Positions 1 to 64,000 of a stretch of 64,000 bases of DNA are shown here, piece by piece. Where the stretch lies: NCBI GenBank assembly GCA_963833985.1, contig CAWIAD010000002.1, positions 3,712,001 to 3,776,000 on the forward strand, given 5' to 3'. Positions within the stretch are counted from its first letter, which is position 1. Every line of letters begins with the position of its first letter. The notes beneath the pieces are model-generated. The model did not search any database, was not told the origin of the DNA, and saw only the letters and a list, made by a program, of their open reading frames with translations. The position numbers and the translations under genes are program-made. This stretch comes from an uncultured Planctomycetaceae bacterium (GTDB lineage Bacteria > Planctomycetota > Planctomycetia > Isosphaerales > Isosphaeraceae).

Positions 1-840
1 GCGTGGTCACGGCCTCCAGGTCGGCGTCGATCGAGATCTCCACCTGGGTGGCCAGCAGTGGAGGCGCAGGCGCTCCCGACCCGGCTTCATCGGTCCAGTC
101 CACGATCAACCGGGATCGCGGAGAGAGATGCGCCGTGATGCGCGTTCCCTTTCCTCCCGCAATGGCGGTCCTGGAAAGGGTGCCCGCGGGGCCGACCTCC
201 ACGTCCTGCACGGGATGCGGAATCTCCAACTCCAGGGAGGTCGAGGCCGCTTCGGGAATTGCCAGCGCCAGGCGAGTCCGGCCAAGGCTGGAGCTGACCG
301 GCACCTTCAAGGCCAGCCGCACTCGATGCACTCCGGGGCCGTGCAGCCGGGCTTCCCAGAGACCGCCGGGTGTGGCGCAGCTCGAAGAGGTTGGTCACCG
401 TCACGAGCCTCACCGACGATCGGGCCGTCGATACCCAGCGGCACCCATCTCACCTCCGGCGACAGCAGGTTCAGGACCAGGTCGACTCTCAGCTCGGCGA
501 GACTCTCGTCCAGGCGCCCCTGGACCTTGATCGCGGACGTCACGTGTTCAGGAGTGGCGGCAATCCCCGTCCCGGGCGGCTGCGCAGCCGGCGGCAGACT
601 CCCTGGCGGAGGTCTCGTGATGATCAGATCGGGCTGCTTGATCTGCTTCAAGAAATCGCCCAGGTCGGTGCCGTTCTTCAGGATCACCACCTCGCGCGGC
701 CAGGTGTCGGCAGTCCCGGCACTTTTCCCCTGCGCTTGCTCGCCAGCCGCGGCGCCCTGCCCTGCCGGCGAAGGCGTCTGGGCAAGGGATTCCAGTCCCG
801 GGGCAAGAAGCAACGCCCCCAGTCCCGCGATCAGCATCAC
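1..840 (-). CDS. Exported/membrane hypothetical protein, partial (runs off left edge), frameshifted near 370-390
   Basis: Signal-peptide-like MLIAGLGALLLAPGLESLAQ in ORF 307..1047; plausible coding sequence continues in another frame (..LWEARLHGPGVHRVRLALKVPV..) to position 1. Start uncertain. Confidence 0.6.
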
Positions 841-1234
841 GCTGCGATTCAAGTTGCCTGACCCTCTGCAAGACCCGGAGCAGCAGTCTCGAAGTGAAAT
901 CAGCCCGCGTACAAGATCCGGCCTCGAGCCGTTCATGCAAGAACAGCGAAGAGGGGCGAAAGCGGGCACTGGGCAAGGTGAATCATACCACGATCCACAG
1001 ACCCGTTCCAACGAATGCAACGACCGGGCAAACTGAAAGGGCGGCAACGCTTGCGGACGTCATCATCCGCGTGACGAACACGGCCACCGTGGCAGAGCGT
1101 GCACGGTGGCCGGCTGAGTATCGAGTACAACAGCGCAAGTTCGAGGCCGGAGAAGGCTTGCGAACAGTCAACCAGTCAACCGCTCAACGCACCCTTGGCG
1201 CGTAGCGCGGACCGCTCATGCTTCCTGCCGCCCG

Positions 1235-3203
1235 CTATCCGGCGGCCTTGCGCCTGGCCGCCGCCTTCAGCTCGTTCCTCTCGAGCAGTGACTTCCACGC
1301 GGCGAAGGCCTTCTCCGTCGGATTGTCGGGGTCGTAACCCAGATCATCGCGGCCGGTGATTGTTTCCAGGTTATCCAGCGCAAGCTCACGCACGGCCAGG
1401 GCCTGGTCTCGTGGCGAGAGCAGTTCGACCAGTCTCTGGAAGGTCTCCTTCCGCGCCGTTTCGTCGGCGGAGTAGCCAACCAGCAGCTTCTCGACGACTG
1501 CCGCGGTCGGATCGCCGAACTCTTCACCGAGGCTCGCCCGCAATTGCTTGGTGGCCAGGGGGCCCCGGGCCAGGAACGAGCGCAGGGCCGCAGCCGTGCT
1601 CTGGCGTGCGTCGCGGTCCTTCGCACGCGACAGGAGCGGCGTCACGTAAGAGAGATCGCCGAGGGCCTTGACCGCGAAGATGGCCAGCTTCTTGGTCACC
1701 GGCGAATCGCTCTCGGTGGCCAGCACGGTGTCCTCGATCACCGAGTGATCCTTGGAGAACTGCTCGAGGAACTGTTCGGCCAGCTTGTGCTCCTTGGCGG
1801 AAGGCTCGTTCTCGGTCACCCAGGCGGGCAGGTCACTCCTGGAGAGAGGTTGAAACCGGCCGCCGGGATCAGCCACGGCCGTGCCCGGGCCGGTGACCGT
1901 CTGCTTCGTGCCATCCAGTGCGAGTGTGACCTCGCCTTCCGTCGCATGCGCGGCCAGAGGCGGAAGCTGCGTCCCCCCCCGACCGTACTGCCACTGGCTG
2001 AGACGCTCCAATCCCAGGACGCCCGCCGAGGGGTGATCGATCGTCACCGTCAATCCCGCGAAACCGACCTTGAGTGTGCCCGGCGGTGCCGAGCCGTCGA
2101 TCCGCGCGGCCCTCGCTCAACTCGAAGGCGGGCGGCTCCTGCACGGCCTTGGTTGTCAACACCACCAGGGTCTCCCCGATGAGCGTGATGGGTGTGCGGG
2201 CGATGAGGATTCGAGCGCGGAAGGGTTCCAGACAGAGCAGTCGATCGGACGTGCTCAGGGGTGTACCCTCGGCGATCCGCTCCCACGCCCGCTTCTCCGC
2301 GCTGAACCGCAGCAAGAGCCCATCCACCTTGTCCACGATCCCGATGGATCCCGACGGAACCGCACGCGCGGGGGCAATCGGGGCCGCTTCCCTGGCGGTC
2401 TTCTCGGTGTCGACGCTGCCGGCCGGCTTTGCGACCTCCGGTTCCGCGTCCGTGGTCGCGGAGGGCGCCGGAGCGTTCGCGACCAGGGGGCCTGGGACGG
2501 TATCGCCAGCGTGTGGCTCCGCTTGACCGGGTACAGGGTTCGCCCCTTGCTGCTCTACGGGGTGCGGCGCCTGAGGATTGACAACGGCCACTGGCTGCTG
2601 CACAGGAGTGACCGGTGATGCAGCCGGACGCTCAGGGGTGAGGCTTTGATAAGCCGACCAGCACAGAACTCCAATCAGGAGCAGGCAGCCGGCCAGCGGG
2701 CCGAACCTTTCCACCCAGTGCCGGCTGGGCGGCGGCGGCGCCACCCATGGCTGAATTGGCTCGGTCACCGGAGTGCGGACAGTCTTCTTCGCTCCATCCC
2801 CACGGTGCTTGGGAATCGATTCGCGGCCCTTGACAAGCTGGTACATCCTGGCCTTCGCCTCGTCGGGCACGTGGACCTTCTGGCCCAGCAGGCTGAGGAT
2901 CTGGTGAACGCAGGAAGCTTCCGCCAGGTTGACGTCGGAGCTCAGGCACTTCTTCTCGTATTCGGCGACCTCGTCGGCATCAAGGTCGTTGTCGACATAA
3001 CCCGCAACGACGTTCGGATCCGTCCCGTCCGGCCCGGACCGGCTCGGCACGGTCAGCCTGCGTTGCCGCGTCACTCGATGGATGCGTTCCACCAGCTCCT
3101 GGGCGTAAGGGCTTTCAGCCACCTGCCTGCCGATTTCGCGGACCTGCGTCGGGGGAAGCGTGTCGTCCAGCCAGGCGAGCAAGGTTCGCAGCGTCAGTCG
3201 CAT
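1235..3203 (-). CDS. Planctomycete-type hypothetical membrane-anchored protein (anti-sigma-like N-terminus), frameshift near 2100
   Basis: N-terminus MRLTLRTLLAWLDDTLPP..., one TM segment (LAGCLLLIGVLCWSAY), Pro-rich linker; ORFs 1869..3272 and 1235..2053 join into one gene. Confidence 0.7.
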
Positions 3204-3368
3204 CGCGGAGGTCCTCCCGGGACAGCAGGATGAATCGAGCGAGCAGCCGCGGACGGTACGCCTGCGCCGCACTCGTTTTGGATATATGTGCCTGCTGGCG
3301 CGCCATTCCGTGCGAGATTTTCAAAAAAATGAAATGGGAGCAGCCGGACTGGCGTAGCGAACTTGCCG

Positions 3369-5607
3369 TCAGGACGACCCGCGCAGCCGGTAAAGCCGGA
3401 ACCAGGGATCGTTCTGCCGTGCGCCGTAGAGCGGCTCGAAGAGATCGGGATGAGCGTCCGCCCATGTTCTCTCGATGGGAAATCCCTGGGCGTCGGCCAC
3501 GTTGTGCTGCCCCTCGCCGGGATTGGCACGCGTCACCACGATGAGCTGGATCTTCTGATCACGGAGGTTGGCCAGCCAGGCCTGGAAGTCCGGATGAGCG
3601 CGGTCCCAGCCCGGGCGCGCGTTTGGCCAGGTCGGCGCCTGGCGTGCCACCGCGGCCCTGTGGTAATCGTGCATCAGCCATCCTGGGTGGGCGTCGATGT
3701 TGACGTATCGCACCTCGTTCCGCAGCCCGGTCCCGAAGAGATAGTAAGGGATGTTGGTCCCCGAGTACGCCACCCGCGTCCCCGCTGGTCCCGCACGGCT
3801 CTCCAGTTCCAGCCAGCCGGCGTAGAAGTCGCGAAACGGCGGATAGAAGCGCTGCCTGGAATCGAGCACGGGTGCGCCGGTCTCCAGTGCCCCGAGCGCG
3901 GCAAGGCCCGCAACACCGGCCACGGCCAGTGCGAGACCTGCGCACGGTCACCTCGTGACGCCGTCCATCGGCCTCCCGCCCACGCCGCCAGCAACGACAG
4001 ACTCGCCATACCAAGCGGCAGCAGTATCCCCACGACAGCCCTGGAATCCCATCCCGGGGCCAGCACCCGTGCAAGCCGAGTGGCCAGCGGCAGCGGTGGA
4101 CCCACCGCGTTGGGCACGTACCGGCTCAGATCCCAGGGGATCCCGGAGTCCTCGGCCGCGACTGGCCATGCCTGCGGCGTCAGCAGGTGGAGCCCCAGCA
4201 ACCCCGCCGCGGTCAGGCGCAGCCACCGTCCCCGGTCCAGCAGCCGGCTCAGGGGGATTGCGGCCAGTCCCAGCGACTGGAGCATGAACCGCTGCTGGGT
4301 GCGGTAGGGAATGCAGATCCAGTAGAGCGCGACGTTCAGTACCGCCAGAACCGCCAGCGCCCAGGTCAGCCGGTCTTGCTGCTTTGATCCGCAGCTGCCG
4401 ATTGCCCAGGCACCCGCCAGCGCTGCGATCCAGAGCAGCGCCAGGCGCGGGTCCAGGAGGGCCATCAGCATGTCCACCAGGGCCCCCCCGTCCGACATCG
4501 GCAGGTAGTACACACTGAAGCGCATGGCGTCGCGCCCGTACCAGCCCGTGAGCAGCGACGTTCCGAAGAGCTCCAGGTGCAGCGGATACAGCGGGTTTCC
4601 CGTGATCCGGCAGTTCCGGACGAACCAGAACCCGGTGCTCAAAAACAGGCAGCCCAGCATCAGGCCCGTCGCGGCCGCCATGGCCTTCAGTGCGGGCCGT
4701 TTCCACAGCTGGGCCGCCAGTATCAGCATGAGCAGCGGAGGAACGAAGACGATGCCGACGGGCTTCGTCCCCATTGCGTTTCCCGCGGCAAGGAAGCACA
4801 GCGCCAGTGCGCCGAACCCCGCGCTCTCGTGCAGGCTGCGGAGAAAGAAGGAGACGGCGATGAGGTAAAACGCGACGAAGATCGTGTCGACGTTCGCCTC
4901 GAACGAGAAGATCAGGAGCGGTGTCGACGTGAGGAAACAGCACGTCGCCAGGAGCGCCGCGTTGCGGCCCGCGCCAGCGCGCGGGCGATCCGGTGGACCG
5001 CCATTGCCGCCAGCAGCAGAAAGGGCGCCTGCCCGACTCTGGCCAGGCGGTCGCCTCCCCAGGCGGCCATCAGCCAGGTGAACCAGAGATCGCCATTGGC
5101 GGGAAAATAGGTTGCGGCGCTCTCACCGAACGGTGCCGGGACCAGAAACAACCTCCCGGCCTTCCACCACTGGACGGCGAAGTAAAGATGATAGATCGGG
5201 CCGTCGCTCACCACCTTCACCGGCAGGAGGAGCGACTGCATCGCCAGTTCGGCCGCGACCCAGAGCACCAGAGCGATCGCGATCAGCGTCTCGCATCGCA
5301 GCTTCTCCGGCTCCGCTGCACGCCCGCAGGTCGCGATTCCGGCCGCTGCCGGGCCCAAGGCACGCCACCGCCACCGTGCCGCCAGGCCGGCAACGAAGAG
5401 CAGCCCCATCCAGATCGCGAGCGGCTCGATCGTCAGCCAGCCGGCAGAACCCAGGAGCTCCAGCCCGAGCAGGCACCAGGTGAAGGCAAGGGTCGTGGAA
5501 GCCAGGACGCAGTCCAGCACGCGCGCCTGGCCGAACCCGTATGCGGCCAGCCACCATGCGCCTGAGAACAATAACCCGTTCGCCAGCAAACCAAGCCAGA
5601 CGGCCAT
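3369..5607 (-). CDS. Polytopic membrane protein, GT-C fold glycosyltransferase-like; frameshifts near 4980 and 3930
   Basis: Many TM helices; motifs DGPIYHLYFAVQWW, YFPANGDLWF, GTKPVG, WFVRNCRITGNPLYP spread over ORFs 4912..5679, 3674..4774 and 3369..3923. Confidence 0.6.
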
Positions 5608-5739
5608 GCGCGTCAGCGATCTCCCCGGAATCCGCTGGGACCCGAGCTGATTGTACCCGCTGATCGAGCCGCGGCGCACGGTTCAACACTCGCGACACGG
5701 CTCATGGCCGTGGCAGGCAGGCGCCCATGATGAACGCGA

Positions 5740-6891
5740 TCATGCCGGAACGGAAGCAGCCAGATCGCGTCCGCAGAGGCGGGAACCGGTCGACCATCGG
5801 CCCGCCTCCCGGATGACCTCGTGGTACAGGGTGTCGCGCTCGACCGGCACGCGACCGGCCTCCCGGATCAGGCGGCGGATCTCCTCGGCGGTGGCTTCCT
5901 GGGGCGTCTCCGCCCCGGCGTCGTGATAGATCTTCTCGTGCACGACGGTCCCATCCAGATCGTCGGCACCAAAGGACAGGGCCACCTGGGCGGTCTTCAG
6001 GCCCAGCATCACCCAGTAGGCCTTGATGTGCGGGAAGTTATCGAGCATGAGCCGGCTGATGGCCATGGTTTTCAGGTCCATGAGTCCCGAAGGTTTGGGA
6101 ATGTGAGCCATCTCGGAGTTGTCCGGATGGAAGGCCAGCGGAATGAAGGTCTGGAAACCCCCCGTCTCATCCTGGAGCTCGCGCAGGCGGATCAGGTGGT
6201 CGATCCGGTGCACCGGTCCATCGATGTGGCCGTACAGCATGGTGGCGTTGGAGTGCAAGCCGAGCCGGTGGGCCGTGCGATGTACGTCCAGCCATTCCTC
6301 GGTGGACGCCTTGGCGCCGCAGATCCGCTCACGCACCTCCGGATGGAAGATCTCCGCACCGCCGCCCGGCAGGCTGCCCAGCCCGGCGTCGATCAACTGC
6401 CGGAGCACCTGCTCGACGGAGAGCCTCGCAATCCTGGCGAAGAACTGGATCTCCACCGCGGTGTACGCCTTGACGTGAATCTCCGGGGCGGTCTCTTTGA
6501 TCCACCGCACCACGTCCACGTAATAACTGAAAGGAAGCTTGTGATGAAGCCCGCCGACAATGTGCAGCTCGGTGGCCCCGCGGTCGTGCGCCTGCCTGGC
6601 CCGCTCGACCACGGCCTCCCGCTCCATCACGTACGCCTTCGCGTCGTTCAGGTCCGCACGGAAGGCGCAAAAATCGCAGGTGTACACGCACACGTTTGTC
6701 GGGTTGATGTGCGTGTTCACGTTGTAGTAACCCAGATTGCCGTTGTAACGTTCGCGCACCATGTTGGCGAGCGCTCCCAGCGCGAACAGGTCGGAGGATG
6801 CCTCGAGCGCCAGGCCGTCCTCGAACGTCAACCGGGCCGCGGCCTCCACCTTTTCCCGAATGGTGCTCAGATCGGTTCCCTCGCTGGGCAT
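5740..6891 (-). CDS. mqnE: Aminofutalosine synthase (radical SAM, CofH/MqnE family)
   Basis: HINPTNVCVYTCDFC radical SAM motif, SLPGGGAEIF, HIKAYWVMLG (MqnE-type), FGADDLDGTV; clustered with ubiA/ubiX/ubiE. Confidence 0.88.
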   Translation of the reverse strand: MPSEGTDLSTIREKVEAAARLTFEDGLALEASSDLFALGALANMVRERYNGNLGYYNVNTHINPTNVCVYTCDFCAFRADLNDAKAYVMEREAVVERARQAHDRGATELHIVGGLHHKLPFSYYVDVVRWIKETAPEIHVKAYTAVEIQFFARIARLSVEQVLRQLIDAGLGSLPGGGAEIFHPEVRERICGAKASTEEWLDVHRTAHRLGLHSNATMLYGHIDGPVHRIDHLIRLRELQDETGGFQTFIPLAFHPDNSEMAHIPKPSGLMDLKTMAISRLMLDNFPHIKAYWVMLGLKTAQVALSFGADDLDGTVVHEKIYHDAGAETPQEATAEEIRRLIREAGRVPVERDTLYHEVIREAGRWSTGSRLCGRDLAASVPA

Positions 6892-7015
6892 CGCTGCTCC
6901 CTTCCCCGTGCGTTGCTCACGAGCCGGTCCGCCGGCCAGTGACGCGATTCTGGCTTGTTCAACCCCGACGCAGCCCACATCTTTTTTGAAATTTTAGTCG
7001 AATTTGAAGGCTCCA

Positions 7016-7933
7016 TCAACCTGCGGCGAAGGGATGCAGCCCAAGGCCCGGAGCGAACGCCTCAGCGATCAGGTCCGCAACACCGAATAACAGCAGGCCC
7101 ATGCTGATGATCACGTTGACGTGGAAGAAGGCAAGGTTCACGCGCGTCAGGTCGTCCGGCCGCACCAGCGTGTGCTCGTAGAAGAGCAGCGCGGCAACCG
7201 CGACGATCCCCAGCGCGAAGATGAGGCCCAGGGGATAGGAGAGTTCCAGTCCAATCAGGCACACAATCATCACCGCATGGCAAAGGGCGGCCAGGCGGAG
7301 GGCACCCGGAATACCCAGCCGTCGCGGAATACTCTGGAGGCCGGCCTGGGTATCGAACGCGACGTCCTGGCAAGCATAGATGATATCAAAGCCGGAAACC
7401 CAGCAAAGGACGCCCAGCGCCAGCAGCAGCGGTGGCCACGCAAGGGTTCCGCGGATGGCGATCCATGCCGCGATTGGTGCCAGGCTGAGCGAGGCTCCCA
7501 GCCAGAAATGAGCAAGTGCGGTGAACCTTTTGGTGTAGGAGTAACCGAGCAGCCAGAGCAGGACCGGTACGGCCAGCAGCAGGGGCAGGCGGTTGGGCAA
7601 GAACAGCAAGGTCGACGCCAGAAATGCAATCGCGGAAATGCAGGTGAAGAGCAGGACCGAGCCGGCCGAGAGCCGCCCGGCTGGCAAGTGGCGGCTGGCA
7701 GTTCGCGGGTTCAGCGCGTCGAACTCTCGATCCACCAGCCGGTTGAAGGCCATGGCGGCGGTCCGCGCCGTGGCCATGCAGAGGAGAATGCCGGCCCAGT
7801 CCTGGGGACGTCCCCGCCAGCCCTCAGCGCTGTGCGCCGCGAGCGCTCCGCCCAGCAGGGCGAACGGCAACGCGAAAAGGGTGTGGTGGAACTTGACGAG
7901 GTCCAGGTACTCGCGCGCGATCGCGGTGCTCAC
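7016..7933 (-). CDS. ubiA: UbiA-family polyprenyltransferase (MqnP-like)
   Basis: KFHHTLFALPFA, AMAFNRLVDREFDALNPRT, YSYTKRFT, GFDIIYACQDVAFD; multiple TM helices. Confidence 0.88.
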   Translation of the reverse strand: MSTAIAREYLDLVKFHHTLFALPFALLGGALAAHSAEGWRGRPQDWAGILLCMATARTAAMAFNRLVDREFDALNPRTASRHLPAGRLSAGSVLLFTCISAIAFLASTLLFLPNRLPLLLAVPVLLWLLGYSYTKRFTALAHFWLGASLSLAPIAAWIAIRGTLAWPPLLLALGVLCWVSGFDIIYACQDVAFDTQAGLQSIPRRLGIPGALRLAALCHAVMIVCLIGLELSYPLGLIFALGIVAVAALLFYEHTLVRPDDLTRVNLAFFHVNVIISMGLLLFGVADLIAEAFAPGLGLHPFAAG

Positions 7934-8613
7934 GGGCTCAGGCCTCCGGATCTCTGAACGCTGGGATCGGCGCCCTCATCGCCCGGGCGTTCCCCGCCCC
8001 ACCGTGCGATCAGGGAATTGCGGATTCCGAGCTGATCGCAGATCCGGCCGACGATGAAATCGACGAGGTCGTCCAGCGTGCTCGGGCGGTGATACCAGCC
8101 GGGCATGGCGGGCAACACAACGGCCCCCGCCCGTGTGACTTGGAGCATGTTTTCCAGGTGAATCAACGAGAGCGGGGTTTCGCGCGGCACCAGGATCAGC
8201 TTCCGCCGTTCCTTGAGATGGACGTCGGCCGCGCGCGTGATCAGGTTGGAAGTCACGCCGTGCGCGATGGCCCCCAGGGTGCTCATGCTGCACGGGATGA
8301 CCACCATGCCGCCGGTGAGGAACGAGCCGCTGGCGATCCCTGCCATGAACTCCGCATGGTGATGGTAGATCAGCTTGCCCGGGGCGAGCTCACCGAAGGC
8401 CGATGCATCGAACCGCTTCAGCGACAGCGCGATCCCGGTTTCCTGGAGGAGCACCTGCACGGCACTCGGGCTGGCCGTGAAGTGGATGGTCCGACCCAGG
8501 CGGCCCAGCGCGTGGAGCAGCCGCACCGCATAGGGTGCGCCGCTGGCCCCGGTCATGGCAACGACCAGGTCCGGTGAGCGCGCCTCGGTGCTGGCGGTAG
8601 GTTCCGGGCTCAT
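7930..8613 (-). CDS. ubiX: Flavin prenyltransferase UbiX
   Basis: VVAMTGASGAPY, IASGSF, PCSMSTLGAIAHG, RAADVHLKERRKLILVPRETP; ATG at 8613 overlaps the ubiE stop. Confidence 0.92.
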   Translation of the reverse strand: MSPEPTASTEARSPDLVVAMTGASGAPYAVRLLHALGRLGRTIHFTASPSAVQVLLQETGIALSLKRFDASAFGELAPGKLIYHHHAEFMAGIASGSFLTGGMVVIPCSMSTLGAIAHGVTSNLITRAADVHLKERRKLILVPRETPLSLIHLENMLQVTRAGAVVLPAMPGWYHRPSTLDDLVDFIVGRICDQLGIRNSLIARWGGERPGDEGADPSVQRSGGLSP

Positions 8614-9455
8614 CGCACAGGCTCCGGGCCACGGCTTCCGGCGTCCGTTGCTCCAGCCGGCTTGGTGCCCACGTAGAGCGTGGCGATCCCGAATGTCAGG
8701 GGATACATCCTCAGGTCCACGAGCCCGCGTGATCCCAGCAGGTCGAGCAGCTCCTGGCCGTCGGGGAAGTTCATCACCGTTTCCGGCAGGTAATGGTAGG
8801 CCTGGTCCGGGTTGGGCGCAATGGCCTGGCCAATACGCGGCAGCACCCGCCGGAAGAACGCGCGGTAGAGCCGTCCCACGAGACATCCCCGGGGCCTCGA
8901 GAACTCCAGGACGGCCACCTTCCCACCTGGCCGCGCGGCGCGGATCATCTCGTCGATTCCGGTGACCGTGTCGCGCACGTTCCGCAGGCCGAAGGCAACG
9001 CTCACCACTCCGAAGGTGTTGCTGGGCACAGGGAGGCGCTGAGTGTCGCCCTCGACCAGGACGACCCGTGCCGAGGCGTCCCGCCGGCGCACCTTACGCT
9101 CGCCGAGAACGAGCATTTCGCGGCAGAAGTCGGTGCCGACCACGAGACTTCGTCCGCGACCTGCCCGATCATAGGCCAGTGCCAGGTCGGCTGTTCCCGT
9201 GCAGCAATCGAGGACCGGGACGCCCGGTTCGGGAGGGACCTTGCGGGTGGTCAGGCGCCGCCATGAGCGGTCGATGTTCAGGCTCAACAGGTGGTTCAGC
9301 AGGTCGTACCGCGCGGCGATCGACGCGAACATCCTCCGCACCCGCCGGTCGGACTTGTCGACCCGGTCCGGGGCAAGTGCCGAGGAGGTCTCGCCGCGAT
9401 CACGCGGAGCCTGCGGAAAACCAGTAGCAGCAGCGTTCGTGCCATGTCCGGACAT
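8610..9455 (-). CDS. ubiE: Demethylmenaquinone methyltransferase UbiE/MenG
   Basis: MFASIAARYDLLNHLLSLNIDRSWR, VLDCCTGTADLA, VAFGLRNV, PGGKVAVLEFSRP. Confidence 0.92.
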   Translation of the reverse strand: MSGHGTNAAATGFPQAPRDRGETSSALAPDRVDKSDRRVRRMFASIAARYDLLNHLLSLNIDRSWRRLTTRKVPPEPGVPVLDCCTGTADLALAYDRAGRGRSLVVGTDFCREMLVLGERKVRRRDASARVVLVEGDTQRLPVPSNTFGVVSVAFGLRNVRDTVTGIDEMIRAARPGGKVAVLEFSRPRGCLVGRLYRAFFRRVLPRIGQAIAPNPDQAYHYLPETVMNFPDGQELLDLLGSRGLVDLRMYPLTFGIATLYVGTKPAGATDAGSRGPEPVR

Positions 9456-9896
9456 GCCGCGAGTTCTCGACTGGGCGGTGCACAGAAAGGGTTATTGTGA
9501 TCCGGGAGACGGCCTGGCGGCAAGGCGAGAGGCCGTTTCGCAACGCTTTCTCCGCAGCCGCGCCCGCACGATCCGACCGCCGGGTGACGCGGGTCTCTGG
9601 ATCTGCCTCGGTGGGGCTCTCCACCCCTGGAAATGATTCGCACACCATAGAGACCAAGACATCTCGAATAATAGGCTGGGTTTTTTTCGGATTTCCTATT
9701 TTTTTTCCCCTGCTTCCTGATACACTTACAGCGGTTGGTCTGACGACTGAGTGAGCATGTCGGTTTCTCGTTGAACCGTCTTCGGCTTCCCGCTCTCGCC
9801 TTTCCCACCTCCTGGGCGCAACTGTGTGCCCCTTTCTCTTCGACCCAGAAAGCGTCTAAAGGGGTCGGATGCTCTTTGCCACATGGGAGATGTCTT

Positions 9897-10283
9897 GTGG
9901 GAAAGAAACTGTACGTTGGCAATTTGACCTATTCGGTGACTTCATCCGACCTTGAGGGGTGGTTCGCCCAGTTCGGGACGGTGCAGAGCGCACAAGTCAT
10001 CCAGGACCGGGACACCGGGCGGAGCAAAGGCTTTGGGTTCGTGGAGATGGATACCGAGGCGGAAGCTCAGGCAGCCATCCAGGGACTGCATGACCAGGAG
10101 TATGAGGGCCGCCGGCTGACCGTGAACGAGGCCAAGCCGCGCGAGCCGCGGAGTGGTGGCGGTGGCTACGGCGGCGGTGGCGGTGGCGGCGGTCGCTCCG
10201 GCGGCGGCGGCGGCGGCCGGGGCTACGGCGGTGGCGGCGGTGGCGGCTACGGCGGTGGTGGCGGCGGCCGCGGGCGCTATTGA
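9897..10283 (+). CDS. RNA recognition motif (RRM) protein with Gly-rich tail
   Basis: GTG start; KKLYVGNL (RNP2), GRSKGFGFVEM (RNP1), GGGGYGG tail. Confidence 0.95.
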   Translation: MGKKLYVGNLTYSVTSSDLEGWFAQFGTVQSAQVIQDRDTGRSKGFGFVEMDTEAEAQAAIQGLHDQEYEGRRLTVNEAKPREPRSGGGGYGGGGGGGGRSGGGGGGRGYGGGGGGGYGGGGGGRGRY

Positions 10284-10312
10284 GCTCCCGATCCCCGCTT
10301 GCAGGTTCTACC

Positions 10313-10340
10313 AGGGAGCCCGGAAGCAACCGGGCTCCCT
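10313..10340 (+). terminator. Hairpin downstream of RRM gene (possible terminator)
   Basis: AGGGAGCCCGG-aagcaa-CCGGGCTCCCT, perfect 11-bp stem; no immediate U-tract. Confidence 0.5.
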
Positions 10341-10495
10341 ACCAAGATTTTGATCGCGCGGATGAACAGATTTGTTCGCGCGGATGATCCGGCGTTCCTG
10401 GTCCGTGGCCAGGTGCGCTCGGCGTCTGCCCATCATCAAGTTCGACCGCACTTCAGCTTTGTTGGACGTCGAACGCACGAGAGCAAGGATGCTCG

Positions 10496-12114
10496 ATGTC
10501 GTCCAAACACGCCCTCATCCTGTTAATCATTGCCTCCGCCCTGCTGCGTCTGCTCGCTGCGGGAGTTCTGGGCCTCGGCAATGACGAAGCCTACCACTTC
10601 CTGTACGCTGTCCATCCCGCCTTCAGTTACTACGATCATCCACCGATGCTTGCTTGGATTGAGAGCGTCGGGCTGAATCTTTTGTCCTCGCCCTTCTCCA
10701 TTCTGGCGTTGCGCAGGGCTTCATCATCCTTTTTGCCGGTTCCACGGTCCTGATGTGGCGGGTCGCGGGGCGCTGGTACGGCCCTCGTGCCGCCTTCCTC
10801 GCCGCGTTCGGGCTCAATGTCACGGCCTACTACGGGCTGGCCGTCTCGACCTTTGCCCTGCCCGACGGACCCCTCTTGTTCTTCTGGCTGCTCACGCTGG
10901 ACCGCCTCAGCCGCGCGATGGAGCAGCCGTCCAGGACATGGCCCTGGATCGGGGTCGGCCTGGCGTGGGGCGGCGCAATGCTCAGCAAGTATCACGCAGT
11001 CTTCCTGCCGGCTGGCATGGTCTTGCTGCTGCTGCTTCACAGGCCCCTGCGGCACTGGCTCTTCAGGCCCGGGCCCTACATTGCTGCCGGCCTGGGATGC
11101 CTGGTCTTCAGTCCCGTGCTCGTCTGGAACGCCAGCCACCACTGGGCCTCGTTCCTGTTCCAGGGGGGCCGGGCCGTGGGCGGGTTGGTTCCCCATCCTG
11201 ATTACCTGGCCACCGCCTTGCTGGCACAGGCAGGCTACCTGTTGCCGTGGATCTGGATCCCGCTCGTGGTTCTCCTGTATCAGCATGTGAGGAACTGGAA
11301 CCGTCTCGGGAACGACCACGAGCGGCTGGCACTTTGCCTGTCGGTCCTGCCGGTCGCGGCGTTCACGGGGGTCGCCTGTTTCCGGCCCGTGCTCCCGCAC
11401 TGGGGACTGATCGGCCTGGTGTCGCTCCTTCCGGCGCTCGGCGATTCATGGAGCAAGCAGCTCGACCGCCATCACGCGCGTGCCCTGCGCGGGCTCTGCT
11501 TCGCGGCGGTCTTCCCGGTGTTGCTCATGGGCCTGACGATCATCGAGCACCGCACCGGCTGGCTACAGCGCGGGGGCCCCGCGCGATGGGGCCTGTTCGA
11601 GGCCCGCAACGATCCCACGGCGGATCTCTACGGTTGGGACCTCGTGGCCGAGCGCCTTGAAGAGCTGGGCGTCCTCGACGAGCCCAATACCTTTCTCTTC
11701 ACACGCAACTGGTACCAGAGTGCGCAGCTCGCTCACGCCATCCGGCTCAGGCTTCCCGTACTCTGCTACAACCTGGACGACCCGCGCGGGTTCGCCTTCT
11801 GGAGCAAGCCGGACGACTGGCTGGGCCACGACGGCATCCTGCTGGTGATCAACGATGACTTCGTACCCGTGTCGTTCTACCGACCCTGGTTCCAGGACGT
11901 GGTGCCGCTGGCCGAGTTCACCATCGAGCGCAGTGGCCGCCTCATGCGCAAGGTCCAGGTATACCGGCTGATTCAGCAACGGGCACCGTTTCCTTTCGAC
12001 TTCTCCCCCGAGCGGCTGGCCGCGCGCGAGGCCTTGCGGGCCGGCGGTCATCCGCTGGGTCCACTCCGCCGGACGGTGCAGGGCACGGCCCCGGGCGGCA
12101 CGTTGCGACGCTGA
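10496..12114 (+). CDS. Glycosyltransferase family 39/83 (ArnT/PMT-like), frameshift near 10720
   Basis: LGNDEAYHFLY..SYYDHPPMLAW, LPDGPLLFFW, AMLSKYHAVFL, FSPVLVWNASHHWASFLFQ. Confidence 0.85.
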
Positions 12115-12211
12115 TCTCTGCCGGCCCTGGCGATTTCCCAACCGCCGCCCGTCTGATTAAGATGAGTCATTGATTGGCCCACACGCGCGAGCCGTTCCGG
12201 AGGCGACCCGA

Positions 12212-12754
12212 TTGGACTGGCATGCGACGACAATTCTGGCGGTCCGCAAGGCGGGCAAGGTTGCCATGGGAGGCGACGGGCAGGTGACGCTCGGCACCCA
12301 GGTGATGAAGGCCGACGCGGTCAAGGTCCGCAAGCTGCTGGATGGTCAGGTGCTGGTCGGCTTTGCGGGATCCGCGGCCGACGGCTTCGCCCTGCTGGAA
12401 CGATTCGAGGGCAAGCTCAAGGATCATCCCAACAACGTTCCGCGCACGGCGACCGAGCTGGCCAAGCTCTGGCGGACCGACCGGATGCTGCGCCGGCTGG
12501 AAGCAGTGCTCCTGGTGGTGGACTCGCGGCACAGTCTGCTGCTGAGCGGCTCTGGCGACGTGATCCAGCCCAGCGACGGCATCCTGGCGACAGGCTCCGG
12601 CGGAGGCTATGCGCTGGCGGCCGCCCGGGCACTGCTGAAGCATACGGGGCTCTCGGCCGCCGAGATCGTCCGCGAGTCACTGGCCATCGCCGGGGGAATC
12701 GACATCTATACCAACGGCAACCTGACGGTGGAGGAGCTGGAAAGCCTGAGTTGA
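12212..12754 (+). CDS. hslV: ATP-dependent protease subunit HslV
   Basis: [10 protein letters not shown] with N-terminal Thr nucleophile, [26 protein letters not shown] start after GGAGG. Confidence 0.95.
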
Positions 12755-12861
12755 CGGGTGGGAGCCCGTTCTTCTCTCTCTATCGCTTCTGCCAGAGCCG
12801 GAGAGATCGCCGGAAGCTCCGCAGTATTCATGGGACACCCGATTGGTCTGGAGCCATTGCC

Positions 12862-14239
12862 GTGCATGAGTACAAACCCGAGTTGACTCCCCGGCAGATC
12901 GTCACCGAACTGGACCGCGATATCGTGGGCCAGGCCGACGCCAAGCGGGCCGTGGCCATTGCCCTGCGGAACAGGTGGCGCCGGCGCCAGTTACAGGAAG
13001 ATCTGCGCGCCCAGGTCACTCCCAAGAACATCCTCCTGATCGGGCCGACCGGTGTGGGCAAGACCGAGATCGCCCGCAGGCTGGCCATGCTCGTGGGGGC
13101 GCCGTTCGTCAAGACCGAGGCCACGAAGTACACCGAGGTCGGGTATTACGGCCGCGACGTCGAGAGCCTGATTCGCGACCTGGTCGAGGCGGCGATCCTG
13201 CTGGTGCGAACCGCCGAGCGGCAGACCGTTGAAGAGCAGGCGAAGCTGCGGGTCGAGCAGAAACTTCTGGACCTGCTGCTGCCGCCTGCACCCCATCAGC
13301 CGGCGAACTGGAGCGACACCGAAGCGGCCCAGGCCGATGAGGCCTCCGAGCGCCGCCAGCGCTCGCGAGAGAAGATGAAGAACCGGCTGCTCGCCGGCGA
13401 GCTCGAGGACCGCGACATCGAGGTTACCATCCCCGGCCGCACGGGTGCGCCGATCTCGATCATGGGCGCGGCCAACATGGAGCAGATGGAGATGGATCTC
13501 CAGAGCATGTTCGAGAAGATCATGCCGAAGCAGACGCAAACCCGCCGCCTGACGGTACGCGAGGCCCGGCCCATTTTGCTTCAGCAAGAGACCGATGCAC
13601 TCATCGACCCCGAGAAGATCAACCAGGCCGCCGTCCGTCTGACCGAGGATTCCGGGATCGTCTTCATCGACGAACTCGACAAGATCGCGGGTGACGAGGG
13701 TGCCGTACGGGGCCCGGACGTGTCGCGCCAGGGAGTGCAACGCGACCTGCTGCCCATCGTCGAAGGAACCACCGTGAACACCAAGTACGGACCCGTGAAG
13801 ACCGACCACGTCCTGTTCGTGGCCGCCGGGGCCTTTCATCGCTCCAAGCCTTCCGACCTGATGCCGGAGCTACAGGGACGGTTTCCGATCCGCGTCGAGA
13901 TGCACGACCTGGCGCGCGACGACTTCGCGCGGATCCTGCGCGAGCCCCGGGCATCGCTGCTGCGGCAATACGAGGCATTGCTGGGGGCCGAAGGCGTCAC
14001 GCTCCAGTTCACCAGCGCGGCCATCGAAGCCATGGCCGACCTGGCGTTCCTGGTCAACAGGACCACGCAGAACATCGGTGCACGCCGCCTGCACACCATT
14101 CTCGAGCGCGTTCTCGAAGACATCAGCTTCGAAAGCGCCCGACCGCCAGAACGAGACCATCGTGATCGATGAACCGCTCGTCCGCGAACGGCTCGAGACC
14201 CTCTCGAAGGACGAGGACCTGAGCCGGTACATCCTCTGA
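12862..14239 (+). CDS. hslU: ATP-dependent protease ATPase HslU, frameshift near 14140
   Basis: LTPRQIVTELDRDIVGQ, GPTGVGKTEIARRLA, FIDELDKI, PELQGRFPIRV; the conserved C-terminus DEDLSRYIL* lies in a shifted frame ending at 14239. Confidence 0.95.
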
Positions 14240-14457
14240 TCGCCCCGGCACACCCTCCACCGTCACCTCAAGGCGCCCGTTGAATCTGGAATCGTGTGTG
14301 CGCTCCGGACGCACTTGATTTCGCTGGTTTCAGAAATTACTATAACTGAAGCACTGCCGCGAGAACCGCTCCAGCAGTGAGACCATTTGTATGAACGTGA
14401 GCGAGGTTGCCACGTCTCATCCGCGTCTTCGGGGTAAACCCAGTGAAGACCACTTCT

Positions 14458-15669
14458 ATGCTGCGCAAGGTCACCAGAGACGGTCACGGTTATTCGGTCG
14501 TTGACCTCAATGACGTGAGGCATGTGCTGGCGGTCGCGGTCCCGCGCGGGGATGGCGACCTGAAAACGCAGGCACAGGAAGCGCTGCGGACAATCGAGGC
14601 CGTGCACGATGAAGAAGACACTCTCGGCTCGATCGTGCACCAGGCGGTGTTCGTTGCCGATCCGGAGCTGATTCCGTCCTGCCGCGCAATCATCCGCGAG
14701 TTTTACGGTGAGGACCTGCCTGCGACCTCGTTCGTGATCCAGCCTCCCTGCCAGGGGAAGTTGCTGGCCATCGAGGCGATCGGCGTGGGCCGGGGCAAGG
14801 CGGACGTCCGGATCGAGCGGTTCAGCGACCAGCTCGTCCGCGTCACTCACAACGCGCTCTCGTGGGTGCACTGCGCCAACATCACGCCGCGCGCGGGCGT
14901 CAGCGGCGTGTACAACCAGACCGTCAGTGTGCTCTCGCAACTCCGCGGGATGCTGGCGAAGCTCGACGTCGGGTTCGACCACATCATCCGCACCTGGTTC
15001 TACCTGGGTGACATTGTCGGCGACGAGGGAGATACCCAGCGCTACAAAGAGCTGAACCGCGCCCGCACTGCTTTCTTTGAGGGCGTGGAGTTCCTGGCCG
15101 GCTGCCAGCCCGGCCTGCCCGAACCGCTCTCTCCCTATCCGGCGAGCACGGGCATCGGCGCGCAGGGCAGGGGCCTCATGCTCGGCTGCATCGCGCTGGC
15201 GACCAATCGCCCCGAGATCGTGGCCATGCCGCTGGAGAACCCGAACCAGACCTCGGCTTTCCACTACGCATCCTCGTACAGCCCCAAGAGCCCCAAGTTC
15301 GCCCGGGCGCTGGCCCTGTCGTGCGGCAACTACGCCACCATTTTCATCTCCGGCACGGCCAGCATCGTGTCCTCGGAATCGCGATATCGGGACGACGTTG
15401 AGGCGCAGACGCGCCAGACGCTGGACAACATCGAGCTCCTGATCTCCGAAAACAACCTGAAGCGGCATGGCCTGCCGGGGCTGGGTGCCACGTTCGAGAA
15501 CATGGGGCTGGTGCGCATCTACATCAAGCGCCAGGAGGACTACGAGAAGACCCGCGCCGTCTGCCAGGCACGGCTGGGCGACGTGCCCACCATCTATGCC
15601 GTGGCCGATGTCTGCCGTCCCGAATTGCTGGTCGAGATCGAGGGGATGGCCTTCTCCCGGCGCGGTTGA
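14458..15669 (+). CDS. Chorismatase of FkbO/Hyg5 family (Rid-fold domains)
   Basis: RTWFYLGDI, YKELNRAR, YPASTGIG, LENPNQTSAFHY..SPKFARA, FISGTASIV, ADVCRPELLVEIEG. Confidence 0.75.
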   Translation: MLRKVTRDGHGYSVVDLNDVRHVLAVAVPRGDGDLKTQAQEALRTIEAVHDEEDTLGSIVHQAVFVADPELIPSCRAIIREFYGEDLPATSFVIQPPCQGKLLAIEAIGVGRGKADVRIERFSDQLVRVTHNALSWVHCANITPRAGVSGVYNQTVSVLSQLRGMLAKLDVGFDHIIRTWFYLGDIVGDEGDTQRYKELNRARTAFFEGVEFLAGCQPGLPEPLSPYPASTGIGAQGRGLMLGCIALATNRPEIVAMPLENPNQTSAFHYASSYSPKSPKFARALALSCGNYATIFISGTASIVSSESRYRDDVEAQTRQTLDNIELLISENNLKRHGLPGLGATFENMGLVRIYIKRQEDYEKTRAVCQARLGDVPTIYAVADVCRPELLVEIEGMAFSRRG

Positions 15670-15750
15670 GCGAACCCCTCCTGGAGTATCATGGATTCCG
15701 GGGGCATGTTCGATGCTCCCCTTGTGTCGACCCCGTGGAGCGTAGGCACG

Positions 15751-18700
15751 ATGGTTCGCCTGCATGACCGTGTTTGCCCCAGACGCTTCGGGTTGCTCGC
15801 CTTCGTCATCACCGTGCTGGCAGCGGGTGGTTGCCATGGGCCCGCCCCCGAAGCACCGGTGCCCGCACCGCCGGCCGCGCCAGCGCACGACCAGGCGGGC
15901 GTGACCGGCGCGACGGCCGGGGCCCTCTCGGCCTTCAACCGCGGAGCGGCCCAGCTGGAACAGTACCAGTACGCGGCTGCCGCGAAGACGCTCGAGGGAG
16001 TCGTCGCCTCGTCTCCGGGCTGGATCGCGGCCCGGTTCAACCTGGGCCTGGCGCTCCTCAACCTGCCCGAGACGCCCGACGCCCTGGACCGCGCCGAGGC
16101 TCAGTTCCAGAGCGTGCTCGCGTCTGAGCCCGAGAGTCCGTGGGCGCACTTCTGCCTGGGCGCTCTCTACCAGCACCGCGGAGAGTATGACCGGGCCGCC
16201 GATCATCTCGCGCGGGTCCATGCGGTCGATCCCCACGACCCCTTCGTGAGCTTTGAGTACGCCGAGTCGCTGCGCAAGCTGAATCGCGACCCCGAGGCGC
16301 TGCGCATCCTGGAACAGGTCGTACAGCGTGATCCGGGGTTCGTCTCGGCACTGTACAGCCTGGGCATGCTGTACAACCGGATGCACCAGCGCGAGAAGGC
16401 GGTTGCCGTCCTGAAGCGGTTTGGCGAGCTCAAGCCCCAGGAGCTGGCGGTCGGGTCTTACGGAGTGGTGGAACCTTATGCCGGCCGGGGCAAGTATTAC
16501 ACCGCACTGGGAGCTGACGGTCTGCCGGTTCCGGCCAGTGCCGGCACAGAGGCGCCCCGCGTGCTGTTCTCGCCTGAGATCCGCACGCTCGACGCACGGC
16601 TGGCGGCATGGACCTGGCACGGCGGCAAGGTGAGCGTCCCGGGCATCGCGGTGGGCGACGTCGATGGTGACGGCGACCAGGACCTGGTGATGGCGGGCAC
16701 CGGCTCCACGGGCCAGGCGCGCGTGCTGCTCAACGACGGCAAGGCGCATTTCCAGGGCGGACCGATCCTGGCGGAGCAGACCGTCGCACCCTGCCTGGGC
16801 GACATCGACAACGACGGCGATCTCGACCTCTGGCTGGGCCGGGAGGGGCAGGACCTGCTGCTTCTGGGTGACGGCAAAGGGACCTTCACCAGGGTTCCCG
16901 CACAGCCCGCAGCCGCCGCCGAATTCCTGACCACCTGTGCGCGCCTGCTCGACCTGGATAGTGACGGCGACCTCGACCTGCTGGCGATGCGCATCAAGGG
17001 CGGGTCGCTGCCCGCAGGGAACGAGCAGGTGCCCGCGGCCAGCCGCGTTTTCAACAACAACCTCGACGGCACCTTCGCGGACCTGGCGGCCAGCCATGGT
17101 CTGGCGCTGACTGGCCAGGCAATCTCGGCTGTCGTCCAAGACGACTTTGACAACGACCGCGACATCGACATGATCCTGCTTTCGCCCGCTGGCCGGCCAC
17201 TGGGATGGGAAAACTTCCGGATGGGCCAGTACCGCGTGCGGGACGCTCAGGAGACACAGCTTGAGATTGACCATCCCGTGGCAGCGACCACCGGGAACCT
17301 GTTCGGCACCGGCAACCGCGATCTGCTCGTCTTCGCCGGCAAGGAGCTGGCCCTGTTCCGGAATCGGGGCCTGTGGCGATTCGAGCGCGACGAGAGCTTC
17401 TCGGCAAGTCACGGGTCGCTGGGCGGGACGAGCGGTCAGTTCGTCGATATCGACAACGACGGCGACCTCGATCTGGTCATCGCCGATGCGCACCGCAGCG
17501 ACGGGACGCGCGGGCCAGCGCTCTTGCTCAATGACTGGCCAAACCGGCGGTTTCTCGATGCGGCCCGCGTCGATCCGGGGAACCTGCTCACGCAATGGAA
17601 GTGCGCTGGCCCCGCGCTGGTCGTGGCCGCCGATTTCGACGGCGATGGTAGACCGGACCTGCTCTTCGCGGCCATGGGCCAGGCGCTGTGGTCCTGCTCA
17701 ACGCCACGCGGGGGGGGAACTGGCTGGCACTCGATCTGGTCGGCCAGCGCGGGCAGGACCAGACCAGCCGTTCGCCGACCTCGGCCCTGGGCGCAAGGGT
17801 CGAGTTCCGTGCGGGACACGTCACGCAACAGCTCGTCGTGGGCACGCCATCGGGTGCCACCGCGCTGCCGCCCCTCCGCCTTCTGGCCGGGCTCGGGCCG
17901 CATCGCTCGGTGGACTGGCTGCGGATCCAGTGGCCCGATTCGCTCCTCCAGGCCGAGCTCGAGGTGGCGGGCAACCAGGTGCTGACGCTGCCGGAGGTGT
18001 GCCGCCGGACCAGCTCCTGCCCGCACCTCTTTGCCTGGGACGGCCACGGCTACGCATTCGTGTCCGACTTCGGCGGGGTCGGCGGGCTGGGTTACCGGAC
18101 AGGCCCGTCCTCCTTCGCTCGCCCCGATCCCACCGAGTACGTCACCCTGCCCGGGCTCGCGGTGCGCGACGGCGATTACGTCCTCCAGGTCGTCGAGCCG
18201 CTCGAGGAGGTCGTGTATCTCGACGAGTTGAAGCTGATTGCCGTGGATCATCCCCGGGGCACGCAAGTTCAACCCCGCGAGATGGCCGCCGTCGCAGCCG
18301 ATCCGCCGCTGTTCGAGCTTTACTGCTTCAGCCAGGTCGTCGCGCCGGTCCGCGCGGTGAACGACTGCGGTCAGGATGTCACGGCCGCGCTGGAGAAAAC
18401 CGATCGCGTCTACGCCAGCCCCGCGCTGCGCGACAGCCGCTTCACCGGGTTTGCCCGCGAGCATTTCGTGGAGCTGGATTTCGGGGATCGCCTGGGTGGG
18501 TTACCTCCGTGCGTGCACCCCGTGCTCTTGCTGGACGGCTGGGTTGAATATAGCACGTCCACGTCCAACTTTGCCGCGAGCCAGGCAGGGTTGCGGCTGA
18601 AGGCGCCGAGCGTCCAGGTCCTGCGTGGCGGCCGATGGGTCGAGCTGCGCACGAGGTCGGCTACCCCGCGGGGATTCGCCATACCATGACCATCGACCTT

Positions 18701-19272
18701 GCCGGCAAGCTCCGGCCTGGCGACGTCAAGCTGCGGATCACCAGCAACATGGATTTGTCGTGGGACCGGATCACCGTGGCGGCTCATCGCCCCGAGGCGG
18801 CCCCGAGACTGACTCAAGCACCCGCGCGCACGGCGGAGCTGCATTTCCTGGGCTATCCCCGCGAGTACTCGCCCGATGGGCGGCAGCCCAACCTGCTGGA
18901 TCATTCCAACGTCGATCCCTCCGACACATGGAGGCGCATGCCGGTGCCTACACCCGTTACGGCCAGGTCCGGCCCCTGCTGGAGTCCGCCGATGATCGAT
19001 TCGCGATCCTGGGCGCCGGCGACGAGGTCACGCTTTGCTTCCCGCAGAGCGCATTCGGTCCCATCCCGCCGGGCTGCACGCGTAGCTTCCTGCTCAAGAC
19101 CGATAGCTTCTGCAAGGACATGGATCTGTACACGGGCGGATCGGCAAGCGTGGACCCGCTGCCCTTCCATGCCATGAGCACTTACCCTTATGGTCCTGCC
19201 GAGCGGTACCCGGAGAGCGCGGAGTTTGTGCGCTATCGCCGGGAATACAACACGCGGATCATCGCCCCTTGA
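15751..19272 (+). CDS. Lipoprotein with TPRs, FG-GAP/VCBS repeats, ASPIC/UnbV domain and C-terminal extension; frameshifts near 17690, 18650, 18940
   Basis: Lipobox LAAGGC; TPR helices (FNLGLALLN, LYSLGMLY); repeated GDxDxDGDxDL motifs; GARVEFRAG..GLG..VDWLRIQWPD; SSCPHLFAWDG; continuous across ORFs 15691, 17688, 18635 and 18625. Confidence 0.8.
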
Positions 19273-20488
19273 TGGAGCACGGCGAAAGGGCCGGTTCGGC
19301 CTGGACTGTCCGCCCGGATCGAATGGTGCCGAGCACCACGCGACGACTGTTGCTTCCCAGGCTGTCCCAGGCGATGACTCCGGTGACACCCTCGTAGGGG
19401 CTGACCAGGCGCAGGGCGTCGCCGATTCTGGAACGGTTCAACCCGGCCTTGCGGATCGCCGCGATGAGCAGCTTGACCGCATCGTACGTGTGTGCCGCGG
19501 CATAATCAGGCAGCGCGTGGTACCGCGTTTCGAAAGCAAGGCGGAACGAAGGCGGCAAGGCGTCTGGGTTGCACAATAACGGGAAGAGCACGCCGTCGGC
19601 GGCAGGGCCGGCCGTGGCCGCGAATCGCCTCCGGCCCATGGCGTGAGTGCCCAGGATCAATCCGGAAAAACCGGCCGTGCGCAGTTCCCGGACCAGCAGG
19701 CCCGATGTTTCCGCCCCGGCCACGAGTACCACCGCGGTCAGGCTTTCCGCCAGGACGGTGCGTACCGTCGCGCTCATGCCGGCCCTTTCCGGCGGCAAAA
19801 CGTGCACGAATGACGGAGCGGAATGCCGGCGTTTCAGTTCTCGATCAAGCTCGGTGACGAACCGCCTGGAATCATGATCGGGGGCTGACACAAAACCATA
19901 CTTTCGATCGTTGCAGCGCTCCAGCAGAACCGTCGCCAGCACCGGTGCCTGGAGGTGGTCGCCCGGAAGCACAGAGAACATCCAGGGAACATTCGCGACG
20001 TTCGCGCTGCGGTCGCTACTGGCAGGGCAGACCAGCGGCAGCCGCGCCTTGGCGACAACCTGCTCGGCCAGGTGCGCCGAGGGGCCGTCGCTGCCGCCCA
20101 CGACCGCCCACACGCGATCGCGGTACGCCATCCGGGCGATGAGACCGGCTCCGGTTTTCCAGGGCTCGGCGCTCCATGCGGCGCGGAATCGGAATGGTTT
20201 ACCGTGGTAGCCGCCCTGGGCGTTGGCCTCATCCACGGCCAGCACCGCGGCCTTCCAGAGATCGCCGCTCTCGGGGTCATCCGGATTGTTCGTGCCGAAA
20301 TAACCGAGCAGCACCTCTGACACGTCGGCAGTCGTCTCGCGCTCGCGCCCGGGTCCGGCGTAGGGCTGGGCCTGGAGCCGGAAGTCGCGAAACGGCTGGA
20401 CCGGCGAAGCCCGTGGAGCAAGCGACGTCTGAGCCTGTGCGGTGGCCGCGGACGCCAGAACAGCCAGGGTGAGCAACGGCCAGCGCAT
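19259..20488 (-). CDS. Periplasmic binding protein type I (Leu/Ile/Val-binding-like)
   Basis: Signal peptide; LAVDEANAQGGYHG, VWAVVGG, AAHTYDAVKLLIAAIRKAG, YEGVTGVIAWD. Confidence 0.82.
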   Translation of the reverse strand: MRWPLLTLAVLASAATAQAQTSLAPRASPVQPFRDFRLQAQPYAGPGRERETTADVSEVLLGYFGTNNPDDPESGDLWKAAVLAVDEANAQGGYHGKPFRFRAAWSAEPWKTGAGLIARMAYRDRVWAVVGGSDGPSAHLAEQVVAKARLPLVCPASSDRSANVANVPWMFSVLPGDHLQAPVLATVLLERCNDRKYGFVSAPDHDSRRFVTELDRELKRRHSAPSFVHVLPPERAGMSATVRTVLAESLTAVVLVAGAETSGLLVRELRTAGFSGLILGTHAMGRRRFAATAGPAADGVLFPLLCNPDALPPSFRLAFETRYHALPDYAAAHTYDAVKLLIAAIRKAGLNRSRIGDALRLVSPYEGVTGVIAWDSLGSNSRRVVLGTIRSGRTVQAEPALSPCSIKGR

Positions 20489-20500
20489 GCGGTTTTTGCC

Positions 20501-21945
20501 TCACTCCCTGGCGCCTGGGGCCGCGGACCTGGAGATCCCCATTTGCTCACGCGAAAGGTACTTCCAGCGGGCCTGCTCGCGCCGGGCCAGGAACACCTCG
20601 CCCACATCGTCGAGCACGGGGCTGAAGCGGATCTCGCCGGTCACTCCTTGCCATGGCTCCCTGCGGTAAGCGATCAGGTCGCGCACCTTCGCCCGGTTGA
20701 GGCCGGCCTGCTGGATGGCCCAGATCAGCATGTTCATGCCGTCATAAGCATGTGCGGCGTACGTTTCGGGCTCCTCATGGAACCGGCGCGGAAGCGGTTG
20801 CGGAATTCCAGGTACATCGGCGCGGTCCGCGTCGGGTCCCACGGGTAGGCGCACACGACGCCTTCGGCATTCGCGCCGGCGATCCGAACGAACTCGTCGG
20901 AGACGCAACGGTCGCACGCCACGAACGGCTGGCTCATTCCCGCTGCCCGCATCTGGTTGAGGATCCTGGCGCCGTCGGCGGCGTCGCCCCAGTGGATGAC
21001 CACGTCCAGGTTCGCGGCCCTGAGCCGCTCCAGCTCGAGGCTGAAGTCCTCTGCGCCGATCTTGTACGCCATCTCGATCTGGATGGGACGCTCGAGCCGC
21101 CGGCTGGCATCGCTGATCTCGCGCACGCCGAATCGCCCGTAACGATTGCTCGCCCGGATGATGCCCGCGCGGCGGTACCCGGCCTTGCGGTAGAGGTAGT
21201 CGACCAGGATGTAATTCATCTGGCGGTCGTCGCCGATGCAGCGGGCGACCCACGGAATATTGGTCTCGATGAACGTCGGGTCGGTGTCGCCGGTGTTCAT
21301 GATCAGGACCTCGCACTTGAGCGCGACCCGGATCGCGATGTGGCTGTTGGCGCCGTCGATGGTGCCGAGGATCGCCCAGACCTTGTCCTTGTAAACCTGC
21401 TTGATGATCTCGTTGGCGGATGAGCCCCAGAGTCCGTTGTCGTTGGAGACAACCAGCTCGAAGGGAAGCTTGCGCTTCCGATAGCCGCCCTGTGCATTGG
21501 CCTCCTCGATCGCCAGCTGGCTCCCCTGGTACATCCTTCTGCCCAGCACTTCCTCATGGCTCTTGCCGCCGGTGGCCGCCGACACGGTCGGGTAGAGCGG
21601 CCCCAGGAAGCCGATCTTCACCGTGGACACAGAGACGGGCTCGGGCACGGCCCGGCCTGCCCCGGTCGCTTCAAGCTGGGTCAGGAAATGGGTCCTGAAC
21701 GGCTCCACGTGGTGAAACGGCTCGAGCTCCTTGACCGTGTGCGCGTACTGCTGCTCGGTCTTCAGGGGAAGACGCGGAACCTGGTAGGCGTTCAGCGCGT
21801 TGATCTCCTCGAGGATCGCCCTGGCATCGGCGTCAACGGCCGGTCCCGTCTCCGGAGGCTTCCCCGGCGGAGAGGAACCCTGCCCGAACGCGGGCGGGAT
21901 CAGCGCAACAAAGATCGACACACAAACAACTCGAATGTATTTCAT
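20501..21945 (-). CDS. Periplasmic binding protein type I (LIV-like), frameshift near 20790
   Basis: Signal peptide MKYIRVVCVSIFVALIPPAFG; VKIGFLGPL, QLAIEEANAQGG, VWAILG, AAHAYDGMNML, QGVTGEIRF. Confidence 0.82.
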
Positions 21946-21953
21946 ATTATTGA

Positions 21954-21975
21954 CATTTCTTTTTAAAAAGACATG
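21954..21975. promoter_or_regulatory. AT-rich near-perfect 22-bp palindrome just upstream of the PBP start
   Basis: CATTTCTTTTTAAAAAGACATG, one mismatched pair, in an otherwise GC-rich operon. Confidence 0.4.
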
Positions 21976-21983
21976 AGATGCTT

Positions 21984-23180
21984 CTAGTGATTGCCAGCAC
22001 GCCGGACTCCGGGGTAGTATCCGTCGCCCTTGCCCCATCCCAGCCCCCTGGCGGTGGCCACCCAGACGTCGTTGCCGTCGAAATCAAGATTGATCACGTA
22101 ATTGTGCGGCACGGTACGCTCGAGCTCGATGGTCTTGATTGGCTTTCCCCGGCGAAAGACCTTTGCCTCGCCGCGCAGAGTCTGGGGGTTCCGGGTGTAG
22201 GCGACATAGGTGTCGGAGAAGAAGTCGGCGACGACGCCCATCCCCTTGTCGGTGGCGAACCAACCTTCCGCCGAGCTGCGCCCCCGCACCGCGTTGGTGA
22301 AGTCGCTGGGGATGCCCGTCTCATTGGCATAGAACCCCCGCCAGTTGCGGCCGTCGTAGCGGCAGTTGCCGAAATACGTGGAGACCCAGAGCGCATCACC
22401 CACATGGCTGGCTCCGGTGACGATCACGTGGACAATACCGTCATCGCGGTACAGGTCGATCTCCATCTCGCCGTCGGGATCGATGTACTCCTTCCAGTGC
22501 GCGGTCTTCAGGTCGTACTCCAGGCAGCCGCTTCCCCACACGCCCAGGTAGACCTTCCCCTGGTCGACGCTCACTGAATAGTTCCAGATCTCCTCCATGG
22601 GGGCGTTCTTCTCGTTGAAGATCGCCCACTCGCGCGCCTTGGTGTTGTAGCGGCTGCACCCGGCGGTGGTTGCCGCCCAGACATTGTCGCCCTCCACGGC
22701 CACGCCGTAGACGACGTCGTTGACCAGCCCGCTGTTGAGCTGATGGAAATGGTCGAAACGCCCGCCACTGAACCGCGCCAGACCGCCGCCGAACAGCCCC
22801 AGCCAGACATCTCCGGTGTTGCGGTCCACGTCGATCGCGGTCACGGCCTGAAACGGCAGGCCGTCCTTCTCTTTCCAGCTCCGGATCTTGCCCGTTCGCT
22901 TGTCATAGCAGGCCAGACCGTCCTCGGTGCCGATCCACACTCTGGGCCCGTCCGCCTTGACGGCGAAGATGTGGTCGTTCGGCAGGCCGTCGGCCACCGT
23001 GAAGTGCTTCCACTGCGTGTACACGAAGGGCAGGGCGTCATCGGGCACATCCGCGCGCTGGCCGGCTGCCAGCAGCGGCGCCGGAGTGGGGGGTCTGGGC
23101 TCATCGCCGCCCAGCAAGCAGGGCAGCAGCGCACCCAGCAGGGCCGGTGCGAAGCCGGCGTTGGTTCGGGCTCTCTTCAT
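21984..23180 (-). CDS. Exported beta-propeller protein of two-component regulator propeller type (no kinase domain)
   Basis: Repeats DGLPNDHIFAV..VWIGTEDGLACYD, DGLPFQAVTAI..VWLGLFGGGLARF, SGLVNDVVYGV..VWAAT; signal peptide. Confidence 0.8.
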   Translation of the reverse strand: MKRARTNAGFAPALLGALLPCLLGGDEPRPPTPAPLLAAGQRADVPDDALPFVYTQWKHFTVADGLPNDHIFAVKADGPRVWIGTEDGLACYDKRTGKIRSWKEKDGLPFQAVTAIDVDRNTGDVWLGLFGGGLARFSGGRFDHFHQLNSGLVNDVVYGVAVEGDNVWAATTAGCSRYNTKAREWAIFNEKNAPMEEIWNYSVSVDQGKVYLGVWGSGCLEYDLKTAHWKEYIDPDGEMEIDLYRDDGIVHVIVTGASHVGDALWVSTYFGNCRYDGRNWRGFYANETGIPSDFTNAVRGRSSAEGWFATDKGMGVVADFFSDTYVAYTRNPQTLRGEAKVFRRGKPIKTIELERTVPHNYVINLDFDGNDVWVATARGLGWGKGDGYYPGVRRAGNH

Positions 23181-23213
23181 ACCTGTCCCTCGATCACTAT
23201 CTTGAAACTTGCA

Positions 23214-26139
23214 TCAGAGCGTTTTGAGGTACTCGATCAGATCGTTGAGCTGGTCCTTGGTCATGTCGTTGGTGACGCCGTGCCGGTCGTCGGGGTTGTA
23301 CCGCGTCCAGATTTCCTCGAGAGTCTCGGCAATGCCGTTGTGGAGGTAGGGGGCCGAGTCGTAGATGTTGTTCAGGTGCGGCACGTCCACCCGGTCCTCG
23401 ACGTCCAGCGTCATGCGCGTGCCGACGTCGTGCTTTTCGCGGTCAGTATAAAGCGGTGGAAAATGGCACGAGGCGCACCGTTTCAGCTTGGGTATCGGCC
23501 GGCCGTCGGCCGTGACGGCCCGGTCGAAGAGCTGCTTGCCCCGGCGCTGGGCGGCTGTCAGCTCCACGCCCGGCGCGATGGCGGTTCGGCGGCCGGGCGA
23601 TGGTGCTGATGTAATGATCCACGGCCGCGAGCTCATCCGGAGTGAAGGGCTGGATGCGTGTGAAGTAGACCGACAGCCGTGGTCCGCACTGCCGTGACAG
23701 CGTGGGGTTGGTGCCAGCCCACTTGAAAGGGCCGGTGTCGAGAATGCCGCGCAGCGTGCGGTTGTCCACGGGGGCCAGCCCAATGCCGTCGGCCTCGATG
23801 TCGTAGGTCAATCCGTCCACGTGACCATCGGGGTGGCACGTATGGCAGGAGAGCTGGCGATGGAAGGAGATGCCGGCATTGTGGAAGAGCCGCTCGCCGC
23901 GCCGTGCCTCGGTGACGACCCGCGGACCGCCCAGGTGCACCGTACCGGCCGCTTTCCTGCCGGGGATGTCGATCACCGTCAACGCGTCGTCCAGGGCGCA
24001 GGCAACCCACGCCGTCTTGCCGTCGGGAGCAATCGCCAGGCCGCGCGGGTTGCGGCCCGTGGGGACCAGCGCCGTGACGAACCGCGTCGCCTGACCCAGA
24101 TGGTTGGGCAGCACGTCCCGGCGCTCGTCCTCGGTCGCGCCCTGGACCAGTCCGGTAAGCTGTGCGAGGTCGACGATGGCGACCTGGTCGGACCCGGCGC
24201 TGGTGACCAGGGCCAGGGCCCCATCGGGCGTGACGGCCACGTCGGTCGGATCCGGAAACGATTCTCCGGCCTGGTCCAGCAGCACCTGGTCCACCCGGCC
24301 GTCCTCCCAGACCAGGCCCAGGCCGCTGGTGACCGTCCAGCCCTGGAGCATCCGGGTCATCGGCACGAGGTTCTTGGTACGCAGCAGCGTGGCCAGCGCG
24401 AACCGGCCCGAGGGATGCCAGGCCACCCCCTGGAGCATGTTGGCATCGGGCACCACGAGCCGATCGTCGATCGTCGCGCGGCCGCTGTCGATGATGCTGA
24501 TCTCGGACTGCGACGACTCCCGAAACTTGACGAACCGCGACAGGGCGTTCGTGACCAGAATCCGGGCGCCGTCCGGCGAGATCGCCAGGGCCCAGGGGCT
24601 GCGGCTGGCGGAGAGGCGCTTCCGCTCCCGCAGCGAGGCGGCGTCGAACACCGAGATGTCGTCCGAGGAGGTGTTCAGCACGTAGATCGTCTTGCCGTCA
24701 CGGTCAGTGCACACCCCGTGCGGCTCATCGCCGACCGGCACGGTGGCGACCACGCGCGCCGCGGACGCGTCCACCACCGACAGGGTGTCATCCAGGCGGT
24801 TCGTGACGTAGGCCCTCTGGCCGTCGGGGCTGAACGCCAGGCCGGTCGGTTGACCCCCGACGACGATCTCCGCGCGCTTGCGGCGCTGCGCCGCGTCCAG
24901 GACGCAGACCGTCGCGGACGCCTCGCAGGCGACCCAGATCTCCTTGCCCCCCGGCCGGAACGCCACGTTGATGGGAGTCTTGTACACGACCCGCTCGGCC
25001 AGCGCCGGCGCTCCTGCCGGGTGGGCGATCAGCGGCATGGCCGCCTTGACATCGAACGGCTTGCCATGCGCCTGGCCATGGCAAGAGAGGCAGGCCGTTT
25101 CCCGGACCGCGACCATCCGCTCGGCGGCCACGGCCCCCTGCGTCCTGGCCGCCCGCTCGGTCGCGTGCGAGCTGCCAGGCCCATGGCACGACTCGCAGCC
25201 CACGCCTTCCAGGATCGAGTAGCTGTCGGCCGTTCCGGCCGCGGCCCGATGAAAGGCCGTGCTGTGGCATTTCAGGCAGGCCGCGCTGCGCTGGGGGTCG
25301 GCCGTGACGCCCGTCTGAACAGCCATCCGGGCGGCTTCCGGAGTGCCAAGCGAGGCGTAGGCACGAGCATGCGGCGTGATCTGCCAGCGGCTGAACGCAA
25401 AGCCCTTCTCGGCGGAATCATGGCACTCGGCACAGGCGCTCGAGCCGATGTAGCGGGCCTTTGCGTGGTTGTCGACCGGAGGGATCACGGCAGGCTCGCT
25501 GGTCTTTCGCTGCCCGTTCCCGGGTGTGGGATGAGCCAGTTCATGAAGCGCACGGGCAAGGTCAAACGGAACCGCCGGCGTCGCCGGGTGGGCCGCCGGC
25601 CGCGCCGGCGCCGCGGAGGCGCGGGCCAGCGACCTCGTGTGCGAGGGCTTCTCCTTGTGGCACTTCATGCAGTCGGCCCCGCTGGGGCTGGTCATGTGAA
25701 CCGGCGATTCGGCTCTCAGCGCGCCGCCAGCCGTCCAGGATTCGGCATGCTCGCTTCCCGGACCGTGGCATTTCTCGCACTGCACGCCGTTGCGGATGGA
25801 GAAGGTCTCGTCCTTTTCCCAGTTTTCGGCGTCGGCGGCCGTGGCATGGCAGCCGAGGCAGAGGGGCGACTTCTGCGGCTCGACGGGCACTCCGCTGATC
25901 GCGGCGATGGCATGCGCCTGCGGCGCGGCCAGGCTGGCGTACGCCCGCGCGTGCCGCGAGTGCTGCCAGATGGTCGTCTGGTGCCCCATCCCCGCGCCGT
26001 CGTGACAGGTCGCGCACACGCCGGCACCTACGTACACCGGACGCCGCGGCTGGGCCTGAGACGGCGAGCCCGCTAGGATCAGGATGGCGCCGAGCACCAG
26101 GCCGGAACGAGGCAACCGGGGTTCGCACGCCGCACTCAT
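23214..26139 (-). CDS. Decaheme protein: two c554-type tetraheme modules + YVTN beta-propeller + di-heme CCP/MauG-like domain (HzsB/HzsC-like); frameshift near 23575
   Basis: Signal peptide; CxxCH x10: CATCH, CLGCH, CEKCH, CMKCH, CAECH, CLKCH, CESCH, CLSCH, CHTCH, CASCH; AYVTNRLDDTLSVVD-type repeats; RGERLF, RGKQLF, VPHLNNIYDSAPYLHNG. Confidence 0.85.
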
Positions 26140-26155
26140 GGCTTGATCACTCCGT

Positions 26156-27901
26156 TCAGCGGGCAGGTTGAACGATGCGCAGGAACTGGTTCGCCGCCAC
26201 GTCCTTGAGCGCAGTGGTCGTGCCGTCCGGCCAGCGCACCTCGACCTTGTCGGCCCTGACCGCCTTCCCCAGGCCGAAGTGCAGCCGTGCGTCCCCCTGT
26301 GAGAGATAGCCGCGCACCGGAATCAGGTCGTCCACCTGCACGAGCGATCCCGCCGTGACGACGACGCGAGCGCCGATGGCGTCGGTCCTGCCGTTGGCAA
26401 GCCGGGCCGACACGGTGAGCCAGTGGCCCTGGGTATTGCCGCCGTCGTTGCGCAACAGACGCGGCGAGTCGTTGAGGTTCACGACCAGCAGGTCGACGTC
26501 GCCGTCGTTATCGAAATCTCCCCAGGTGGCGCCCCGGCCGACGAACTTCTGGGAAAAGTAGGGCCCGGACCTTCTGGCCACGTCGACGAAATGGCCCTTG
26601 CCGTCATTGTGGGCCATCACCGCCCCCTCGCCGTACTCGTGGTGGGCGTCGCCGTTGGCGATGAACAGGTCGAGGTCGCCGTCGTTGTCGAAGTCCTGAA
26701 GCACCGCGCCCCAGCCGGTGTACTGGCCACAGATGAGCGCCAGCCCGGAGGCGTTGGTCTGGTCCTCGAAGAACTCGCCGCGGTTCGTGTGCAGGCATCC
26801 GTAACCCATGTCGGGAATGTAGAGGTCAAGCCGGCCGTCGCGGTTGATATCGCCGAAGACCGGCCCCATCGAGGAGACGCCCTGGCCACCCTCGCCAAAC
26901 GCCAGCCCGTAAACCAGTGCGTCGCTGGCGAACTTGCCATGACCCAGGTTGCGGTAGAACGCGCTCTCCATTGCGTCGTTGGCCACGTAGACGTCGAGCC
27001 GGCCCGTGTTCAGAAAGTCGGCCGCGGTGGCGCTCATGGCGCGGCCGTCCTTGCTGAAGACGCCGGCATCGCGGCTCACCTCGCGGAACGTGCCGTCGCC
27101 ATTGTTGCGCATCAGGTGGTCCGGCTGGCCGGGATAGCTCAAGGGCCCGGGATAGCCGGCGGCCGCGTAGTAGTTGCGGAACTTGCCGCCATCATATTTC
27201 AGGTACGTCGCCACGAACACGTCGAGCCTGCCGTCGCCGTCGTGGTCGAACCAGACTCCCGAGACGCTCCAGCCGGGCAGGTCCAGGCCCGACTGCTTCG
27301 AGACGTCCGTGAAGGTGCCGTTGCCGTTGTTGTGGTAGAGCACGTTCGGCCCGTAGTTCAACACATAGAGGTCGACATGACCGTCACCGTCGTAGTCGGC
27401 CGCCGAGCAGGCCACGCCGTAGCTTTCGCCTCCGCCCACGCCGGCCCGGTCGGTCACGTCGGTGAACGTGCCGTCATGGTTGTTGCGGTACAGGCGGTTG
27501 CTCAACTTCCCCCGGAGCCGACGGCCCGTGTTGTCGTTCACGTCGCTGCGATAGCGCCCGGAGAGCAGATAAAGATCCAGCCAGCCGTCGCCGTCGTAGT
27601 CGAAGAACATCGCACCGGCGCCGGTGCCCTCGACGATGTTGCTCAGCTCGGCATCACCGAAGCTGTGCTTGAAATGGATCCCGGCCTGCTCGGTGACGTC
27701 GGTGAATACCGGAACCGGCGGATCGTCGGCCAGCGCCGGCCGTGATCCCAGGACCGCCATCAGAAAGAGCAAAGGCAGGAGCATCCGTCCGCCACAATGA
27801 GCGAATTGCCATCCATCCGCTGTGTGGCTGCGGTGAAACGTGGCGCAGGCCCACGCGCTGCGGACCCGGGATTGTTGCTTGGCGTTCATTGGCGTGCTCA
27901 T
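26156..27901 (-). CDS. CRTAC1-family FG-GAP/ASPIC-UnbV protein
   Basis: FTDVTEQAGI, FDYDGDGWLDLY, repeated NNGDGTFTDV, DAIGARVVV..GYLSQGDARLHFGLG..VEVRWPDG; alternative start near 27785. Confidence 0.88.
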   Translation of the reverse strand: MSTPMNAKQQSRVRSAWACATFHRSHTADGWQFAHCGGRMLLPLLFLMAVLGSRPALADDPPVPVFTDVTEQAGIHFKHSFGDAELSNIVEGTGAGAMFFDYDGDGWLDLYLLSGRYRSDVNDNTGRRLRGKLSNRLYRNNHDGTFTDVTDRAGVGGGESYGVACSAADYDGDGHVDLYVLNYGPNVLYHNNGNGTFTDVSKQSGLDLPGWSVSGVWFDHDGDGRLDVFVATYLKYDGGKFRNYYAAAGYPGPLSYPGQPDHLMRNNGDGTFREVSRDAGVFSKDGRAMSATAADFLNTGRLDVYVANDAMESAFYRNLGHGKFASDALVYGLAFGEGGQGVSSMGPVFGDINRDGRLDLYIPDMGYGCLHTNRGEFFEDQTNASGLALICGQYTGWGAVLQDFDNDGDLDLFIANGDAHHEYGEGAVMAHNDGKGHFVDVARRSGPYFSQKFVGRGATWGDFDNDGDVDLLVVNLNDSPRLLRNDGGNTQGHWLTVSARLANGRTDAIGARVVVTAGSLVQVDDLIPVRGYLSQGDARLHFGLGKAVRADKVEVRWPDGTTTALKDVAANQFLRIVQPAR

Positions 27902-29976
27902 GGCCCTCTGGCTGCCCTGGAGTCTTCGTACGGCCCGGCGGTCCGGCGTGCTCCGAGGTCGATCCAGCGCACGATGGTCCGCATTTCGGCGGCAGTAAGC
28001 GGCGCGCTCCTGCCCGCGGGGATCGGCCGGGCGGCCGTCGACCCGGCTGCACCGTCCCAGGGCCGGGACGTGTTCCGCCCCAGCAGATGCCAGACCAGAG
28101 GGCTGGTCCGCGCACGCCCGGGGTGGACGTACTTTCCCAGCCCGGAGGAGGGATCCGCGGCTGCATCGGGCGCGAGCAGGGCACGGTAGAGGTGATCAGG
28201 CGCGGCAGCCCGGTCCCCTTCCGCCGCGGCTGGAGGTGCCAGGTCAATCCCTGCCGCGGCCGAACCGCCCTGATGACAGGGCAGGCACCTGGTGCGAAGG
28301 ATGGGAACGACGTCGCGCGCAAAGTCCGTGAACCCCTCACCCTGGACGCCGATCGCCGTGGCCGCCGGCGCGTTCAGCGCGTCTGGTACCCGGTTGGGAG
28401 GAGTGCGCTCGGGGTCCTCGTGGCAGCCAATGCAGCCCTGTGCCTGGTGATTCCGCGCCCAGATCCAGCCGCAGCTCCGTACCGCGATGCCCTGCTCGTC
28501 GAGCAGTTGAAGCTGGATCGGCCGGCTTGCCGGTACGACCACCTGGAACGACCCGTCGCTCTGGATGGGCAGCTCGGTCAGGATCCGCCGCGCGGAGAGC
28601 TGGGGAAGCGGTCCCGATCCGTTTGTCGTGCAGGCGGCGCCGAGTCCGCTCGAGCCCTCAGGCGCCGGCAGTCCCTCAACCACGCGGAGAGTCTTCATCA
28701 TTCCGTGGGTTCGCCACATGCGGTCCGGCAGATCGCTCGTGAAGACGCTCATGCAGTAGAACCTGGCCAGCCGATCCGCGGGGTCGACCACGCTCGAGCG
28801 GCCATCGGGGCGCGGCCGGCTGAAGACGGCGCGGGGCTTGAGCTCGTGGAAGCGGGGATCATCGAGAATCAGCGCCCGCTGGCCGGTCGCCGGATCGAAG
28901 CGGTACAGGCCGAACGACGAGCCCGCGTCTCCGGAACGCCAGGCCACGACCAGCTGGCCGTCGGGAAACGCCGAGGGAGAGGAATACAGCCCGTCATGCG
29001 GCCCGGTGATCGTCCGGTACGTGTGCAGGGGACTGCGCAGCGACGCCCCCGCCAGCCGCCCCGCGCCGTCGCGGGCCGCAGGGTCAGCCTCGACCACGAC
29101 GAGGTTGCCGTCGGTGGTGATGCACGGCATCCGCCGCAGTCTCCCCGGGCTCCGCGGGACGAGGATGGCCCGATCCGATCCATCGGTGTTGACCGCCTCG
29201 AGGGCCAGCCGTCCGGCCACGCCGAGGTCGAGCGTCGCTCGATGCCACGACGCGTAAGCTATCCGCCCATCGGGCATGATCGCCGGGTCAAGGTCGCTCG
29301 AGAGATTGTAGGTGATGCGCTCTGGCAGCGAACCGCTGAGCTTGCAGGTGTACAGGCTGGTAACCGGGCCCCCGTCGCGCTCGTCGAGCTGGCCGCCTTG
29401 CGTCTTCACGAAGGCGATCTGCTCCCACGGCTCCGGCTGGCTGATCGTGAAGAAGCTCGACGTGTAAATGGGCGACTGGCAACGGCCGACATTGCGGGTG
29501 ACCTGCCGCTCCTTCAAGCTTTGCAGGTCCATCTCGTACACATCCCAGGCGTCTCCGGGCCGCTTCTGGCCCGCGAACAGGATCCGCCGTCCATCCGGGG
29601 AAACGTCCGCGTCGGTCGCGCTGTGGAACGACGGCGTGAGGACCCGCGTCGATCCGTCAGGGGCGAGCAAGACCAGCCGCGCGGGCGGATCCGGGCTGGA
29701 CACCGAGCCGGCGGACTGCGGCCAGTTCGGCTCTGGAGTCACCGGGACCTGCGTGAAGACCAGCGCGGGCCGGGCGGGCGAGTGGCGGCCGGCGGCCGCG
29801 GGGGGCTGAGCAGCGGCCCATTCAGTTCCGCAAAGCGCTGCCAGGCAAGCGAGGACCGCCCGGATGGAACGCCTGGCGCCGCGGGACCGGGCGCGGCACA
29901 CCGGGCCGACCTCCGGGAACGGCAGTGGCCGTGCCCCGGGGCCGGAGAACGCGTGGATGGCGGTAAGCTCCCTCAT
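27898..29976 (-). CDS. Hydrazine synthase alpha-subunit-like protein (TolB-type propeller + HZS-alpha middle domain + 2 c-hemes)
   Basis: DVSPDGRRILFAG, ERITYNLSSDLDPAIMPDGRIAYASW, AVNTDGSD, DGSFQVVVPASRPIQLQLLDEQGIAVRSCGWIWARNHQAQGCIGCHE, FARDVVPILRTRCLPCH, PGRARTSPL, WIDLGA. Start uncertain. Confidence 0.75.
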   Translation of the reverse strand: MRELTAIHAFSGPGARPLPFPEVGPVCRARSRGARRSIRAVLACLAALCGTEWAAAQPPAAAGRHSPARPALVFTQVPVTPEPNWPQSAGSVSSPDPPARLVLLAPDGSTRVLTPSFHSATDADVSPDGRRILFAGQKRPGDAWDVYEMDLQSLKERQVTRNVGRCQSPIYTSSFFTISQPEPWEQIAFVKTQGGQLDERDGGPVTSLYTCKLSGSLPERITYNLSSDLDPAIMPDGRIAYASWHRATLDLGVAGRLALEAVNTDGSDRAILVPRSPGRLRRMPCITTDGNLVVVEADPAARDGAGRLAGASLRSPLHTYRTITGPHDGLYSSPSAFPDGQLVVAWRSGDAGSSFGLYRFDPATGQRALILDDPRFHELKPRAVFSRPRPDGRSSVVDPADRLARFYCMSVFTSDLPDRMWRTHGMMKTLRVVEGLPAPEGSSGLGAACTTNGSGPLPQLSARRILTELPIQSDGSFQVVVPASRPIQLQLLDEQGIAVRSCGWIWARNHQAQGCIGCHEDPERTPPNRVPDALNAPAATAIGVQGEGFTDFARDVVPILRTRCLPCHQGGSAAAGIDLAPPAAAEGDRAAAPDHLYRALLAPDAAADPSSGLGKYVHPGRARTSPLVWHLLGRNTSRPWDGAAGSTAARPIPAGRSAPLTAAEMRTIVRWIDLGARRTAGPYEDSRAARGP

Positions 29977-30309
29977 GGACGTTGAAACCATTACAGGGAT
30001 CGGCGACGGCTTCCGCGGCGCCGGCGGTCTTGGTGGCTGGCAACCATCGGCGCAGCCCAAACCCGTACTAGCGAAGCTTCATTGCTGCCTGGCCCGAGCC
30101 GGACATGCGCGGGCGGGCTTCACCGGGTCCGCCCTCGGGCACGGTCCGGGAGGCGCGGCACGATCGATTGATCTCCGCGGCTTCAGTCGGCGCTGCGGAG
30201 ATCAGCAGGGATCGTCTCGCGATCGCTTTATCCTACGACGCAACCGTCGAGAAATCGAGGGCCCACCCACCGTGAAGCAGGCAGTTCCTCTCCCGTGCTA
30301 CGGGCCCTT

Positions 30310-33135
30310 TCACTTCGCCCCGTCCGGATGCTCCAGCGCGCGATGCTCCCAGGCCAGGGCCGTGGCGCTGGGGAACCCCGCGTAGATCCGGCCGTCGGGT
30401 CCGATGGCGAGGGCCGTGACCCGTTCGCCCGGGCTCGCAATCTTGCCCTCGAGCTGCCAGCTTGCGGTGTCGCGGAGCTCGATGGACCCTTCAGGGGCCG
30501 CAAGGACCGCGGTCCTGCCGTCGGCGGAAAACGCCAGCACCTCGGGCACACTCCATTTCGGCCGGGACGGCGTGTTCACCTCGTTGCCGGTAGCCAGGTC
30601 CCAGAGTTTCACGATTTCGTTCTCAGACAAGCCGGGGGGACGCGCGAAGCCGAGGGAACTCCCGTGCGAGACGACCGCCAGGCGCTTGCCATCCGGCGAC
30701 AGGCGAGCCCGAAAAACCTGTGATCCCGCCTCGCCGGCCGCCGGGAATGACCGCACGACCTGGCCGCTGGCCACGTCCCAGAGCCGGACGGCGGCGTTCA
30801 AGCCGAAATACTGGACCGTCACGAGTGACTTTCCGCCATCGATGAAGAAGACGGCGCCGGCGTCGCCTTCAAAGCCGGCGAACCGGTTGATGGGTGCACC
30901 GCTGGCCAGGTCGATCATGCGCAGCCTGCAACCCGCGAGGGTGGCGTTCGGCTGCGCGGGGTCCTTGTACTGGACCGTCTCGTCGGCCGCGGGCCAGACG
31001 AGATAGCGTCCATCCGGACTGAGGGCAAACCCGCGCTGCGCAGACACGTTCACACGGCGAAGGTGCTCGCCCGTGCGAGCGTTCCAGACGTGTGCGTCGC
31101 CGTCTTCGCCACGGGTAACGATGTGCTGGCCGTTGGGCGTCACGGCAATCTGGGCGACGGGGCTTTCGCCTCCCTCCGGAATCAGCACCTGGCCAGTGGC
31201 CGCATCCCAGCGATCGATCGTGCCGGCGACTGCTGCCACCAGCGTCCTGCCGTCCGCCGCGTAGCGGAGGCCGATCGCACCACGGTCGATCTTCAGGCGT
31301 TCCTGGCCGGTCGACGTGTCAAAGAGCCGAGACGTCGAGCTGCCCGAGGCCGCGAGCGTGCGGCCATCCGGTGAGAAGGCAAGCGATCGGACGCGCAGCG
31401 GGTCGGGAAAGTCGATGCTCAGCCGCTCCCGGCCGCTGGCGGTGTCGAAGAGCTTGATCGCCAGCGTGTCCCTCGCACGGTCGCCGCCGATGGCGATCGT
31501 CGCGCCGTCGGGCGCGTAGGCGACGCAGCGAATGCCGGCCTGGCCGTAGGGCAGCCGGCGCACCTCGCGGCCTGTATCCACCTCCCAGATGCGGGCGAAG
31601 TAGACATCGTTCTCGCTGTCGTACCCGCCGGCTACGAGTTCCTTTCCATCGGGCGAGAAGGCGGCCGCGAAGACGACGTTCGCGTGCCGGTACGTGCGTA
31701 CCACCTTGCCCTGGGCAAGGCTGATCAGGTCCAGGGCGGGGCCCTCGGCGGACGTCATCGCGAGCTGCGTTCCGTCGGGTGAAAAGACGAGGAGGTCGGT
31801 GATGATGGTGCTGCTGGGGTAGGGGTACACGACCTGAGCGGTCTGCTCGCCGCTCGTGGCGCTGTAGGCTGTCACGGTGTGTCGGAACGCGTCCCTGGCC
31901 GCGATCGTCTTGCCGTCTGGCGAGAGCGCGACGGCCTCGATGAGCACGCCAGGGTCAAAGGTCCGCAGCGCATCGCCCGTGGCAAGATCATAGAGGCGGA
32001 CCTCGGCGTGGACCCGCCCGCCACTACTGGCCACGGCGCGGGTCCCATCGCGAGAGACGGCCAGGCTATCGATGGTCGTCGGGTGTCGATACAGCGGCGA
32101 GCCGTACCGCAGTATGGCTCCCCCGGGAAGCTGATCCCCGGCCCTGGGTTTCCTGGCAGGCAAGACGGGCTCTTCCTTTCGTAAAACCGAAACGGAGTTC
32201 TCCGACAGTTGGCGTGGAGCGGCTCTCTCCTCGCTGCCGTCCACCCGTTGAGCCGGGTTGCCGCGACCCAGGCCGATGGCCCCGGCCGCCACGACGGTCA
32301 TTCCCATGAAGATGGCGGCCGCGACGCCGAGGCGGGGCAGCAGGCGTTGCCAGAGCAGGGTCGTGAGCACGCCCCGCGCCAGCCTGCCTATCGAGGCGGC
32401 AGCCAGGCGCGGATCCGCGCCGGCGCCGAGGACGACCGCCTGCTGAAGGGACGCGGGCATGGGTACAGCGAAACGCGGCACCGGAAGATCGCCCCTGAGT
32501 AGCAGGCTGGCTGATGGCGAAAAAATGGCGGGGTTGGTGCGCTCCAGCCGCCGGCGGAGCCGCGCGCGGGCGGTGGAGAGCCGGCTCTTGATCGTCCCGA
32601 CCGGACAGCGCAGGACCTGCGCAGCCTCCTCGTAAGTCCGGCCTTCCATGTGGCAAAGCACCAATGCCGCGCGAAACCGCTCGGGGAGCCGGCCAATCTC
32701 CTCGTGCAAGGCCCGCTCAACGTCGTCCGGAGACAGGCTGCCGCTCTCGGTACTGACCGCCCGCGAGGCGGCCCAACGCCTCTCGTGAGCCCGGCGCCGC
32801 GCCGAGGCGGCACGGGCTCTGCTCGCGACGCGGAGGGCCACTCCGTACAGCCAGCTTGCCAGGGAGTCGCGCTGGCGAATCGCTCCGGCGGATCGGGCCA
32901 GCACCAGGAAGGTTGCCTGAAACGCATCCTGGGCATCGTGATGTTCGCCCAGGATCGCGCGGCAGACCCCCAGAACCATGGGACCGTGCCGTTCCAGGAG
33001 CGCCGTGAAGGCCAGGTCATCACGCCGCGCAGCGTACCTCTCCAGCAGTTGACTGTCGCTCGCACCGGTGAGCGTGCCGGCTTCGAGCAGGAGTCGGACA
33101 TGGCTTGCGACCGCAATGTGTTCGGGATTGTCCAT
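30310..33135 (-). CDS. ECF sigma factor with TM helix and C-terminal WD40 repeats (planctomycete type)
   Basis: SDSQLLERY..AFTALLERHGPMVLGVCR..DAQDAFQATFLVLAR..WLYGVA; LPERFRAALVLCHMEGRTYEEAA..GTIKSRL; TM segment; many AFSPDG..WD repeats. Confidence 0.92.
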   Translation of the reverse strand: MDNPEHIAVASHVRLLLEAGTLTGASDSQLLERYAARRDDLAFTALLERHGPMVLGVCRAILGEHHDAQDAFQATFLVLARSAGAIRQRDSLASWLYGVALRVASRARAASARRRAHERRWAASRAVSTESGSLSPDDVERALHEEIGRLPERFRAALVLCHMEGRTYEEAAQVLRCPVGTIKSRLSTARARLRRRLERTNPAIFSPSASLLLRGDLPVPRFAVPMPASLQQAVVLGAGADPRLAAASIGRLARGVLTTLLWQRLLPRLGVAAAIFMGMTVVAAGAIGLGRGNPAQRVDGSEERAAPRQLSENSVSVLRKEEPVLPARKPRAGDQLPGGAILRYGSPLYRHPTTIDSLAVSRDGTRAVASSGGRVHAEVRLYDLATGDALRTFDPGVLIEAVALSPDGKTIAARDAFRHTVTAYSATSGEQTAQVVYPYPSSTIITDLLVFSPDGTQLAMTSAEGPALDLISLAQGKVVRTYRHANVVFAAAFSPDGKELVAGGYDSENDVYFARIWEVDTGREVRRLPYGQAGIRCVAYAPDGATIAIGGDRARDTLAIKLFDTASGRERLSIDFPDPLRVRSLAFSPDGRTLAASGSSTSRLFDTSTGQERLKIDRGAIGLRYAADGRTLVAAVAGTIDRWDAATGQVLIPEGGESPVAQIAVTPNGQHIVTRGEDGDAHVWNARTGEHLRRVNVSAQRGFALSPDGRYLVWPAADETVQYKDPAQPNATLAGCRLRMIDLASGAPINRFAGFEGDAGAVFFIDGGKSLVTVQYFGLNAAVRLWDVASGQVVRSFPAAGEAGSQVFRARLSPDGKRLAVVSHGSSLGFARPPGLSENEIVKLWDLATGNEVNTPSRPKWSVPEVLAFSADGRTAVLAAPEGSIELRDTASWQLEGKIASPGERVTALAIGPDGRIYAGFPSATALAWEHRALEHPDGAK

Positions 33136-33475
33136 GGATAAATCTCCGGAACCTGAGTCTTTCCGGAATGAGTGCCTCGACGGAAGGCGATTGTTCGTTT
33201 TTTCTCGACGAACGCCGAATACTTGAAGGGTGCGCAGGGTGCCAGGCGGGGCCCACCCCGGACCCATTGCCGGCGAGCATGTTGCGCAAGGTCGTCCCGG
33301 GACCCGTTAGCGGGCTGGCAATGCCCCAGCACGCGTTGCCTTCGATCTGGCAACCTGCACCGAGTTTCCCGTTGCCGGGTCGTTCGAGGCAGCCCAAGTT
33401 GTTTATTAACATAGCTTTATGGTCAATACCGTTGAAATAGTGTTAACGAAAACGGGGCAAGAGGTTTGCAACAGA

Positions 33476-33566
33476 CTTGTTCCCACGCTCTGCGTGGGAA
33501 CACCGGTCGGGACGTTCTGCGTCCCATGGATTTCCCAGCTTCAGCACGGGCCCAATCGACGCGGAG
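33476..33566 (+). repeat. REP-like palindromic element, left half
   Basis: GTTCCCACGC-tct-GCGTGGGAAC and GGGACG-ttctg-CGTCCC hairpins; inverted partner at 35215-35258. Confidence 0.7.
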
Positions 33567-35214
33567 AGGCTGTGATTTTTTCGGAGATCCCCATTGTACT
33601 GAAAATGTGATCATGATATAATTCAGAACAGCGATGGCCCTCCGTCCTGCTGGCGTTTGCACCCACTCATCCCCGCGAGGCTCCCGTGACAATCCTCCCC
33701 CTGCTGCCGGACAACCTCCCCGAGCCCACCCCCGAGCAGGCCGCCAACACGCCCGGTCGGGGCAAACCCAGGCTTCGGGTCCCGCACCGCGATCAGGTTG
33801 AATTCACCTGGACCTCGCTCGACGATCGCCTCGATCCCGACTCTCAGGCCCGCGTCGTCTGGACCATGGTCTGCCGCCTGGACCACGACGCCTGGCTCGC
33901 CGACATCAAGGCCGTCGAGGGCCACGTCGGCCGCGACGCCACCGACCCCCGGTTGCTGGTCGCGCTCTGGGTGTTCGCCACCCTCAAGGGGGTCGGCAGT
34001 GCGCGCGAGCTGGAACGCCTCTGCAAGAACCACCTCGCCTACCAGTGGCTCTGCGGTGGCGTCTCGGTGAACTACCACATGCTCGCCGACTTCCGCTCCC
34101 AGGGAGGCGAGAAGTGGGACGAAATGCTCACCCAGATCGTCGCCACGCTCATGGACGAAGGCTTGGTCACCATGGAGCGGGTGGCCCAGGATGGCATGCG
34201 GGTGCGGGCCGACGCCGGTAAAAGTTCCTTCCGCAGTGGGGAGCGGCTCAAGGAGTTGCTGGCCGAGTCCGAAGCACAGGTCCAGGCGCTCAAAGAACTG
34301 GCTGAAACCAACCCTGACGAACTGTCGAAACGGCAGCGGGCCGCCTGCGCGCGTGCTGCGGCAGAGCGTCAAGCGCGGATCGAGGAGGCGGCACGCCATT
34401 GCGAGGAGTTGCGGCAGAAGAAAGAGAAAAGAAACAAGGGGAGAAAAGAGAAATCGTCCGAGGCGCGCGCGTCGACCACCGATCCGGAGGCGCGGAACAT
34501 CAACTTCAGCGACGGCGGCTATCGCCCCGCGTTCAACGTGCAGTTCGCCACCGACACGGCGACAGGCATCGTGGTGGGGGTGGACGTGACCAACGCCGGC
34601 ACCGACAGCGAGGAAATGCCGCCGATGCTCGATCAACTGGAGACGCGTTACAACGACGTGCCGGATGAGATGCTTGTCGATGGTGGGTTTGCATCTTTGG
34701 ACGCGATTGATGCGGTCGAGGAGCGTGGCTGCAAGGTGTATGCACCGATCAAGGACCAGGAGAAGCAGAAGGAGGCGGGCAAAGACCCGTACGCCCGCAA
34801 GCCGCACGACACGGACAACACTGCGGCGTGGCGGGAGCGGATGGGCACGGAGGCGGCGCAGTTGATCTACAAGCTGCGGGCCCAGACGGCGGAGTGGGTT
34901 AACGCGATGTGCCGTAATAGAGGGCTTTGGCGGATGCCGGTGCGTGGCCGGACAAAATGTCGGATCGTGGCGACGCTGTACGCGATCACGCATAATCTGA
35001 TGCACCAGGGGAACGTGCGCGCGGCGGTCGCGGAGGGGCAGGGATGAGGTAAAAAGGGGTAGAAAACAGGCAGCGGAGGGCATTTTCGAGCCTCGATAGC
35101 GGAGAGAACACCCACAGGTGACGTGATCGCAGGGGAACTACCGCGACCCCGACCCCTGATCAATCGACGCACGCCGATGGGAAAACCCGCCGTGCGGTCG
35201 AAAACTCACAGTCT
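33567..35214 (+). mobile_element. IS1182-family insertion sequence (about 1.65 kb)
   Basis: Imperfect terminal IRs AGGCTGTGATTTTTTCG / revcomp AGACTGTGAGTTTTCG; flanking direct repeat CGGAG at 33562-33566 and 35215-35219 (3-5 bp depending on end placement); single transposase. Confidence 0.85.
33686..35047 (+). CDS. IS1182-family transposase
   Basis: GRDATDPRLLVALWVFATLKGVGSARELERLC..AYQWLCGG..NYHMLADFR (DUF772-like), VAQDGMRVRADA, STTDPEAR, FNVQFATD, LVDGGF, YKLRAQTAEWVNA. Confidence 0.88.
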   Translation: MTILPLLPDNLPEPTPEQAANTPGRGKPRLRVPHRDQVEFTWTSLDDRLDPDSQARVVWTMVCRLDHDAWLADIKAVEGHVGRDATDPRLLVALWVFATLKGVGSARELERLCKNHLAYQWLCGGVSVNYHMLADFRSQGGEKWDEMLTQIVATLMDEGLVTMERVAQDGMRVRADAGKSSFRSGERLKELLAESEAQVQALKELAETNPDELSKRQRAACARAAAERQARIEEAARHCEELRQKKEKRNKGRKEKSSEARASTTDPEARNINFSDGGYRPAFNVQFATDTATGIVVGVDVTNAGTDSEEMPPMLDQLETRYNDVPDEMLVDGGFASLDAIDAVEERGCKVYAPIKDQEKQKEAGKDPYARKPHDTDNTAAWRERMGTEAAQLIYKLRAQTAEWVNAMCRNRGLWRMPVRGRTKCRIVATLYAITHNLMHQGNVRAAVAEGQG

Positions 35215-35258
35215 CGGAGCGTCGCAGACGGCATTCCCACGCGGAACGTGGGAACGAG
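35215..35258 (-). repeat. REP-like palindromic element, right half
   Basis: Reverse complement CTCGTTCCCACGTTCCGCGTGGGAATGCCGTCTGCGACGCTCCG matches the element starting at 33476. Confidence 0.7.
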
Positions 35259-35528
35259 GGACAAACCTCTGCCTGCGCTCGACTTATCGCTATTTCAGCG
35301 GTATTCGGTTTTGGGTTGAATGAATGGGTGCTTTTCCAGAGGAAGAACCTGCCCGGTCCTTGACTGTCGCAGCACCTGGTAACCTGGGCTGGGCCCCGGG
35401 TGATGAGTTCTCGGCTGTGGCCCCGCGGCAAGAGCGCGCACAACGCTTCAGAACACGTTGCCATCGAAGGGGTGCATGGTTATACTCGTTGGTTCGCAAT
35501 CCTCGGTGAGCTGGGTGTCTGATCCGTC

Positions 35529-37015
35529 ATGTTCAACGATCTTCAACAACGTCTCTCCTCGGCCTTCAAGCGCTTCCGGGTCAGCGGCATTCTGACCGAG
35601 GCGAACATGAAGGAAGGTCTGCGCGAGGTCCGCACCGCGCTGCTCGAGGCCGACGTCAACTTCAAGGTCGTCCAGGAATTCATGGATCGGGTTTCCGCCA
35701 AGGCGGCGGGAACCAACCTGATCAAGGCAGTTCGGCCCGAGCAGCAGATCGTCCAGATCGTGCACGATGAGCTGATCGAGCCTCATGGGGCCCGTTGATC
35801 CGTCGATTCGCTTCGAGAAGTCCGGCGCCACGGTGCTGATGCTCTGCGGCTTGCAGGGGTCGGGCAAGACGACGACCTGCGGCAAGCTGGCCAAACTGCT
35901 GGCCGCTCAAGGGCGCAAGCCGATGCTCGTTGCGGCCGACTTGCAGCGCCCGGCGGCCATCGAGCAGCTCAGGGTGATTGGCGGGCAGCTCAACGTGCCG
36001 GTGTTCAGCCAGGAGCAGTCGACTCCCATCAAGGTTTGCCAGGAAGCCCTGGCGGAGGCGAACCGGCAGGGCTGCGACACGCTCATCCTCGACACGGCCG
36101 GCCGGCTGCACGTCGATGATGAGCTCATGAACGAACTGGTGCAGATTGAGAAGAAGGTCAAGCCGCACCAGGTCTTTTTCGTCTGCGACGCCATGACCGG
36201 CCAGGACGCCGTGGCCTCGGCCGAGGCGTTCAACGCCGCGCTCGAGCTCGATGGCGTGATCCTCACCAAGCTGGACGGCGATGCCCGCGGCGGAGCGGCG
36301 CTCTCGGTCCGCAAGGTGACCGGCGTGCCCGTCAAGTTCGTGGGCAAGGGCGAAAAGCTCGACAGGCTGGAGGCGTTCGAGCCGGAGCGGCTGGTCGGCC
36401 AGATGCTGGGCATGGGCGACATCGTCGACCTGGTGCGGACGGCCCAGCAGGTGGTTGATGAGGAAGAGGCCAAGCGGCAGCAGGAACGGCTGGCGAAGGG
36501 GAAGTTCGACCTCAACGACTTTCGCCAGCAGATCATCCAGATGAAGAAGATGGGCTCGGTTGGGGAGCTGCATGAGCAAGATCCCCGGGCTCAACGAGAT
36601 GTCTTCCGACCTCGGCGGCATCGACGCCGACAGCGAGATCAAGCGCATCCAGGGCATCATCGACAGCATGACCCAGCTGGAGCGCAGCCGTCCGGACCTG
36701 ATCGACATGTCGCGGAGGCGGCGGATCGCCGCGGGCGCGGGGGTCGATCCATCGGACGTCTCCGGGCTGGTCAAGCAGTTCGACGCCATGGCCGCCTTCG
36801 TCCGCTCGATGTCGCAGATGAGCATGCTGGAAAAGCTGCGTGCGCTCACGGGCCTGGGACGGGCGGCCGCCAGCAACCCTGGCGCCCGGCTGTTCGCGCC
36901 GAAGGTTGGCACGGGCAAGCGGCTGTCGCCCAAGGAACGTGAGAAGCTGCGAAAACAACGCGAGAAAGAAGAGCGCAAACGGCGCCGCGAGGAGCGAGGC
37001 CGACCGACCACATGA
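35529..37015 (+). CDS. ffh: Signal recognition particle protein Ffh; frameshifts near 35785 and 36570
   Basis: [79 protein letters not shown]. Confidence 0.95.
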
Positions 37016-37254
37016 GCGCCCGGCCCGCTCTGGCGTGACCCTGCCGGGTCACCACGACATCCCCGATCAAGGGCCGGTGACGGCTTGCCACCAGGGACCG
37101 CTGGCGGCGACCCGGCGTGATCGCGACATCACCGGCTGGCCGGTCACTGGCGGCCGGCAAACGAGTCTTGCTGATTTTCTGGAGTTGCGTCCGGGCCCGC
37201 CACGTTGGAATCGGGCCGGTAAGGTTCCTGGTTGATCTGAAGAGGAGAACGCGA

Positions 37255-37602
37255 GTGGTTCGATTACGAATGAAGTCCTTCGGGCGCAGGCACCGCCCCT
37301 TTTTCCGGATCTGCGCGATGGACTCGCGGACACCCCGCGACGGCCGTTCCATCGAGGAGCTGGGGCACTACGACCCCATGAATCCGAATGCCGAGACGCA
37401 GACGATCCTGAACATCGACCGGATCCGCTACTGGCTGGGTGTGGGCGCGCAGCCTTCGCACAAGGTCCAGGCGCTGCTGAACCGGCACGGCGTGAAGAAA
37501 CCGGCGCCCGGCGAACCCTGGCAGCTGCCCAGGCCCGTTGCGGTCGAGCCGCCCCCGGCCACCGCACCGCAGCCCGAGGCGGCCATGCCGCAGCCTTCCT
37601 GA
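37255..37602 (+). CDS. rpsP: 30S ribosomal protein S16
   Basis: VRLRMKSFGRRHRPFFRICAMDSRTPRDGRSIEELGHYDP; GAGGAG Shine-Dalgarno before the GTG. Confidence 0.95.
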   Translation: MVRLRMKSFGRRHRPFFRICAMDSRTPRDGRSIEELGHYDPMNPNAETQTILNIDRIRYWLGVGAQPSHKVQALLNRHGVKKPAPGEPWQLPRPVAVEPPPATAPQPEAAMPQPS

Positions 37603-37618
37603 GCGAAAGTGGTCCGCC

Positions 37619-38302
37619 ATGGACGTGCCGTCGCTCCGCATCGATGTGCTCACGCTCTTTCCAGCGCTCTTTGATGGCTTCCTGAGTCAGAGCATCGTGC
37701 GGCGGGCGATCGACAAGGACCTGGTGGCCATCCATTGCTGGGACCTCCGCGAGTGGGCCCCCGGCAGGCACAGGCAGGTGGACGACCGCCCCTTCGGCGG
37801 AGGGCCGGGCATGGTCCTCATGGCCCCTGTTGTCGTGGCCGCGGCCGAAGCCGTGCAGGCGCGGGCCGAGCCGCCCGGAACGCTGATCATGCTCTCGCCG
37901 CAAGGCCCGCGTCTCGATCAACGCCGGGTCGTCGAGCTGTCTGGCCGGCAGCGGCTGGTCCTGCTCTGCGGGCGGTACGAGGGGTTCGACGAGCGCATTG
38001 TCGAGGTCCTCGAACCGGAACTGCTCTCGATCGGCGATTTCGTCGTCTCCGGAGGTGAGGTCGCAGCCATGGTGGTCATCGACGCAGTGGTCCGGCTGGT
38101 CCCCGGAGTCCTGGGAGACGCGCAGAGCGCGGTCGATGAATCGTTCGGTCCTGATGGCGGCCTGGAGTATCCACAGTACACGCGGCCCCGCGAGTTCCGG
38201 GGCAGAAACGTGCCCGAGGTGCTCTTGAGCGGCGACCACGCCGCCATCGCCCGCTGGCGTACGCAGCACCGCCGTCCTTCGCCTCATCTGGATTGCCACT
38301 GA
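37619..38302 (+). CDS. trmD: tRNA (guanine37-N1)-methyltransferase
   Basis: DVLTLFP, VDDRPFGGGPGMVL, LCGRYEGFDER, SIGDFVVSGGE, LEYPQYTRP. Confidence 0.96.
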   Translation: MDVPSLRIDVLTLFPALFDGFLSQSIVRRAIDKDLVAIHCWDLREWAPGRHRQVDDRPFGGGPGMVLMAPVVVAAAEAVQARAEPPGTLIMLSPQGPRLDQRRVVELSGRQRLVLLCGRYEGFDERIVEVLEPELLSIGDFVVSGGEVAAMVVIDAVVRLVPGVLGDAQSAVDESFGPDGGLEYPQYTRPREFRGRNVPEVLLSGDHAAIARWRTQHRRPSPHLDCH

Positions 38303-38372
38303 GCCGGCTCGCCTGACCATCAGGCCCAGAACACCCTCTACAGAACTTCGATCTGAACGAAAGGAAATCCCG

Positions 38373-38834
38373 ATGCAGAATCGCTTGATGAGCATGGTCG
38401 AGCAAGGCAGCATGAAAACCGCGGTGCCGAAGTTCGACATCGGCGACACGGTGGACGTGCACGTGCGCATCCTGGAAGGTGACAAGGAGCGGATCCAGAT
38501 CTTCAACGGCGTGGTCATCGCCCGCTCGGGAGGTGGTACCCGCGAGATGTTCGTGGTGCGCCGGATCGTGCAAGGCGAGGGCGTGGAGCGTAAGTTTCCG
38601 CTCCACTCGCCACGCATCGCCGACATCGTGGTCAAGCGGTCGGGCAAGGTGCGCCGAGCCAAGCTGTACTTCCTGCGCGAGCGGTCGGGCAAGTCGGTCC
38701 GCCTCAAGGAGCGGTTCACGACGAGCGCCGCGGTGACCGAGGCCAAGGCTGCCGCCAAGGCTGAACGGAAGGCCGCAAAGGTGGCGAGTCGAAAAGCCAA
38801 GGCAGAGGCCACGGCCGCAGCACGGTCAAAGTGA
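38373..38834 (+). CDS. rplS: 50S ribosomal protein L19
   Basis: PKFDIGDTVDVHVRILEGDKERIQIFNGVVI, GEGVERKFPLHSP, GKVRRAKLYFLR. Confidence 0.96.
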   Translation: MQNRLMSMVEQGSMKTAVPKFDIGDTVDVHVRILEGDKERIQIFNGVVIARSGGGTREMFVVRRIVQGEGVERKFPLHSPRIADIVVKRSGKVRRAKLYFLRERSGKSVRLKERFTTSAAVTEAKAAAKAERKAAKVASRKAKAEATAAARSK

Positions 38835-38841
38835 CCTTGGC

Positions 38842-40312
38842 TCAGTCGTGAGCCGCGCGGAACTTTCGACCCGGCCCGCCGGTCGTCCTCGACAGGTCCC
38901 GAAAAGGACTCGCCGCGAATACTCCGGACCGGACGGCCAATGCAATGAGTCTCACGGCTCGACGGGAAACTCGAGCCCGGCGCGGGTGTCGGCCGTGGAC
39001 GGCTGCACAGCAGGCTGCGCAGGGCAGCGTGATGGTAATGGCCAGTCCCGGACCGGCGTTACGGGCCTCGATCTTACCCTGGTGAACCTCGACGGCCCGG
39101 CGCGCGATGGCCAGGCCCAGGCCGACTCCTCCGCTGGCCCGGCTGCGGTCGTTCTCCACCCGGAAAAATGGCTTGAAGATGGCGGCGAGGTGTTGCTGCG
39201 GCACGCCTGGTCCATGATCGCGGACCGACACCGTGGCGAGGCCGCCACTGAGGCTCAGCGCGATGTCCACGGCCGCGCCCTCCGGTGAATGTCGGATCGC
39301 GTTACGGACGACGTTCTCCACGGCGCGATGCAGCAGCTCCTGTTCTCCGGTGAGCGTGGCGGGCTCCAGCTCCTGAATCCGCAGATGGCAGCCGCGTGTC
39401 GCCGCCTCGAGATTGCAGGTGGCGACGATCTCCTGTACCAGGAGATGCAGTCCGACGCGACCACGCGTGCCGGCCGACGGGTCGCCTTCGATGCGAGTGA
39501 GCTGGAGTAACTCCCCGACGAGCGAGGTCATGCGCTCGGCCTCCTTGCGCACGCGTGCCAGGGCTTCATCACGCTCTTCGTCCTCGCGTGCCAGCTCAAC
39601 CGCGAAGCTGAGGCGTGCCAGGGGCGAGCGCAGCTCGTGCGACACGTCCTGGAGCAATCGGCGCTCGGCCGCCAGCAGGGTCTCGATACGGTCGGCCATC
39701 TCGTCGAACGCCCGCGCCAGCTCGCCGATCTCGTCCTGACGCGCGGAGCCGGAACGCGCCGCAAGCTCGCCCTTGCCAAATCGCTCGACCACCTGCCGCA
39801 GCTTTCGTAGGGGTGCCGCCAGGTGGAGCGCGAGAATTGTGGCCATGCCGGCAATGACCAGCACCACCGCTCCCAGGTAAGGGAAAATGCTCGGCGGCTG
39901 CCACCAGGGCCGCACGAGAGTGATGAATCGGTAGGGGCTGCCCCGCGAGGGACCCATCATGATCATCCGGCCGTCGTCCATGCGAGGCGGGCCGGTACCC
40001 GGAACAGGCGGTTGCAACAGCTCGGAGTGGTCTTCCCCGGTGACCAGATCGCGGCCGCGGGAGTTCAAGAGGATGTGCTTGCCCGGCAGGTAGGAATCCA
40101 GCCGGTGGAGATGTTCGGACAGGCGCTGCGGTCCCCCTTCCTCGTAAGCGCGGCGGACCTCGTCCTCGACCATCAAACTCATGCGGAAGAACGGGTCATT
40201 GTCTCTCGGCCCGCGCCGACTCGAGGGTGCGCGAGATGAAACGGTAGGCGAGCAGCGAAAGGACACACGTGACGAGCGACCAGATCAGGATCTTCGCCAG
40301 GATTGAGCGCAT
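38842..40312 (-). CDS. HAMP-domain sensor histidine kinase (CpxA-like); frameshift near 40215, C-terminus uncertain (possibly ends 38952)
   Basis: TM1 MRSILAKILIWSLVTCVLSLL in a shifted frame; HAMP DEIGELARAFDEMADRI; H-box DVSHELRSPLARL; NVVRNAIRHS, DHGPGV, GVGLGLAI. Confidence 0.88.
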
Positions 40313-40313
40313 C

Positions 40314-41042
40314 TCAGGAATCCTGATCGGCCTGGCGAGTGGTCCGGAAAAGGTAGCCCACGCCGCGAACCGTGTGGATCAACGAGCCCAGGCTACCCAG
40401 TTTCTTCCTCAGGTTGCTGATATGCATGTCGAGCACGCGATCGAAGGGCGTGGCCTGACGCCGGTAGAGCGCCGCGGTGAGCTCGTCACGCGAGACGATC
40501 CTTCCCGAGGCCCGCACCAGGTACTCCAGGATGTCGTACTCGACCGTGGTGACCGCAAGCGGCGATCCGTCGCAGATCACCTCGCGCACCTTGGTGATGA
40601 GTTTGATTCCACCTTCCTCCATGACCTCCGTTCCACTGGGCGGACGGCTGGTGCGGCGCAGCACCGCCCGGATCCGGGCGAGAAGCTCGTCAGGACCGAA
40701 CGGCTTGGGCAGGTAGTCATCGGCGCCGGCGTCCAGACCACAGATCCGGTCGGACTCGGCCGTGCGGGCCGTGAGCATGATCACCGGGACCTGGCTCTGC
40801 CTGCGGAGTTGCCGCAGCAGCTCGAAGCCGTCCAGGCCCGGCATCATGACGTCCAGCAGGAGCAGGGTGTGGCCGCCGGTCAGTGCCCGCGCCAGGCCTC
40901 GCCGCCCGTCGTGAACCACTTCCAGATCGACGCTCCGCCGGGTGAAGAAGCGCTGCATCAGCTCACAGAGCTCGATGTCGTCATCAACCAGCAGGATCCT
41001 GATCTGTGCGGCGGTGGAGACGCCCGCGGAAAACTGGCTCAT
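40314..41042 (-). CDS. OmpR/CpxR-family response regulator
   Basis: ILLVDDD, LLDVMMPGLDG, VIMLTAR, GADDYLPKPF, DRVLDMHISNLRKKL, TVRGVGY. Confidence 0.92.
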   Translation of the reverse strand: MSQFSAGVSTAAQIRILLVDDDIELCELMQRFFTRRSVDLEVVHDGRRGLARALTGGHTLLLLDVMMPGLDGFELLRQLRRQSQVPVIMLTARTAESDRICGLDAGADDYLPKPFGPDELLARIRAVLRRTSRPPSGTEVMEEGGIKLITKVREVICDGSPLAVTTVEYDILEYLVRASGRIVSRDELTAALYRRQATPFDRVLDMHISNLRKKLGSLGSLIHTVRGVGYLFRTTRQADQDS

Positions 41043-42203
41043 TGGGGATCTTGGGGCATGGGCTCGAAATCGAGGCCAGGGTCGGACTCGAGCTCCGCGC
41101 CGCGCTCGCTGCTTGGTCTGTGCCTTGGTCCGGGCGCCCGTGCGGTTGCTGCGCATCGCGTTGGGAGCACCGGGACGGAGCAAGGCCGTATCGAATGGCT
41201 TGCCCTTCAGCTTCGCGAAGGCCGCTTTCTGCTCGGTGGTGAGCACGTCGGTCAGCTGCGAGGTCGCGGTGGTCCGGATCTTGTCCATGGCCTGGCGCAT
41301 CTTCTCAAACTGGGCGCGGAACTGGTCGTTGCCGCCGGGAGGGCCGCCTCCACCCTGGAAACCACCGGGAGGGCCGCCTCCACCCTGGAAACCACCGGGA
41401 GGGCCGCCTCCACCCTGGAAACCACCGGGAGGGCCGCCTCCACCCTGGAAACCACCGGGAGGGCCGCCGCCTCCCTGGAAACCGCCCTCCTCACCAGGAG
41501 CGCCGCCGGGAGGGCCGCCTCCACCCTGGAAGCCGCCGGGAGGGCCGCCTCCACCCTGGAAGCCGCCGGGAGGGCCGCCTCCCTGAATGCCATTTTCACC
41601 CGCCGCGCCACCCGGAGGGCCGCCGCCGGGCTGAGGGAACCCTTGCGGAGGGGCGGGCATGGCGGCACGTGTATCCGTTTGCATCTGGTTCACGATCGAC
41701 TTGACCTGTTCCGACTGTGCGGATGTCAGCTTGAGTTTCTTGGCGATTTCGGGTTTGCCGATGGCGAAGATTCCCTCGAGCTGAAGCTGGATCTCGCTGA
41801 CCCGCGTCTTCTGCTTGGGCTCCAGGATCTTGGCGATCGCGTCTTCCTGATCGCGCCTCAGCGCGTCCATGGACTTCATCATGCTCTGGAAGTCCCCGTT
41901 TTCCCGACGCGGTGAAGAGAAGGCCTGCCGGCGCTTCTGCGATACCGTGGCGTCCAGCTTCTTGAGCTGGGCCTTCTGCCGCTCGGTCAGACCAACCTCC
42001 TTCTGGATCGCGGGAGACATGACGAGCCAGGCACTACCTGATCCACCAGGACCACCGAAGCCTCCGGGACCACCGAAGCCTCCAGGGCCGCCAGGACCAG
42101 GCGGACCGCCGGGACCGCCGGGCGGACCCTGGGCGGTGGCGGGCCTTGCGAGCACCGCCAGCAGCAAAGCCATGGCTCCGATCGTGAAGTTCCTCCGCGA
42201 CAT
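41039..42203 (-). CDS. Exported Spy/CpxP-like (LTxxQ) protein with Gly/Pro low-complexity repeats
   Basis: Signal peptide MSRRNFTIGAMALLLAVLARPATA; LTERQK, LTSAQS, LTTEQK motifs; probable true stop TGA at 41039-41041 in a shifted frame overlapping the regulator ATG. Confidence 0.65.
41341..41580 (-). repeat. Coding tandem repeat, 30-bp unit encoding GGPPGGFQGG
   Basis: GGGCCGCCTCCACCCTGGAAACCACCGGGA x4 exact (41341-41460) plus about three variant copies. Confidence 0.95.
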
Positions 42204-42425
42204 GAGAATGCTCCTCAATGCTAGGTGTGGGAACCCGGGACCATGCTCAGCGCCGGGCGTCCGTTCCCGCATTCTACACGGAGCCCGTTCCGCCGACGTA
42301 AAAGAATGTAAAGAAGTGACCGCTCCGAACAGAGTGCGGACCCGGGACGTCCGCGGCCGGCGCGATCGCGCGGCTGGTCTTGCCCAGCAGCGATCTCGTC
42401 ACCCCCGCATGGGGTGCCGTTTTGC

Positions 42426-43702
42426 TCACGAACTCAGGCGGCGCTGCGCCTCGAGAGCGGAGAGATCAACGTGCGGCCGGGGGGGAACTGGATCGCGTGA
42501 GGTTGTGGTTGTGACCTCGTTCAGCAGACCCAGAATGCGGCCACGAAAGAGTGGCAGTGAAAAGCCTTCCGCGCGGTGGCGGGCATGGGCCGGATTGTGC
42601 GGGCAGCCGTCCGATTCCCACGCGCTGATCGCCGCTTCGAGAGCTGCGGCAGTGGGCTCGCCGTAGAGTCGGCCGCTCTGGCCGTCGACGGTCTCGACGG
42701 CTCCGCCCCGCGCCAGGGCCAGCACCGGGGCACCGCACGCCAGAGCCTCGACAGGCACGATGCCGAAATCTTCCTCACCCGGGAACAGCAAGGCCCGGCA
42801 ACGGCGGTAGTGGTCGCGAATCACCTCGTCGGACTGCCAGCCCAGGAACTGCACGGTTGGCCCGGCCAGGCGCTCGAGCCTTTCTCGTTCCGGTCCCGCG
42901 CCGATGACAACCAGTCTCCGCCCCAGGCGCGAACAGGCGGCCACGGCCTGGTCGACCCGTTTGTACGGGACCAGTGCCGAGACCACGAGGTAGTACTGGT
43001 CTCGGGTCTGAAAGTCCGCAGCCGGCGCGTAGAATCCGGTATCCACGGGCGGCGGAATCACCTGGCTCTCACGGTTGTAGCAGGTCGCAATCCGCTCGCG
43101 GATGGTCTGCGAGATCGCAACGAAATGAGTCACGCGGCGGGCGGTGTCGCGGTCCCACTCCCTGAGGCGGTCAAGCAATGCGCCGGCCAGCAGTCGCCGG
43201 ATTGGCCGGTTCGCCCAACCTTGCAGGTACGAATCGCGCCCCTGCCAGGCATAGCGCATCGGCGTGAAGCAATAACAGACATGGGGAACGCCCGGGGGTA
43301 CGCGGACGGCCTTGGCCACGCAATGGCTCAGGCTGACGACCAGGTCCACGTCTCTCGGCCGCCACGCACGTGCCGCCAGCGGCATGAGGGGCAGCATGTG
43401 CCGGTAATGGCGGAAAACTCCGGGCACGCGCTGGAGGGGCGAGGTCCGGATGGCCATCGACTCGATCGCCGGGGAGGTTGCGCCCTCGCGGTGGAGCAGT
43501 GTGTACAGGGTTGCGTTCGGGAAAGCCCGGCAGAGAACTTCCAGGCATTTCTCTCCCCGCGCATCCCCGTCAGCCAGTCGTGCACCAGGGCCACGCGGAG
43601 ATCCGATCGCTCGACCGCGGAGCCGCCTGCGTGCCGCTGCCCCTGAATTGTTGAAGCTGGATCTGCGACCAGCGCTCCCTGACGACGGATGCGGGCTTCC
43701 AT
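42426..43702 (-). CDS. Glycosyltransferase family 4; frameshift near 43555
   Basis: RVALVHDWLTGMRG(GEK), YCFTPMRYAW, SALVPYKRVD, EDFGIVPVEALACG. Start uncertain. Confidence 0.88.
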
Positions 43703-43815
43703 GCCGGCCTCCCCAGGAAAAGTTTGATGTGCGCGTGTCGTAGCAGCACGACGAGACGAGGTCAGCGCATCGGGATGATTTAGAGCGGTTTTCACTCGGA
43801 TCGCAGACTGAGACC

Positions 43816-43879
43816 GGGGGCAGGCATTCCTGCCTGCCGGAGCAGGCCTGTCCTGGCAGACAGGAATGTCTGCTCCCCC
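43816..43879. repeat. REP-like inverted repeat (second family)
   Basis: GGGGGCAGGCATTCCTGCCTGCC ... GGCAGACAGGAATGTCTGCTCCCCC; each arm is itself palindromic. Confidence 0.6.
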
Positions 43880-44209
43880 TTCAAAGATCTCAGAGACTGC
43901 TTGCAACCCGTCAGAAAACCGCCCTGGGGGCGGTGAGCCGAGTTCCCCTTCGTGCCGCAGATCTCCCTGCCGCACCGCTTCAGTGATGCGGATTAGTACC
44001 GCAGTTCGCAGAAGTAGGCAAGTCGGCTGTCAGACACTGGTTCTCTCTCGTTGCCAGCTTGCGTGGCTTGCTGCATCCCGACTGAACGCAGGCGGCCGAT
44101 CCGCATTCTGTTCGATGGTGAATGCTCCAGTAACCAGGTAAGATTCGTGTGGAATCGCCTACATGCCACGGAGGCTCACTACGCCGATAAGGCACCCCCC
44201 GAGGAAACC

Positions 44210-45682
44210 ATGTCCGCAACCGCCGCCATTTCCGACGTCACTCCGCTGGCTGCTCGCCTGCTTGCTGAGCTGACGGCGATCGTGGGAGCCGAGAACGTCT
44301 TGCACCATGGCGATGAGCTCCTGGTGTACGAGTGCGACGGCTACGTGGTGAACAAGAGCATTCCGGACGTCGTAGTCTTTCCGACCTGCACCGAGCACGT
44401 GGTGGATCTCGTGAAACTCTGCAACCGTCACGATGTACCGTTCGTGGCGCGGGGGGCGGGAACAAGCCTGGCGGGCGGAACCCTGGCGGTGGGCGGCGGG
44501 GTGATGATCTGTCTGACCCGGATGAAGCGGATCCTGGAGATCAACACGCGCGATCGCTACGCCATCGTCGAACCGGGCGTGGTGAATGTCTGGCTCACGC
44601 GTGCACTCGCGGGAACGGGCTTTCACTTCGCCCCGGACCCTTCCAGCCAGACGGCCTGCACCATCGGCGGCAACACGGCGACGAACTCCGGCGGGCCGCA
44701 CACGCTCAAGTACGGCGTGACGGTGAACCACGTCAAGGGCGTGGAGCTCGTCCTGCCGGACGCGTCGGTCGTCACGATCGGGGGTGTGACGGAGGACGCG
44801 CCGGGGCTGGATTTGGCCGGTCTCGTGGTCGGCAGCGAGGGAACCTTCGGCATCGTCACCAAGGTGATCGTCAACCTCACGCGCGACCCCGAGGCCGGGC
44901 GGACCCTCCTTGGGGTCTTCGACACGGTCGAGGCCGCGACCGAGACGGTCAGCGGCATCATCGCCGCAGGGATTATCCCCGCCGCGCTCGAGATGCTTGA
45001 TAACCTCATGATCCAGGCCGTCGAGCAGGCGTTCGGTTTCGGCTTCCCGACCGATGCCGGGGCGATCCTCATCATCGAGGTCGACGGCATCGACGCCGGC
45101 CTTGACCTGGAGGCACGGGAGATCACGGCCATCGTCCAGTCGCGTGCGGGACGGGTCCAGAAATCGATCACCTGGCGCACCCGCAAGGAACCGGAATATG
45201 TGGCAATCTGGAAGAGCCGGAAGTCGGCCTTCGGGGCGATTGGCCGCCTCAGTCCCACGTTTTGCACCCAGGACGGCGTCGTACCGCGGACGCTGCTGCC
45301 GCAGATCCTCCGGTTCATCGAGGGAGTCTCGCGGCGCTATGATCTGCGCATCGCCAATGTCTTCCATGCCGGCGACGGCAACATTCATCCCATACTGCTC
45401 TTCGACGAACGCGACGCCGAGCAGGTGAAGCGTGTGCTGCACGCCAGCCATGAGATCCTCGAAGAGTGCATCAGGCTCGGAGGCAGCGTGACCGGTGAGC
45501 ACGGCATCGGCGTGGAGAAGATGGCGCTCATGCCGCGACTCTTCGCCCCCGAGGACCTGGCCGCGATGGTGGCCGTCCGCAAGGCGCTGAACCCCGAGTC
45601 CCGGTGCAGCCCGTCCAAGCTGCTCCCCAGCGGTGGACATTGCCTGGAGCGGACGAAGCCTGGACGGCGGGCCTCGGCCTGA
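44210..45682 (+). CDS. glcD: Glycolate oxidase FAD subunit GlcD
   Basis: RGAGTSLAGG, PDPSSQTACTIGGN, GPHTLKYGVT, QDGVVPR, FHAGDGNIHP, GEHGIGVEK. Confidence 0.9.
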   Translation: MSATAAISDVTPLAARLLAELTAIVGAENVLHHGDELLVYECDGYVVNKSIPDVVVFPTCTEHVVDLVKLCNRHDVPFVARGAGTSLAGGTLAVGGGVMICLTRMKRILEINTRDRYAIVEPGVVNVWLTRALAGTGFHFAPDPSSQTACTIGGNTATNSGGPHTLKYGVTVNHVKGVELVLPDASVVTIGGVTEDAPGLDLAGLVVGSEGTFGIVTKVIVNLTRDPEAGRTLLGVFDTVEAATETVSGIIAAGIIPAALEMLDNLMIQAVEQAFGFGFPTDAGAILIIEVDGIDAGLDLEAREITAIVQSRAGRVQKSITWRTRKEPEYVAIWKSRKSAFGAIGRLSPTFCTQDGVVPRTLLPQILRFIEGVSRRYDLRIANVFHAGDGNIHPILLFDERDAEQVKRVLHASHEILEECIRLGGSVTGEHGIGVEKMALMPRLFAPEDLAAMVAVRKALNPESRCSPSKLLPSGGHCLERTKPGRRASA

Positions 45683-45932
45683 CTGGCTGGCGTTGCGGGG
45701 GGCAAGGCGGAGCGAGGGCAGGGCGGAGCGAGAGGAAGGGCGGCGCGCCGCATGCGGGGACGGCCCGGACCGGGGCTGCTTGCCGGCCCGGCTGCCGCCC
45801 TGTTCGTGGTGCATTCACGAGCAAGGCAAGGCCCGGTATGATGTCACGGTGAGTGGGAAGGTCGGTTGCTGGCAGTTCTGGAACGCGTGCTCTGAAGTGG
45901 TGGCGGCCGGAGACCCGGGGGGATGCGGCGCA

Positions 45933-46909
45933 GTGGGCAAGAGAAATCCTTACTCGCGCTGGCGCAGGCTTCCACCAGTCTTTCGCTCGGGGGAGCACAA
46001 GATTCCGGGGCCTGGCGAAGAGCCCCAACGGATCATCGTCTACTTGCCCGGTGCGGTCCTCGATCTGGCCCAGGAACTGGCCGGGCGGGCCGGCGTGGCG
46101 ACCGTTCAGGACTACTGCGCGGGTCTGCTGCGCCAGGCCATCGACAATGAGCGCGTCAAGGCGCACATGGCCGACGTCGAGGCCAAGCGCGGGCCGCTGG
46201 AAGGGTTTCACGCCATTGCCAGCGATCCGGGCTACCTGGCCGAGTGGCGGCGCGTTCCGGCAAGCACGAGGGCGACCAGGACGGCCCCAAGATTTTGAAC
46301 AGTGTTCCTGAGCATGCCGGAGCGCTGGCAGATCCGTCATCCGTGGAAGACGTCTCGGAGCCCTCCGCTCCCGAAGAGACTCGGGAGGAGGACCACGAGA
46401 AGGAGACCCGGAACGACCCATCACCAGCGGCCGAGACGGGCGGCCGATCCGAGCCCCTGCTGGTGCGCATCGCCGGGGCACCAAGGGTCATCGAGCGGGT
46501 TGTCGCGGAAAGGATCGTACCCCAAGTGCTTGATGGAACTGCTCTGGAGACTGTGCTGTCCCACGTGGGATCGGCCAGTCATCATCCGCATGGTTTTCTG
46601 CCCAGCCTGCGCAGGGGGCAGCCCGCGAGCCCCGCGGCGGTCTCCGAGCTGCTGGCTGCATTGCACAGCCTGGAGCGCGATCACCAGGGAGCCAGCCTGC
46701 TGGACCGCAGACTGTCCTATGCACTCTACCGGCTGGCCCTGGAATCTCAGGTTCTGCTCACCGAGGTGTGGCCGGGAGTGTTCGACGAGAACGCCACAAG
46801 CGCCATCCGGGCCGTGCAGGACATGGTCGAGCGGATCCTCTCCGGCACGGAGGAGACGCGGTATGACCCGCCTCCCCGGGAAGTTCCGGCTCTGGAGTCG
46901 ACGTCGTGA
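45933..46909 (+). CDS. Hypothetical protein inserted between glcD and glcE; frameshift near 46255
   Basis: ORFs 45633..46298 (3' part) and 46244..46909 join; its stop overlaps the glcE GTG start (GTGA). Confidence 0.55.
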
Positions 46910-48177
46910 ACGATCACGGGCAGCCATCCTGGCCCGAGCCGCCGGCCGCGGGTCCGCTGGGCAACGGCCGCTACGCCCTGGCGCACCTTCGGCCGGACAG
47001 CGTTTCCGAGCTCTGCCAGGCAATCAGCGCGCACGTCCGCGAGGGACACGCCATCTACCCTCAGGGCGGGGCGACAGCACTCGACTACGGCGGCATTCCG
47101 GGCCGTCCCGGCGTGGCCGTCGATACGCGGTCGCTCGGCCAGGTGATCGATTATCCGCACGCCGATATGACCATCACCGTCCAGGCTGGCATCACGGCGG
47201 CCGCGCTCCATGCGGTCCTGGCCGACAAGAAACAGCGGCTGCTGATTGATATTCCCCAGCCCGAGCGCGCGACGCTGGGCGGCGTCTTCGCCACCAGTGC
47301 CTGCGGACCGCGCCGGTATGGCTCGGGCCGGCCGCGTGACCAGATCATCGGCGTGAGCTTCGTTACCTCGGAGGGCGTCGAGGTGAAGGGTGGCGGGCGC
47401 GTGGTCAAGAACGTGGCGGGCTACGATTTCCCCAAGCTGCTCACGGGCTCGCTGGGGACCCTCGGAGTCATCACCCAGATGACGCTCAAGGTTCGGCCCA
47501 GACCAGAAGCCTCGGCCGTCGCCTGGGTCCCGTTCGCCGCTCCGGCGCCTCTGGCCGAAGCGCTCGACGCGCTGAACGTGTCGGGCGCTCGGCCCGTGGC
47601 TCTCGACCTGCTCGACGCGTACGCGGCGGGCCAGATCGGCGGACCCATGGGCCTGCCAGCGGAGCGCTGGGTGCTGGCGATCGGCCTCGAGGACAACGCC
47701 ACATCGGTGCGGTGGCAGATCGATCGGCTCAGGAGCGAGCTCGGCCGGCCGGACCTGAACGTTCCTCAGGACGTGGAGGCGGCCGCTTTGTGGGACAATC
47801 TGACCGACTTCACGGTGGCCGAGCCCGGTCCGCTCTCGTGCGTCCTGACGACTCGGCCGTCTGCTGTTGTCGCCTTCATCGAGATTCTGGATCCGCTGCG
47901 CTGGACTGTCCAGGCGCACGCGGGGAATGGCGTCGTGCGGCTTCATGCCCTGGGTGCCTGGGAAATGCAGCAGGCGGCAGCCGAGATCGACCGCTTCCGG
48001 AGCATGGTCAGCACGCAGGGTGGCAGCGTGGTCGTGACCCGCTGCCCGGCGGACTGGAATGAACGCCTGGCCGTCTGGGGGCCATCGCGGCCTGACTGGG
48101 AAGTGGCCCGGCGCGTCCAGCAGGCACTCGATCCCGCGGGTGCCATGAACCCGGGACGATTCGTGGGAGCTTGCTGA
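46906..48177 (+). CDS. glcE: Glycolate oxidase FAD-binding subunit GlcE
   Basis: DMTITVQAG, ATLGG..GPRRYGSGRPRD, GGRVVKNVAGYDFPKLLTGSLGTLGVI, LDPAGAMNPGRF. Confidence 0.88.
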   Translation: MNDHGQPSWPEPPAAGPLGNGRYALAHLRPDSVSELCQAISAHVREGHAIYPQGGATALDYGGIPGRPGVAVDTRSLGQVIDYPHADMTITVQAGITAAALHAVLADKKQRLLIDIPQPERATLGGVFATSACGPRRYGSGRPRDQIIGVSFVTSEGVEVKGGGRVVKNVAGYDFPKLLTGSLGTLGVITQMTLKVRPRPEASAVAWVPFAAPAPLAEALDALNVSGARPVALDLLDAYAAGQIGGPMGLPAERWVLAIGLEDNATSVRWQIDRLRSELGRPDLNVPQDVEAAALWDNLTDFTVAEPGPLSCVLTTRPSAVVAFIEILDPLRWTVQAHAGNGVVRLHALGAWEMQQAAAEIDRFRSMVSTQGGSVVVTRCPADWNERLAVWGPSRPDWEVARRVQQALDPAGAMNPGRFVGAC

Positions 48178-49535
48178 TGCAACTGGAATTGAACCCGGCT
48201 CCCGGCACAACGACAACGACGACGAGCCTGCCGCCCGGAGCGGAGGCGGGTGTTGACGTAGGGTGGTTGATGCAGCGGATCGACTACCGCAACTTCCAGG
48301 AATGCGTGCACTGCGGCCTCTGCACGGCCAGTTGCCCCACGTACCTGGAAACGGCCAACGAGAACGACAGCCCGCGCGGGCGTATCTACTTGATGCGCGC
48401 AGTGGCCGATGGCCGGCTGGGTGTGGGACCGCACGTCCGCCGGCATCTGGAGCTATGCCTGGACTGCCGGGCCTGCGAGTCCGCCTGCCCGTCGGGTGTG
48501 CGCTACGGCAGCCTGATCGAGCCATTCAAGATTGCCATGCAGAAGGACGCTCCGGCCGCGGCCAGGTCGAGCCTGCTGGAGCGCATGATCCTCCATCACC
48601 TGTTCCCTTACGCGGGACGCGTCAAGACAGCGCTCCTGCCGGCGCGGCTGCTCCAGAAAATGGGGTTTCTGGACTTCGCCGAGCGCTCGGGATTGACCCG
48701 GCTGCTGCCCCCGACCCTGCGGCGGATGGCGGCCATGCTCCCACGCTTCGGACGCGCCGCGGGCAGGCTCCCCGACAGACTGCCGCCGGTCGGACCAAGG
48801 CGGGCACGAGTCGCCCTCTTCCTCGGCTGCGTGGCCGACGCCATGTATCCCGAGACGAACGCCGCCACGGCCCGCGTGCTCCAGCAAAACGGCTGCGAGG
48901 TGGTCATCCCGCGCTCGCAGGTCTGCTGCGGTGCCATCCACTATCATTCCGGAGCCGAGGCTCCCGGGCTGGAACTGGCGCGGCGGAACCTCGCGGCCTT
49001 TGATCCCGACCAGTTCGACGCGATCATCGTCAATGCGGCCGGCTGCGGTGCGATGCTCAAGGACTATGGCCATCTCCTTCCCACCAGTGAGCGCGATCAG
49101 GCCGCCCGCTTCGTCGCCAAGGTGAAAGACATCTCCGAGTTTCTCGTCGCGCTCGGGCCGGTGCCGCCCACACATTCGCTGCCCCGGAAAGTGGCCTATC
49201 ACGACGCCTGCCATCTGTGCCACGCCCAGCAGATCCGCAGCCAGCCGCGGCAGCTTCTGGAAATGATTCCCGGTCTCGAGCTGGTTCCCCTGGACGAGAG
49301 CGAGCTTTGCTGCGGCGCTGCGGGCACCTACAACCTCACCCAGCCAGAGATGTCGGAGCGGCTGGGCCAGAGGAAGATGGACAGGATTGAAGCCACCGGC
49401 GCCTCGGTCGTCGCCGCCGGCAACGTCGGCTGCATCCTCCAGATCGCCCGCAAGATCAAGGAGCGCAAGAGCCCCATCGAGGTGGTTCATCCGGTCGACC
49501 TTCTCGATCGGGCTTACCGGGGAAAGCAGGCCTGA
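48177..49535 (+). CDS. glcF: Glycolate oxidase iron-sulfur subunit GlcF
   Basis: CVHCGLCTASCPTY, SPRGRIYLM, CLDCRACESACPSGV, CCG motifs, YHDACHLCH, CCGAAGTYN. Confidence 0.92.
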   Translation: MQLELNPAPGTTTTTTSLPPGAEAGVDVGWLMQRIDYRNFQECVHCGLCTASCPTYLETANENDSPRGRIYLMRAVADGRLGVGPHVRRHLELCLDCRACESACPSGVRYGSLIEPFKIAMQKDAPAAARSSLLERMILHHLFPYAGRVKTALLPARLLQKMGFLDFAERSGLTRLLPPTLRRMAAMLPRFGRAAGRLPDRLPPVGPRRARVALFLGCVADAMYPETNAATARVLQQNGCEVVIPRSQVCCGAIHYHSGAEAPGLELARRNLAAFDPDQFDAIIVNAAGCGAMLKDYGHLLPTSERDQAARFVAKVKDISEFLVALGPVPPTHSLPRKVAYHDACHLCHAQQIRSQPRQLLEMIPGLELVPLDESELCCGAAGTYNLTQPEMSERLGQRKMDRIEATGASVVAAGNVGCILQIARKIKERKSPIEVVHPVDLLDRAYRGKQA

Positions 49536-49574
49536 ATGAGCACGTCTACCGGTCACGAGGAGGTCGCAACCCGC

Positions 49575-50261
49575 ATGAGCACCATGGCCGTGACCCCAAA
49601 GCGCCAGGCGGCCGCGCAGCCGCAGGCAGAGACCCGCATCCGGGTGCCGAACGCGTCCTGGAGCCTGTACGAACACTTCGTCAACAATCTCCCTGAACGC
49701 TCGCCGATCCGAACCGCGTTCGACGGAAGGGATATGGAGATCATGGTCAAGGGACCGGTGCACGACCACTTCGCCGATTTGCTGGCCGATCTGGTCAAGA
49801 ACACTGCGGCCGCCCTGGACGTCCGGATCAAAGGTCTCGGGGAGACGACCTGGATTCGACCAAAGATCGAGCGCGGCATCGAGGCCGACCGATCTTACTA
49901 CCTTGAACCGGGGAAGATCTCGTCCGCTGTGGCGGCCATCAGCCGGCGTGTGAACGACGTGGCCGCTTACCCTGACCCCGATCTGGTGATCGAGGTCGAT
50001 ATTTCTGTTCCCAAGACGGACCGCGCGAGCATTTATGCGGCTCTAGGCGTCACGGAACTCTGGGTCTTCGACGGCGAGATCTTGACGATCCAGCGCCTGA
50101 ACGAGCACGGTTGCTACCAGCTGGTGGAGCGGAGCGGCTTTTTGCGTGTTCGGGCCGACCAGGTTCCGCGCTGGTTAACCGCCGAAGACGCTTCCGATTA
50201 CGACGCCTGGACGCGCCGGGTTCGAGAATGGGCGGAAAAAGAACTGCGCGGGCCGTCATAG
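49575..50261 (+). CDS. Uma2-family (PD-(D/E)XK) endonuclease-like protein
   Basis: AFDGRDMEIM..PVHD, GIEADRSYY, PDPDLVIEVDIS, YAALGVTELWVFDG; GAGGAGG before ATG 49575 (alternative start 49536). Confidence 0.88.
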   Translation: MSTMAVTPKRQAAAQPQAETRIRVPNASWSLYEHFVNNLPERSPIRTAFDGRDMEIMVKGPVHDHFADLLADLVKNTAAALDVRIKGLGETTWIRPKIERGIEADRSYYLEPGKISSAVAAISRRVNDVAAYPDPDLVIEVDISVPKTDRASIYAALGVTELWVFDGEILTIQRLNEHGCYQLVERSGFLRVRADQVPRWLTAEDASDYDAWTRRVREWAEKELRGPS

Positions 50262-50364
50262 ACCATGAGCATCAGGGGTTCTGCGCCTTGACTTGCCCGA
50301 CTTCGTCCTGCCCACCGAGCATTCTGGAAAAACCTGTATAGTCGGAGCCCCGTCCGGGCCTTCC

Positions 50365-50650
50365 ATGGCCACGGCGTCGCTCTGGATCGTGCTCGGGCTT
50401 GCCGCGGTCGGGCTCGCCGCAACGGCTCGATCGAGGCCCATAGGCGCCCGGGTGCAGGGACGGGTTGTCGACCATATTCCCACGGAACCGGCCCCACCAC
50501 CCTCGGTCAAGACCGACGACCAGGGACGATTCTCCCTGCGGCGACCGGCGTCCGAGGCCGAAGGGATCGCCATCGTTTGCGAGCAAGGCTGCATTGCCCG
50601 TCACTTCATGAGGGAAGAGGAGGAGGAGGGAGCCGCGCCCTACCGTGTTT
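50365..50650 (+). pseudogene. Possible remnant of an exported protein (carboxypeptidase-regulatory-like fragment)
   Basis: Hydrophobic ASLWIVLGLAAVGLAA then VQGRVVD..KTDDQGRFSL; short and runs into the Uma2 3' end. Confidence 0.3.
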
Positions 50651-50653
50651 CGC

Positions 50654-51301
50654 TCAGCGAAGTGATTCTGCCCAGGCACGCAGGCGATCCTCCCAGGCAT
50701 CTGGATTGCTGTTGTCCTCGACGACGAGCCAGCGCGTGGCGTCCCGCGACGTGACCGGGAGCCAGCGACTGCGGCCGGTGTCGCGGTACACGCCATCACC
50801 GAGCTGCCAGATCGTCACCGTCTGGCCGTCGAACGTCCACAGCTCCGGCACCTGGAGCACCGCGTAGATGGCCGGCCGGTCCACCTGGGGTCGCGAGATG
50901 TCGACCTCGACGGCCAGGTCGGGGTTGGGATACTCGGCGACATCGTTCTCCTTGCGGCCCAGCAGCTCTCGCACGACCGCCAGCTTCGCCGGGTCGAACA
51001 TGTAGCTCTGATCGGCTTCGAGCCCACGCTCGATCTCCGGGCGGATCCATGTCGTCTTGCCGAGTGCCCGGCGGCTGATGCCCAGCACGCGGGCCACCGC
51101 CGTGATGAACCGGTCCAGGAGCCAGCCATAGTCGTCGTGCACCGGCCCGGTGACCATGATCTCCAGGTCCTTCCCATCGTAAGCCATCCGCACCGTCGAC
51201 TGCCGGCAGAGGTCCACATACGTCTCCCACGCCACGTTCGCGAACCCGAGCCGCAGCTCGCCGGCCGGCGGTCTGTCCGTTGCTCTTGTCGCCGTGCTCA
51301 T
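50654..51301 (-). CDS. Uma2-family endonuclease-like protein
   Basis: AYDGKDLEIMVTGPVHD, GLEADQSY, PNPDLAVEVDIS, YAVLQVPELWTFDG. Confidence 0.88.
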   Translation of the reverse strand: MSTATRATDRPPAGELRLGFANVAWETYVDLCRQSTVRMAYDGKDLEIMVTGPVHDDYGWLLDRFITAVARVLGISRRALGKTTWIRPEIERGLEADQSYMFDPAKLAVVRELLGRKENDVAEYPNPDLAVEVDISRPQVDRPAIYAVLQVPELWTFDGQTVTIWQLGDGVYRDTGRSRWLPVTSRDATRWLVVEDNSNPDAWEDRLRAWAESLR

Positions 51302-51340
51302 GAGTCGCCACCTTTCCGGCCCGGCAGGAGGTCGGCCACG
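51201..51340. repeat. Direct repeat copy 1 (140 bp) of Uma2-Uma2 junction
   Basis: Aligns without gaps to 56351-56490 (offset 5150), e.g. AGCCGCAGCTCG, GCCGGCGGTCTGTCC, GTGCTCAT, GGCCCGGCAG, GTCGGCCACG. Confidence 0.85.
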
Positions 51341-51525
51341 CCCGGTTCGCCTGGGTGCGTGAGCGGCGCGCCCTTCCAGACGATGAGTCCCTGGTACAGC
51401 CACACGGGTTCGTCACCGGAGATCATGCCATGCTCGACCATCGCCTCGTACGGTTCGCACGAGAGCCGATAGACCAAGCCCGGCGGAGGCAGAGCGTCGA
51501 TGTAACGGTGGGGGTGGGGGGTCAT
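51298..51525 (-). pseudogene. Internally deleted Uma2 gene remnant
   Basis: YRLSCEPYEAMVEHGMI..VWLYQGLIVWK and VADLLPGRKGG match the N- and C-termini of Uma2 56451..57071; the catalytic core is absent. Confidence 0.65.
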
Positions 51526-52125
51526 CAATTTCATCTCCCGAAAAGGAAACGTGCAAGCCTTGAGGCTCCCCACATCAGCGATGCTGTATCTTACCGCCCG
51601 CCCTGGTCCCTGGACAGCGTGGTCGACCGGCAATCGCCGGCCCCCTTCTCACCACGACAGGCGAGGTCGCCTGGGTCGCAGGGAGGTTGCCAGCCAGGAC
51701 CGTGGCGCTGGAACAGGGCGACTCAGGTTGAGGTTGGCACAGGTAGACACAGGCAGTCGAGCCGGATGGCGATGCGAGGGGGACGTGGTGAGGCATGCCG
51801 GCATAGATTAGAGGGGCACATGATCGCGACGCGTTACTCCGGTACGTCCGGCAGAACGGGCTCAGCTCCGTCAGGCAGATCTGGAGTCCCCGTGCTCAAT
51901 CAGAAAAGGCGGCGTCCGCCTGTGGGGCTTATTCGATTTCGAGTGTGCCGACCGCCTTCGTGCTCGGACAGGACGGGCGGATCCTCTGGCGCGGGCATCC
52001 CGCATCAATCGAGCTGGAACGCAAGCTCCAGGAAATGCTCGCACAGCCCCGATGAGCAAGAAAAGCCTTCTCAACGACATCGCCGGACGGTGGGATTCCC
52101 ATCCGCCCGGCAATGGCTCGTTCGT

Positions 52126-53429
<1,304 letters not shown>

Positions 53430-53551
53430 GACCAGGTCCTCCCCTTCCAGGAACCAGCTCGCGACTCGTCGCCCCTCGTCGAGGCGGGCGCGCGGACATG
53501 GCGCGCCGGTACTACTGCCGCGATCTATGGAAGGCCCGCAGCGCCGGGCCC

Positions 53552-55156
<1,605 letters not shown>

Positions 55157-55180
55157 GGCTGCGGCCTCCCCTCGTTGTTT

Positions 55181-55250
55181 CAATAACCTTTTTCATTATT
55201 GGTTCGCCAAAAAGTATTTGACAGCACAATTCTTCCAATAGACAGTATTG
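55181..55250. promoter_or_regulatory. Divergent aceB/LysR promoter region with two inverted repeats
   Basis: AT-rich; CAATAA-N9-TTATTG (55181-55201), TTGACA (55218-55223), CAATA-N5-TATTG (55236-55250). Confidence 0.55.
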
Positions 55251-55338
55251 AGTTCATGGAGCGGTTGCACGTGCCTGACGAAGTTCACGGTCAGTCGTGC
55301 AACCTTCGGCGCCGCGGCCTGGCGCGGGAGGTCTGCGC

Positions 55339-56340
55339 ATGTCTATCCAGTTGCCTTCGCACGAGAGCCACGGGAACCGGCTGCGCCGGCTGCGGAGCTT
55401 CTGCTTCGCCGCGCAGACCGGCAGCATCTCTCGCGCGGCCGAGCTCGCGCTCCTGAGCCAGCCTTCCGTATCGCTCCAGATCCAGTCGCTCGAGCTGGAA
55501 TTCAAGGCCCAGCTCTTCCAGCGCCGGGGACCGAAGATCATCCTCACTCCGGAAGGCCAGGCCCTGTACAAGCTGGCCTGGCCGCTTGTCGAGGCCGTCG
55601 ACTCGTTGCCGGTGACCTTTCACGCCAGCCAGAACGGCATTGAATCCGGCCGGCTGAACATCGCGGCGGGCGAGTCGACCATCCTCTACATCCTGCCCGA
55701 GGTCATCCGTCAGTATGCCCATGATCACCCCGGCATCGAGCTGCGGCTTCAGAACGTCACCGGCCGCGATGGCCTGAAGATGCTTCGCAATGACGCTGTC
55801 GACTTCGCGGTCGGATCGATGATCGAGGTCCCCGACGACATCGATTACACACCGACCTTCCGCTACGACCCGGTGCTGATCACGGCCCGCGACCATCCCC
55901 TGGCCGTGAAGTCCCGGGTCACCATCAAGGACGTCGCGGAGCATCCGCTCATCCTGCCGCCCCAGCATCTGACCACCTGGCGCGTGGTCGATTTCGTGTT
56001 CCAGAAATATGGGCTGAACTATCGCGTGGCCCTGGAAGCGGGCGGCTGGGAGGTGATCAAGCGCTACGTCGAGCTGGGGCTCGGAATTTCGATCGTCACC
56101 AGCATCTGCCTGACCGGCAAGGAGGACGTGGCGGTCATTCCCTTCAACCGCTACTTCCCGCAGCGCACCTATGGCCTGGTGCAGCGCAAGGGCAAGCTTC
56201 CCTCGCCCCCGGCCGCGCGGTTCATGGCCATGCTGAGCGAGCGCGCCGGTAAGAGTCGCGCGCCGCGGCCCCGCAAATCGCGCGGGTCCGCCCGCAGCGC
56301 CTCCCCATCACGGGGCGAGTCCCTGGGCGACCTGTCGTGA
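55339..56340 (+). CDS. LysR-family transcriptional regulator
   Basis: LRRLRSF..GSISRAAELALLSQPSVSLQIQSLE..LFQR..LTPEG; VELGLGISIV; divergent from aceB. Confidence 0.93.
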   Translation: MSIQLPSHESHGNRLRRLRSFCFAAQTGSISRAAELALLSQPSVSLQIQSLELEFKAQLFQRRGPKIILTPEGQALYKLAWPLVEAVDSLPVTFHASQNGIESGRLNIAAGESTILYILPEVIRQYAHDHPGIELRLQNVTGRDGLKMLRNDAVDFAVGSMIEVPDDIDYTPTFRYDPVLITARDHPLAVKSRVTIKDVAEHPLILPPQHLTTWRVVDFVFQKYGLNYRVALEAGGWEVIKRYVELGLGISIVTSICLTGKEDVAVIPFNRYFPQRTYGLVQRKGKLPSPPAARFMAMLSERAGKSRAPRPRKSRGSARSASPSRGESLGDLS

Positions 56341-56350
56341 TCCCGGTAAT

Positions 56351-56490
56351 TGCCGGCAGAGCTCCGCGTACGACTTGAACGCTATCCCCGCGCACCGCAG
56401 CCGCAGCTCGCAGGCCGGCGGTCTGTCCAGCGGTCTCGTCGCGGTGCTCATCACTTGCCGCCTTTCGGGCCCGGCAGCAGGTCGGCCACG
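56351..56490. repeat. Direct repeat copy 2; contains a truncated 5' end of a Uma2 gene (MSTATRPLDRPPACELRL)
   Basis: Homologous to 51201-51340; the minus-strand fragment starting at ATG 56451 loses similarity at the LysR 3' end. Confidence 0.8.
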
Positions 56491-57071
56491 GCGATCCGGG
56501 CCGCCACCTGGGCGTCCAGCACCAGCTCGACCGTCTCCGTCTCTCCCAGGATCGTGGGGGCCGGGTAGGCGCCGGCGGCCGGGTGCGCGTACACCTCGAG
56601 CTGCCGGTCGGTCACGTTGAGGATCCAGTACACCGCGATGCCGCCCCCGCCATAGGTCGCGGCCATGGCCCGGTCGGCGGCGAGGGTGGAGTCCGAGATC
56701 TCGACCACCAGGGCGACGTCCGCCGGGCCGGGATCGGACTTCAGGTAATCGTCCGGGTCGCCGCGTGCCACCGAGATGTCCGGCTCGGGCATGCTCTCAC
56801 GCGCGGCAATGCGGACCGGAGTCTCGGCCCGAACGTGCCAGCCGGCCGGCAAGACCCGCTCGATCGCCTGGCGTACCTTGACCGAACCCGCGGAGTGTCT
56901 CCTGCCCTTGGTCATCTTCTCCACCAGCATCCCTTCGATCAGCTCGAGCCGATCGTCCCTCGTGAACGCTCCCGAGGCAACCATGGCCTCGTACTTCTCA
57001 ACGCTCAGGCGGGCCATCCGCCGCCCCGGCGGCAAGCCCGCGACCACCGGCGTTTCCGTGCTCGTGCTCAT
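56451..57071 (-). CDS. Uma2-family endonuclease-like protein
   Basis: RLSVEKYEAM..RLELIEGMLVEKM, SMPEPDISV, VALVVEISDSTL, YGGGGIAVYWILNV. Confidence 0.9.
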   Translation of the reverse strand: MSTSTETPVVAGLPPGRRMARLSVEKYEAMVASGAFTRDDRLELIEGMLVEKMTKGRRHSAGSVKVRQAIERVLPAGWHVRAETPVRIAARESMPEPDISVARGDPDDYLKSDPGPADVALVVEISDSTLAADRAMAATYGGGGIAVYWILNVTDRQLEVYAHPAAGAYPAPTILGETETVELVLDAQVAARIAVADLLPGPKGGK

Positions 57072-57074
57072 CAG

Positions 57075-57302
57075 TCACCACCTTCGGCCTTTCGGTTTGA
57101 CCGTGATCAGTGCCACCTGGTCCAGATCGGTGCTCGACTCGCCGCCGTCGCTGCCCATCACGACGGCGATCCGGTCGCCCGGCTTGTGCCGGACTTGCTC
57201 CGGCCGGTCGACGTGCACCCCGACGTCCCAGCCGCCCAGCACGAACGCGAACGGCTGGAAGGGCTGGCGGAGCAGGAGGCCGGCAAGGGTCTGGGAAATC
57301 AC
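57075..57302 (-). CDS. Small hypothetical protein (75 aa)
   Basis: LLRQPFQPFAFVLG..VDRPEQV; GTG start overlaps the upstream stop and has an SD-like AAGGGTGGTGA. Confidence 0.65.
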   Translation of the reverse strand: MISQTLAGLLLRQPFQPFAFVLGGWDVGVHVDRPEQVRHKPGDRIAVVMGSDGGESSTDLDQVALITVKPKGRRW

Positions 57303-57523
57303 GACTCACCACCCTTCGCCTTGCGCTTCGGGGCGGGGGACGTAACGAGCTTGCGCATCTCCTCTTCGACATCCCGCTGGATCTGCGGGGCAATCATGGC
57401 CTCAAGATACTCGATCACGGACTGCTCGCGACAAGCTGCCACGATCTTGGCTTTCCGCATCAGCTCCTGGTCCAGCTTGACGCTCATTCGCCGCATCTCC
57501 AGCAACTCCGGGCCTGTGCTCAC
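57299..57523 (-). CDS. Small ribbon-helix-helix-like DNA-binding protein
   Basis: MSVKLDQELMRKAKIVAACREQSVIEYLEAMI strand-helix-helix pattern; start uncertain. Confidence 0.6.
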   Translation of the reverse strand: MSTGPELLEMRRMSVKLDQELMRKAKIVAACREQSVIEYLEAMIAPQIQRDVEEEMRKLVTSPAPKRKAKGGES

Positions 57524-58791
57524 GTTCGAGCTCCCATCACAAACAAGGATTCTACCCCGCGCGCCCGGGGGCCCTGAAGCCAGTATCGCCATTGCTCCTG
57601 ATTCGTCAAGGGGCAAGCTACTTATTGAACTAAGGGGTAAAAGGGAACAAGCTACCATCGTCCCCTCGACGATCCCCCACCCCGGAGCCCCCCACCAGCA
57701 AGCCCGAGCTAGCCGGAGTCACCGCGACCGCCACCCTGGTGGCCGCCATCGGCGAGACCATCGCCGCCAGCGAGGCGGGGCGCTCCCGCGAAGACGTCGC
57801 CGCGACGATCGCGCACCTGGCAACGCTGCTCGAACGTTGACATGCGATGATCGCGCCCGGGCGTTCCGGGTCGGTCCTGGAAAGGATCGATCGCAAGTGC
57901 CCGTTTCCCGCCGGCATGTGCATGGCGCACTCTGCCTTGACCGACACCATGAAGCACCTGGGAATCACCCTGAAGCCACCCCAGGAGCGATCTGATTCAC
58001 GAGATCCGCGCCGCCCGCCAGGAGCTGCAATGGTGCGAGCGTGCGGCCAGCGCGGCCCGCTTCCAGCTGCGCACCTGCAAGGGCACCCTGATCGATGCCA
58101 GGGCCGCGCTGGATGAGCGGCTCGAAGAGCTGGAGAGCGGCGAAAGCAAGTACCCGATGCTCGAGCGGTTGGCCCGCAACGGCGCGCATCACAGGGCGAC
58201 CCCGTGAGCGACCTTTCATGATCCCGGCCTGCGTCGAGGGCGGCCTTCCGATGTGTGGCCACTTTCTGGTCCGCAACGCGGCGACACGTCCTGGCCCGGC
58301 GGCGCCAACCCCAGGCAGAGTCGCTCACAGAATGACATCACCAGGGAGGGGCGAGCGCGGAGAACTGGTGGCCAGGCTCGGCGTGGTCATGCCGCCTGTA
58401 ATGCTCTGCGTTGACCTTCAGCACCGATCGCTCGACGCAACAAGATCGACGACTCTTTCCAAGGCCCCGCGTTGGAATGCCATCGCTGACGCGCGGCTCT
58501 TGTTGCGCATGCTGGGCAACTTCGTCCCATTTTCCAGGCCCTGGCCAGAGCCATCGAGGTAGGAGCGTCGCGGACGGTATTTCGATGCAGGGCGCCGGAA
58601 CTGATCTCTACCTTGGCGATTCCAGCCTTTCCTCGCTCGCTGCCTGCAACGCACCTCATCGGTGAGTTTCCTGAATTCCTTTGCACCGATGACCAGGGCG
58701 ATTGACACGATGAGCGCGAGATCCTATCACGAAGTCAGGCTGGCATGCCTCATTTCTTTGTGTCTCCGGGGAATCAAGCGGGAGCGACTTC

Positions 58792-60902
58792 ATGCTGCTC
58801 ATCACCTCAGTGCTTCTTGTAACCTTCGTTGGAGCTGTGGATGACGAGTCGCGGCCCTCCCTCAATGACATGGAGGTCTATCGAAACGCTGCAACCCGAG
58901 CAGGCCGCGACGCCGAGGCGCACGCGCGGCTCGCGCTTTGGTGTGAGGCGCGGCGCATGCAGGACGAGCACGATGCAGAGCTCGCCCTGGCCTTGCGGCA
59001 CAATCCTCACAGTGCATTGTCGCGCGGCCTCAAGGGAGAGATCTACGAACGAGGGGAATGGCTGACGCCCGACGCGGTGGTCCAACAACAAGAGAAGCCA
59101 ACGCGGAAGCTGCTTCTCAGCCAGTACGATTCCCGACGCGCTGGGGAGATCGACACGGTCAAGGGGAACCTGGATCTGGCGCAATGGTGCGCCAGGGAAG
59201 GCCTGCGCGCAGAGGAGTTCGCACATCTGACGGCCGTGCTTCGCCGCGACCCGAGCCATGCCGAGGCCTGGCGGGCGCTCGGGTATCGCAATCGCGAGGG
59301 TGTCTGGGTCAACCCGTCCCACGAGCTGAAAAAACGAAGACTTCTCGCCGAGGCGCGCGAGGCTCACCGGCGGTGGGCCGCTCGGCTGAAACACCTTCTT
59401 CGCGCCTGGTCCTCACCCGAGGAACGACAGGCGGCCGATGCCGAGCTGGCCAAGATCCACGATCCGTTTGCGGCTTCCGCGATCGCCGAGGTCCTGGGCA
59501 ATGGATCGATCGAGCAACGCCAGCTCGCGGTGCGTTTACTCGACCAGATCGGTGGACCGGAGGCGATCAGCAGGCTCACCCTTATGGCTCTGCACGATAT
59601 CGAGGGACCGGTGTTCGGGGACGCGATCGACGCCCTCTCCCGACACGATCCGCGCCAGTTTCTCGGGCCGGTCATCGACTATGTGCGCGTACCGCCGAAG
59701 ATCACCGTCAAGCCGATCGGGGGCCCCGGTGAGCCGGGACGCATCGAGGTCGAGGGGATGGAGCCACGGATCTACGCCATCCCGAACATCGCCGAATTCC
59801 GCGTCGCAACCGGAAACCCTCCGACGCCAATCGATACGACCTGGCTCTCCGCAATGGCCTCGCGATCCCTGGGGAGCCGGAGTTCGGGTGGGTACAGCTA
59901 CAGTGTGTCGTACTATCCCTCCGACCCGGTGGTCACCCAAGCGTTCGCGCAGCTTGCGGCTAACCCGGGGGAGGCGGCCCCGATCCTCAAGGGTCTGGCG
60001 GGTCTGGCCGCCGGCAAGCACGCCAGCCCGCCCCCGCTGACTTACCGTGTCGTCGTCCCTTACCGGCATACTTATGAGTCTGGATACGAACGCAACCTTG
60101 CCAGGAACATGCTGAACGAAGTGCGTAATCATAATATCGAAATAAAAAACATGTACAATATTTACTGTAATCAGATTCGAAAACAGTTCAATGCCGACTC
60201 GAAAACGGTACGAAACCAAGCCGGCTCGATTGAGCGGACAGCGCCAACGCACTCGACTTGCTTCATCAGGTGACAGGGCTAGACCTTGGCACGGATCACG
60301 GGCGCTGGGTCGCCTGGTGGGCGGAATGGAACCGGTCCGAACCGGCCATCGGCCAAAATGCCGCCGGTGCTCCTGCGGCGGTCGCTGCTAACGCAGTTCC
60401 CGCAAGAAGGACGACAAAGCTCCACAGGCCCCGACTTGGCAGGGGGACCCTGGTGTGGACGTCGCGCGGCAAGAAGTCCGTGGAGTCGCTCCGTGTCGGT
60501 GACCTGGTGCTCAGCCAGGAGGCGTCGCAGGGCGTTCTCAGCTACCAGGGCGTGGCGGCGATCACGGATCCGGAGTCGGAATCCGTGGTGAGACTTCGGC
60601 TGGACCAGGGAGGCCCGATCGTGCTCTCGCCGATTGAGCCCGTCTGGAAGGCCGGAGTGGGCTGGGTTCGCTCCATCGACCTCAGGCCCGGAGACGCTGT
60701 CCGAGTGGTCGGCGGTCGGGCAGCCGTGGTTGCGCTGGACCCCGATCCGGACACCTCGTTGCTCAATGTCGTTCTCGTGGACAATGGGTCGCTCTTCGCC
60801 GGCGAGCGTGGCTTGCTAGTTCACGACAACAGCATTGTCCATCCTGCCTCTGTCCCGTTCGACGCGGTGCCGGATCTGACAAGCGAGAAGCCGGCGCAGT
60901 GA
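58792..60902 (+). CDS. Exported HEAT-repeat protein with C-terminal degenerate Hint (PT-HINT-like) domain; frameshift near 60240
   Basis: Signal peptide; AHARLALWCE, LAQWCAREGL, AWRALGY; HEAT-like helices; GTLVWTSRGKKSVESLRVGDLVLSQ, WKAGVGWVRSIDLRPGD, GLLVHDNS. Confidence 0.78.
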
Positions 60903-61220
60903 ATTCTGATGTCCAGGACCGAAACGCGGATGAAGAGAGAGTCCGGATGTGGTCAAGCCACTCCCCGATGGTCCGGCCGTTCTCGGCCCGGCTCTGTCGG
61001 GTCCCGAGCATACCGCGAGAGAGATCCCGGCCGCATCATGTCACGACCGCTTCTCTCATCGGTGTGTGGAATCGATCGCGAGAGATTCGGAGCGAACGGA
61101 CAGAGACCGTCCAGTTCCTCAGATCCACTCAAATACCTGCGTCTTGGAGGTTTCCTGCGCCGGCTTCATCCGGGACCAGACAGTTTGGCAGATTCTGCAA
61201 TCGGTGGGGCTTCTGGCAAG

Positions 61221-61294
61221 TATGCCCGACAGGATTTGAACCTGTAACCTTCGGCTCCGGAGGCCGACGCTCTATCCAGTTGAGCTACGGGCAC
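61221..61294 (-). tRNA. tRNA-Arg(CCG)
   Basis: Minus strand GTGCCCG TA GCTC AACTGGATA GAGC G TCGGC CT CCG GA GCCGA AGGTT ACAGG TTCAAAT CCTGT CGGGCAT A; full cloverleaf, CCA not encoded. Confidence 0.96.
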
Positions 61295-61393
61295 GCAACA
61301 GCTTGTATTGCAACGCGGCCGGCGGAGGTTGTCAAGGGGCCCAAAAAGCCGGTGCGGCCGCCGCCGGTGCACCAGGGCCGCCCATGCAAGGCC

Positions 61394-61759
61394 TTAGCGG
61401 AAGGCCTTCAAGGCGGACGGCTTGTCGTCGTAGATCGCGAACAGGGCATCGAAATGGCCGATCCGGAATGTGTCCAGCAAGACCGGGCCAAGTCCCGTGA
61501 TCTTGAGCTGGCCGTGGAGCGCGGACACCTCCCGGGCCAGGCGGGCAAGCTCGCCCAGCATCGAGCTGGACATGTAACGCACCTGCGAGAAATCGAGCAG
61601 GATCCGGGTGCAGCCGCGGTCGGCCACCAGGCTGTGCAGCTCGGCGCCGATCTCCTTGATCAACGTCTCCTCGAACATGAGCCCGGACTCCACGAACTCC
61701 ACCACCGTCACGCCGTCCACTTCCTTCATCTGCAAATGTTTGAGCGCGTTTACCGACAT
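61394..61759 (-). CDS. STAS-domain anti-sigma factor antagonist
   Basis: ILLDFSQVRYMSSSMLGEL, GQLKITGL..DTFRIGHFDALFAIY; GGAGG Shine-Dalgarno. Confidence 0.9.
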   Translation of the reverse strand: MSVNALKHLQMKEVDGVTVVEFVESGLMFEETLIKEIGAELHSLVADRGCTRILLDFSQVRYMSSSMLGELARLAREVSALHGQLKITGLGPVLLDTFRIGHFDALFAIYDDKPSALKAFR

Positions 61760-61827
61760 CGGGTGCCTCCTTCCAGGTTGCCGTGTTTCAGTTCCCTGAT
61801 CTCAGATGCGTTGCCCCTTGCAAGTCG

Positions 61828-62911
61828 TCATCGGGACGGCCCGTGAATCACCCAGCCTTCATCGAATACCGCCTGGTTGACGACCGACCGGCGATCGGAA
61901 GTGAATACCACATGGATGCGGCCGTCGCGGGTCTGGAACGCGATCGGGTAGGCGTAGTCGTTGTCGCCCTCACGCAGGTTGCGACGGACCGGATAGGTCC
62001 GATCCTGGTCAAAAGAGAGGGCGACGGAAAGCGGCGTCCGCCGGTTCATGCTGTGGTTGTACACCAGGAGCAGCCGGCCACTGCGCAGCTTGAGGAAGTC
62101 GACCGCGGCGTTCGGGTTCGGAAACGAGGAATCTTTCCCCTCGCTCCAGGTCAGGCCGCCGTCGCGGGATTCGGAGCGGACGATATAGCCCTGGGTTTCC
62201 GGCTTGTAATCCCCCCCGCGCCGGCAATAGGCCACCAGGTGATTGCCCTCGAGCTCGACCACCGCCGGTTGAATATTGCCCCGCGGCGAGCGGATCGGCC
62301 CGGTCTTGCTCCACGTTCCGTCGCGATGCGAGCGCCGCAGGAAGAACGAGTAGCTGTCCGAGCCGGTCATCTCGGGGTCATACCCGGTCTCGTGGTAGAG
62401 CGGCAAGAGGAAGTCGCCGCTGGCCAGCGTGACGGGTCGGTTCCGTACCAGGGTGCCCTCGTCAAGCACCAGGAGCGAGGCGTCGGACCAGGATGCCGCG
62501 CCATCTCTCGAGACCTTGACCTGGACCCTGGAGGTGGACCATGTGTCGCCGTAGCGAACCACGTAGAAAAGCCAGACGATGCCGTCGGGGCTCTCCCAGA
62601 CCACGGCGTTTCCGACCGAGCGGAACGGGTCGTGCGCGATGCGTTCCGGGGGGGACCACTGGCTGGTTCCCGCACGCAGGCGTGAGCCGAACACACCCGT
62701 ATCGACGGCGTACTCGCCGCTGCCGCCGTAGTAGACGAGGTAGAGATCGCCATTCTTCAGCTCGGTCATGCAGGCTGGATGCTTGTATGGACCTGTCTTC
62801 ACCTCCGGCCCAAAGATTCGCTCCACCTGGAGCTGCGCCTCCCCGGCACGGAACCAGGGCCGGAAGGGAACCGATCAGCATGATCCAGGGCGCGATCGTG
62901 CGTTTGCTCAT
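61828..62911 (-). CDS. Exported BNR/Asp-box (sialidase-like) propeller protein; frameshift near 62840
   Basis: Asp boxes SRDGAASW, SRDGGLTW, SFDQDRTY; HPACMTELKNGDL, YAYPIAFQ; signal peptide MSKRTIAPWIMLIG in a shifted frame. Confidence 0.8.
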
Positions 62912-63155
62912 CGTGGTATTCCCGCCTTGGGGTGGAATCGCCTGCCTGTCGTGCGACCGCGCATCTCTTCGCTATTCTGTAGAGCGCGGACTCGGCGGGC
63001 AAGCCAGCAGCGGATTCGGGTTTGCCGCCTGGTCATGTACGCCACGGCGCGGCCGGATTCTGCTTGCGAACACGTTGGCTCCAGGAGACCGGTCCGCTAA
63101 CATCGTTGCGCAGGCGTCGAGTGGGGTCCCGAGTCAGGATCAAGGTCAGCAAGTC

Positions 63156-64000
63156 ATGAGCTTACCAGGTACGACACGCGTGGCGGCTGTGCAGATGGAG
63201 CCGGAACTCGGCAAGGTCGACGCGAACCTGGAGCGCATCCGGAAACGTCTGGAAGAAGCAGCCTCCGGAGGGGCGAAGCTGGCCGTCTTTCCCGAATGCG
63301 CGCTCTCCGGGTACGGCTTCGGCAGCCGGGAAGAGGGACTGGCTCACGCCGTGCCGCTGGACGGCCCCGCGGTGGCCGAGGTCGCCCGGGTCGTCCGGCG
63401 AACCGGGTGCGGCTGCATCTTTGGTCTCCTGGAACGGGCCGGATCGAACTTGTTCAACGCCTGCGTGCTGGTGGGCCGCGAAGGCGTACGGGCCGTCTAT
63501 CACAAGGTGCACCTGCCCTTCCTGGGTATTGACATGTTCGTGGACCCGGGCGACCAGCCGTTCGCCGTTCATGAACAGGACGGTCTGAAGATCGGCATGC
63601 ATATCTGCTACGACGGGTCGTTCCCGGAGACGGCACGCGTGCTCAGCCTTCTGGGAGCGGATCTGCTGGTGCTGCCGACCAACTGGCCGACCCACTCCGA
63701 ATGCGCCGCGGAGCACATGATCCCGACGCGGGCGATGGAGAACACGGTCTACGTGATGGCAGTCAACCGGGTCGGCACCGAGAGCGGCTTCCGGTTCATC
63801 GGCGCGAGCTCAATTGCCGACCCCTCGGGCACGATGATGGCTCGGGCCAGCACAGACGCCGAAGAAATCATCTATGCCGAGATCGACCCGGTGCGCGCCC
63901 GCACCAAGCGGCTGGTCCGCGTGCCGGGCCGGCACGAGGTCAACCGCATCGCCGACCGCCGACCGTCCTTCTATGGCCCGCTGGTGGAACCCAACGGGAG
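63156..64000 (+). CDS. Carbon-nitrogen hydrolase (nitrilase superfamily), partial at right edge
   Basis: Not in the ORF track because there is no stop in the window: MSLPGTTRVAAVQME..VFPECALSGY..YHKVHLP..ICYDGSFPE with E-K-C triad. Confidence 0.9.
   Translation, partial: MSLPGTTRVAAVQMEPELGKVDANLERIRKRLEEAASGGAKLAVFPECALSGYGFGSREEGLAHAVPLDGPAVAEVARVVRRTGCGCIFGLLERAGSNLFNACVLVGREGVRAVYHKVHLPFLGIDMFVDPGDQPFAVHEQDGLKIGMHICYDGSFPETARVLSLLGADLLVLPTNWPTHSECAAEHMIPTRAMENTVYVMAVNRVGTESGFRFIGASSIADPSGTMMARASTDAEEIIYAEIDPVRARTKRLVRVPGRHEVNRIADRRPSFYGPLVEPNG

Follow-up and report, generated by a model that had tools for sequence, protein, structure and literature searches.

The origin of hydrazine synthase (HZS) is an open question; the nearest relatives of the anammox enzyme have been located, and in the portions available to us that study names no substrate for them (Hägglund et al., 2025; PMC12758564). 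One such relative lies in the 64,000-nucleotide stretch of planctomycete DNA analysed here (the window), raising the question of what an HZS-like heme complex would do in this bacterium, which is described as a soil-type organism. The first-pass annotation recognized six minus-strand genes and a convergent TPR gene, all seven of which we recovered at its coordinates with matching families, and overlooked an eighth member of the locus, a chorismatase-like gene 81 bp before the TPR gene:

27898..29976, minus strand: HzsA-like subunit (alpha); six-bladed propeller, middle domain (heme alpha-I motif CIGCH) and C-terminal cytochrome domain (CLPCH)
26156..27901, minus strand: FG-GAP propeller and ASPIC/UnbV (CRTAC1-like) exported protein (PF13517, PF07593); start may be 27784
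23214..26139, minus strand: decaheme fusion (beta-gamma) of two c554-like tetraheme domains, HzsB-like 7-bladed propeller and HzsC-like diheme domain
21984..23180, minus strand: stand-alone Reg_prop (sensor-type) propeller (PF07494)
20501..21945, minus strand: LIV-type (Peripla_BP_6) binding protein 1, SBP1 (PF13458)
19259..20488, minus strand: LIV-type (Peripla_BP_6) binding protein 2, SBP2 (PF13458)
15751..19272, plus strand: TPR-FG-GAP-ASPIC predicted lipoprotein, convergent with SBP2
14458..15669, plus strand: FkbO/Hyg5-type chorismatase-like Rid-fold protein; matches Hyg5/FkbO structures, no export signal

The tight packing noted earlier is confirmed, with intergenic gaps of 16, 33, 38 and 12 bp, a 4 bp alpha/ASPIC overlap and a 14 bp overlap between the TPR gene and SBP2, as is the presence of glcD/E/F, aceA and aceB (glycolate oxidation and glyoxylate shunt) within the window. 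Export signals were likewise seen on the cluster genes from N-termini judged by eye, the alpha and ASPIC starts being uncertain. Three of the eight genes carry five frameshifts, at ~23575 (beta-gamma), ~20786 (SBP1) and ~17690, ~18649 and ~18941 (TPR gene); these are most likely assembly errors, because hslU, aceA and ffh elsewhere in the window are also truncated or split.

Architectures of all three HZS subunits are present as originally proposed, with homology to alpha, beta and gamma by profile, sequence and fold (top Foldseek match 5C2V). For alpha, which has two CxxCH motifs and is 56% identical to A. giovannonii protein P0018, the suggested HzsA relationship is borne out both by profile (PF18582 HZS_alpha, 71 bits, cut-off 26.6) and by structure (PDB 5C2V_A, E = 5e-45; predicted model with pLDDT 78.8 matching 5C2V at TM 0.66-0.68). 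The beta-gamma gene has c554, YncE-like propeller and CCP_MauG/cytochrome c domain matches and aligns with 5C2V_B (E = 8e-37) and 5C2V_C (E = 8e-10); its 10 CxxCH motifs, nine in one frame and one past the frameshift, agree with the decaheme claim and with intact homologs, which carry 10 in a single frame. The HZS-like proteins score below the NCBIfam equivalog cut-offs (alpha against NF052339, 179/800; others 143/560 and 49/625; an intact homolog 216/1250). An interface between the two heme proteins is also predicted, using the proteins of relative G010: the alpha/beta-gamma model scores 0.69 against 0.01 for the best control, on a scale whose mark is passed by 116/157 solved complexes and 2/215 mismatched pairs, with contacts (gamma 511-522 with alpha 381-386 and 498-510) agreeing by at least 85% between runs and partner pLDDT of at least 83. 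This passing score may stem from the predictor's memory of 5C2V, and the alpha-I motif and gamma domain are low-confidence in single-chain models.

Several catalytic residues of HZS are missing (5C2V numbering by our own mapping, offset +27 for chain A and +39 for chain C). No Tyr occurs within 8 residues past the alpha-I motif in 77/77 alpha sequences (window, CIGCHEDPERTP), leaving Tyr591, in HZS a ligand of heme alpha-I with His587 on zinc, without an equivalent, and alignment to 5C2V_A shows no Cys at the position of the zinc-site Cys303 and no His in the stretch aligned to His772, which makes heme alpha-II bis-His in HZS and where the window has Ile and 35/77 sequences have Met by pattern (11 not parsed). 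In gamma, the third thioether Cys165 of gamma-I and the distal His332 of gamma-II are kept, as judged from homolog L024 against 5C2V_C, and both occur in the window; His144 is replaced by Trp and Asp168 by Arg in 32/32 aligned homologs and the window. The gamma Trp, Gln-Cys-Gly-Pro-Arg and distal His are taken from the beta-gamma homolog alignment, in which the inter-heme Trp and a His as distal ligand of the six-coordinate heme each appear in 32/32 homologs. No hydrazine dehydrogenase (HDH; best match 61-64 bits, cut-off 900), NirS, NirK or NrfA was found in the genome (96% complete); it does encode an 8-heme HAO-family protein, a family present in 15/29 carriers and 3/5 non-carriers of the same genus. 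Given these missing residues and enzymes, we conclude that the cluster is not a hydrazine synthase. The earlier proposal of an HZS-type redox complex performing N-N, N-O or other chemistry stands as to subunit homology, predicted interface and conserved co-occurrence, so that none of its three stated grounds for rejection applied, but its N-N option is weakened because the cluster lacks the site that forms the N-N bond (Tyr591/Zn).

The HZS-like family is common, an estimated ~1,100 stretches of the GTDB collection matching the alpha motif, and conserved co-occurrence of the cluster genes is seen across the 80 best GTDB loci, which are related rather than independent. Among informative loci, the FG-GAP/ASPIC gene follows alpha in 71/76 by a strict rule (the five misses show the gene in the map), and beta-gamma (66/66), Reg_prop (56/59), SBP1 (53/54) and SBP2 (45/50) are similarly conserved. 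Reg_prop is the best-conserved protein, with 64-72% identity across phyla; its nearest solved chains are propellers of hybrid two-component sensors, and it is fused to c554 in locus L142 and to c554 plus a binding protein in L151. SBP1 matches LivJ/LivK (E = 1e-15), the best solved matches of both binding proteins are amino-acid binders at low scores, and the cluster holds no permease or ATPase gene for them. The TPR-FG-GAP-ASPIC gene, ~1150-1200 aa in intact homologs and split by three frameshifts here, lies near the cluster in 18/33 genomes with downstream DNA covered, and has a paralog at G000:C1:305430-308990.

The neighbouring genes suggest a chemistry that the first-pass annotation did not consider, based on chorismate-derived aromatic compounds. 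The 14458-15669 protein, single-copy in its genome, matches Hyg5 (5AG3, E = 1e-35) and FkbO (4BPS, E = 1e-30) and has the equivalents of Hyg5 Gly240, Cys327 and Glu334 (5AG3 alignment), the first two of which we take to be Hyg5-type determinants. Hyg5 itself uses Glu334 as its catalytic acid and forms 3-hydroxybenzoate (PMC7170507). Since the protein scores below the TIGR04444 chorismatase cut-off (165 against 325), and a short one-domain form of the Rid gene lower still (~35-43 bits), chorismate is its putative substrate. The gene occurs at 25/80 clade-I loci (22/55 of those with at least 2 kb upstream), immediately before alpha on the same strand in 22/25; no Rid gene was seen in the covered DNA of the other 55/80, including 33/55 with 2 kb upstream. 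It is also found in 12/17 sister loci and in all seven carriers among 121 family genomes; six genomes of the family contain a Rid gene but no Reg_prop marker. A reverse search of metagenomes with the short form, using a query built from cluster-linked Rid genes, found an adjoining cluster gene in 58/80 loci, the short gene directly following Reg_prop in 49; where 1.5 kb was covered on both sides, 29/39 hold a cluster gene and 10/39 none. DAHP synthase, scoring above the TIGR01361 cut-off, is present in 9/17 GTDB sister loci and 5/80 clade-I loci and lies immediately upstream of alpha in 11/13 informative sister operons, its stop overlapping the GTG at the alpha frame start in L221; none adjoins the window's cluster, the genome's three copies being elsewhere. 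Chorismate synthase occurs in sister loci L136 and L151, and a BagE/FevW-like ligase and a NapH-like protein in L136, L142 and L151. These three loci have chorismate genes without alpha or beta-gamma, so the chorismate genes may serve the propeller/binding-protein module rather than the HZS-like pair.

On the basis of sequence and structure prediction, we propose as a candidate chemistry, with a probability of roughly 0.38, that the cluster encodes a two-site heme complex located in the periplasm, whose substrate would be an aromatic acid derived from chorismate. DAHP synthase, in the sister operons, would raise chorismate supply, and the Hyg5-like enzyme would turn chorismate into a hydroxybenzoate-type acid, which would then exit the cytoplasm. 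The LIV-type proteins and Reg_prop propeller would bind this acid and hand it to the heme complex, a presenting role suggested by the lack of adjoining transporter genes and by the fusions to cytochrome in two loci. Electrons from the eight c554-type hemes and bis-His gamma-II could travel by way of the conserved Trp to gamma-I with its three Cys links; the motifs for this route are all present, and the gamma-I pocket (Gln/Glu-Cys-Gly-x-Arg) may activate a small co-substrate such as O2, H2O2 or NO. The gamma-I loop is predicted to pack on alpha next to the alpha-I heme motif, an arrangement that could let an activated intermediate reach alpha-I, like hydroxylamine in HZS, and be coupled there to the aromatic acid.

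A possible, though somewhat unlikely, alternative is a periplasmic reductase of NO, hydroxylamine or H2O2 performing the gamma half-reaction only, with the chorismate genes providing a quinone-like mediator or being loosely attached. The gamma-I third Cys and gamma-II distal His are kept as in HZS, where the proposed role of gamma-I is NO reduction to hydroxylamine (PMC12607021), eight wired hemes suit multi-electron reduction, the NapH-like quinol-dehydrogenase protein recurs in three sister loci and an Rrf2 regulator in two, and BthA with Tyr changed to His still reduces H2O2 (PMC6405878). However, the gamma Asp168 linked to HZS proton supply (PMC12607021) is the residue replaced by Arg throughout, the loop past gamma-Cys (QCGPRLSVYFTR, placed by sequence only) has no Glu for the peroxidase Gln/Pro/Glu triad (PMC6405878), the genome yielded no NirK, NirS or NrfA, and the binding proteins and operon-head DAHP synthase would go unexplained. 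Maturation of a partner protein, with gamma as a MauG-type enzyme that makes a quinone cofactor by oxidising a Trp of alpha, Reg_prop or ASPIC, is quite improbable: the inter-heme Trp, weak MauG/MbnH profile matches and invariant Trp residues in the partners fit it, but the bis-Fe(IV) state of MauG/BthA requires Tyr-His ligation and is lost on Tyr-to-His exchange (PMC6405878), and the ligand here is the invariant His. The locus might instead be a signal unit, which we consider distinctly unlikely, whose cytoplasmic genes make a hydroxybenzoate signal detected by the binding proteins and sensor-type propeller while the hemes relay redox state. The sensor affinities of Reg_prop, the binding proteins without a transporter and a kinase/response-regulator pair recurring in five loci favour this, and 3-hydroxybenzoate from XanB2 is a diffusible signal in Xanthomonas; against it, the cluster has no conserved membrane transducer, the two-component pair is confined to few loci, and invariant open heme pockets with a third heme thioether suit catalysis better than sensing.

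Whole-length homology, the predicted HZS-like assembly and the 8-heme HAO-family gene could be read as a working hydrazine synthase, or another ammonia-using N-N-forming enzyme, in a non-anammox host, as raised for the hzs-like genes of Phycisphaerae (Suarez et al., 2023). We find this hardly credible in view of the unmatched Tyr591, Cys303 and His772, the NCBIfam and HDH scores and the occurrence of the HAO family in non-carriers too, a rejection in which Hägglund et al. concur (PMC12758564). That the frameshifted window copy is a decaying relic is very improbable, as genes outside the cluster are broken too, relatives G010, G013 and G044 are broken at different positions, and every heme motif and invariant residue is retained.

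The neighbouring genes, namely the chorismatase-like one, those for DAHP and chorismate synthases and for the aryl-acid ligase, and the cytochrome-propeller-binding-protein fusions, point to a first concrete substrate class for these relatives, and the chorismate link is a testable clue to what HZS evolved from. By extension, though unlikely as a whole, the nearest non-anammox HZS relatives would be the periplasmic tailoring step of a hitherto undescribed small-molecule pathway widespread in Planctomycetota and Acidobacteriota (from DAHP synthase through chorismate to a hydroxybenzoate-type acid, onto which the two-site heme complex would couple an intermediate derived from NO or O2), and anammox HZS would have arisen from a biosynthetic enzyme by exchange of its organic acceptor for ammonia. 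The distinction also matters for annotation, because clade-I-type genes could be misread as markers of anammox.

The available portions of PMC12758564 describe this cluster as 'clade I' HZS homologs with no assigned function, having the same gene order, eight extra hemes, a CRTAC1 gene and two binding proteins, in Aquisphaera, Thermogutta, Novipirellula, Syntrophobacter, Paludibaculum and Opitutus. The earlier statement that no functional description exists thus holds, neither Hägglund et al. (2025) nor Suarez et al. (2023) giving a function, but the gene set itself had been described. As far as those portions go, the core of the window's cluster does not differ from clade I: in both, alpha, FG-GAP/CRTAC1 and beta-gamma stand in this order with a pair of ABC binding proteins downstream, beta-gamma carries two c554 domains at its N-terminus (10 hemes), alpha has the alpha-II motif and the Tyr591 gap and lacks Cys303 and His772, and gamma has Cys165 and a Trp in place of His144; a second, clade-IV-type pair is found in the same genome (L001). 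In its text and supplement, as available, we found no mention of chorismate genes, Rid, the stand-alone Reg_prop gene or Asp168, and no complex model; what is new here is the chorismate-gene link of an already published cluster. With anammox HzsABC (Kuenenia, 5C2V) the window shares the three folds, two hemes each in alpha and gamma, three-Cys gamma-I, bis-His gamma-II and the predicted alpha/beta-gamma contact, but differs in lacking the Tyr591/Zn site, His772 and HDH, in His144 to Trp and Asp168 to Arg, and in its eight extra hemes, reversed gene order and four extra exported proteins. The gamma domain has the fold and inter-heme Trp of bCCP, MauG and BthA, but with six-coordinate heme ligation that is His/His by alignment rather than Met/His or Tyr/His, a distal loop containing Cys and Arg, and the propeller and c554 fusion. 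Finally, the chorismatase-like protein has the two-domain Rid fold and the Gly240, Cys327 and Glu334 positions in common with Hyg5 and FkbO (5AG3, 4BPS), whereas it falls under the family cut-off and many cluster-linked homologs are one-domain; known members of that family feed polyketide, peptide or pigment pathways rather than a periplasmic heme complex.

All seven genes described in the first-pass annotation, six on the minus strand and one convergent, were found, with export signals of the cluster proteins judged by eye. The first gene (alpha, 27898-29976) matches the PF18582 middle domain at 71 bits, in keeping with the expected relationship to HZS-alpha, and Kuenenia HzsA across four stretches (E 5e-45), its closest named matches being Isosphaeraceae and Aquisphaera proteins. 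PF18582 also has a match above the cut-off in a control genome, Bacteroides thetaiotaomicron, which means that this domain by itself does not mark anammox. Two c554-like domains in the third gene (23214-26139) carry eight of its ten CxxCH motifs, and its propeller and diheme domain match HzsB (8e-37) and HzsC (8e-10, from the piece 3' of a frame break), respectively. A His follows the third heme motif of each c554 domain in the window (25780-25740 and 25197-25150, minus strand) at a position occupied by Tyr in 31 to 32 of 32 distant homologs, whose Met is absent from the window; close relatives share this His in the first domain, and heme ligation in these domains varies by lineage. A promoter and terminator scan returned nothing above chance level, and an IS1182-family transposase (33686-35047, plus strand) lies 3.7 kb upstream of alpha, beyond an ECF-sigma/WD40 gene.

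Clusters of this kind have been published before, though not functionally characterised, and the one here is a further copy. In the 'clade I' homologs that Hägglund et al. (2025; PMC12758564) described, a CRTAC1/FG-GAP gene sits between the alpha and beta-gamma genes, two ABC binding-protein genes follow downstream, and two c554 domains supply eight additional hemes; Aquisphaera giovannonii, Thermogutta terrifontis and Paludibaculum fermentans are cultured carriers named in that paper. The window alpha is 56% identical to an A. giovannonii protein. The earlier statement that no functional description exists therefore holds for function, which the available text of PMC12758564 leaves unnamed while rejecting hydrazine synthesis for clade I, but the gene set itself had already been published there. 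Hzs-like genes were also reported from Phycisphaerae by Suarez et al. (2023; PMC10732223), who suggested that the family is wider and that other substrates are used within it. The window's genome (10.2 Mb, 65% GC, 96% complete, two heme-copper oxidase subunit I genes) also holds a second HZS-like pair of clade-IV type (L001:8786-13535; G000:C1:1684785-1689534), comprising a beta-gamma gene lacking c554 and the gamma Cys and then a frameshifted alpha, as well as about 10 beta-gamma-like and 15 ASPIC/FG-GAP paralog sites (tblastn) and 12 frames with at least three CxxCH motifs.

A GTDB scan confirmed at least 568 stretches, the best 80 of which, from Planctomycetota, Acidobacteriota and one Anaerolineales, were analysed. 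The conserved co-occurrence anticipated for this gene set was evident in these 80, gene order being almost fixed where enough DNA was present: beta-gamma occurs in 66/66 informative loci, Reg_prop in 56/59, SBP1 in 53/54, SBP2 in 45/50 and ASPIC in 71/76, with the gene visible in the maps of the five misses. Occurrence is patchy, at 7 of 121 family genomes and 6 of 14 in the genus; a phylum sample yielded the cluster type in 21 of 401 genomes, 16 of those being distant sister types. In the loci examined the binding proteins have no recurrent permease or ATPase neighbour, and a PQQ/lanthanide-type binding-protein system was rejected, TIGR03866 being matched by the propeller only, below cut-off, and the binding proteins matching no such family. 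A nitrilase/amidase gene lies near the cluster in 9 of the 80 loci, yet is non-specific, since it occurs in 94 of 121 family genomes (cluster, 7 of 121) and adjoins a TPR-ASPIC paralog in the window's genome. At the latter site (L083:9430-15231; G000:C1:305429-311230) a TPR protein, the nitrilase-family gene, highly conserved at mostly 77-90% identity, and a second TPR-FG-GAP-ASPIC gene stand in a row.

Just beyond the range of the first-pass annotation, 81 bp before the convergent gene, lies a gene present in single copy in the window's genome:
14458-15669 (plus strand), chorismatase-like gene (Rid), matching Hyg5 (E 1e-35) and FkbO (E 1e-30)
Its score is below the family cut-off, and alignment to Hyg5 shows the catalytic Glu retained (comparison sources PMC7170507, PMC4685789). 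Among the best 80 GTDB clade-I loci, 25 have a Rid homolog, in 22 cases immediately ahead of alpha and co-oriented with it; of 17 sister loci, 12 carry one within the operon. A reverse search of metagenomes with the short, one-domain form, of which L133:9064-9543 is an example, used a query derived from cluster-linked genes and found a cluster gene at 58 of 80 loci, and at 29 of 39 with 1.5 kb on each side, leaving ten informative Rid loci without one; Rid immediately follows Reg_prop at 49 metagenome loci. Of 13 informative sister operons from metagenomes, 11 have DAHP synthase immediately upstream of alpha; the gene also occurs in 9 of the 17 sister loci from GTDB and in 5 of the best 80 clade-I loci. 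With three such genes per 10.2 Mb in the window's genome, a 20-kb stretch would hold one less than 1% of the time. The majority of the 80 clade-I loci show neither gene, no DAHP synthase adjoins the window's cluster, six family genomes carry Rid without the Reg_prop marker, and the loci counted are related and so not independent of one another.

Three related loci (L136:6316-19901, L142:7762-19901, L151:1173-13357) hold a sister system without alpha and beta-gamma that looks like an undescribed biosynthetic cluster, combining ASPIC, c554 (or an HAO-like heptaheme protein), Reg_prop, a binding protein, DAHP synthase and chorismate synthase (seen at L136 and L151) with a NapH-like protein and a BagE/FevW-like ligase (at all three) and an Rrf2 regulator. 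A tryptophanase/tyrosine phenol-lyase gene is immediately upstream of a DAHP synthase-led operon at two similar loci (L170; L176:1492-2847), and a TPR protein with one CxxCH lies near a short Rid gene at six (L192:1554-3626, L178, L184, L195, L208, L214), some without the HZS-like cluster. In the window, genes of the chorismate-derived futalosine route to menaquinone (mqnE, mqnP/ubiA-like, ubiX, ubiE; 5740-9455, minus strand) are found 5-9 kb away from the chorismatase-like gene; this stretch is syntenic in the relative genome G010 (L097), and this proximity is possibly only genus-level gene order.

We propose, with a probability of about 0.38, that the cluster encodes a heme complex acting on a chorismate-derived aromatic acid. 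The Rid enzyme would yield a hydroxybenzoate-type product, to be bound by the LIV-type proteins and converted at alpha-I of a presumably periplasmic complex, with electrons passing from the c554 hemes to gamma-I. The chorismate link turns the open question of cluster function into a testable one. It is absent from the text and supplement of PMC12758564 as available, the gene-order figure of which may show the genes, and no paper on it or on cluster function was found in a literature poorly covered for subscription journals.

Foldseek ranks 5C2V first (TM 0.66-0.68) for the predicted window alpha (pLDDT 78.8, falling below 50 across the heme alpha-I stretch; pTM 0.80). Intact homologs, rather than the window's frameshifted gene, served for modelling the beta-gamma fold and the complex; for the beta-gamma model from one such locus, L024 (pLDDT 73.9, and under 50 over most of the gamma domain), the top match is 5C2V_B (TM 0.91 of target). 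An interface between the two heme proteins, as the first-pass annotation implied, was predicted from the G010 homologs, residues 70-510 of alpha with 76-634 of beta-gamma scoring 0.69 vs 0.01 for the best control; the mark applied is attained by 116 of 157 solved complexes but by just 2 of 215 mismatched pairs. Runs share at least 85% of their contacts (partner pLDDT at least 83); these pair the loop after the gamma-Cys with alpha at its conserved DGRSS motif and also involve the alpha-I motif. Because a similar complex has already been solved, the score may reflect the predictor's memory of it; it shows likeness, not binding.

Reduction of an inorganic acceptor is a possible, if doubtful, alternative to action on an aromatic acid. 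NirK, NirS and NrfA were not found in the 96%-complete genome, and a check for hzo/hao/hdh gave a divided answer, HDH being undetected (best 61-64 vs 900) and one HAO-family gene present:
L082:7471-9685 (G000:C2:3873470-3875684), HAO-family protein, 441 aa, 8 hemes, HDH score 64 vs 900
This gene, followed by a membrane protein gene, was rejected as a partner, being ~130 kb distant and not tracking the cluster (15 of 29 carriers, 3 of 5 non-carriers tested). A signalling unit is improbable. Reg_prop is more conserved across phyla (64-72%) than alpha (39-48%), and an ESM Atlas search with it returned Reg_prop clusters only. Its fusions to c554 in L142 and to c554 and the binding protein in L151 tie Reg_prop and the binding protein to the heme module; other long open frames over Reg_prop were mostly upstream open-frame artefacts. 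It is very improbable that the cluster is a decaying relic: its stretch contains five frameshifts, read as assembly errors because hslU, aceA and ffh of the same window are likewise broken and relatives' frames are interrupted at different places.

The gamma residues bear on the two remaining alternatives. The Trp, Gln, Cys, Arg and distal His are present in 32/32 aligned homologs and in the window, and W...[QE]CGxR in 33/33 motif matches from sister and metagenome loci. The motifs predict bis-His ligation of gamma-II, the HZS pattern. This speaks against bis-Fe(IV) chemistry of the MauG type (PMC6405878) and leaves a MauG-type maturase a slim prospect. True hydrazine synthesis is the least credible reading, and the cluster is very probably not an anammox HZS. 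All its scores are far under HZS cut-offs. Clade I reportedly lacks Tyr591, Cys303 and His772, retains Cys165 and has Trp for His144 (PMC12758564). In our own mapping of Kuenenia residues, from phmmer alignments and published numbers, the eight residues after the alpha-I motif contain no Tyr in any of 77 alpha sequences (window: CIGCHEDPERTP), alignment of the window alpha revealed no counterpart of Cys303 or His772, and the alpha-II distal position is Ile in the window and Met in 35 of 77 (11 of 77 not parsed). Asp168, tied to proton supply in HZS (PMC12607021), is replaced by Arg in the cluster gamma, and whereas the second half-reaction of HZS is assigned to oxidised heme alpha-I (bioRxiv 10.64898/2026.02.25.707902), that site is altered in the cluster.
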